DNA of 32,000 nt from Pseudomonadota bacterium (GTDB taxonomy: Bacteria; Pseudomonadota; Alphaproteobacteria; UBA2136; UBA6156): NCBI GenBank assembly GCA_016125035.1, contig WGMN01000001.1:4617-36616 (forward strand), written 5' to 3'. The notes below the pieces were generated by a model. That model was not told the origin of the DNA. It saw only the letters and a program-made list of their open reading frames with translations, and did no database searches. The position numbers and the translations under genes were made by a program. Numbering within the stretch: position 1 is the first letter of the stretch; each line of letters begins with the position of its first letter. Below, one piece after another: positions 1-32,000 of this stretch.

Positions 1-99
1 CTTGAGCAGCTGGGGGTAGTCCTTACCGGCGAACCACAGGCTATCCCAGGTGCGGTTGATGCCGAGGCGCAGGCCGATTGGCTTGACTTTTTGACCCAT
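1..99 (-). CDS. rpsC: 30S ribosomal protein S3, N-terminal fragment (gene runs off the window start)
   Basis: The reverse complement of 1-99 reads [33 protein letters not shown], a canonical S3 N-terminus. The ATG (cat at 97-99) lies directly after the rplV stop, the expected S10-operon position. Confidence 0.9.
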
Positions 100-101
100 G
101 G

Positions 102-584
102 TTATGCCTCCGTCTTTTCAGTTGCTTGTTCAGGTTTGGCTTCAGCCTTGGCGGTGGTGGCGGGCTTGGAAGCTTTGGCGGCTTTGGGAGCGGCGGCCTT
201 TTTTTCCACCTTGGGGGCGGCCTCGGAGACCACCACGGTGAGGTGGCAGCGCGGCTTGAGGATGGCACCGGCGCGGCCACGGGCGCGGGCGTGCCAGCGC
301 TTGAAGACCATGCCTTTATCGGCATAGGCCTGGGCAACGATAAGCTTATCGACGTTCAGGCCGTGGTTGTGCTCGGCATTGGCGATGGCCGATTGCAGCA
401 CCTTTTTGACCACCGGGGCCTGCTTTTTACGGCAGAAGGTGAGCTCGTTGAGCGCGCGCTCGACCGGCTTGCCGCGGATGAGATCCATGACCAGCTGGGC
501 CTTGGTGTAGCTGCCCTTGGTGTCGCGCAGCGCGGCAAAAGCCTCGTTGGCGGCGACCAGGCGGGGAGAGTTGGGTTTGCTCAT
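102..584 (-). CDS. rplV: 50S ribosomal protein L22 with Lys/Ala-rich C-terminal extension
   Basis: 160-aa ORF with L22-typical core ([23 protein letters not shown]...[21 protein letters not shown]). Synteny is rpsS-rplV-rpsC. The C-terminal tail is [30 protein letters not shown]. Confidence 0.95.
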
Positions 585-597
585 GATGCGTTACCTC

Positions 598-900
598 TTA
601 CTTCTTGGCCGAGCTTGCAGCGGCTGCGGCGGCCAGGGTTTTCTTGTCCGGGTGGGCAATGAAGGTGCGCGTGGGAGCGAACTCACCCAGTTTGTGACCG
701 ATCATGTTGTCGGTGATCAGCACCGGAATGAACTTGTTGCCATTGTGCACCGCGAAGGTGATGCCGATGAAATCCGGCATGATGGTGGAACGGCGGGACC
801 AGGTCTTGATGACCTCCTTTTTGCCGCTGCCTTGAACCTTGGCCACTTTTTTGGCCAGGCTGCCATCCACGAAAGGACCTTTTTTGACGGAACGTGCCAT
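598..900 (-). CDS. rpsS: 30S ribosomal protein S19
   Basis: [12 protein letters not shown]...[29 protein letters not shown] is canonical S19. Synteny supports the call. Confidence 0.97.
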
Positions 901-918
901 GTTTTGCTCTCCCTAATC

Positions 919-1752
919 CTAGCGTTTGCTGTTGCGGCGACGGATGATCATCCGGCTGCTCGGCTTACGGCGGTTGCGTGTTTTGGTACCCTTGGTGCCC
1001 TTACCCCACGGCGTGACCGGGTGACGGCCGCCGGAGGATTTACCCTCACCACCACCGTGCGGGTGGTCGACCGGGTTCATCACCACACCACGGACGGAGG
1101 GGCGCTTGCCCAGCCAGCGCGTGCGGCCGGCCTTACCGATCTGGGTGTTCATGTTATCCGGGTTGCTGACCGAACCGATGGTGGCGAGGCAGGCCTCGTG
1201 CACCAGGCGGACTTCGCCAGACGGCAGGCGCAGCTGGATGTAGGCGCCGTCCTTACCCGCGACCTGCACAGAGGAGCCGGCGGAACGGGCCATCTGGCCG
1301 CCGCGACCAGCCTTGAGCTCCACATTGTGGACCACGGTGCCGACCGGAATGTTTTTGAGCGGAAGCGCGTTGCCGGGCTGGATTTCAGCCTGCGGGCCGG
1401 ACATGACCGTATCGCCGCCCTTGAGCTTTTGCGGGGCGAGGATGTAGGCTTTTTCGCCGTCCTTATATTCAATAAGGGCGATGAAGCCGGAGCGGTTGGG
1501 ATCGTACTCCAGGCGGATGACCTTGGCCGGAACGCCGAACTTGGTGCGCTTGAAATCGATGATGCGCAGGCGGCGCTTGTGCCCGCCGCCGCGTTGCCAC
1601 GAGGTGATGCGGCCGCGGTTGTTACGCCCGCCGGTGCCGGACAACGGCTCGGTCAGCGAACGCTCCGGGGAGCCTTTCCACAGCTCGGAACGGTCGACCG
1701 TGATGAGCTGGCGGCGGCCGGCGGAGGTGGGGTTGTGGGTTTTAAGGGCCAT
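919..1752 (-). CDS. rplB: 50S ribosomal protein L2
   Basis: 277 aa containing [19 protein letters not shown] and [15 protein letters not shown]2 hallmarks. Confidence 0.98.
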
Positions 1753-1764
1753 GGGGTTGTCTCC

Positions 1765-2079
1765 TTACTTCACGCCGGCCATGAGGTCGAGGCTCTGGCC
1801 GCTTTTGAGTTGGATGAAGGCTTTTTTAACGTCGCCACGTTGGCCGGCGCGGCCTTTGAAGCCACGGGCCTTGCCCTTTTGGATGAGCGTGTTGACGCGA
1901 GTGACTTCCACACCGTAGAGGCGCTGCATGGCCTCTTTGATTTCCGGCTTGGTGGCGCCCGGCGCGACCTCGAAGGCCAGCCAGTTGCCGGCTTCGGCGA
2001 CCTTGCTGGTTTTCTCGGTGACCAGGGGGCGGACCAGCACCTGGTAGTGCTTTTCAGCGGGAGCGGTTTTGCTGCTCAT
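1765..2079 (-). CDS. rplW: 50S ribosomal protein L23
   Basis: 104 aa, YQVLVRPLVTEKTS...TRVNTL...KKAFIQL pattern. It sits between rplD and rplB. Confidence 0.93.
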   Translation of the reverse strand: MSSKTAPAEKHYQVLVRPLVTEKTSKVAEAGNWLAFEVAPGATKPEIKEAMQRLYGVEVTRVNTLIQKGKARGFKGRAGQRGDVKKAFIQLKSGQSLDLMAGVK

Positions 2080-2083
2080 GGGG

Positions 2084-2782
2084 TTACTCCTTCACCTTGG
2101 TAGTTTTTTTGGCGGCGGGCTTGGCGGCCTTGGCAGCCTTGGCGGCGGGCTTGGCCTTTTCTTCAGTGCCGAGGCGCGCGCTGAGCATTTCCACCGCCTT
2201 GCTGGTGATGACCAGCTTTTCATGGTGGAGAATATCGTAGACGTTGGCGCCGGAGGTGGGGATGACCTTGACCAGCGGCAGGTTGCGGCTGGCGCGGTCG
2301 AAGTTGGTGTCTACGCTATCGATAATGAAGGTGGCGTTGAGGGCGCCGAGCTTTTCAAGGCTCTTGGCCAGATCTTTGGTTTTGGCGGACTTGACGGCGG
2401 CCTCATCGATGATGATCAGGTTTTTGCCGGCAGCCTTGGAAGACAGCGCGGTTTTGAGCGCCAGCATGCGGACCTTTTTGGGCAGGCTGGTGGAGAAATC
2501 ACGCGGGCGGGGACCAAACACCACGCCACCGCCGACGAACAGGCTGGGCGACTTGGCGCCGTGGCGGGCTCCGCCGGTTTTTTTCTGGGCGTAGACCTTC
2601 TTCTTGGAGCGGTCGATCTCGCCGCGGGTGAGGGTGTTGGCCAGACCGGCGCGGCGGGCATCGAGCTGCCAGTTGACGGCGCGTTGCAGCAGGTCGGCGC
2701 GCACTTCCACGCCGAACACGGCCGGGGAAAGCGCGAGCGAACCGCTCTTTTTGCCTTCCAGGGTGAGGATGTCGAAGTTCAT
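2084..2782 (-). CDS. rplD: 50S ribosomal protein L4 with Lys/Ala-rich C-terminal tail
   Basis: 232 aa with an L4-like core (QKKTGGARHGAKSPSLFVGGGVVFGPRPRDF). The tail is EEKAKPAAKAAKAAKPAAKKTTKVKE. Synteny supports the call. Confidence 0.95.
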   Translation of the reverse strand: MNFDILTLEGKKSGSLALSPAVFGVEVRADLLQRAVNWQLDARRAGLANTLTRGEIDRSKKKVYAQKKTGGARHGAKSPSLFVGGGVVFGPRPRDFSTSLPKKVRMLALKTALSSKAAGKNLIIIDEAAVKSAKTKDLAKSLEKLGALNATFIIDSVDTNFDRASRNLPLVKVIPTSGANVYDILHHEKLVITSKAVEMLSARLGTEEKAKPAAKAAKAAKPAAKKTTKVKE

Positions 2783-2801
2783 TTTCCTGATTCCCTTTTA
2801 A

Positions 2802-3464
2802 TTACTTAGCCGAAGCTTGTTTGGTTTTGGCGGCGTCGCGCACAACGATGAAACCGCCCTTGGCGCCTGGCACGCTGCCGCGCAGCAGGATGAGGCCTTG
2901 CTCGTCATCCACGCGCACCACTTCCAGGTTTTGGGTGGTGACGTTCTCGTTGCCGTAGTGGCCGGCCATCTTCTTGTTTTTGAAGACGCGGCCCGGATCC
3001 TGGCGTTGACCGGTGGAACCGTGGGAACGGTGGGAAATGGAGTTACCGTGGGTGGCACGGCCGCCGCCGAAGTTCCAGCGGAACATGACACCGGTAAAGC
3101 CGCGGCCTTTGGTGACACCGGCGACATCCACCAGCTGGCCGGCCTTGAAGTGGCTGGGCTTGAGCTCGGTGCCGATGGCGGGCAATTCGCCGGCGGGAAC
3201 GCGGAATTCCACCAGCTTTTGCTTGGGCTCGACGCCAGCCTTTTTGAAGTGGCCGAGCTCGGGGCGGGCAACGCGGGAGGCCTTTTTGGCAAAGCCGCCG
3301 ACCTGGAGGGCGGAGTAGCCTTCCTTCTCTACGGTGCGTTGGGCGATGATCTGGAGGCCTTCGACCTGCAGCACGGTGACCGGGATGTGGCGACCGTCTT
3401 CAGCGAAAATACGGGTCATGCCGACCTTTTTGGCGAGCAGGCCGTGACGGGAAGTGTTAGGCAT
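2802..3464 (-). CDS. rplC: 50S ribosomal protein L3
   Basis: L3 core ([13 protein letters not shown]...GHFKKAG...[17 protein letters not shown]). I place the start at the MPNTSRHG Met (3464) because GGGAGGA lies about 9 nt upstream. The ORF-track start at 3503 would overlap rpsJ. Confidence 0.93.
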
Positions 3465-3480
3465 ATCAGTGTCCTCCCGC

Positions 3481-3804
3481 TTAAAGCTTGATTTGCACGT
3501 CAACGCCGGAAGCGAGGTCGAGCTTCATCAGCGCATCGATGGTTTGCGGGGTGGGATCGAGGATCTCCAGCACGCGCTTGTGGGTGCGCATCTCGAAGTG
3601 CTCGCGCGACTTCTTGTCGATGTGGGGGGAGCGCAGCACGCAGAAACGCTCGATGTTGGTGGGCAGCGGAATGGGCCCTTGCACCTTGGCGCCGGTGCGC
3701 TTGGCGGTTTCTACGATCTCGATGGTGGATTTATCGAGCATGCGGTAATCGTACGATTTCAACCGGATGCGGATGTTCTGCGCGGCTTCGACGGGCGTGG
3801 CCAT
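3481..3804 (-). CDS. rpsJ: 30S ribosomal protein S10
   Basis: [39 protein letters not shown]...RTHKRVLEI is canonical S10. The start is taken at [10 protein letters not shown] (3804), preceded by GGGAGGAATCCTTCGCC. The longer ORF-track N-terminus is not S10-like. Confidence 0.95.
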
Positions 3805-3857
3805 GGCGAAGGATTCCTCCCTTTGGTGCGTGCCCGAATGCCGAACGGGTAGAGGCG

Positions 3858-3905
3858 CCTTATTAACACAATAAGCCAAACCCTTGATAAGCCTTGGGTT
3901 TGGCT
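3858..3905 (-). promoter_or_regulatory. Hairpin plus U-rich tract in the rpsJ 5' leader (possible attenuator)
   Basis: The minus strand reads AGCCAAACCC-12 nt loop-GGGTTTGGCT, a perfect 10-bp stem (3874-3905), followed by TATTGTGTTAATAA. It lies between the predicted promoter (3966-3994) and the rpsJ SD. Confidence 0.35.
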
Positions 3906-3965
3906 GGACCGATAGGTGGCATTTTTCCGGTCCGAAATACAGCCCTGCAGTGCAGGTGTGGGCGC

Positions 3966-3994
3966 GGTATAGGGCGGATGGCGGGGAGTGTCAA
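3966..3994 (-). promoter_or_regulatory. Predicted sigma70-type promoter of the S10 operon
   Basis: Minus strand: TTGACA (3994-3989), 17-nt spacer CTCCCCGCCATCCGCCC, TATACC (3971-3966), then GC-rich discriminator GCGCCC. The extended -35 context CCCTTGACACTCCCC is identical to that of the rpoB promoter. Confidence 0.6.
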
Positions 3995-4040
3995 GGGAAA
4001 AGGGGCGGAAATGTTGGCGTGGCGGAGAGGTGCTGCGGCG

Positions 4041-4136
4041 CAGGCGGCAAAAGGCGGCGAAACGCTGCGGTGGGGCGGCAGAAAAGCGGCAAAAAGCGGC
4101 GAAAGGGCGGCAAGGGCGGGGCAAAAGCGGCGGAAC
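4041..4136. repeat. Degenerate ~10-bp tandem repeat (RGCGGCRAAA) giving helically phased A-tracts
   Basis: The region reads aggcggcaaa aggcggcgaaa ... gggcggcagaaa agcggcaaaa agcggcgaaa gggcggcaa gggcggggcaaa agcggcggaa. A-run centres lie near 4050, 4061, 4083, 4093, 4103, 4112, 4124 and 4134. Confidence 0.6.
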
Positions 4137-4137
4137 A

Positions 4138-4230
4138 CTGCGACAGCAGCAGGCCGCATGCGAGGAGCGTGGACCTGCGTCGTGCTTGCGAGGGCCGGGC
4201 CCGCGACGGTGCTATGGCCGGAGGCCAAAA
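4138..4230 (+). repeat. Copy A of a ~92-bp imperfect direct repeat (conserved ends, variable core)
   Basis: The 5' block ctgcgAcagcagcaggccgcatgcgagg (4138-4165) and 3' block ggtgctatggccggaggcca (4208-4227) recur at 4643-4669 and 4711-4730. Confidence 0.7.
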
Positions 4231-4441
4231 CTCTGGCGTTGACTGTTGGCGCAGAAACCCGATAGTTAAGCCGTGGCGAAAGCCATGGGGCGTAGAAACC
4301 TCTAGACAAGCCAACCCGTGTGTCGGGGAGGCGGTTAATATAACAAGCTGCGAGGCTGAATAGCCGCGCCATTGTCTAGATGGTTCTAACTCCCCGGCTC
4401 TCTCTTGAGGGCCGTTGTTTTTAACAACAAGGGAGATGATT

Positions 4442-4546
4442 ATGAGAGATTGGTGCTGGCTTTTGACACGGCGGGCGGTGGTGGGGATTTTGGTGATGTT
4501 GGGGTTTTGGTGTGTGGTGGCGGGGGTGGTTTGGGTTTGGTGGTGA
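4442..4546 (+). CDS. Candidate small hydrophobic peptide (34 aa, MRDWCWLLTRRAVVGILVMLGFWCVVAGVVWVWW)
   Basis: ATG at 4442 is preceded by AAGGGAG with a 7-nt spacer. The product has a positively charged N-terminus followed by one Trp/Val/Gly-rich TM-like helix, with TGA at 4544-4546. It is below the ORF-track size cutoff and no promoter was identified. Confidence 0.3.
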   Translation: MRDWCWLLTRRAVVGILVMLGFWCVVAGVVWVWW

Positions 4547-4642
4547 GGCCCCATAGACGGTGCGACGGAGTGAACGGGGGGCGGGGGGCGGTAGCCCCCA
4601 GCATCAAAGGGGGGATTGGGGGGAACCCCCACGAGGCCGTCG

Positions 4643-4733
4643 CTGCGCAGCAGCAGGCCGCATGCGAGGCCAGCCGTTTTGCCAGACGAAGGCGGCAAAA
4701 CGGCTAGGCCGGTGCTATGGCCGGAGGCCACAA
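4643..4733 (+). repeat. Copy B of the ~92-bp imperfect direct repeat
   Basis: It shares both end blocks with copy A. The core forms a 16-bp stem (GGCCAGCCGTTTTGCC / GGCAAAACGGCT(A)GGCC, 4668-4710) that is absent from copy A. Confidence 0.7.
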
Positions 4734-4757
4734 TACGGCTTAGAGGCCACATTTCGC

Positions 4758-4786
4758 TTGACTTTTGCCACAAGTTCACCTATGAA
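4758..4786 (+). promoter_or_regulatory. Predicted sigma70-type promoter of the plus-strand cassette
   Basis: TTGACT (4758-4763), 17-nt spacer, TATGAA (4781-4786), about 70 nt upstream of the 4855 ATG. A weak 5-bp hairpin plus T6 (4798-4816) lies in the leader. Confidence 0.5.
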
Positions 4787-4854
4787 TTGTCATAGTCGCC
4801 GCGAGGTGGCTTTTTTGTTGGAATCAGTGCAACTGGCGGTGGTAGAGTGGCTTC

Positions 4855-5412
4855 ATGAAGAAGGTGATGGTGCTTGGTTTGGTGGTGGCCGCGCAGGTGG
4901 GGTGGGCGGATACACCGTTGGATATCAAGTACGGTGCCAATGAGATAGACCTGAATAACGACGGCGTGAAGGACCTGATTGTGCGGGTGCGGTGGGATAA
5001 CTTGAATGCGCACTCGTTTGATAAGTACCTGGTGGCCTTGCGGCTTGGAAAAGAAAGCGGGGAAGAGCCGGTTCTTTACGACGTGCCAATTGGAAAGAGC
5101 GCCGGTTATGACCATCCCTTGCTGATGACCGAAGAAGCGGCGGATTGCGCCACTAAAGATGATAAAACCATTCACCTTGGGTACATGTTTAGCCTTGATA
5201 AACGCGGCTACTTGCAGATTACGGAGTTTAACCGGATTGAGAAGGAGCCCGCGGATAACTACCCGGTTGAAGTAACAACCTACCGGTTAACCCATGCGGG
5301 GGTGGATAAGGAAATTGGGGTTTTGCCAGGTGATCCGATTTGGTATTTGAAAGAAGTGAAGGAGGTGAGGGCTCAGCGCAGGGTATGTGATGTGAGAGAG
5401 TTGATGAGGTAG
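4855..5412 (+). CDS. Secreted protein of unknown function (signal peptide; DxNxDGxxD motif)
   Basis: 185 aa. The N-terminus MKKVMVLGLVVAAQVGWA/DT looks like an SPase I signal. IDLNNDGVKDLIV resembles FG-GAP/EF-hand-like Ca-binding loops. There are two Cys in the mature part. GC is visibly lower than in the flanks. Confidence 0.8.
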   Translation: MKKVMVLGLVVAAQVGWADTPLDIKYGANEIDLNNDGVKDLIVRVRWDNLNAHSFDKYLVALRLGKESGEEPVLYDVPIGKSAGYDHPLLMTEEAADCATKDDKTIHLGYMFSLDKRGYLQITEFNRIEKEPADNYPVEVTTYRLTHAGVDKEIGVLPGDPIWYLKEVKEVRAQRRVCDVRELMR

Positions 5413-5424
5413 TTGGTTAAGATC

Positions 5425-5453
5425 AACGGGCGGGCCGGGTGGCCCGTTTTTTT
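5425..5453 (+). terminator. Intrinsic terminator-like hairpin between cassette genes 1 and 2
   Basis: CGGGCC-gggt-GGCCCG (5431-5446), or alternatively AACGGGC...GCCCGTT, followed by T7 (5447-5453). It lies 13 nt after the gene-1 stop and just before the gene-2 SD (GGGGAGG). Confidence 0.6.
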
Positions 5454-5469
5454 ATGGGGAGGTAAAGAG

Positions 5470-6120
5470 ATGGTTCAGTTTAAGTGGCACACCGCAGGCT
5501 CGGATACATGCTTTAAGTGTGCGAGGTGGGAGGCGCGCATTTTCAAAAATTTGGGGGAGGTTCCCGAATTGCCGGTGCATCCGAATTGCCAATGTTTTAT
5601 TGAAGCTTTGACTGAGGACGACCTCAAGAAACTGGCGGAGGTGGGCAGACAATTGGAAGCGGGCTCGGCGGAAGTGGAGGAAGGGATAGCCCAATTCTCT
5701 CTTTACAGTGGCCTTTCCTATCTTCTGGAGCGCTTGGTTTCAGCCGCAAAAGAGCTTTTGGGAGAGCTTTTACAGATAAGCCAGACGTTTGAGATATTTC
5801 GGCAGAACTATGACGCCATGAAAAAAGCAAACACCATCGGAGCCGACAAATACTTTCACTCCAAGGCAAATGCCGAGGCGGCGCAACTGGGGGTAATAGG
5901 CGAAGCGACAGCGAAGTTTATAAGTGATTTCAGAGAGTTTTATGAGTACTATACGAATGTTCACCTTAAGGGGATGTCTTTAAAAGCTACGATTGAAGAC
6001 ATGAACGCCGACCAGCGGGCAAACTACAGGGGACGGGTGAGAGGGCGTCAGTTTCCTGACCGTGATGCCGGTGAACTGGTTAAAGACCAACGACCGAATG
6101 GATTGGGTGAGAAATACTGA
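5470..6120 (+). CDS. Fusion protein: MuF/SPP1-gp7-type zinc knuckle (N-terminal) + helical linker + serum amyloid A (SAA)-like domain (C-terminal)
   Basis: The start is taken at MVQFKWH (ATG 5470), 8 nt after GGGGAGG. The N-terminus is WHTAGSDTCFKCARWEARIFKNLGEVPELPVHPNCQC. The C-terminus NYDAMKKANTIGADKYFHSKANAEAAQLGVIGEATAKFISDFRE...ADQRANYRGR...RPNGLGEKY* matches human SAA1 motifs [25 protein letters not shown]...ISDARE...ADQAANEWGR...RPAGLPEKY*. Confidence 0.85.
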   Translation: MVQFKWHTAGSDTCFKCARWEARIFKNLGEVPELPVHPNCQCFIEALTEDDLKKLAEVGRQLEAGSAEVEEGIAQFSLYSGLSYLLERLVSAAKELLGELLQISQTFEIFRQNYDAMKKANTIGADKYFHSKANAEAAQLGVIGEATAKFISDFREFYEYYTNVHLKGMSLKATIEDMNADQRANYRGRVRGRQFPDRDAGELVKDQRPNGLGEKY

Positions 6121-6476
6121 TGTCTAGACTTCTGGCGCATGTGGCCCGTGTGGTTGCCGTGGTGATGCTGGCTGCCTATTTGCTCCTGCTGGTGCATATT
6201 CCCCTGTTGGCGGGAGAGCCGAATTGGGTGCTGGGAACATGGCTCGGCATCGGAGTGGCTGTGCTGGGGGTGGGATGTTGGCTTGTTTATGCCTTTTCAT
6301 GGCGCAAGTTTGCCGTGTGGTCGGTTCTGGTAATAGCAATGCACGGAATGGTTTGGTGGGTGCCCGCAGTGAGGGGTCCTTTCGCCCACGATTCATGTCT
6401 GGACAGAGGCGGGAAGTGGTATGCGGATGGAACTTGCGAAGGAGCACGGATGCCTTCCCCGAGCACCACCCCCTAG
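6120..6476 (+). CDS. Small integral membrane protein (about 3 TM helices plus Cys-containing C-terminal tail), translationally coupled to the SAA-like gene
   Basis: 118 aa. The start ATG overlaps the upstream TGA (TGATG at 6118-6122). There are three hydrophobic segments, then HDSCLDRGGKWYADGTCEG. Confidence 0.7.
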   Translation: MSRLLAHVARVVAVVMLAAYLLLLVHIPLLAGEPNWVLGTWLGIGVAVLGVGCWLVYAFSWRKFAVWSVLVIAMHGMVWWVPAVRGPFAHDSCLDRGGKWYADGTCEGARMPSPSTTP

Positions 6477-6498
6477 AGGGAAGCTGGGGTTAAAAAGC

Positions 6499-6519
6499 AA
6501 GGGGCCCATGAGGCCCCTT
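6499..6519. terminator. Bidirectional terminator hairpin between the cassette and rpoC
   Basis: AAGGGGCC-catga-GGCCCCTT, a perfect 8-bp stem. On the minus strand it is followed by GCTTTTTAAC, downstream of the rpoC stop at 6537. Confidence 0.6.
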
Positions 6520-6536
6520 CCCTTTCCGATTCAGCG

Positions 6537-9500
6537 TTACTGAATCTCGGGCGTCACGTCCTTGGCCAGGGCGCCGTGGCGCATGTGGCGCAGCAGGCGG
6601 CCGGTACCGGCCGGGATGAGGCGGCCGACGATGACGTTCTCCTTGAGGCCGTTGAGCCCGTCTTGCTTGCCCATGGTGGCGGCTTCGGTAAGCACGCGCG
6701 TGGTCTCCTGGAACGACGCGGCGCTGATGAAGCTGCGCGTGGTGAGCGACGCCTTGGTGATGCCCTGCAGGTGCAGTTCATATTCCGCAGGCACTTTGCC
6801 CGCCAGCACCAGTTTGGCATTCTCCTCGCGCACCTCGAACAGGTCGGCCATTTCGCCGTTGACGAAGGTGCTCTCACCCGGCTTGGTGATCATCACCTTT
6901 TGCAGCATCTGGCGGATGATCGTCTCGATGTGCTTATCGTTGATCTCCACACCTTGCAGGCGGTAGACCTCCTGGATCTGGGTGACCATGTAGTCGGCCA
7001 GCGCCTCGATGCCCTGGGCCTTGAGGATGTCGCGCGGATCGATGGCGCCTTCCACCAGCATTTCGCCGGCTTCGATGTAGTCGCCCTCGCGCACGTTGAG
7101 GTGAATGCCCTTGGGTACCAGGTACTCGCGCTGTTCTTCCTCGCCGTTATCCAGCTTGGAGTTGACCAGGATGCGGCGCTTGCCTTTCAGGTCTTTCCCG
7201 AAGGCCACGATGCCGGGGACTTCGTTGAGAATTGCCGAGTCCTTCGGTTTGCGGGCCTCGAAGAGTTCCGCCACGCGGGGCAGACCCCCGGTGATGTCCT
7301 TGGACTTCAGCGTTTCCTTGGGCATACGGGCGATGATATCGCCGGCCTGGATGGTGGCGCCGTCATCCACCGTGAGGATGGCGCCGACCGGCAGCGCATA
7401 GACCGCCTGGGAGCCGTTGGGCAAGGTGACGATCTTGCCCTTGGCATCCATGAGGATGATGGCGGGCTTCATGTCGGCGGCGCGGGCGGATTGCTTCCAA
7501 TCCAGCACCACGCGCGAGGTCATGCCCGAGGTCTCGTCGGTCTTTTCCTGCACGGTGACGCCTTCCTGCAGATCGAGGAAGTGCACCACGCCCGCCGTTT
7601 CCACGATAATGGGAACGGTGTAGGGATCCCAGTCGGCGACAGTGGCACCGGCCTTGAGCTTGGCGCCATCCTTGACCGCCAGGCGCGCGCCGTAGGGCAG
7701 CTTGAAGCTTTCGCGCTCGCGGCCCGCGTCGTCGACCAGTTTGGCCTCGGCGTTACGCGACATGACGATGGCTTCGCCTTCGCCGTTGGTGACGGTAATG
7801 ACACCTTCCAGCTTGAGCGTGCCGTCGCGGCTGACCTCGGCCTTGGATTGCACGGTACCCGCCGCCGCCGCACCACCGATGTGGAAGGTACGCATGGTGA
7901 GCTGGGTGCCGGGTTCGCCGATGGATTGCGCGGCGATGACGCCAACCGCCTCGCCGATGGTGACCGGCGTGCCGCGGGCAAGATCGCGCCCGTAGCAGGC
8001 GGCGCAGATGCCGTCGGTGTTTTCACACGTGAGCGGGCTGCGGATGGCCACGCGCTCGATGCCGGCCTTCTCGATTTGGGCCACCAGCGCTTCATCGATG
8101 ATGGTGCCGACCGGGCAGATGACGTTGCCGGTGAGCGGGTCGAGGACCTCGTGCGCGGCGGTACGGCCGAGGATACGCTGGGACAGCGGCTCGACGATGT
8201 TACCGGCCTGGGTGATGTCTTCCACCACGATGTGGCGCTCGGTGCCGCAGTCTGGCGAGGTGATGACGCAGTCTTGGGCGGCATCCACCAGGCGGCGGGT
8301 GAGGTAACCGGCGTTGGCGGTTTTAAGCGCGGTATCGGACAGCCCCTTACGCGCGCCGTGGGTGCTGATGAAGTATTGCAACACGGTGAGGCCTTCGCGG
8401 AAGTTGGCGGTAATCGGCGTTTCGATGATCTCGCCGTTCGGCTTGGCCATCAACCCGCGCATACCGGCGAGCTGGCGCATCTGCGCGGGGGAACCACGGG
8501 CGCCCGACGTGCTCATCATGTAGATGGAGTTGATGCTGGGTTGCACCTTCTCCTCCGCCGTTTTGCCCTTGCCGACGGTGATGGGCTGGTCGCCAATGGC
8601 CTTCATCATCGCGGCGGCGATGGCGTCGGAGGTGCGTTGCCAGATATCGACCACCTTGTTGTACTTTTCGCCAGAGGTGATGAGACCTTCCTGGTATTGT
8701 TGCTCGAACTTGCGGACTTCACTTTCCGCGAACTCCACCATCTTGGTTTTGTTCTCGGGGATGACCATGTCGTTCTTGCCGAACGAGATGCCGATCTTGG
8801 CGGCAAAGCGGAAGCCGAGTTGCATCAGCCTGTCGGCGAAGATGCAGGTCTCCTTCTGACCGCAGGCCAGGTAGACCTCGTGGATGAGGCGGCCCACTTC
8901 TTTTTTGGTCATGACCTTGTTGACCGCTTCGAAGCCGAGCTTGTTGCTCTCTGGCAAAATGGAGCCCAGGTAGGCGCGGCCCACCGAGGTATCGTAGGTT
9001 TTGCCGCGGTAGCGGTACTTGATGCGCGTGTGCAGGGTGACCGCCCGGTTCATCAGCGCGTGCTCGAGCTCGCCGAGGTCGGCGAACAGGGAGCCTTCGC
9101 CCGGCAGGTTGTAGCGCGCCAGGGAGATCCAGTAGAGGCCGAGAATCATATCCTGCGAGGGAACGATAACCGGTTTACCATCAGCGGGTTTGAGGATGTT
9201 GTTGGTGGACATCATCAACACGCGGGCCTCGATCTGCGCTTCCAAGCTCAGCGGCACGTGGACGGCCATTTGGTCGCCGTCGAAGTCCGCATTAAAAGCG
9301 GTACAGACCAGCGGGTGCAGTTGGATGGCCTTGCCTTCCACCAGCTTGGGCTCGAACGCCTGGATACCCAGACGGTGCAGGGTGGGCGCGCGGTTGAGCA
9401 GCACGGGGTGCTCGCGGATGACTTCTTCCAAAACGTCCCACACCACGTCTTCCTGGCGTTCCACCATTTTTTTGGCGGCCTTGATGGTGGTGGCTTCGCC

Positions 9501-10667
9501 ACGCATTTCCAGCTTGTGGTAGATGAAGGGCTTGAACAGCTCCAGCGCCATGGTTTTGGGCAGGCCGCACTGGTGCAGCATGAGATCCGGCCCCACGGTG
9601 ATGACCGAACGGCCGGAGTAGTCGACCCGTTTGCCGAGCAGGTTCTGGCGGAAGCGGCCTTGTTTGCCCTTGAGCATGTCGGCGAGCGACTTCAGCGGGC
9701 GCTTGTTGGCGCCGGTGATGACGCGGCCGCGGCGGCCATTGTCGAACAGGGCATCCACGGATTCTTGCAGCATGCGCTTTTCGTTGCGCACGATGATCTC
9801 CGGCGCGCGCAGTTCGATGAGGCGCTTCAAGCGGTTGTTGCGGTTGACCACGCGGCGGTAGAGATCATTCAGGTCCGACGTGGCGAAGCGGCCGCCGTCG
9901 AGCGGGACCAGCGGGCGCAGTTCCGGCGGCAGCACCGGGACGACGTCCATGATCATCCACTCCGGCTTGTTGCCGGAATCCAGGAACGCATTGACCATTT
10001 TGAGGCGCTTGACGATCTTGCGGCGGCGCAGGTCTGACACATCCTCGGTCAGGTCGGCGGAGAGCTCGGCCTGCAGCTTGGGCAAATCCAGCGAGCGCAG
10101 GATGTTGCGCAGGGCTTCGGCGCCGATCTGTGCGGTGAAGCTGTCTTCGCCGAATTCTTCCACCGCCTGGTAGTACTCTTCCTCATTGATGAGCTGGCCC
10201 TGGGTGAGCGTGGTCATGCCGGCATCCACCACCACCCATTTCTCGAAGTAGAGGATGGCCTCGAGGTCTTTCAGCGTCATTTCCAGAAGAGCGGCCATGC
10301 GCGACGGCAGCAGCTTGAGGAACCAGATGTGCGCGACGGGCGCGGCGAGCTCGATGTGGCCCATGCGCTCACGGCGCACTTTGGATTCAATGACTTCCAC
10401 GCCGCACTTTTCGCACACGATACCGCGGTGCTTCATGCGCTTATATTTGCCGCACAAGCATTCGTAATCCTTAACAGGGCCGAAGATGCGGGCGCAGAAG
10501 AGCCCGCCGTGCTCTGGCTTGAAGGTGCGGTAGTTGATGGTCTCCGGCTTTTTCACTTCGCCGAAGGACTGGGCACGGATTTGTTCCGGGCTGCACAGCG
10601 AGATGCGGATGGCATCGAACTGCTTGGCCACGGGCTGTTGCTGGAACATGTTCATTAAGTTGTTCAT
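6537..10667 (-). CDS. rpoC: DNA-directed RNA polymerase subunit beta'
   Basis: 1376 aa with zinc-binding [23 protein letters not shown], catalytic [12 protein letters not shown], and bridge-helix/trigger-loop regions. AAGGAA SD lies upstream, 15 nt after the rpoB stop. Confidence 0.99.
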
Positions 10668-10682
10668 GGTGCGTTCCTTACC

Positions 10683-13600
10683 TTAGGCGTTGAAGTCTTC
10701 AGTGATGCGGTGCAGGCCGGGGCGCGAGCGGCGCGGGCCGCCTTGCGCCTGGGCTTGCTGCTCCAGCAGACTGGGCTGGCGACCGATATCGGTGCGGAGA
10801 TCGGGGCCTTCGCCGGTTTCCACCAGGTCGACGTTCAGGCCCAGGGATTGGATTTCCTTGACCAGCACGTTGAACGACTCGGGGATACCCGCCTCGAAGT
10901 TGCTTTCCCCACGCACGATGGCTTCGTACGTTTTGGTACGGCCGGAGACGTCATCTGACTTGATGGTGAGCATTTCCTGCAGGGTGTAGGAGGCGCCATA
11001 GGCTTGCAGCGCCCACACTTCCATTTCCCCAAAGCGTTGGCCACCGAACTGGGCCTTACCGCCGAGCGGCTGCTGGGTGACCAGCGAGTACGGCCCGATG
11101 GAACGCGCGTGGATCTTCTCATCCACCAGGTGGTGCAGCTTGAGCATATACATGATGCCGACCGTGCTCTTCTGCTCGTACGGGTCGCCGGTGCGGCCGT
11201 CGAACAGCTGGGTTTTGCCGGACTCATCGCAGCCGGCCACCTTGAGCAGGCCGGTGATGGCGTCTTCAGGCGCGCCGTCGAACACCGGGCAGGCCACTGG
11301 CAGGCCGCGGCTGAGGTGCCCGGCCATTTCGACGATTTCGGCGTCCGACAGGTCTTTGAGCGAGCTGACGGTGCCTTTGTCTTCATACAGGCTTTCCATG
11401 TACTTGCGCAGGGCCTTGGTATCCGGCTTTTTGCCGCCGGCCTTGGCCTCGGCCAGAAGCTCCGCCACCTTGCGGCCGATGCCGTAAGCGGCCCAGCCCA
11501 GGTGGGTTTCCAGGATTTGGCCGACGTTCATCCGGCTGGGCACGCCCAGCGGGTTGAGCACCATATCCACCGGACGGCCGTCTTCCAGGAAGGGCATGTC
11601 CTCCAGCGGGTTAACCTTGGAGATGACCCCCTTGTTACCGTGGCGGCCGGCCATTTTATCACCCGGCTGCAGCTTGCGCTTAACGGCGACGAAGACCTTG
11701 ACCATTTTGAGCACGCCCGGGGGCAACTCATCGGCTTGGCGGATCTTGGCCGTTTTTTCATCAAACCGCTTCTTCAGCGCGGTGAGCGATTTATCCAGCG
11801 CGGCGCGCAGGGTTTCGATGTCGCGTTGGGCTTTGTCGCCAGCCACGGAGATGGACCACCATTCGGTCGGCTTCATCTCGTCGAGCACGTCGGCGGTGAT
11901 CTCTTTGCCTTTGGCGAGTTTGCCGGACTTGGCGGCGGTTTTCTCCTTGATGAGGAGCTTGCGCAGGCGGTCGTAGGCGTCGGCCTCGATGATGCGGCGC
12001 TCGTCCTCGATGTCCTTGGTGAGGCGGGCGACTTCGGCGGATTCGATCTCGAGCGTGCGGGTGTCTTTTTCAGCGCCGCGGCGGTTGAAGATCTTGACGC
12101 CGACCACGGTGCCGTTGACGCCCGGCGGCAGGCGCAGGGAGGTATCACGCACATCGGCGGCCTTCTCGCCGAAAATGGCGCGCAGGAGTTTTTCTTCCGG
12201 GGTCATCGGGCTCTCACCCTTGGGGGTGATCTTGCCGACCAGGATATCGCCGGCCTTGACCTCGGCGCCCACGGCGATGATGCCGGCTTCGTCGATGCTG
12301 CGCAGGCCTTCTTCGCCGACGTTGGGGATATCGCGGGTGATCTCCTCGCTACCCAGTTTGGTATCACGCGCCATCACCTCGAATTCATCGATGTGGATGG
12401 AGGTGAAGATATCCTCGCGCACGATGCGCTCGGAGATGAGGATACTATCTTCGAAGTTATAGCCGTTCCAGGGCATGAAGGCGACCACCACGTTGCGGCC
12501 CAAGGCGAGTTCGCCGAGCTCGGTGGACGGGCCGTCGGCGATGACGTCTCCCGCTTTGACCGTATCGCCGATGCGCACCAGGGTTTTCTGGTTCAAGCAG
12601 CTGCTCTGGTTGGAGCGTTGGAACTTGGTGAGGCGGTAGATATCCACGCCCGATTGGCCGGATTGCACGCCGGAGGTGGCACGCACCACGATGCGCGAGC
12701 CGTCGACGCTTTCCACCACCCCATTGCGGCGGGCGACGGTGGTAATGCCGGAATCACGCGCCACGGTGGCTTCCATGCCGGTACCCACCAGCGGGGCATC
12801 GGTGCGGATGAGCGGCACCGCCTGGCGTTGCATGTTGGAACCCATCAAAGCGCGGTTGGCGTCGTCGTGCTCCAGGAACGGAATGAGCGCCGCGGCGATG
12901 GACACCACCTGTTTGGGCGAGACGTCCATGTAGGTGACTTCCGAGCTGGGCATCAGCAGGGTTTCGCCCTGTTTGCGGCATTCCACGAAGTCGTCCTTCA
13001 GCGTGGATTTTTCGGTCAGTTCGGTGTTGGCCTGGGCGATGGTTTCGCGGCCTTCCTCGATGGCGGACATGTAGACCACTTTATCGGTGACCTTGCCGTT
13101 TTCCACCTTGCGGTACGGGGTTTCAATAAACCCATACTTGTTGATGCGGGCGTAGGTGGCCAGGCTGTTGATAAGACCGATGTTCGGGCCTTCAGGCGTT
13201 TCGATCGGGCAGATGCGGCCGTAGTGCGTGGTGTGCACGTCGCGCACTTCAAAGCCCGCGCGCTCACGCGTGAGACCGCCGGGCCCCAGGGCGGAGAGGC
13301 GGCGCTTGTGCGTGACTTCCGACAGAGGGTTGGTCTGGTCCATGAACTGGGACAGTTGCGAGGAGGCAAAGAACTCACGCAGCGCGGCAGACAAGGGGCG
13401 GCTGTTGATGAGGTCATTGGGCATCATGTCGCCGATTTCGGTGGAGCCCATGCGCTCTTTGACCGAGCGCTCCATGCGCAGCAGGCCGATGCGGACCTGG
13501 TTTTCCATCAGCTCGCCCACCAGGCGCACGCGGCGGTTGCCCAGGTGGTCGATGTCATCGACCGGCTCGAAGCCGTCGCGGATGCGGTGCAGCGCGCGCA

Positions 13601-15077
13601 GGGTTTCTACAAAGTCTTCGCGTTGCAGGATGCGTTGGTCATCCGGCGACTTCAGGCCCAGGCGGGCGTTGAGCTTCATCCGGCCCACGGCGGAGAGATC
13701 GAACTTATCGGTATCGAAGAACAGGCCGTTGAACAGCTTGGTGGAGGTTTCCACCGTCGGCGGTTCGCCGGGGCGCATGACCTTATAGATCTCCACCAGC
13801 GCTTCTTCAGGGCTGTTGGTTTTATCCACCTGCAGGGTGTTGCGGACGTAGGCGCCGACGTTGAGGTGATCGACCTTGAGGATCTTGAACTCCTTCATGC
13901 CGAGCTTTTCCACCGCGGCGAGCACTTCGTCGGAGACTTCGGTACCTGCCTCGAACAGCACCTCGCCGGTTTCCTTATCCACCAGGCTTGTGGCGAGGAA
14001 GCGGCCCTTGAGATCTTCGTTGGTTTGGGCCACCCATTTGACGCCGGCTTCCTGCGCCTGGCGGATCTGGCGGCGGGTGGGCTTTTTGCCGGCTTCGGCG
14101 ATGACCTTGCCTTTATCGGCATCGACCAGGTCGGCGGCCAGTTTGACGCCTTCATAGAACATCGGCTCGAAGGCCAAGGCGTAGGTGCCGGTGAGTTCCA
14201 CCGCCACGGGCACGGCCTTTTTGGCCTTGACCGACTTGGTCTTGGTAACTTTGGCGGGCTTCTCGGCCTTGGCTTCTTTGCCCTTAGTGGCCTTCTTGGC
14301 CTTTTTGGGGGCTTCTTCTTCCGCTACCGGCTCTTCCTTCTTCGGCTTGGCCTTGCCCGGAGTGACGCGGACGGAGACTTTGTCGTAGTAGGTATCGATA
14401 ATTTCCTGCGTGGAGAGGCCCAGCGCGCGCAGCAGCACGGTGGCCGGCAGTTTGCGCTTGCGATCGATGCGCACGTAGATGTTGTCTTTGTGGTCGAATT
14501 CGAAATCCAGCCAGGAGCCGCGGATGGGAATGACCCGCGCGGTGTAGAGCAGTTTGCCGCTGCTGTGGGTGGTGCCGTCATCGTGGCTGAAGAACACGCC
14601 CGGGGAGCGCTGCATTTGCGAAACCACCACGCGCTCTGTACCATTCACGATGAAGGTGCCGTTGGAAGTCATCAAAGGCACGTCGGCCAGGTAGACCTCT
14701 TGCTCTTTGATATCCTTGACCGAGCGGGCGCCGGTGGCGTGGTCGACATCCCAGATGGTGAGGCGCAGGGTGACGCGGCAGGGCGCGGCGAAGGTGAGGT
14801 CGCGCGTGCGGCATTCGTCGATATCGTACTTGGGCTCTTCCAGGCGGTAGCCGAGGTAGTCGAGTTCGGCGATGCCGGCGTTGTCCTTCATCGGGAAGAT
14901 GGAGTTGAACGCGCCGTCGAGCGTGTAGAAGGTGGTTTTGCTGGTCTTCTTCTCTTGCAGGAAGAGATCGTAAGAAGCTTGCTGCATTTCCAGCAGGTTG
15001 GGGATGGACGCCACGCTGGCCAGGCGGCCAAAATTTTTGCGAATGCGCTTGCGCTCGGTGAAAGACAGGTTGGACAT
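10683..15077 (-). CDS. rpoB: DNA-directed RNA polymerase subunit beta (with Lys/Ala-rich insertion at aa ~240-290)
   Basis: 1464 aa starting [17 protein letters not shown]. It contains conserved blocks ([29 protein letters not shown]). SD AAGGGGAG lies 8 nt before the ATG. Confidence 0.99.
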
Positions 15078-15193
15078 GCCGGGGGCTCCCCTTGGTTTTA
15101 CCTATTTATTCAAAAACTTGGGGCTTGCCGCTGAAATCCGGCGAGCAGGGCATGGTGAACATGCGGCCCACCGCTGATGCGGAGGGATGGGGG

Positions 15194-15222
15194 CTTATAC
15201 GGGGGGATGGGGGGAGTGTCAA
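15194..15222 (-). promoter_or_regulatory. Predicted sigma70-type promoter dedicated to rpoBC
   Basis: Minus strand: TTGACA (15222-15217), spacer CTCCCCCCATCCCCCCG (17 nt), TATAAG (15199-15194). It lies about 115 nt upstream of the rpoB ATG. Confidence 0.55.
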
Positions 15223-15398
15223 GGGGTGGAGGGGTTTGGTAAGCGGGGGGTTGGGAGGGGCATCGTCGGAGGGAGGATTTTCCCGCATTGTTTTTTTATA
15301 CACCGCGCACCTAGTAATGGGGTTAAGGCTTTGTTTGTGCCGAAACAGATCCCCGGTTCGGGGGGATTCCTTTTTACTTCCAGACTCTTGGGGGAGGT

Positions 15399-15941
15399 AT
15401 GTACCTTGCACCGGAGAAATACCCTTTTGTGACCGATTTAGCGACCCTGCGCATACCGAGTGAAGAGGTTGACCCTTGCGACCCGGCGACGCTGGAGCTG
15501 GCCACGGAGATGTTTGTGACCATGGGCCAGTTAGGCGTTGGGTTGGCCGCTATCCAGCTGGGGGTGCCCAAGCGGGTGGTGGTTATCCACCCCTGCAAGA
15601 TCTACACCCCCACGCCGGTGGAGAATGAGACCTTCTTCATGGCCAACCCGGAGTTGCTTGAGGTTTCCAAGGAGACCTCGGTGGCAGTGGAGAGCTGCCT
15701 TTCCATCCTTGCCTTGCCGCAAGACACCGATACCCTGGCCCCGCCCCTGCTGAAGGTGGAGGTGGAGCGCCCGGTGTGGGCGGTGGTGCGCTTTTTTGAC
15801 CTGCGCGCACAAGAGGTGAGGACCCTGAAGAGGGAAGGCTTTGACGCGCGGGTGCTGCAGCATGAGATCGATCACATCATCAAGCCGCCGAAGTTGATCA
15901 TTGACTACCTGCCGGGGCGGAAGTTGGCTGCGGCGGGGTGA
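15399..15941 (+). CDS. def: Peptide deformylase-like protein (divergent paralog)
   Basis: 180 aa with the three PDF motifs: GVGLAAIQ (motif 1), ESCLS (variant of EGCLS, motif 2) and QHEIDH (HEXXH, motif 3). The SD GGGGAGG sits only 1 nt before the ATG. Confidence 0.8.
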   Translation: MYLAPEKYPFVTDLATLRIPSEEVDPCDPATLELATEMFVTMGQLGVGLAAIQLGVPKRVVVIHPCKIYTPTPVENETFFMANPELLEVSKETSVAVESCLSILALPQDTDTLAPPLLKVEVERPVWAVVRFFDLRAQEVRTLKREGFDARVLQHEIDHIIKPPKLIIDYLPGRKLAAAG

Positions 15942-15956
15942 AGACACGAAACAGCG

Positions 15957-15981
15957 AAGGGGCCGGCAAAACCGGCCCCTT
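15957..15981. terminator. Bidirectional terminator between the def-like gene and rplL
   Basis: AAGGGGCCGG-caaaa-CCGGCCCCTT, a perfect 10-bp stem between convergent stops at 15941 and 16014. Confidence 0.6.
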
Positions 15982-16013
15982 TCACGCAGGTTGGAAGACC
16001 TGAAGAAGAGGAA

Positions 16014-16382
16014 CTATTTGAGTTCCACTTTGGCGCCGGCGGCTTCCAGCTTCTTCTTCATTTCTTCGGCGTCTTTCTTGGCAACGCCTTCCTTGACCAC
16101 TTGCGGGGCGCCTTCGACCAGGTCTTTGGCTTCCTTCAGGCCCAGGCCGGTGATCTCGCGCACCGCTTTGATCACTTCGATCTTCTTGTCGCCGGAGGCG
16201 GCCAGGTGCACGGTGAACTCGGTTTGCGCGTCGGCGGCGGGGCCGGCAGCGGCGGCGGCGGCGGCCACAGGCGCGGCGGCGGACACGCCCCAGGTTTCTT
16301 CGAGCATTTTGGACAGTTCAGCAGCTTCCATCACGGTGAGCTTGCTGAGGGTATCGACGATGGCTTGCAGATTGGTAGACAT
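16014..16382 (-). CDS. rplL: 50S ribosomal protein L7/L12
   Basis: 122 aa with canonical [22 protein letters not shown]...Ala-rich hinge...[24 protein letters not shown]. Confidence 0.97.
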
Positions 16383-16405
16383 GGTGTTTATCCTTTGATT
16401 TCAGG

Positions 16406-17014
16406 TTAGTTGGATTGGGGTTCGGCAGCAGGAGCCTCGGCGGGAGCCGGAGCAGCTTCGGCCGGGGCCGGGGCAGCTTGCTCGGCGGGCTTGGCTTCTT
16501 CAGCCGGGGCCGCAGCTTCGGCCGGGGCGGACGCGCCGCCCTTGTCGGCATAGGCCTTGGTGACCCGCGCCAATTGGGCGCCGGGAGCCTGCAACAGGCC
16601 GACCAGCTTGCCGCGCAGCTCATTAAGCGTGGGCAGGTTGCTGAGCGACTTGACGTCGGCCGCGGTGAGCATCTTGCCGTTCATGATGCCGCCGAGGATG
16701 GCGAGTTTGTTGTCGTTGGCCTCGGAGAACTTCTGGCTGATGCGGGACGGGGCGATATCGTCGGCGCTGAAGGTAAGGATGGTGGGGCCGGTGAGCAGCT
16801 CGGTCACGCCTTCAAACGGCGTGCCCTTGATGGCCAGCTTGGCCAGGCGGTTTTTGGCCACCTGCACCTCACCACCGGCGGCGCGCATGGCGCGGCGCAG
16901 CTGGGTGAGTTCCTTCACATTCAGGCCGCGGTAGTGCGCCACGACCAGCGACTGCGCCTTGGACAGACGCGAAGAGAGGTCTGCCACGAACGCGGTTTTT
17001 TGGGTGCGATCCAT
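16406..17014 (-). CDS. rplJ: 50S ribosomal protein L10 with Ala/Pro/Glu-rich C-terminal extension
   Basis: 202 aa with L10 core (VVAHYRGLNVKELTQLRRAMRAAGGEVQVAKNRLAKLA). The tail is APAEAAAPAEEAKPAEQAAPAPAEAAPAPAEAPAAEPQSN. Confidence 0.95.
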   Translation of the reverse strand: MDRTQKTAFVADLSSRLSKAQSLVVAHYRGLNVKELTQLRRAMRAAGGEVQVAKNRLAKLAIKGTPFEGVTELLTGPTILTFSADDIAPSRISQKFSEANDNKLAILGGIMNGKMLTAADVKSLSNLPTLNELRGKLVGLLQAPGAQLARVTKAYADKGGASAPAEAAAPAEEAKPAEQAAPAPAEAAPAPAEAPAAEPQSN

Positions 17015-17197
17015 TGCGGTGTATGCTTACGGTTGTATTGGGTTGCCCCCCGGCCCTGTTGCCGGTTGGCGCCTGGAAAACTTTGGAAAATCTGCACGTT
17101 GGCAGATGGGAACTTACGTTCTTACCTTTCCTCGGCCAGAGATTAAGGGGTTGGGTTTTACACCCGGCCCCGCTGGCTGTCTTCAGTCGGCAGGGGG

Positions 17198-17226
17198 CTT
17201 TTAGCGGGGAGAGCGGGGGATGGCAA
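17198..17226 (-). promoter_or_regulatory. Predicted sigma70-type promoter of rplJL
   Basis: Minus strand: TTGCCA (17226-17221), spacer TCCCCCGCTCTCCCCGC (17 nt), TAAAAG (17203-17198). This leaves a leader of about 175 nt before rplJ, consistent with an L10-leader-type UTR. Confidence 0.5.
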
Positions 17227-17228
17227 GC

Positions 17229-17263
17229 AAAAAGTGAAGGCCCCCGCTGTGGCGGGAGCCTTC
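17229..17263 (-). terminator. Intrinsic terminator downstream of the small ORF at 17289-17504
   Basis: The minus strand reads GAAGGCTCCCGC-caca-GCGGGGGCCTTC followed by ACTTTTTGC. Confidence 0.6.
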
Positions 17264-17288
17264 GGGGGTGGGGGCCCGGGGGGCCTTG

Positions 17289-17504
17289 TTAGCTCGCCCA
17301 CAACCACACCACCAACATTATCACCAGAACGGTGATGGCAAGGGCTGTCGGGTTTTGGGCGATAGCCGTCAGCATGCCGACCAACATGGAGAAGAATTGG
17401 AGGGCAATGCAAAACAAGATGATACAGAGAATTTCGATGAAGACACATCCCTCCTCTAGGTAAGAGCTGAAGATGGGGCTTGCTGGCATTAGATGTGGGC
17501 CCAA
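17289..17504 (-). CDS. Candidate small membrane protein (up to 71 aa; start uncertain)
   Basis: The hydrophobic product ...CVFIEILCIILFCIALQFFSMLVGMLTAIAQNPTALAITVLVIMLVVWLWAS has two TM-like segments. It is lower in GC than its neighbours. It is bracketed by terminators at 17532-17558 (upstream, ending rplKA) and 17229-17263 (downstream). No convincing SD exists for any in-frame start. Confidence 0.35.
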   Translation of the reverse strand: MGPHLMPASPIFSSYLEEGCVFIEILCIILFCIALQFFSMLVGMLTAIAQNPTALAITVLVIMLVVWLWAS

Positions 17505-17531
17505 GCGGTATAAAATACAAGGCCAAACGGC

Positions 17532-17558
17532 AAAACCCCGCCGGGGGCGGGGTTTTTT
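17532..17558. terminator. Bidirectional terminator after rplA
   Basis: AAAA-CCCCGCC-ggg-GGCGGGG-TTTTTT, 17 nt downstream of the rplA stop (17575). Confidence 0.65.
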
Positions 17559-17574
17559 GTCGAGTATCCGTACG

Positions 17575-18309
17575 TTAGATGCTGGAGAGATCCACCCGGA
17601 CGGCGGGGCTCATGGTGCTGGAAATGGCCAGCTTGAGCATGTAGTTGGAGGTGGCACCGGTGGGCTTGGCGGCGCGCACGGCTTCCACCAGGGCCTTGAT
17701 GTTGGCGGCGAGGTGCTTTTCATCAAAGCTGCGCTTACCGACACCGGCCTGGATGATCCCGGCCTTTTCCACCTTGAACTCGATCAGGCCGGACTTTTGG
17801 TCTTTGACCGCCTTGGCCACGTTGGGCGTGACGGTGCCGAGCTTGGGGTTGGGCATGAGGCCCTTGGGGCCCAGCACGCGGGCGACCTTGCCCAGCGCGG
17901 CCATCATGTCCGGCGTGGCGACGAGCTTGTCGAAGTCGATCTTGCCGGCCTCGATAGCGGCGATGAGGTCGGCGTCGCCGACCACGTCGGCGCCGGCGGC
18001 CTTGGCATCCGCCGCGGCCTGGCCCTTGGCGACCACCGCCACGCGCACGGTTTTGCCGGTGCCATGGGGCAGCGCCACGGTGCCGCGGACCATTTGGTCG
18101 TTATATTTGGGATCAACACCCAGGTTGAGCGCCACGTCGACCGACTCGTCGAACTTGGCGGCGGGCATGGACTTGAGCAGCTTGACGGCTTCCGCCAGGC
18201 TGTAAGCCTTGAGTTTGTCGTAGGCCGGGTAGCTCTTCTTCGGCTTGGCCGAGGTGAGCTTGGTACCGGCCTTTTTGGCCTTGGCAGGCGCTTTGGATTT
18301 GGTAGCCAT
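17575..18309 (-). CDS. rplA: 50S ribosomal protein L1 with Lys/Ala-rich N-terminal extension
   Basis: 244 aa with L1 core (FDESVDVALNLGVDPKYNDQMVRGTVALPHGTGK...). The N-terminus is MATKSKAPAKAKKAGTKLTSAKPKK. Confidence 0.96.
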   Translation of the reverse strand: MATKSKAPAKAKKAGTKLTSAKPKKSYPAYDKLKAYSLAEAVKLLKSMPAAKFDESVDVALNLGVDPKYNDQMVRGTVALPHGTGKTVRVAVVAKGQAAADAKAAGADVVGDADLIAAIEAGKIDFDKLVATPDMMAALGKVARVLGPKGLMPNPKLGTVTPNVAKAVKDQKSGLIEFKVEKAGIIQAGVGKRSFDEKHLAANIKALVEAVRAAKPTGATSNYMLKLAISSTMSPAVRVDLSSI

Positions 18310-18324
18310 AATGTTTTTCCCCGC

Positions 18325-18756
18325 TTAGTCGACGACGGTCAGGCCCATGGAACGGGCGCTGCCTTCGATGATCTTGGTAGCCGCTTCAATGCTCTCGGCA
18401 TTGAGGTCGACCATTTTGGCCTCGGCGATTTTACGCACTTCGGCGCGCTTGACCTCACCCACAGGTTTGTTGGGAGTGGCCGCGCCTTTTTGGATTTTGG
18501 CGGCCTTCATCAGGTACCAGCTGGCCGGCGGCGTCTTCATCTCGAAGGTGAAGGTGCGGTCGCCATAAGCGGTGATGATGACAGGAACCGGCGTGCCAGG
18601 CTGGAACTTGGGCGGCTGGGTGGCCGCGTTGAACGCCTTGCAGAATTCCATGATGTTAAGGCCTTTTTGGCCCAGGGCCGGACCCACGGGCGGGGCCGGG
18701 TTGGCTTGCCCAGCCGGCACTTGCAGCTTGACGTAGCCAGCGATTTTCTTCGCCAT
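18325..18756 (-). CDS. rplK: 50S ribosomal protein L11
   Basis: [44 protein letters not shown] is canonical L11. The start is set at this Met (18756) rather than the ORF-track start at 18789. Confidence 0.95.
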
Positions 18757-18809
18757 TTCATATACTTTCGTTCGGTTTTGAACTTCCACATGCGCGCACG
18801 TGGTAGGGC

Positions 18810-18838
18810 CGTATAGCGGGGGGCGCGGGGGGTGTCAA
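18810..18838 (-). promoter_or_regulatory. Predicted sigma70-type promoter of rplKA
   Basis: Minus strand: TTGACA (18838-18833), spacer CCCCCCGCGCCCCCCGC (17 nt), TATACG (18815-18810). An A5 tract lies just upstream of the -35. Confidence 0.55.
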
Positions 18839-18917
18839 GTGCGCCTTTTTGTGCGGCAGGGGGGTTGGCGGCGGCCGCAGACCAGCTTAATGTGGTGGCA
18901 AAATAAAGGGTTAGCCT

Positions 18918-20579
18918 ATGACGTGGTTCCTCATCGCTTTGGCAGAAGTGTGGCGCTGGCGCTGGAAAGTTGGCCTTCCGGTGCTGTTGGGCGCGGTGTG
19001 GGGAGCGGCCCAAGTGCTTGTTTACCCTGAAGTTTACCAGGCGCGCGCGCTGCTGCAATTGCAGAGCGAACAGGCGCGTGAGCCGCTGCTGCAGAAGATT
19101 ACCGCGCGCGGGCATAAAGAGGCACTTTATCAGAAGCTTACCGCACCAGATGTGCTGGCCGACAGCGGCCGCGAGGCGGGCATGCCGCTGCGCGCGGAAA
19201 ACGTGGATCTGGTGGTGTTCAACGACCACTTCATGGGCATAAGTTACAAGAGCACCAAGCGCGAAGGTCTTGAGCAAGCTGTTGATTCGCTTGGGTTTAA
19301 TTTTATCCAGCAGGTGCTGGCGCCGGAGCGCAGCCGCATTGAGCAGATGCTGAACGTGGCCAAGCAACAGATGGTGGATGTGCTGGTGCAGATAAGCGAC
19401 CTGAACAAGGCGGCAAATGGCGGCGATTCGCGGCAGAACGCGGCGGATGACGCGGCGGATGACGGCGAAAACGCGGCAACAGAGGTGCAAGGTGCGGCAA
19501 TTGGTGCAAGGGAAGAGTTGGAGTTAAAGCGCAAGCAGCTGGAGACCGACATTGTGCAGCTGCAGACCGACCTGCAACTGGTGAACACCGCCTTTGACCG
19601 CGACGGCAGCCAGGCGTTGCTGTGGTTTGCCCAGCCGGCGACGCTGATGCCGGTGACGCCGCGTGTGGCGCGGCTGGCGCTGTGGATGCTGTGGGGCGGC
19701 ATGGTGGGCTTTGCCGCAGGTTGGCTGGTGTTTGTTATGCCGCGGCGCTGGCGCCAGGGCGTGGTCGGCGCGCGTGATGTGCAGCAGGCCTGCGGCCTGC
19801 CGCTGTTGGGGCAGTTGCCCTGGCTGGGGCGTTTGAAGATTGACCACGGCGGCGCGCATGTGAAGGCGCAAGGCCGTGTGCTGCGGCCGAGCGGTTTTGG
19901 CGAAGTGGGCAGATTGCAAGCCACCTTGCTGAAAACCGTGCGCGGGCCGCTGGTGCTGGTGGGGGCGAATGGGCTGGAGGGTGTTTCCACCCTGGCGCTG
20001 CTGCTGGGCGAGAAGGCGGCGACATTGGGCAAGAGCGTGGTGGTGGTGGACTTGAACCTGAAGAACCGTGGCCTGACCCACATGCTGGGCCTGCGCGGCG
20101 ATGACTGGGAGATGCCCAAAAAAGGCAAGGCCAAGGGGCCCGAGTGGAGCGCGCTGCAGCCGATCAGCGGGGTGGAGCACCTGAAAGTGCTGCCCGCCCC
20201 CACCAAGGGCAGCACGCTGGCGGCGCTGGGTGAGCCCGGCGGTTTGGCCGCGCTGATGGATGCCCTGGGCGAGATGGCAGATGTGGTGATTGTGGACGCC
20301 AGCCCGGTGGGTGCCACCAACCGTGCCAACGTGGATGCGGTGGCGGTGGGCGGCGTGGCCGGCAAGGTGGTGCTGGTGGGCCAGAGCAGCCTGACCACCC
20401 CGGGTGATCTGCGCCATGCCGCCGACACCCTGCTGCTGAGCGGCGCGGCGCTGAGCGGGGTGGTGCTGAACCAGCAGTTTGAGCCCAGCCGCAGGCAGTT
20501 GGTGGGGGAGTTCGCCGACTGGCTGGGGCCGCTGGGGCGCCCGCTGCGGCGCGCAGCGGCGGATGCGAAGCTGGAGTAG
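18918..20579 (+). CDS. Polysaccharide co-polymerase (Wzz/GumC-like) fused to a BY-kinase-like domain with a degenerate P-loop
   Basis: 553 aa. It has an N-terminal TM plus YPEVYQARALL (Wzz-type), a coiled-coil periplasmic region, then a Pro-rich segment and second TM (QPATLMPVTPRV...WGGMVGFAAGWLVFV). The C-terminal MinD/ParA-like domain has Walker A' VVVVDLNLKN and Walker B DVVIVDASP. Walker A reads GANGLEGVST, with no GK[ST]. Confidence 0.8.
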   Translation: MTWFLIALAEVWRWRWKVGLPVLLGAVWGAAQVLVYPEVYQARALLQLQSEQAREPLLQKITARGHKEALYQKLTAPDVLADSGREAGMPLRAENVDLVVFNDHFMGISYKSTKREGLEQAVDSLGFNFIQQVLAPERSRIEQMLNVAKQQMVDVLVQISDLNKAANGGDSRQNAADDAADDGENAATEVQGAAIGAREELELKRKQLETDIVQLQTDLQLVNTAFDRDGSQALLWFAQPATLMPVTPRVARLALWMLWGGMVGFAAGWLVFVMPRRWRQGVVGARDVQQACGLPLLGQLPWLGRLKIDHGGAHVKAQGRVLRPSGFGEVGRLQATLLKTVRGPLVLVGANGLEGVSTLALLLGEKAATLGKSVVVVDLNLKNRGLTHMLGLRGDDWEMPKKGKAKGPEWSALQPISGVEHLKVLPAPTKGSTLAALGEPGGLAALMDALGEMADVVIVDASPVGATNRANVDAVAVGGVAGKVVLVGQSSLTTPGDLRHAADTLLLSGAALSGVVLNQQFEPSRRQLVGEFADWLGPLGRPLRRAAADAKLE

Positions 20580-20585
20580 GCACGC

Positions 20586-20616
20586 AAAAAAGCCGCCGGT
20601 TACCGGGCGGCTTTTT
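20586..20616. terminator. Bidirectional terminator between convergent genes
   Basis: AAAAAAGCCGCCGG-tta-CCGGGCGGCTTTTT. Confidence 0.55.
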
Positions 20617-20641
20617 CTTCGTTTCGGGCGCGGCGCGGGGG

Positions 20642-21478
20642 TTAGGCCGCGTCGCGCTGGTTTTCCAGCATGTCGGCGATGAAGCCGGGCTGGGCCAGGT
20701 CTTCCAGGCTGCCTTGGTAGGAACTGGCCAGTGTGGCGCAGAAGCGCTCGACCTCCTGCGTGGTCTTGGCGTAGAGCGTACCTGAGTCGGCATCGGCCGG
20801 CGTGAGGCGGTTGAACGCGTAGACCACGCTGCCCATGGGGTGCCCGATGACCGGGATGCCCATGCGCAGTGCGCGGATCAACAGCTCGGAGTTAAAGCCG
20901 ATGACCAGGCGTGCTTGCGCGAGGTGCTCTTCCGCCGTGGGACCATCCTTGGGAGAATGGCGGTGGCGGATGATCACGTCACGCTGCCAGTTGATGTGCC
21001 GGGGCAGTTGGTGGCGCACCCAATCGATAAAATCCTCGGGGCTATAGTCGAAGATCTCACCGAAGCGGGGGCTGTGCGGGAGGACCAGGATCTTCTGGCC
21101 TTCTTCCACCCTGCGGTAAGGCAACACCGACACGCCGAGGCGCGCCAGGATGCGTTGGTAGGGCCGGGTTGCCACCAGCACTTTGGGCTGGAAGCCCATC
21201 CACACCAGGCGGAAGTACGTGCCGCGGATGGTGGGATCACCGAACCAGGCGTGGTCTATCACCACATAGGCCCAGCCGGAACGGATGAGCTGGGCGATGG
21301 GCGCGCGCGACTGCCCGGTGTAGACCGCCGAGATGATCGGCACCTCTCCCCCCTGCAAGTTGGGCAGGAGCGAGAGCGGGCGGATATCACACTGCAGGCC
21401 ATCGAACACCGCCTTGAACATGGCGTTGACGCTGGGTTCTGCCGGGAAGGGTAAAGGAACAAAAAGGACATACCGCAC
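20642..21478 (-). CDS. Hypothetical protein, possibly capsule-biosynthesis (KpsS/KpsC, GT-B-like) related
   Basis: 278 aa with a GTG start preceded by AGGAGG (6-nt spacer). The C-terminal half (ILVLPHSP...VIIRHRHSP...ARLVIGFNSELLIRALRMGIPVIGHPMGSVVY) resembles the HP...NS..G.EAL..G.PV..G...Y pattern of capsule-synthesis glycosyltransferases. This assignment is tentative. Confidence 0.75.
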   Translation of the reverse strand: MRYVLFVPLPFPAEPSVNAMFKAVFDGLQCDIRPLSLLPNLQGGEVPIISAVYTGQSRAPIAQLIRSGWAYVVIDHAWFGDPTIRGTYFRLVWMGFQPKVLVATRPYQRILARLGVSVLPYRRVEEGQKILVLPHSPRFGEIFDYSPEDFIDWVRHQLPRHINWQRDVIIRHRHSPKDGPTAEEHLAQARLVIGFNSELLIRALRMGIPVIGHPMGSVVYAFNRLTPADADSGTLYAKTTQEVERFCATLASSYQGSLEDLAQPGFIADMLENQRDAA

Positions 21479-21637
21479 CTGTACCTCCTGGGTTGGTGTG
21501 CGATGGATTTGGGCAAGATATGGTTGAGAACAGGCCCTTTTGCAAGGGTTGGAGGCAACTTAGGGGCCTTGTGAGACCCCTCGCGCGCGCGCCGGCGCTG
21601 TGGCATAGTGGGTGGCTATTGAACAGGAACGTGGTGC

Positions 21638-23065
21638 ATGGGCCTTGGTGTTTTGGATTGGGTGGTGTTTTTGGGGGCGTTGGCGTGCACGCTGGCGGCC
21701 GCTTTTTACGCCCGCGGCTTGCGCGGCGCCAATGACCGCAGCGAGGCGGTGGCGGGCCGGAGCATCGGGCCGTGGCTGCTGGGCCTTTCCGCCGGGGCTA
21801 CCGGCAACAGCGGGGTGGCCTTAACCGCCTGCGTGGGGCTTGGCTACAGCTACGGCCTGATGTGGCTGGCCCTGCCCCTGGGCTGGCTGCTGGGGGATAT
21901 TATCTTCTGGCTGTTTTTGGCCGAGCGGTTGAATGCCGTTTCGCGCCGGGTGGATGCGGTGACCCTGCCGGAGATGCTGTACAAAGGTTGCCAGGGCGCC
22001 AAGAGCCCCCTGCCCCGCAAGCTGCTGGGCTTGCTCATCCCCCTGCTGAGCATGGGGTATGTGGGGGCGCAGTGGCTGGCAGCGGGCAAGATTGCCGGGC
22101 TGGTGCTGGGGTTGCCGGTGGTGGCCTGCACGCTGGCATTTGCGCTGTTTGTGATTGGTTATACCGCCTTTTCAGGTGTGCGCGGCTCTATCTACACCGA
22201 TTTTGTGCAGGCCATCTTTATGCTGCTGCTGGTGGCCGGTGTGGCGGTGGCGCTGGCCATGGCCTGGCATCCGGCGGTTTATCTGCCCGCGGAGGTGCCG
22301 GAAGGATTCTTCAGCCTGCTGGGCAGCGGCCCGTGGTGGCATGCCCCCCTGCTGGTGCTGGGTTTTGCGGTGATGGCGGTGGGCTTTGACCTGGGGCAAC
22401 CGCAGATGGCGGCGCGCTGGATGACCGGAGACAGTGCCGCCACCATGCGCAAGGCACGCTGGGTTTACATTGGTTTCATCCAGGCGACGTTTATGACCTT
22501 TATGCTGTTTGGCGTGGTTTTTCGGCTGCTGATGCCGCATCTGGCCGACCCTGAGCAAGGGCTGGCGGCCTTTGTGGTGGGCTTTGGCGGCATGGGCATG
22601 GTGGGGCTGTTGCTGGCCGGCGCGGTGGCCACCATTGCCTCCACCGCCTCGGGCATTATTTCAGTGGGGGCGGAAATGGTGCGGCTGGACTTGTTGCCCG
22701 GCGTGTTGCGCGGCAAGGCCGGGCTGGCGCTGGCGGTGCTGATGGTGGGGGTGGTTTCGCTGGCGGCGATCCCGCTGGCGCATACCGATATTCTGGCCAT
22801 GGCGCTGACCGCCGTGGGCTTGATGAGCGCGGTGCTGCTGGCGCCGATGCTGTGGGTGGTGATGGGCTGGATGCAGACCCAGGCCGCCATGATGGCAAGT
22901 GTGCTGGCCGCGCTGGCGGCGGCGGTGTTGTGGATGCACCTGGGCCTGAGTGGCACGTTGAACGAAGTGGTACCCGGCGCGCTGGCCGGGGTGCTGGTGA
23001 TGCTGGCGGCGGGCGGCGGGCGGAAAGTGGCGGCGCCGGTGAAGAAGAAAGCGCGGCGCGGTTAG
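21638..23065 (+). CDS. Sodium:solute symporter family (SSF) transporter
   Basis: 475 aa with about 12 hydrophobic segments. The N-terminal motif [21 protein letters not shown] resembles the PutP/PanF-type GGRSLGP..ALSAGASDMSGW. Confidence 0.9.
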
Positions 23066-23409
23066 CTGCCGGAGCCGGGTTTCTCGGAAAATTCCGGGCG
23101 TTTTTCCTCCGCCGTGCGGTCGGCTTGCTGTTCGGCTTCCGGCAGCGGGCCCTTGGATTCCTGGATATTGGGCCACAGCGCCGAATAGCGCGCGTTGAGC
23201 TTGGCCCATTCCAGCTCTATCGGCTTGAGCTCTTCATCTGACTTGATGGCCTCGATCGGGCATTCCGGCTCGCACACGCCGCAGTCGATGCATTCGTCTG
23301 GGTTGATGACCAGCATGTTCTCGCCCTCATAAAAGCAATTGACCGGGCAGACCTCGACGCAATCGGTGTAGCGGCACTTGATGCATTTGCCCGTAACGAC
23401 GAACGGCAT
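23062..23409 (-). CDS. fdxA: 7Fe ferredoxin (Azotobacter FdxA type)
   Basis: [51 protein letters not shown] carries the classic [3Fe-4S][4Fe-4S] Cys pattern. Confidence 0.93.
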
Positions 23410-23560
23410 GGTGGGAACCTTTCCTTAAAAACACGGCTTTATGCGCCGGTTATAGGGAATCGGCCGCGGCGATGCAAGCAGCAATGCGGTAGCGCACCGG
23501 CCACATGGGGTGCCCCCGCTTGCGCGCGGGCGGGGGACGCGCGCGGGGAAAGCCGCTAGG

Positions 23561-24586
23561 ATGGCGGCAATAATGGCAAAAATGTGCTTACCGCTGCTGA
23601 TGTTGCTGCTGGCCGCGCCCGCGTGGGCCGACGAGCTGTTTGACGCGCAGGCGCAAGCCGCCCGTTACAGCCTGGACTTTGCCGCCATTGAGCCCGCCGC
23701 AGGTGAGGAAGCCCCCGCCGGCGCAGGGCACACCCCCGCCGCCACGGAGGAAGAGCCCGCGGTGGTGGTGGATGGGGTGGATGAGGCCGCGCCTTCAGCC
23801 AGTGAAGCGCATGATGATGCCGCCGCCAACGAAGGCGAGCACGCGGCAGGCGAGGGTGAAGGGCATGCGCCCAAGAAGAAATCGCCGGTGAAGCCGCTGC
23901 CCCCGGAGCTGCCCAAGGTGACCATTGGCGGGGTGCCGGTGATCACCCATGAGATGCAGATCGCCGAGGCGGTCTCGGAGAGTACGCCGCAGGCCTTTAA
24001 GCAGCGCGGGATGGATGAATTTTTGGCGCACAGGGCGAATATCATCCCCTACGCGCACGACCCTTCACGCGGGGAGCTGGATGCGCCGGTGCAGGTGGTG
24101 CTGTTTGAAGACCTCTCCTGCGGGCAGTGCCTGCCGCAGATGGCCGCCATTGATGCCAAGCTGGCAGACTACACCAGCCAGACACATGTGGTGCAGGTGC
24201 TGGCCGCCAGCGCCCGCTACCAGGACACCAACCTGACCGCCTTTTACGGCAAGGTGGCACAGCGGGTGGGCAAGTTTTGGGACTATCGCGCCAAGGTTAT
24301 TGCCGGCAACCTGACCGACCCCGATGCCTTGTTTGACCTGCTGGTGGATACCGGCGTGCCCGCCCGCACCGTGCGCAGCATGATGCAAAGCGAAGCGCGG
24401 CGCTTTTACCGCGAGCTGGACGCCGACAGCCTGCTTGCCCGCACCTTTGCCGTGGGCAAGCCGCCGGTGGTTTATGTGAACGGCATCCGCGTGGGGGAAG
24501 GCGGCCTGCCGCTGGATAAATTAAGTGACGTGCTGAGCTACGTGACCGGCCGCATTGCCCACGGCCTGCCGGAGCCCCCCCTATGA
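23561..24586 (+). CDS. Periplasmic DsbA-family thiol:disulfide oxidoreductase-like protein with acidic low-complexity N-terminal region
   Basis: The signal peptide is MAAIMAKMCLPLLMLLLAAPAWA/DE. An Ala/Glu/Pro-rich linker follows. The thioredoxin-like domain has VVLFEDLSCGQCLPQ (CxxC = CGQC). The start is chosen at ATG 23561; the ORF-track GTG at 23510 is possible but less likely. Confidence 0.8.
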   Translation: MAAIMAKMCLPLLMLLLAAPAWADELFDAQAQAARYSLDFAAIEPAAGEEAPAGAGHTPAATEEEPAVVVDGVDEAAPSASEAHDDAAANEGEHAAGEGEGHAPKKKSPVKPLPPELPKVTIGGVPVITHEMQIAEAVSESTPQAFKQRGMDEFLAHRANIIPYAHDPSRGELDAPVQVVLFEDLSCGQCLPQMAAIDAKLADYTSQTHVVQVLAASARYQDTNLTAFYGKVAQRVGKFWDYRAKVIAGNLTDPDALFDLLVDTGVPARTVRSMMQSEARRFYRELDADSLLARTFAVGKPPVVYVNGIRVGEGGLPLDKLSDVLSYVTGRIAHGLPEPPL

Positions 24587-26718
24587 GCAGGTTGACCACC
24601 GCGCTGCGCCAATTGCAGGAGAAGATCGCCGACCGGCAGCGCGGCAGGCGCGCCCAGCGCATTGCCAAGGCCAAGGCGGATGGCGCGGGGCCGCGAACCT
24701 CGGCCCGGTTGAGCACCTTTGCCCCGGCGGCGGACGTGGCCAGCCTGTTTGAGAATATTGCGGCGGCGGTGAACGCCGATATTTTGCGCTACACCCCGCC
24801 CGCCATGGCCGCCGGGCAGCCTGTTGAAGCGCCCGAGGATGAGGCCCTGTTGGCCCCGCAGGCCGCGCCCGCCCCCCCTGCCCCCGAGCCTGCCGCGCCA
24901 GCGCAGCTGGAAGAACCCCCCGCCGGGCCGCCGCCGGTGGTGCTGACGCCGCCCGCCGAGATTTTGGCCGCGCGGGCCCTTGCGCATGGTGAGGCGTTGG
25001 CCCCGCAGGCCGCAGCCACGCCACCCGCGCGCGCCGCAGGCGGCCTGGCCACCACCGCCCACCTGCACAGCCTTTATGAGGCCTGGCAGCCGATTGAACA
25101 CCTGTTGATGCAAGAAGGGGCCGACCATCTGCCGCCCACCTACCGGCCATGTTACGCCTTTTTAAAGGGTGAGCTGGATGCCCTGAGCAACGACCCCAGC
25201 CCCACCCACCCCACGCCCGCGCCGTTGCTGGCCAAAATAAAACAGGCGGTGACCGCTTTTGCCGACCGCCGCACCAACGACACCCTGACCTTGCTGAAAA
25301 ACGCCCTGGGCGGCGACCCGCACAACCCCACCCTGCTGGCGATGCTGAGCCAGGTGCTTTACCTGCTGGCCAGCACCGGCCAGCAGACCGTGTTGCCCGA
25401 GGCGCGCGATGTGGCCCAGCGCAGCACCATCCTCTCGGACAAATTGAAGCCTTCCAAGCTATTGTTTTATCGGTACATGGCGATCTCGTCAGAGATGGCC
25501 TTCAGCTCTGAGCGGGCCCTGGCGTGGCTGCGCGAGACCGGCTACCTGGACCCCATGTTGCTGACCGGGCCGCAGGGATTGTTTGCCGAACAGGGGCTTT
25601 ACTTGCGCGGTTGGGCGATGCTGGCGCGCATCCCCGTAGCGTTGTGGGACGAGGATGAATTTAGCGCCATGAAGGTTTTGATGGCCCAGGTGGTGGGCGG
25701 CGGCGCCATGTACATGCTGTGGTACCGCATGCCGCTGGTGCAGGCGCTGGCCACCAGCAAAGTGCCGCCGCCCGAAATAGGTGAGATGGAAAAATTGCTG
25801 GGCACCGCCCTGGCCCACCATGCCGAAGCCGCGGACGGGTTGGCGCAGATGCCGTTGGCGACTTCTCCGCTGCCGTGGTTTTTGCGCGTGCGCTTTTTGA
25901 ACACCGTGGCCAGCGTGGCGCCGGTACCCACCTTTGACCAGGTGCTGTGCATGGTGGCGTTGGACGGCCATAGCTGCCGCGAAGGCGTGCACCCGGACAA
26001 GGACCTGCGCGAACACCTGCACGACAGCAGCCTGAGCTACTGGCGGCTGTGGTGCAGCGTGGTGACCCCCTTTAAGGACGTGCAGCAGCCCTACCTTCTG
26101 CCCAGCGAGGAAACGGTGAACGACGCCGAGTTTTTAAGCGGCTTTGATGCCCTGCTGGGGGCTTTGAAGGAGGCCGAGTTGCAGCGCATCAAGCCCGACA
26201 TGTGGGAAGACCTGAAACCATGGATGACCCGCTGGCAGCTGGAACACCTGCTGGCCAGCGCCACCGGCAGCAGCAAACCGCGCAGCCGCTTTATGCCCAG
26301 CCTGGTGCCTTATACCCATTTTTATCATGCCTGGCAGGAGCCGGTGGTAAGTGCCGTGCTGGCCAGCGAGCTGATTTATGAAAACGCCCGGCGCGGCGCC
26401 TTTGCCAGCCTGTTTGAGATACAGGCGGCGTTTGAAGGCGCGGCCCGCCTGGTGGATGACCCGGTTTACGGCCTGTTGCCGGCGCAAAAGCGCGCACTGG
26501 CCGCCGCCAAAAAGCACAACCCCGAGAAGTTTGGCGGCATGACCCTGGACCTGGGCGGCAAAGGCAGCAGCGTGCTGTTGCTGATCATGCCGGTGGCATT
26601 GATCGGTGGAGTGGCGGCGATTGTGCAGATGAGCGCCAACTGGAGCCAGGCGATAGGCTTGATCTTAGCCCTGGCCGGGGTGGCTGGCGTGGTGCTGGTG
26701 AACCTGGGCCGGCGTTAG
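24583..26718 (+). CDS. Large protein of unknown function (711 aa): basic coiled N-terminus, Pro/Ala-rich linker, helical core, C-terminal double-TM anchor
   Basis: The ATG overlaps the upstream stop (ATGA at 24583-24586). I recognise no family signature. The C-terminus is VLLLIMPVALIGGVAAIV...AIGLILALAGVAGVVLVNLGRR. Confidence 0.8.
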   Translation: MSRLTTALRQLQEKIADRQRGRRAQRIAKAKADGAGPRTSARLSTFAPAADVASLFENIAAAVNADILRYTPPAMAAGQPVEAPEDEALLAPQAAPAPPAPEPAAPAQLEEPPAGPPPVVLTPPAEILAARALAHGEALAPQAAATPPARAAGGLATTAHLHSLYEAWQPIEHLLMQEGADHLPPTYRPCYAFLKGELDALSNDPSPTHPTPAPLLAKIKQAVTAFADRRTNDTLTLLKNALGGDPHNPTLLAMLSQVLYLLASTGQQTVLPEARDVAQRSTILSDKLKPSKLLFYRYMAISSEMAFSSERALAWLRETGYLDPMLLTGPQGLFAEQGLYLRGWAMLARIPVALWDEDEFSAMKVLMAQVVGGGAMYMLWYRMPLVQALATSKVPPPEIGEMEKLLGTALAHHAEAADGLAQMPLATSPLPWFLRVRFLNTVASVAPVPTFDQVLCMVALDGHSCREGVHPDKDLREHLHDSSLSYWRLWCSVVTPFKDVQQPYLLPSEETVNDAEFLSGFDALLGALKEAELQRIKPDMWEDLKPWMTRWQLEHLLASATGSSKPRSRFMPSLVPYTHFYHAWQEPVVSAVLASELIYENARRGAFASLFEIQAAFEGAARLVDDPVYGLLPAQKRALAAAKKHNPEKFGGMTLDLGGKGSSVLLLIMPVALIGGVAAIVQMSANWSQAIGLILALAGVAGVVLVNLGRR

Positions 26719-27119
26719 CCGGTGTGGCGCAGGGCTTGGGGGGGAGCGGCTTCTTCCACCTGGGCAGGCAGCATGGACGCGCCGTGCAGCACCAGCGCCG
26801 CCTGGGTGCGGTTTTGCACCCCCAGTTTGGTATAGATGCTTTTAAGGTAGGTTTTGACCGTGCCGGGAGTGACGCCGAGCTCGGCCGCGATCTTCTGGTT
26901 GCTGAGGCCGTGGCGCAGCAGGCTGAGGATCTGGCCTTCCCGCGGGGTGAGGCCGGATGGGACAGACTGCTGCTGGCTGCTGCGCGCGGCAAGCAGGGCT
27001 TCGTCGATGAGGTGGGTGCATTCCTCATACTCTGCCTGGATGGCGGCGGGGATGTGCTGGCCTATGGCCAGCAGGTGCAGGCGGAGGCGGACAAGGCGTT
27101 CGGCAATGTTTTCTGGCAT
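26715..27119 (-). CDS. Small LuxR/GerE-type HTH transcriptional regulator (no receiver domain)
   Basis: 134 aa. The C-terminus LTPREGQILSLLRHGLSNQKIAAELGVTPGTVKTYLKSIYTKLGVQNRTQAAL is a canonical LuxR-type HTH. Confidence 0.85.
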   Translation of the reverse strand: MPENIAERLVRLRLHLLAIGQHIPAAIQAEYEECTHLIDEALLAARSSQQQSVPSGLTPREGQILSLLRHGLSNQKIAAELGVTPGTVKTYLKSIYTKLGVQNRTQAALVLHGASMLPAQVEEAAPPQALRHTG

Positions 27120-27236
27120 AAGAAGACCGTAGGGCCCTGCCGCCAGGGAACATAGACCCAGGGTTAATAAAAAAACGGCGAGATTATATGTATCAGCTAC
27201 TTAACTTATTTCACATCGGATATATTACGTTAGAGA

Positions 27237-27252
27237 TATCCCCTAAGGGATA
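27237..27252. promoter_or_regulatory. Inverted repeat TATCCC-N4-GGGATA in the AT-rich luxR-like upstream region (possible operator)
   Basis: Seen directly in the unusually AT-rich stretch 27160-27250, upstream of the LuxR-type gene. Confidence 0.25.
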
Positions 27253-27302
27253 CCCCGCAACCGGGGGCAGCCAAAAGCCCGGCCCCCCGGCGCAGGGAAG
27301 CC

Positions 27303-27331
27303 TTGACAGCGGGGGCGCGAGGCGCTAGACA
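27303..27331 (+). promoter_or_regulatory. Predicted sigma70-type promoter of rpmG
   Basis: TTGACA (27303-27308), 17-nt G-rich spacer, TAGACA (27326-27331), about 68 nt upstream of the rpmG ATG. Confidence 0.5.
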
Positions 27332-27399
27332 ACGCCAGACAAGCGGCCCTGCATGGGGCAGAGCGCCGCGGCAAGATTGATAAAGACGGGTTTAGAGTT

Positions 27400-27600
27400 A
27401 TGGCCTCGAAGAAGCGCAACAGCATCCTCATCAAGCTGGTGAGCACCGCCACCAAGGAAGATGGCCGCAAGACCGGCTTCTTTTACGTGACCAGGAAGAA
27501 CCCGCGCAGCTTGAACACCGGCCAGGAAAAATTGCAGTTCCGCAAGTATGATCCGGTGGTGATGAAGCATGTGATCTTTAAGGAAGAGAAGATCAAGTAA
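27400..27600 (+). CDS. rpmG: 50S ribosomal protein L33 (Cys-less form, slightly longer than E. coli L33)
   Basis: 66 aa. IKLVSTA...[10 protein letters not shown]...[24 protein letters not shown] matches the L33 pattern (KLVS..GTGHFYTT.KN.R...KLELRKFDPVVRQHV.YKE.KIK). It stands alone with no adjacent rpmB. Confidence 0.93.
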
Positions 27601-27624
27601 CGGAATCCGGTTTTCGGAATTCGG

Positions 27625-27648
27625 CCCCGCCTTTGGCGGGGTTTTTTT
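27625..27648 (+). terminator. Intrinsic terminator of rpmG
   Basis: CCCCGCC-ttt-GGCGGGG followed by T7. Confidence 0.7.
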
Positions 27649-27653
27649 GCGGG

Positions 27654-27686
27654 CGAAAAAAGAGGGGGCCCCGCTTGGGGGCCCGG
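27654..27686 (-). terminator. Intrinsic terminator downstream of the small ORF at 27716-27838
   Basis: The minus strand reads CCGGGCCCCCAAGCGGGGCCCCC followed by TCTTTTTTCG. Confidence 0.5.
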
Positions 27687-27715
27687 CTGCTTGCGGTGCG
27701 ACGTCCGCTTCCTGT

Positions 27716-27838
27716 TTAGTGGAACGGCGACGTGGGGGGAATGATATGCGAGGCGGCGATGACCGCCATTAATGCTGCCAGCCCCAAAGCAAGAAGGGCC
27801 AAAGTAAGAAGCGTGGAGCGAATAGCTTTGCCGAACAT
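27716..27838 (-). CDS. Candidate small hydrophobic peptide (40 aa, MFGKAIRSTLLTLALLALGLAALMAVIAASHIIPPTSPFH)
   Basis: The ATG (cat 27836-27838) is preceded by AAAGGAAACGCGCC. The product has a single TM-like helix, the stop TAA is at 27716-27718, and a terminator lies about 30 nt downstream. It sits downstream of xthA on the same strand and is below the ORF-track cutoff. Confidence 0.35.
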   Translation of the reverse strand: MFGKAIRSTLLTLALLALGLAALMAVIAASHIIPPTSPFH

Positions 27839-27946
27839 GGCGCGTTTCCTTTTCGAACGGAAGGGCGCCGTTGGTGGCGCGGGTGGGTGGTTGGGTTTTG
27901 AAGATGGCGCGGGAGGTTGCGCTTTGCAAGGCCCGGGGTGGTGATT

Positions 27947-28732
27947 TCAGGCGAATTCGGCCAGCACGGGAATGTGGTCAGACGGTTGGGTTTTGCGGCG
28001 CTCTTCCGCAAAATGCTGCACCGCTTTGAGGTGCGGGGTGAGCGCGGGTGAGGTGAAGAGGTAGTCTATCCGCATGCCGGTGTTGGGGGTGCGGGCGAAC
28101 ATGCGGTAATCCCACCACGAGAAGATGTGCTCTTCCTGGCTGACCTGGCGGAAGGCGTCGGCCAGGCCGGTTTGCTTTTGCAGCTGGGAGAGCCACTCTC
28201 TCTCTTGCGGGGTGAACAGGACGTCTTTGGCGGCGCGGGTGGGGTTGACCACGTCGCGTTCATCCGCCGCGATGTTGAAATCGCCCGCCAGGATGAGGTT
28301 GGGGTGAGATTTGACCTCGGCCTGGATGTGGCTGGTGAGGTGTTGGTAGAAGGCCTGCTTGAAGGCGAATTTGGGGCTATCCAGCGCCTGGCCGTTGGGG
28401 ACGTAGGCCGAGATGACCCGGGTAGGGCCGAGCGGCGTTTCCACCGTGGCGGAGATGACGCGGGTTTGCTCTTCCAGGTTATGGCCGTTGAAGCCCAGCG
28501 CCACGTTTTGCAGTGGTGTGCGGCTGATGAGGGCCACGCCGTTGTAGCTCTTTTGCCCGTGGCAGGCAGTGTGGTAGCCGAGCTCGGTGAAGGCGCTGTG
28601 CGGGAAGAGGGAGTCTTCCACCTTGGTTTCCTGCAGGCACAAGACGTCGGGTTGGGCGACCTCCATCCAATCCAGCACGTGGGTGAGGCGGATGCGCAGG
28701 GAGTTGACGTTCCAGGTGGCGACTTTAAGCAT
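27947..28732 (-). CDS. xthA: Exodeoxyribonuclease III
   Basis: 261 aa. MLKVATWNVNSLRIRL...PDVLCLQETK...GDFNIA...WDYR...RIDY...SDHIPV are ExoIII/AP endonuclease hallmarks. Confidence 0.93.
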   Translation of the reverse strand: MLKVATWNVNSLRIRLTHVLDWMEVAQPDVLCLQETKVEDSLFPHSAFTELGYHTACHGQKSYNGVALISRTPLQNVALGFNGHNLEEQTRVISATVETPLGPTRVISAYVPNGQALDSPKFAFKQAFYQHLTSHIQAEVKSHPNLILAGDFNIAADERDVVNPTRAAKDVLFTPQEREWLSQLQKQTGLADAFRQVSQEEHIFSWWDYRMFARTPNTGMRIDYLFTSPALTPHLKAVQHFAEERRKTQPSDHIPVLAEFA

Positions 28733-28751
28733 GCTGCATTATACATGCGGG

Positions 28752-29036
28752 ATGGAAATGATGAAGGCGCATGATGTGGAGGCCCTTTTGGCGGCGGCTT
28801 TGCCAGGCGCGAGCGTGAGCGTGCGCGATGATACCCACAAGCATCTGGAGCACAACGAGCAGGTGGGCCATGGCGGCAGCCACTTTTTGGTGAGGGTGGT
28901 ATGGGACGGTTTTGCCGGCCAGCCCCGGCTGGTGCGCCACCGCAGGGTTTTTGATTTGCTGCGCGCGGCATGGGATGAGCGGCGGATACATTCACTGAGC
29001 ATGAGGTTGATGACCACGGAGGAAGCGGCCGCGTAG
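28752..29036 (+). CDS. BolA-family protein
   Basis: About 94 aa from MEMMKAHDVEALL. The pattern ...VSVRDDTHKH....GGSHFLVRVVWDGFAGQPRLVRHRRVFDLL...IHSLSMRLMTTEE fits BolA (GSHF...S..F.G...v.RHr.Vy..L....IHAL). The ORF-track start at 28587 is antisense to xthA and was rejected. Confidence 0.8.
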   Translation: MEMMKAHDVEALLAAALPGASVSVRDDTHKHLEHNEQVGHGGSHFLVRVVWDGFAGQPRLVRHRRVFDLLRAAWDERRIHSLSMRLMTTEEAAA

Positions 29037-29063
29037 CGGTGGCGTGGCATTGGGGCTAAACTG

Positions 29064-31085
29064 GTGCCAACAATGAAAACAATACTGCCCCCGCGCGCGC
29101 TGGCCCTGCTGAAGAACTGGCAGGCGCGCCTGTTGCTGCTGGCGGTGATTTGGGGCGTGGGATCATTTTTATGGGGCACCCTGCACGCCTGGAGCCAGCA
29201 CCAAGCCCTGCAACAAGGGCGGCATTTTGTGCAGGAGCAGATGGCACTGACCAATGCCTGGCTGGGAGAAGCGTTGGGGCCGGTGGAGAAGTTGGCCGGC
29301 GACGAAAGGTTGCGCAGCGCCATTACCCTGCCCGACGGCGTGGCCAGCGTGCCGGTGTTGCGCGTGCTTTATGAGTTTGCCTACCTGCACCATGCCAGTG
29401 ACCTGTATGTGGTGGACCTGGCCAGCGACAAGGTGGGCGCCACGGCCGGCAGCCCACGGCTGAACCCGGAAGTGCTGGCGCGGTTGAAGGATTTGAATGG
29501 GCAAAACGGCATGTTGATTGGCGCCGGGGCCCGCAACGGCGCCATTTTTGTGGTGCGCAGCGTGCCCGCCCCCCTGCCCCACCGCGTGGTGGTGGTGGTG
29601 CCCTTTAGCCTGGCGCGGTTGGCCGACGGCCGCCCGGTGCAGGCGGGAGAAAGCCATGACCGCCTGGGCCTGCTGCTGCCGCACACCGCCGGTTGGGCCT
29701 GGTGGGACCAGGACGCCACCAGCTTTGAGTTGCTGCCCAAAGACACCATGGAGCACATGCTGGCGCGCGATGCCGTGAAGACAGATGACGGAGTGGTGAT
29801 TATGCAGCCGCTGGATTGGTTGGGAAATGTGTGGCTGGGCGTGAAAAAGCCCGCCCTGCTGGATACGGTGGCGTGGTTGCCGCAGATGCTGCTGGGAGCG
29901 TGGGTGTTGGCCTTGACCGGGTTGGTGTTGTGGCGGCCCTCGCGCCAGGTGCGGGGCACGGTGCAGCGGGCGCTTGCGCCGATGCGCGTGCCGGCGCGGT
30001 TGCTGGCGGGCGCCTTGGCGGTGCCCTTTGCAGCCTTTAGCAACTACATGCGCGAGCAGGTAAGCGATTTGGACGGCCCGCCGCTGGTGGATGGGCCCGG
30101 CGACTTTATGCCCAGCGACTTTAAGGGCATGCGCGGCTGGCAGAAACTCTGGCACGGCGGAAAGCCTGAGGCCCCAGCAAGCCCAACACGGCAGAGCGCC
30201 AGGCGCGTGCCGGTGGAAGCCCCTACCCTGAGCCCGGAACAGCAAGCCAAAAACGCCGCCGACTTGCAGCGCGACAAGGAAGAGCGCGAACTGAAGGACG
30301 TGATACGCGCCTGCTTGCGCGAAGGGCGGCTGGCGCTTCTCTACCAGCCGATTTACCGCGTGGCAGACGGCGTGCCCGCGATGCACGAGGTTTACGCCCG
30401 CCTGGTGAAGCCGGGTGGAGAAGTGTTGATGCCCGGCCAATTTTTGCCGGTAACCAACCGCTTTGGATTGACGCAGGCGCTGGATGCGGCGGTGTTCCGC
30501 AAAGTGCTGGCCACCCACTTTGAAAACGGCACCCCGCCCGCCGGCAAGTTGGCGCTGAACGTGGGCGGCACCAGCCTGGACGGCATTGCCTACCTGCAGG
30601 AGTTGCTGGGGCATGGCGCCCACGTGCTGGAAAACCTGGTTTTTGAAGTGCGCAGCCAGGAAATTGTGCGCGACCCCAAGGCTTTGAAGTTGCTGAAGGA
30701 TATCCAGAAGCATGGCGGCCACCTGGCGGTGGACTACTTTGGCGGCGGCAAGGCGATGTTGCAGGCCAGCGCGGCGATGGGCTTTGGTTATGTAAAGCTG
30801 GATGCCAGCCGCTTTGTTGGAGAAACCGGCCAGGCCGAACTGGCGGGCTTATGCGCGGCGGCGGAAGAAGGCGGCCTGCCGATGGTGTTGGAAAAGGTGG
30901 AAGACCAGGCCACCATGGAGTTTGCCCGCAGCCACGGCGTGACCTACCTGCAAGGCTACGCGCTGGCCAAACCCTTACCCGAGCTGGTGAGTGCGCCTTT
31001 GGTGGCAACGCCCCCTGCGGCAAACACGGCACAGGTGGATACACGAAGCGCTGACCCAAGCCTTACACCCGGCGCAGAAAGCTGA
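29064..31085 (+). CDS. Membrane-anchored periplasmic-sensor protein with C-terminal EAL domain (partly degenerate catalytic motifs)
   Basis: 673 aa with two TM segments flanking a periplasmic region of about 230 aa. EAL-domain blocks are YQPIY...HEVYAR (for EALxR), LALNVGG, FEVRS (for ExTE), VDYFGGG (for DDFGTG), VKLD, LEKVE and LQGY. The start may be GTG 29064 or ATG 29073. Confidence 0.88.
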   Translation: MPTMKTILPPRALALLKNWQARLLLLAVIWGVGSFLWGTLHAWSQHQALQQGRHFVQEQMALTNAWLGEALGPVEKLAGDERLRSAITLPDGVASVPVLRVLYEFAYLHHASDLYVVDLASDKVGATAGSPRLNPEVLARLKDLNGQNGMLIGAGARNGAIFVVRSVPAPLPHRVVVVVPFSLARLADGRPVQAGESHDRLGLLLPHTAGWAWWDQDATSFELLPKDTMEHMLARDAVKTDDGVVIMQPLDWLGNVWLGVKKPALLDTVAWLPQMLLGAWVLALTGLVLWRPSRQVRGTVQRALAPMRVPARLLAGALAVPFAAFSNYMREQVSDLDGPPLVDGPGDFMPSDFKGMRGWQKLWHGGKPEAPASPTRQSARRVPVEAPTLSPEQQAKNAADLQRDKEERELKDVIRACLREGRLALLYQPIYRVADGVPAMHEVYARLVKPGGEVLMPGQFLPVTNRFGLTQALDAAVFRKVLATHFENGTPPAGKLALNVGGTSLDGIAYLQELLGHGAHVLENLVFEVRSQEIVRDPKALKLLKDIQKHGGHLAVDYFGGGKAMLQASAAMGFGYVKLDASRFVGETGQAELAGLCAAAEEGGLPMVLEKVEDQATMEFARSHGVTYLQGYALAKPLPELVSAPLVATPPAANTAQVDTRSADPSLTPGAES

Positions 31086-31118
31086 CAGGCGTACGGAGTT
31101 GGGTATACGATTGGCAAC

Positions 31119-31997
31119 ATGCCACAGCGCCAACACGACAACGAAACCCTTGCCGACCTGACCCGCCAGCAGCCGCTGGAATTGCGGCTGGTGATGGCCA
31201 TGGCCGGCGAGCGCGAGATGAACGCGCGCGAACAGCAGGTGCTGGAAAAATTGCAGGCGGTGCGCGGCGAAAGCCTGTTTGCCGACATGCTTTACGCACT
31301 GACGCGCAAGAGCTTCCCCACCAAGCAGGCCAAGACCTTGTGGGCGGAGATTGGTGACCACCGCGGCAAGTTAAAAAAGCTGCTGGGCCGCGACCCCGGC
31401 GTGACCCTGGCGGCGCACGACTACCTGGCGAATGTGTCGGGCCTGTTGAAGGGCGCGGGGGTGATTGAGGAGCAGAAATTCCAGACGTTGGCGACCAGCG
31501 CCAGCCGCGACGGGCTGACCGGCCTTTACGACAAGACCACCTTTGCGCGGATTTTGGGAGATGAGCTGAGCCGCCAGGCGCGCTATGGCCGCCCGGTGAC
31601 CCTGGCGATGATCGACATTGACCATTTTAAAAAGCTGAACGACACCTTTGGCCATGCGGACGGCGACGTGGTGCTGGCCCAGGTGGCCGAAGTGATTGCC
31701 AAGCAGGCGCGCACCAGCGACAGCTGCGGGCGCTTTGGCGGCGAGGAATTTGGCGTGGTGCTGCCGGAGGTGGATGCCAACGCCGGGCTGGCGCTGGCGG
31801 AACGGATAAGGAGCGCGGTGGAAGCCGCTTTTGGCACCACCCCATATAAGGTAACGGTGAGCGTGGGCGTGGCCACCGGCACCCCCGGCGTGCACGCCGA
31901 TGATTTGGTGCGCGCCGCAGATGGTGCGCTTTATGAGGCCAAGCGCGGCGGGCGCAACAAGGTGGCGGTGGCGAAGGAAATTGTGACGAATATATAA
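31119..31997 (+). CDS. GGDEF-domain diguanylate cyclase with intact GGEEF and RxxD I-site
   Basis: 292 aa. RDGLTGLYDKTTF...IDIDHFKKLNDTFGHADGD...ARTSDSCGRFGGEEFGVVL...ALYEAKRGGRNKV. RTSD lies 5 residues before GGEEF. Confidence 0.9.
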   Translation: MPQRQHDNETLADLTRQQPLELRLVMAMAGEREMNAREQQVLEKLQAVRGESLFADMLYALTRKSFPTKQAKTLWAEIGDHRGKLKKLLGRDPGVTLAAHDYLANVSGLLKGAGVIEEQKFQTLATSASRDGLTGLYDKTTFARILGDELSRQARYGRPVTLAMIDIDHFKKLNDTFGHADGDVVLAQVAEVIAKQARTSDSCGRFGGEEFGVVLPEVDANAGLALAERIRSAVEAAFGTTPYKVTVSVGVATGTPGVHADDLVRAADGALYEAKRGGRNKVAVAKEIVTNI

Positions 31998-32000
31998 GGC

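Follow-up and report, generated by a model that had tools for sequence, protein, structure and literature searches.

The locus is a cassette of three plus-strand genes located between rpoC and rpsJ in the 32-kb window (the whole stretch of DNA that was analysed). The ORFs and all sequence features listed in a first-pass annotation of this DNA were found where it had placed them, and one hairpin (4794-4811) that it did not contain was added. The genes, domains and sites were as follows:

3481-3804, minus strand: S10 (rpsJ), flanking gene, assigned by Pfam
4758-4786, plus strand: putative promoter-like TTGACT-N17-TATGAA, read directly from the sequence
4794-4811, plus strand: hairpin with T-run, terminator-like by scan (dG -10 kcal/mol, z -1.7)
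4855-5412, plus strand: gene 1, 185 aa
5428-5453, plus strand: GC-rich hairpin with T7, intrinsic-terminator-like (stem 5428-5449, dG -15.2 kcal/mol), separating genes 1 and 2
5470-6120, plus strand: gene 2, 216 aa
5470-5610, plus strand: gene 2 residues 1-47, MuF-type zinc knuckle (C14, C17, H37, C40, C42), from the homologue alignment
5614-5796, plus strand: gene 2 residues 49 to ~109, long helical hairpin linker (AF2, pLDDT 54-83)
5769-5798, plus strand: promoter-like TTTACA-18-GATATT with TG, inside gene 2, from the scan
5797-6120, plus strand: gene 2 residues 110-216, predicted prok-SAA Lipocone toxin domain (Pfam, Foldseek)
6120-6476, plus strand: gene 3, 118 aa, with three predicted TM helices at about aa 11-31, 36-58 and 64-84 (hydropathy and motif analysis)
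6499-6519, minus strand: intrinsic terminator of rpoC, convergent with the cassette (dG -23.6 kcal/mol, z -4.5)
6537-10667, minus strand: rpoC, flanking gene, assigned by Pfam

The cassette had been described as filling the slot of a missing str operon. Neither rpsL nor rpsG was found by tblastn of the whole 32 kb, but the ribosomal superoperon is rearranged at other points too, with def sitting between rpoB and rplL; no nusG, secE or tuf adjoins rplK. An NCBIfam search gave no meaningful match, and Rfam at gathering thresholds gave none within the window.

The composition of the cassette is foreign, as its AT-richness had led the first-pass annotation to propose. The GC contents of genes 1, 2 and 3 were 0.516, 0.495 and 0.585, and their GC3 values (0.64, 0.55 and 0.62) lay below those of the nine flanking genes (0.74-0.85). 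The span of genes 1 and 2 (GC 0.506) was among the lowest-GC stretches of equal length in the window, with z = -5.5 vs windows outside the span, and all 15 of the 15 lowest-GC stretches of that length in the whole window overlapped the cassette. The tetranucleotide distance also peaked there, at 4801-6400. The window contained no tRNA, and its scanned ORFs included neither an integrase nor a transposase, as the annotation had stated; portal, terminase and other phage genes were likewise absent from the 32 kb.

The two hexamers of the promoter proposed for the cassette are present, but the site was not called by the consensus promoter scan because its -10 hexamer lacks T at position 6, and its TTGACT lies in the 3′ end of a ~110-nt duplicated element (4648), whose only other copy in the window is at 4144-4250. 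The added hairpin, located between this putative promoter and the start of gene 1, could be a leader or attenuator, or a terminator for an upstream transcript. The terminator-like hairpin with T7 after gene 1 and the rpoC terminator opposing the cassette were both observed as annotated. By eye, no room for a promoter was left 3′ of the 5428-5449 stem; genes 2 and 3 therefore depend on read-through or on a promoter that is upstream or internal. The putative site inside gene 2 might, very tentatively, allow transcription of the immunity gene only, given that two promoter-like sites were observed in the region and 1.2 were expected by chance. An integron/attC cassette was considered and rejected: at the 4144/4648 element, the conserved flanks fail to pair with each other and form no attC-like hairpin, copy 1 folds no better than shuffles, and the sole hint in that direction was a sub-threshold sRNA-Xcc1 match at 4322-4406.

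Gene 2 encodes a fusion of a MuF knuckle and a prok-SAA domain, in line with the first-pass annotation. The five knuckle residues are invariant in 25 homologues, and the AF2 model (overall pLDDT 83.5) folds this segment as a β-hairpin knuckle. Eight of the 25 homologues matched Pfam Phage_Mu_F (best E 7e-5), at the C-terminal end of PF04233; gene 2 itself had no match to this family at E ≤ 1, and its residues 6-55 matched phrog_1657 “head morphogenesis” with E 1e-3. Only the last ~50 positions of the MuF domain are kept. Residues 110-216 matched Pfam SAA PF00277 with 69 bits (cut-off 30.8, E 5e-19), and the family profile matched SAA chains in the PDB with E 2e-24. The modelled helices (83-120, 126-140, 142-166, 171-194 and 200-203; pLDDT > 89) form the four-helix cone with a short fifth helix that is characteristic of the SAA-Wnt clade, and the top Foldseek matches of the C-terminal bundle were SAA3/SAA1 (TM 0.87-0.90, rmsd ~2 Å). 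The predicted catalytic set consists of H130, E156, D181 and A184-N185-Y-R-G188-R189. Of these, H130, E156, D181, N185, G188 and R189 are invariant in the 25 homologues and A184 nearly so, in agreement with the pattern of active SAW-clade Lipocones (H2 His, H3 Glu, H4 Asp and sNxxGR; PMC12419801). No signal peptide was present.

As reported by Burroughs, Nicastro and Aravind (eLife 2025, PMC12419801), prok-SAA domains belong to the Lipocone superfamily and form polymorphic-toxin tips delivered by MuF or by T6SS/Rhs, and MuF+Prok-SAA toxins are followed by “TM+[TM+TM+]Imm-SAA” immunity proteins. MBI1308243.1, the accession of gene 2 itself, is listed in their Prok-SAA table. The first-pass annotation had recognised no known toxin or immunity family and had regarded the locus as a candidate uncharacterised system; these statements are mistaken or go too far, since the class was catalogued by computation in 2025 (PMC12419801).

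Gene 3 corresponds to the published immunity layout in having three hydrophobic segments followed by a small tail, and its ATG, as annotated, overlaps the stop of gene 2, the two codons sharing one base (TGATG, as read in the sequence). The tail, FAHDSCLDRGGKWYADGTCEG, predicted to be periplasmic, comprises 34 residues with the motif DSCLDRGGKW...C and two cysteines, C93 and C106; its outward topology follows, as a prediction, from the positive-inside rule. Published Imm-SAA consists of an α-helix and four β-strands with four absolutely conserved cysteines (PMC12419801), whereas the gene-3 tail has two, and the positions conserved in the proteobacterial subfamily are only D91, C93, G97 and C106. 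Profile-profile comparison with the 4-Cys form (hhalign) gave E 8e-5 and a probability of 61% over 21 columns, which suggests that the tail is a shortened version of that domain.

The effector/immunity reading of genes 2 and 3, already raised in the first-pass annotation, is supported by the overlap and by their relatives. By phmmer, a gene-3 homologue was found to follow the gene-2 homologue immediately in L002-L008 and L063, and in at least 38 of the 59 related loci with enough sequence a TM protein with a DxCLDxG motif follows. One relative (L007) carries three tandem gene-3 copies, and in another (L008) an intact immunity gene accompanies a split toxin gene. The family is spread patchily across phyla on islands, phages and Rhs tips. 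In L007, the pair resides on an 11.2-kb integrase island in tRNA-Met that adjoins a restriction-modification system; L006 has the same backbone, and L002 adjoins tmRNA. The proteobacterial 216-aa form is also cargo of integrase/primase islands lacking capsid genes. Two further relatives lie in phage head or packaging modules, one with the order portal, capsid, SAA-like gene and Imm-SAA (L063), the other with large terminase, a 613-aa ORF and the SAA-like gene (L062). The SAA domain is found, too, as the C-terminal tip of the Rhs proteins P0035, P0045-P0048 and P0051. An affinity of the L007 island for the str region was considered and rejected, as its nearness to rpsL is explained by integration into tRNA-Met.

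Gene 1 begins with the signal-like segment MKKVMVLGLVVAAQVGWA and contains the loop D32-x-N-x-D-G-x-x-D40 (aa 32-40), which is invariant across its family alignment; both features had been annotated. It matched the Pfam CarG-like family PF21955 with 30.6 bits (cut-off 28), and a profile of eight gene-1 homologues matched CarG (PDB 4o7j) with E 2e-6, aligning query 20-178 with chain 2-145. The AF2 model, built from an 8-sequence alignment, had pLDDT 39.5 and was unusable for fold comparison. By these profile matches, gene 1 is assigned as a distant homologue of CarG, and by its signal-like segment as a secreted protein.

Co-occurrence had been proposed as a check on a three-gene unit. Genes 2 and 3 occur together in their relatives, but a gene-1 homologue was present in 0 of the 63 other loci with a gene-2 homologue. 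Instead, seven other contexts have a relative of gene 1 adjoining an endolysin-like RNNNPGN gene; four of the seven include a MuF knuckle, fused or close by, and one gene-1 context (L068) also bears an Imm-SAA-like gene. CarG-like proteins and MuF-knuckle effectors are therefore linked, if more loosely. Within 3 kb, L068 combines a gene-1 homologue, the Imm-SAA-like gene and a Min-Wnt::MuF-knuckle protein. In L070, the large terminase is preceded immediately by a gene-1 homologue together with an RNNNPGN|MuF gene, and Min-Wnt (DUF6973) genes plus a P22-type portal come after it. Gp29 (PDB 9vvp), a large virion protein, is matched at its N-terminus by the RNNNPGN domain, which also matches an endolysin; tblastn found no RNNNPGN gene in the window. 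Scanning metagenomes for gene-1 relatives yielded only three more loci, and there were none among viral contigs. From this small number of loci, the most likely role of gene 1 is that of a protective or accessory protein in the periplasm.

A broader and more doubtful generalisation, which we offer tentatively, is that CarG-like PF21955 relatives are a formerly unrecognised protective or accessory family for small MuF-knuckle effectors that attack the envelope, and that the cassette is a recombinant. The effectors may be endolysin-like RNNNPGN proteins, Min-Wnt/DUF6973 proteins and, here, prok-SAA; the ~50-residue knuckle may be a portable capsid-packaging tag, usable at either effector end; and the SAA tip with its immunity gene may have taken the place of the lysin in the window cassette. 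These effectors were observed on phage-like elements, for the most part in MAGs of Alphaproteobacteria and in metagenome contigs without classification.

Genes 2 and 3 are, in our judgement, quite probably an effector/immunity pair of the polymorphic-toxin type that came from a phage or genomic island, with gene 1 a CarG-like accessory left from another pair. For prok-SAA/Imm-SAA proteins in general, activity, target and neutralisation are predictions by analogy, and cleavage or exchange of phosphate-linked lipid head groups is a prediction made for the family in the literature. Following TelC, the helical cone of gene 2 would hold a lipid tail, and the enzyme, working on the outer side of the target cell's inner membrane, would cleave a phosphate-linked head group, for example that of lipid II, of some other undecaprenyl-linked precursor or of a phospholipid. 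It would be delivered by packaging in a phage particle via the knuckle, or released by lysis, and it is predicted to be harmless in the cytoplasm of the producer because it has no signal peptide. The three TM helices of gene 3 would present the small, disulfide-bonded periplasmic tail, which would bind and block the toxin, and translational coupling through TGATG would tie immunity synthesis to toxin synthesis. Gene 1 would have been inherited from a CarG-like/endolysin-like pair whose effector has since been replaced by the SAA toxin. The domain identities, the conserved residues, the order and co-occurrence of the genes and the foreign composition are observations; we infer the substrate, the delivery route, the topology, the neutralisation and the role of gene 1. 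Several findings weigh against this reading: gene 2 has no signal peptide, keeps only the end of a MuF domain and falls short of the Phage_Mu_F threshold, the window has no phage gene that would point to a delivery route, the gene-3 tail has two cysteines and not four, and a terminator-like hairpin stands between genes 1 and 2.

An overlapping explanation, which differs mainly in biological purpose and which we consider rather unlikely, is that the cassette is a prophage or GTA remnant serving no interbacterial competition. Gene 2 would then be an enzyme packaged in the virion, tethered via its knuckle to the portal and ejected with the DNA, which acts on lipid-linked envelope precursors to aid genome entry, while gene 3, perhaps together with gene 1, would shield the lysogen or keep out superinfecting relatives. 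The head and packaging contexts L063 and L062, the terminase-portal setting of L070, the resemblance of RNNNPGN to the Gp29 N-terminus, and the portal binding and capsid location of MuF proteins (PMC5576092) all fit this view. Against it, the window lacks phage structural genes, the 216-aa form also travels on capsid-free integrase/primase islands, and the same SAA domain tips Rhs toxins, which are competition weapons. Less probable still is the three-component reading of the first-pass annotation, by which genes 1-3 would be one obligate system with gene 1 as a required co-immunity factor, receptor or chaperone for the SAA toxin. In its favour, genes 1-3 lie side by side on one strand and have low GC in common, L068 and L070 place gene-1 homologues with MuF-knuckle, Imm-SAA-like or Min-Wnt genes, and CarG guards against a cell-wall-active antibiotic (PMC11778176). 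Nevertheless, the 0/63 co-occurrence, the seven contexts in which the partner is an RNNNPGN gene and not SAA, and the strong terminator-like hairpin between genes 1 and 2 argue against it.

Two further possibilities carry little weight. In an anti-phage abortive-infection module, which we judge very improbable, a Lipocone effector would be released or activated upon infection and harm the envelope of its own host; Min-Wnt Lipocone domains are predicted in antiviral systems (PMC12419801) and the L007 island neighbours restriction-modification genes, but PADLOC matched none of the three proteins, a sensor or regulator component is absent, and the predicted periplasmic immunity domain fits interception of an incoming toxin. 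We give scarcely any credence to resident housekeeping envelope genes of odd composition, with the SAA-like protein binding or modifying lipids of its own membrane. The core chromosomal neighbourhood lacking an integrase would suit such genes, as would lipid and retinol binding by eukaryotic SAA (title of PDB 6py0); the patchy cross-phylum distribution on islands, phages and Rhs tips, the GC3 deficit of 0.2-0.3 relative to neighbours, the tightly coupled, small and fast-evolving membrane partner, in places in tandem arrays, and the split toxin gene beside an intact immunity gene in L008 would not.

As a toxin/immunity class already known by computation, genes 2 and 3 bring little new in kind; they are a clean, compact MuF-knuckle::prok-SAA and Imm-SAA example of a computationally predicted family. 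Bacterial prok-SAA domains have been proposed as ancestors of animal serum amyloid A, and since the pair is short (216 aa and 118 aa), it would be convenient for testing whether SAA-type domains hydrolyse lipid head groups, and for learning how a disulfide-bonded tail of ~30 residues might neutralise an SAA-type toxin. The recurrent adjacency of CarG-like genes to genes for endolysin-like effectors, several of which carry a MuF knuckle, was not found in the literature searched, where a query for CarG with phage or tailocin matched only the word “cargo”; it is a modest new lead on the function of CarG-type proteins.

The closest known system is the MuF+Prok-SAA/Imm-SAA set (PMC12419801), with which the cassette shares a MuF element followed by prok-SAA, the same His/Glu/Asp and sNxxGR residues, and a downstream gene with the listed “TM+TM+TM+Imm-SAA” layout. 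It differs in that the MuF part of gene 2 is only ~47 residues, the terminal knuckle, that the gene-3 tail has half the published number of cysteines, that it stands alone on the chromosome as an islet between rpoC and rpsJ, and that a CarG-like gene, unmentioned in that paper, lies upstream. TelC of Streptococcus intermedius, a prok-TelC Lipocone toxin and lipid II phosphatase, is of the same superfamily, and gene 2 is predicted, as TelC, to act solely outside the cytoplasm. However, TelC belongs to the TelC clade and not to the SAA-Wnt clade, is delivered in a Gram-positive organism by the T7SS with an LXG domain, and is countered by TipC, a periplasm-facing immunity lipoprotein of unrelated fold. 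TelC is the only experimentally tested Lipocone toxin, whereas the prok-SAA family is a comparative-genomics prediction.

The MuF polymorphic toxins of temperate phages described by Jamet et al. (BMC Biol 2017, PMC5576092) carry a full MuF domain in their N-terminal ~250 aa, with PF04233, PF06152, MuF3 or MuF4 as the criterion; their genes closely follow the portal gene, and prophages or remnants account for 96% of them. They share with gene 2 a MuF-derived N-terminus, a variable C-terminal toxin and a following immunity gene, and gene-2 relatives do occur in head or packaging modules (L063, L062). Gene 2 itself has the knuckle alone and is flanked by S10 and rpoC, with no portal or phage genes nearby. 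CarG, which confers intrinsic carbapenem resistance in Pectobacterium and Serratia (PDB 4o7j, PF21955), resembles gene 1 in being secreted, in size and in the motif GVNxxDINxDGxKD, and the profile match spans nearly the whole chain. The similarity is low and was detected by profile only; no car-like biosynthetic genes were present among the window ORFs scanned, and the relatives of gene 1 are linked to endolysin-like and MuF genes, not to antibiotic biosynthesis.

Three plus-strand ORFs between rpoC and rpsJ, proposed in the first-pass annotation, were borne out by ORF reading, and the overlap of the gene-2 stop with the gene-3 start was read in the sequence as TGATG. The features of the region are as follows, with the flanking genes assigned by Pfam.

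102-3804, minus strand, rplV, rpsS, rplB, rplW, rplD, rplC and rpsJ
4794-4811, plus strand, hairpin with a T-run, between the putative promoter and gene 1
4855-5412, plus strand, gene 1 ORF
5470-6120, plus strand, gene 2 ORF
6120-6476, plus strand, gene 3 ORF
6537-10667, minus strand, rpoC
10683-15077, minus strand, rpoB

Among the window ORFs, there was no convincing gene in the ~ 1 kb separating rpsJ from the cassette. The suspected compositional atypicality was evident on computation. GC3 was 0.64, 0.55 and 0.62 in genes 1, 2 and 3, versus 0.74-0.85 in nine flanking genes. The span of genes 1 and 2 (GC 0.506) ranked among the lowest-GC stretches of the window at equal length, with z of -5.5 against windows outside it; the fifteen lowest-GC stretches of that length all overlapped the cassette, where the tetranucleotide distance peaked too. 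Genes 2 and 3 are both foreign in composition. The str operon, whose slot the cassette had been proposed to fill, is indeed missing, but the slot idea is loose because the superoperon is rearranged elsewhere too: rpoB and rplL have def between them, and nusG, secE and tuf were not found adjoining rplK (18325-20579). The peptide deformylase gene def (15399-15941, plus) is on the opposite strand, and the neighbour of rplK in 18325-20579 is a 553-residue plus-strand ORF with no Pfam match.

Gene 2 is the MuF-knuckle/SAA fusion that had been suggested. Residues 110-216 matched Pfam SAA (E 5e-19), and a weak match to a phage 'head morphogenesis' PHROG covered residues 6-55. The search of 5.8 billion proteins returned 52 relatives, about 30 of which were full-length (35-57% identity) and came from Proteobacteria/Alphaproteobacteria and Melainabacteria (Gastranaerophilales) MAGs and from unnamed metagenome contigs; the same search found the SAA domain as the C-terminal tip of Rhs-repeat proteins. 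In the alignment of 25 homologues, the N-terminal knuckle residues C14, C17, H37, C40 and C42 were invariant, as were D126, Y128, F129, H130, K132, R155, E156, D181, N185, G188 and R189 of the SAA part. Eight of these homologues had hits in Pfam Phage_Mu_F (best E 7e-5), at the C-terminal end of the domain. The AlphaFold model (pLDDT 83.5) comprised a beta-hairpin knuckle, a long helical hairpin and a helical bundle, the last superposing on human SAA1 and mouse SAA3 with TM 0.87-0.90, rmsd ~ 2 Å and 33% identity. Gene 2 encodes a soluble prok-SAA Lipocone that lacks a signal peptide and whose predicted active site is intact.

The product of gene 3 is a membrane protein, translationally coupled, that belongs to the class found after such toxins; it has three hydrophobic segments and the tail FAHDSCLDRGGKWYADGTCEG. 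In L002-L008 and L063, phmmer identified the gene that immediately follows the gene-2 homologue as a gene-3 homologue. In nearly all Melainabacteria loci, a one- or three-TM protein with the pattern DxCLDxGxC...C...C directly followed the toxin. By a strict motif count, a DxCLDxG-type TM gene was downstream in 38 of the 59 loci with enough downstream sequence; those failing the count were mostly from Bacteroidota, many with long Rhs-type proteins. In the Bacteroidota MAG loci L044-L058, the SAA domain, in many cases tipping a long Rhs-type protein, was followed by a ~ 125-residue lipoprotein, presumably a second immunity class for this toxin domain. In the proteobacterial subfamily of gene 3, D91, C93 and G97 were invariant, whereas D95, G98, W100 and C106 were nearly so. 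Its profile matched that of four-cysteine Imm-SAA (E 8e-5, probability 61%) over the C...GxW...C unit, which is consistent with a shortened Imm-SAA keeping the outer cysteine pair. The positive-inside rule and the single-TM relatives suggest that the tail faces outward. We also observed that, in the gene-2-homologue locus L008 (5156-6140), the gene for the toxin homologue is broken into two ORFs (5156-5512 and 5651-5806), but an intact immunity gene follows it next to tRNA-Gly; the toxin appears to have decayed and the immunity to have been kept. Exact-sequence lookup returned NCBI accessions MBI1308242.1 for gene 1 and MBI1308243.1 for gene 2, and the gene-3 protein (6120-6476, plus) only from a Logan assembly; gene 3 may be unannotated in the deposited MAG, whose locus tags include GC129_00090 and GC129_00095.

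Several relatives are associated with mobile elements. The L007 locus is an 11.2 kb island between 51-nt direct repeats (2311-2361 and 13481-13531), one of which is the 3' end of tRNA-Met, and is integrated in tRNA-Met beside rpsL-rpsG-fusA. It carries an integrase, an AlpA-type HTH protein, a primase/helicase, the SAA toxin followed by three tandem Imm-SAA genes of the gene-3 type, and an NgoFVII-type restriction-modification system; the backbone recurs in L006. The toxin/immunity pair abuts the tmRNA gene in L002 and tRNA-Gly in L008; in L063 and L062, the setting is a phage head or packaging module. None of these landmarks occurs in the window: as the first-pass annotation had stated, no tRNA, integrase or transposase was found there, nor was a phage structural gene among the ORFs scanned. 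The cassette therefore looks like a stranded islet.

Gene 1 matched Pfam CarG-like just over threshold (30.6 vs 28 bits), and the profile of eight homologues matched CarG (PDB 4o7j) over nearly the whole chain (E 2e-6). The DxNxDGxxD loop noticed earlier is real and falls within a GVNxxDINxDGxKD motif common to the gene-1 family and CarG. CarF and CarG provide intrinsic resistance in carbapenem producers (PMC11778176). The structure prediction for gene 1 gave no usable model (pLDDT 39.5). SAA toxins do not in general come with gene 1: a homologue was absent from all 63 other gene-2-homologue loci.

The relatives of gene 1 are few, eight from the word-indexed search and three more loci from metagenomes, and gave ten contexts when L066/L067 and L070/L071 were each counted as one. 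In two of these, L075 and L076 (both at 29% identity), tblastn found nothing relevant. In the seven informative contexts other than the window, which is the eighth (L066/67, L068, L069, L070/71, L072, L073 and L074), the gene-1 relative adjoined a gene for a small AWRNNNPGN-motif protein. What is conserved is therefore the adjacency of a CarG-like gene and an RNNNPGN endolysin-like gene. In this family (e.g. L068 7075-7527, L073 2486-3004 and L070 923-1574), W-R-N-x-N-P-G-N is invariant across L066-L074 and no Pfam model applies. The domain matched the N-terminus of the 1295-residue Gp29 (PDB 9vvp, E 4e-16), the endolysin 7q47 (E 2e-5) and PHROG 873 'endolysin'. Some copies stand alone and others are fused to a C-terminal MuF knuckle, always beside the CarG-like gene; the domain continues into the knuckle in L070, L073 and L074, as two overlapping ORFs in L070 and with an interrupted reading frame in L074. 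The order in L070, a phage packaging module, is CarG-like, RNNNPGN|MuF, large terminase, DUF6973, a 90-residue ORF, P22-type portal, a 55-residue ORF and DUF6973. Within 3 kb, L068 carries the RNNNPGN gene, a three-TM Imm-SAA-like gene, the CarG-like gene, a TM protein and a DUF6973::MuF-knuckle protein. Compared by eye with an excerpt of the family table in PMC12419801, the DUF6973 sequences show the DAFRH...NNxxGR signature of Min-Wnt Lipocones. A MuF knuckle is joined to or near RNNNPGN in four of the seven CarG-like contexts. In the window, the SAA effector and its own immunity gene stand where the relatives have the RNNNPGN gene.

The hairpin with a T7 run described between genes 1 and 2 was recovered by the scan at 5428-5453 (stem 5428-5449, -15.2 kcal/mol), as was the rpoC terminator hairpin at 6519-6499 on the minus strand (-23.6 kcal/mol). 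As for the TTGACT-N17-TATGAA promoter assigned to gene 1, both hexamers are present, but the -10 hexamer lacks its final T and the scan did not call the site. A promoter-like site inside gene 2 (5769-5798) did not exceed chance expectation. The TTGACT belongs to a duplicated element of ~ 110 nt (4144-4250 and 4648-4770, plus), the other copy lying 504 nt upstream, with conserved flanks (CAGCAGCAGGCCGCATGCGAGG ... CGGTGCTATGGCCGGAGGCCA), a variable centre and TTGACT at the 3' end; an exact 20-mer of it occurs twice against 0.03 expected. An attC site was rejected, as the fold is unlike attC. The element may be a duplicated regulatory region, with one copy upstream of gene 1 and the other upstream of an sRNA-like element. 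The latter (4322-4425, plus) is a full-length, sub-threshold match to Rfam sRNA-Xcc1 (39 bits vs a gathering score of 53, E 3e-5 locally), preceded by a promoter-like TTGACT-16-GATAGT (4239-4266) and ending in a strong hairpin with a T-run (dG -15.5 kcal/mol, z -4.5). sRNA-Xcc1 is an integron- or transposon-borne sRNA, and this copy may be a small RNA gene that moves horizontally. Directly downstream, a 34-codon ORF (4442-4546, plus) with an AGGGAG Shine-Dalgarno-like site 6 nt before it would encode a very hydrophobic, Trp-rich peptide (MRDWCWLLTRRAVVGILVMLGFWCVVAGVVWVWW); it may be a chance product of GT-rich, low-complexity DNA. Three imperfect repeats with a period of 41-42 nt, in which GGCGGCAAAAG-type units abound, occupy 3990-4140, in the non-coding 1 kb upstream of rpsJ.

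For genes 2 and 3, as a predicted pair, the toxin/immunity reading is correct. The proposed three-gene system is only weakly suggested. By analogy, the toxin would be inert in the cytoplasm; at the target's inner membrane it would act on lipid-linked head groups from the periplasmic side, where the gene-3 tail could intercept it. Delivery might proceed via the knuckle into phage particles, or by lysis. Gene 1 would be a periplasmic protective or accessory protein, left over from a CarG-like/lysin-MuF pair.

The earlier statement that no known toxin or immunity family could be recognised does not hold. As reported by Burroughs, Nicastro and Aravind (eLife 2025, PMC12419801), the Lipocone superfamily unites Wnt, SAA, TelC, VanZ and phosphatidylserine synthases, with a predicted common activity on phosphate-linked lipid head groups. 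Among Lipocone toxins, only TelC has been tested experimentally; it is a lipid II phosphatase that works exclusively outside the cytoplasm (PMC12419801). The ancestral residues are His (H2), Glu (H3) and Asp (H4), to which the SAA-Wnt clade adds an sNxxGR motif (PMC12419801); gene 2 has all of them. According to the same authors, prok-SAA forms a toxin tip in polymorphic toxins whose delivery is by T6SS/Rhs or MuF. In their network file, MuF is followed by a C-terminal Prok-SAA (19) and has Imm-SAA downstream (14), and their Prok-SAA sequence table contains MBI1308243.1 itself (PMC12419801). The family is thus already known from computational cataloguing. The proteobacterial subfamily of gene 3 departs from the 'four absolutely conserved cysteines' published for Imm-SAA (PMC12419801). 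The adjacency of a CarG-like gene and a MuF-knuckle effector, seen at a small number of loci, is the one lead beyond this literature.

Follow-up and report, generated by a model that had tools for sequence, protein, structure and literature searches.

What a protein resembling vertebrate serum amyloid A (SAA) might do in a bacterium is the question raised by the gene at 5470-6120 of the window, as we call the whole stretch of 32,000 nucleotides analyzed here. In the clinic SAA serves as a major marker of inflammation, and there is still debate about its molecular function. An earlier, sequence-only reading of this gene had proposed that its product fuses a phage MuF/gp7-type zinc knuckle to an SAA-like domain, and had left a binder, an effector and a toxin as options. 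The results presented below indicate that this gene and the one that overlaps its stop codon (6120-6476) are probably the two halves of a polymorphic toxin-immunity cassette, of the kind already published as MuF / prok-SAA / Imm-SAA, and, among those three options, toxin is the one that the context supports.

The family, the architecture and the exact protein are already catalogued computationally by Burroughs, Nicastro and Aravind (eLife 2025, PMC12419801). In the parts of that paper covered here, the prok-SAA family is defined as a polymorphic-toxin tip, MBI1308243.1 is printed in the Prok-SAA table with a 111-residue SAA domain, the context network contains MuF with a C-terminal Prok-SAA 19 times (14 times with a downstream Imm-SAA), and Zamocky and Ferianc (2023) are cited as having already reported SAA homologues from bacteria. 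The belief, expressed in the sequence-only reading, that this architecture was uncharacterized has to be abandoned, as PMC12419801 tabulates both MuF + Prok-SAA + TM-Imm-SAA and this very protein. The prok-SAA proteins described in those parts share the domain, the motifs and the gene pair with the locus studied here, and nothing essential differs. Beyond the text of that paper that was searched are the reduction of MuF to about 45 residues, the location outside a prophage and the two-cysteine tail of the alphaproteobacterial immunity proteins. The locus does not establish a category of its own. With 216 aa and a coupled immunity gene it offers a compact, clean example, suited to a first biochemical test of the proposal that SAA is an enzyme, and we found no experimental paper on prok-SAA proteins after PMC12419801.

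Table 1 Position, strand and basis of the features discussed (positions in the window; aa, residues of the 216-aa protein unless stated otherwise)
Feature	Position	Strand	Basis or remark
rpsJ	3481-3879	-	followed by rplC, rplD and rplB, all on the same strand
Low-GC islet, cassette plus CarG-like gene	4800..6200		GC 0.48-0.53 versus 0.60-0.65 in the flanks
Terminator-like GC hairpin plus T-run	5428..5457	+	between upstream gene (stop 5412) and putative toxin gene
Shine-Dalgarno GGAGG	5458..5462	+	7 nt 5' of ATG 5470, read from sequence
Putative toxin gene, 216 aa	5470..6120	+	ATG 5470, TGA stop 6118-6120, read from sequence; 100% identical to GenBank MBI1308243.1
MuF stub, aa 1-45, beta-hairpin, putative zinc knuckle	5470..5604	+	invariant ligands, phage head-protein similarity
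Ligand C14	5509-5511	+	
Ligand C17	5518-5520	+	
Ligand H37	5578-5580	+	
Ligand C40	5587-5589	+	
Ligand C42	5593-5595	+	
Helical linker, aa 46-96	5605..5757	+	sequence and length vary across homologues
Prok-SAA (Lipocone) domain, putative toxin domain, aa 97-216	5758..6117	+	profile, fold, invariant residues
H2 motif DKYFH, H130	5857-5859	+	invariant among 23 homologues
R155-E156 pair	within 5758..6117	+	invariant among 23 homologues
H4 motif D181...A184-N185-Y-R-G188-R189	6010-6036	+	invariant among 23 homologues
Putative immunity gene, 118 aa	6120..6476	+	ATG overlaps toxin stop (TGATG); three TM helices
GC hairpin in the 60-nt gap between immunity stop and rpoC stop	6499..6519	-	scored as minus-strand terminator
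rpoC	6537-10667	-	
rpoB	10683-15077	-	

The homologues of the 216-aa protein begin with a common M-x-x-[FY]-K-W, which argues for ATG 5470, and not TTG 5413, as the right start. GenBank MBI1308243.1 comes from a Proteobacteria MAG and a 461-kb contig. In agreement with the sequence-only reading, the protein has no signal peptide or hydrophobic segment: over 19-residue windows the Kyte-Doolittle mean peaks at 0.81, and in the N-terminal windows (start residues 1-12) it peaks at -0.3. The similarity of its C-terminal part to SAA, which had been noticed by eye, is confirmed and lies far beyond chance. The Pfam SAA profile (PF00277) matches aa 110-216 over profile positions 14-102 of 102, with an E-value of 5.2e-19 and 69 bits, above the gathering score of 30.8; phmmer comparisons with the SAA chains in the PDB gave E-values from 5e-13 to 6e-06, and BLASTP showed 35% identity to fish SAA (E 3e-17). 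An AF2 model of the 216-aa protein, built on 23 homologues, reached a mean pLDDT of 81 (88-96 in the SAA part) and consists of helices 82-120, 126-138, 142-166, 171-194 and 200-203, that is, a four-helix cone with a short fifth helix. Human SAA1 and mouse SAA3 make up all of the top seven PDB neighbours of this model, with TM-scores of 0.87-0.91 (normalised to the target) and rmsd of 1.8-2.5 A, and the next match has an E-value of 0.17.

The 23 homologues show no variation at residues D126, Y128, F129, H130, K132, R155, E156, D181, N185, G188 and R189, and the C-terminal RPxGLxxKY end is kept across the bacterial family. The active SAA-Wnt clade of the Lipocone superfamily is defined, in the parts of PMC12419801 covered, by a histidine in H2, an aspartate in H4 and an sNxxGR motif also in H4; in the 216-aa protein we find H130, D181 and the sNxxGR-type A184-N185-Y-R-G188-R189. 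A phosphoesterase or transferase activity on lipid head groups is, in the same source, only a prediction for the SAA clade, and the enzymatic step of the domain studied here is likewise predicted, by analogy with the toxin TelC and from the conserved catalytic positions.

Vertebrate SAA (Met-SAA) shares the fold and the DKYFH...ADQ.AN..GR...RP.GL..KY core with the bacterial domain (33-35% identity), but it is a secreted stand-alone protein of about 104 residues, with a signal peptide and without N-terminal module or immunity partner. The layout found here is different from that of the acute-phase protein, with 96 residues preceding the SAA domain and an N-terminus that is not hydrophobic. That the bacterial protein is a non-toxic binder of lipid, retinol or lipoprotein, as described for vertebrate SAA, and serves the membrane physiology of its own cell would fit the match of its fold to SAA3 crystallised with retinol. 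Against this stand the conservation of catalytic-type residues, the absence of a signal peptide, the pairing with an immunity-like gene in 25 loci, the fusion of SAA domains to RHS proteins and the envelope-degrading cargoes that the N-terminal module carries elsewhere, all of which make such a role highly improbable.

The assignment of the N-terminus to MuF was less direct. The ligands of the CxxC...HPNCxC motif (C14, C17, H37, C40 and C42) do not vary in 23 full-length homologues or in 118 remoter knuckle proteins, which bears out the conservation of the Cys/His motif that the sequence-only reading relied on, and the stub presumably binds zinc. The MuF/gp7 identity itself finds support in several independent results, even though the Pfam profile Phage_Mu_F (PF04233) matched neither the 216-aa protein nor its N-terminal 57 or 76 residues at thresholds as loose as E 10. 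PHROG families of head-morphogenesis and minor-head proteins matched aa 1-57 with E-values from 1e-4 to 0.1, and 52 of the 118 scanned knuckle relatives do match PF04233. In a separate scan, relatives with the knuckle reached this profile with 28.8-30.1 bits versus a gathering score of 29.6, in each case over profile positions of about 57-111 of 112 only. Furthermore, IMG/VR viral contigs encode proteins of 323-327 aa with the C-terminus ...CKWHAEPSACKICLE...VDDVPDLPVHPNCRCSISAWH, whose last 45 residues or so are 43% identical to aa 5-46 of the window protein (pairwise E 9e-11). The 327-aa phage protein is annotated as "minor head protein" and adjoins a "portal protein" in the Lactobacillus phage records listed, the phage records with a match to it being 435. 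Since the 43% match falls at the end of a MuF minor head protein of the SPP1 gp7 / Mu gpF type, about 320 residues long, the 216-aa protein keeps only the last 45 or so; the stub is thus a fragment of the MuF domain and not the whole domain.

Structure comparisons point in the same direction. When the knuckle was modelled by itself with AF2 (50 aa, pLDDT 84), a BFVD search with this model retrieved minor capsid, head morphogenesis, MuF-like and GpF-like proteins and little else (TMq 0.65-0.74, rmsd of about 2 A), and the whole AF2 model gave only local matches to viral structures, at the knuckle. Searching the PDB sequences with the knuckle profile gave chance matches only (E >= 1), with no solved structure found by sequence, and a tblastn search of the INPHARED phages with the 57-aa knuckle gave only four weak matches (E 4e-3). 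It took the IMG/VR loci, together with the full-length protein of phages, to make the link with MuF clear.

A search with the knuckle profile found 971 clusters among 1.84 billion representatives. In the best 150 representatives of these 971, the knuckle lies within the first 30 residues in 94, some of which may be truncated gene calls, and behind an extension of about 95 residues in 31. A domain scan of the 118 knuckle relatives gave SAA as the most frequent cargo (36 of 118), and then Peptidase_M23 (9), Phage_lysozyme (8), GH108 (3), Peptidase_M15_3 (3), Lipase_3 (2) and, once each, the VgrG3-like C-terminal domain (VgrG3_C), Tlde1 and YkuD. The knuckle also precedes GH108 together with PG_binding_3, and stub-lysozyme and stub-GH108 proteins occur in two Candidatus Enterousia genomes. 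Every identified stub cargo targets the cell envelope. Conversely, the SAA domain occurs at the C-terminus of other proteins: six RHS-core proteins and seven RHS loci carry it, and these RHS-SAA proteins, from Bacteroidota and other phyla, are followed by a gene for a lipoprotein of about 125 aa. The suggestion that SAA occupies the cargo position thus holds from both sides. As SAA caps RHS proteins and the stub carries other envelope-directed domains, we propose a toxin role for the 216-aa protein.

The same cargo list would also fit an enzyme of entry, associated with the virion, that travels in the phage head, is ejected with the DNA and opens the wall or membrane at the site of infection, with the downstream protein doing no more than protecting the lysogen. 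Lysozyme, GH108, M23 and M15 are typical of virion-associated lysins, both full-length and stub relatives are present in IMG/VR viral contigs, and one relative, L031 from Melainabacteria, lies within a packaging module with the order portal, 338-aa MuF-SAA toxin, immunity gene, small ORF and large terminase. We nevertheless regard an entry function as unlikely. First, the copy in the window has no phage genes around it among the ORFs scanned, and the neighbours of most other relatives examined are housekeeping genes (Era, uridine kinase, ArgRS, SerRS, Lgt, ThyX). In addition, a translationally coupled and co-varying immunity gene is a hallmark of toxin systems. Besides, the SAA domain is also found on RHS proteins that have immunity lipoproteins of their own.

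The immunity role assigned to the 118-aa protein is based on the overlap of its start with the toxin stop and on the related loci, in 25 of which the toxin gene is directly followed by an ORF with one or three TM helices, the motif D.CLD.G and more cysteines. BLAST similarity was detected between the 118-aa ORF and the downstream ORFs of three relatives (L005, L001 and L004). The protein has three hydrophobic segments (about aa 3-34, 36-61 and 64-84) and a tail ...HDSCLDRGGKWYADGTCEG... that reads D91-S-C93-L-D95-R-G-G-K-W...C106. As read from the sequence, the N-terminus and the loop between TM2 and TM3 carry positive charges, which would place this tail in the periplasm, and the envelope-attacking cargoes of the stub agree with an immunity protein facing that compartment. 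In the parts of PMC12419801 covered, a context entry "TM+[TM+TM+]Imm-SAA" stands after prok-SAA toxins, and the 118-aa protein fits this layout with its three TM helices and its position directly 3' of a prok-SAA toxin gene. The same source describes four "absolutely conserved" cysteines that stabilise a helix and four strands in Imm-SAA; the tail of the 118-aa protein has two cysteines, C93 and C106. The tails of the alphaproteobacterial relatives are just as short: two cysteines are found in L005, L001 and L003, and only the first is kept in L014. Melainabacterial immunity ORFs have four or more. We read the 118-aa protein as a candidate shortened variant of Imm-SAA.

The cassette is inserted where the S10 ribosomal operon begins on one side and rpoBC ends on the other, the flanking products identified being S10, L3, L4, L2, RpoC and RpoB. 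GC content falls across 4800-6200, which indicates a foreign islet. Among the ORFs scanned in the window there is no portal, capsid, secretion-system, lysis or other phage gene, so that no delivery route is visible; no tRNA or tmRNA integration site was found in the window either, and Rfam gave no match at gathering thresholds over its whole length. Relative L001 adjoins a tmRNA gene, and another relative lies inside an integrase/AlpA/primase element, beside a restriction-modification system. With a GC content of about 0.50 and relatives in such positions, horizontal acquisition of the cassette is the best explanation.

Whether the acquired genes are still at work is a separate matter. The stem of the hairpin 5' of the toxin gene comprises 9 bp, 6 of them G-C pairs, and the tail reads TTTTATGGGG. 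No promoter was found before ATG 5470 and the hairpin leaves no space for one; read-through, or else a promoter that escaped recognition, is therefore the probable basis of toxin gene expression. In L005, the closest genomic relative (54% identity), the toxin frame is disrupted and the immunity gene intact, which implies that at least some copies of the cassette are decaying. These observations, the reduction of MuF to its last 45 residues or so and the non-phage context would suit a decaying or selfish remnant, that is, a prophage MuF toxin that has lost its N-terminal 270 residues or so and persists as an addiction-like pair or as a silent relic, with a stub that has no function in delivery. 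The intact ORF with a good Shine-Dalgarno sequence and a coupled immunity gene argues against it, as do the frequency of stub-only proteins noted above (with the same reservation about gene calls) and the retention of all zinc ligands in homologues at 40-57% identity, which points to purifying selection acting on the stub. We consider it improbable that the cassette of the window is such a remnant. Notwithstanding, the upstream hairpin, the lack of a detected promoter, the two-cysteine tail, a stub that does not match Phage_Mu_F, the missing delivery genes among the ORFs scanned and the broken toxin frame of L005 all count against the toxin-immunity cassette that we favour.

Comparison with known systems places this cassette at the margin of the MuF toxins. 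Jamet et al. (BMC Biol 2017, PMC5576092) described these as exclusively prophage-encoded, mainly in Firmicutes and with nuclease domains in more than half of the cases, and their argument about immunity assumes cytosolic targets. The 216-aa protein shares with them an N-terminal MuF-derived module and a variable C-terminal toxin, a C-terminal domain common to other polymorphic toxin families (SAA at RHS C-termini) and a downstream ORF of less than 150 aa. Their MuF domain is recognised by the profiles PF04233 and PF06152 or by the authors' own MuF3/4, and the 216-aa protein has a part of this domain. Jamet et al. also placed the gene immediately after the portal gene, within the packaging module of a prophage, which is the position seen in L031. 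The gene at 5470-6120, in contrast, is chromosomal, with a CarG-like gene and rpsJ upstream of the cassette and rpoC downstream; it belongs to a Proteobacteria MAG, has a MuF stub only and carries a cargo that would target the envelope.

As for the proposed mode of action, two systems are instructive. Colicin M, a small toxin, lacks a signal peptide and cleaves lipid II in the periplasm, and its immunity protein Cmi is anchored in the inner membrane and has a disulfide-stabilised periplasmic domain; this pair works much as is proposed for the cassette, although colicin M differs in its unrelated fold, its FhuA/TonB uptake and its plasmid-borne gene. TelC of Streptococcus intermedius (with TipC; Whitney et al. 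2017) belongs to the same superfamily as prok-SAA and, in the parts of PMC12419801 covered, is the only characterised Lipocone toxin; it cleaves lipid II, is active only outside the cytoplasm and is countered by an immunity protein that works on the outer side of the membrane. It differs by belonging to another Lipocone clade, by being an LXG toxin of Gram-positive bacteria delivered by a T7SS and by the unrelated fold of its immunity protein. In the mechanism that we favour for the cassette, the MuF stub of about 45 residues would most likely be a handle for trafficking, packaging or release, joined by the variable helical linker to an SAA/Lipocone domain that is predicted to be catalytically intact. 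This domain would attack a phosphate-linked lipid head group of the envelope from the periplasmic side, its likely target being, by analogy with TelC, an undecaprenyl-linked cell-wall precursor. The immunity protein, with three helices in the inner membrane, would neutralise the toxin through its small, disulfide-capable periplasmic tail. The cassette would have been gained horizontally and would now reside outside any prophage.

Putative bacterial SAA toxins with dedicated periplasmic immunity proteins would support what has been proposed in print, namely that SAA is an enzyme attacking lipids of the bacterial envelope or descends from one. The locus also raises the question of how a fragment of MuF could still deliver a toxin outside a prophage. 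It is tempting to speculate, with considerable doubt, that the stub is an autonomous delivery tag for chromosomal, non-prophage envelope effectors that are either loaded into particles or exported. SAA/Lipocone proteins, lysozymes, M23 and M15 peptidases, lipases and Tlde1 bearing the stub might then be loaded in trans into a phage, GTA or similar capsid, or alternatively leave the cell by a route still unrecognised. If this were true, MuF toxins would extend well beyond prophage-encoded nucleases of Firmicutes, and a tractable bacterial system would be at hand for asking whether the SAA fold is an enzyme.

Some minor features of the region complete the description. The linker is the weakly conserved part of the homologue alignment, and in the AF2 model it contains helix 49-75 and the beginning of helix 82-120, with a pLDDT of 48-67 over aa 51-90. 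Matches of the exonuclease VII small subunit to this linker (NCBIfam E 7e-4; 19 bits versus a cut-off of 77) were dismissed as noise due to its helical composition. The upstream CarG-like gene, assigned with 30.6 bits by Pfam (cut-off 28), was considered as a part of the system and discarded: no homologue of it was found in any of 59 related loci, and the terminator-like hairpin separates it from the toxin gene. At the other end of the cassette, the hairpin in the gap before the end of rpoC may serve both convergent units.

The genomic surroundings of the related loci indicate that the toxin cassette, in which a toxin gene for a MuF stub joined to an SAA domain is followed by its immunity gene, is mobile. 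This rests on two loci: in L003 (563-11288) the cassette lies within an element with an integrase, HTH_17, a primase zinc ribbon and AAA_25, which adjoins an NgoFVII-type restriction-modification system, and in L001 (5355-6846) it directly follows a tmRNA gene. A third setting is phage-borne. L031 (2974-7699) carries, in this order, a portal gene, a 338-aa MuF-SAA toxin, an ORF resembling Imm-SAA (the immunity protein family of these toxins), a 104-aa ORF and the large terminase. This is a prophage packaging module, and it is an ancestral-looking context for the MuF-SAA toxin family.

Among the Melainabacteria toxins (L006-L031), the longer versions have an additional conserved C-D/N-C pair (e.g. 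'ELCDCW' or 'RCDCLDDL') some 10-35 residues past the knuckle, and many of them also have an N-terminal extension of about 95 aa with 'LKGGIS' at its end. The window protein has neither the pair nor the extension. The same type of MuF stub was also found with other cargo. In two Candidatus Enterousia loci (L045, 4581-5708; L050, 4581-5786) the stub is preceded by an N-terminal region of about 140 aa and carries Phage_lysozyme or GH108 plus PG_binding_3 in place of SAA. The adjoining genes are housekeeping genes, and near the stub gene of L045 a further gene (7268-8008) encodes a PG_binding_1 plus Tlde1-like protein. The closest genomic relative (L005 5001-5985, 54% identity) has an undamaged 3-TM immunity gene but a toxin frame that stops after 118 aa, although similarity runs on to residue 216. 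Either the toxin may have been frameshifted, leaving an orphan immunity gene behind, or the break may be a sequencing error.

In the window, the low-GC islet that holds the cassette comes directly after rpoC, with rpsJ beyond it (3481-10667). The genes rpsL-rpsG-fusA-tuf, usually found between the rpoC and rpsJ operons, were not found within this interval. The islet also encodes a protein of 185 aa whose N-terminus resembles a signal peptide. This protein narrowly passes the Pfam cut-off for CarG-like (carbapenem intrinsic resistance protein); a search of the related loci returned no homologue in any of them.

Features of the islet and of the gap between rpsJ and the islet (window coordinates)
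Feature	Position	Strand	Evidence
CarG-like gene	4855-5412	+	Pfam, 30.6 bits vs 28
sRNA-Xcc1-like match	4322-4406	+	Rfam, sub-threshold

No convincing ORF was found in the gap of about 1 kb from rpsJ to the islet (3880-4855). The sRNA-Xcc1 match there is full-length; it scores 39 bits, below the gathering threshold of 53, with an E-value of 4e-5 computed for a 1-kb search. It overlaps a 17-nt inverted repeat (4293-4309/4372-4388) and is followed by a terminator-like hairpin (4395-4414). The sRNA-Xcc1 family is linked to integron cassettes and mobile elements. The gap further contains G-rich repeats of 41-42 nt (4031-4146) and two copies of an element of about 90 nt, spaced 503-504 nt, whose ends are near-identical (CAGCAGCAGGCCGCATGCGAGG, 100%; CGGTGCTATGGCCGGAGGCC, 96%) while their interiors differ; the second copy folds unusually strongly on both strands (z -3.5 to -4.0).
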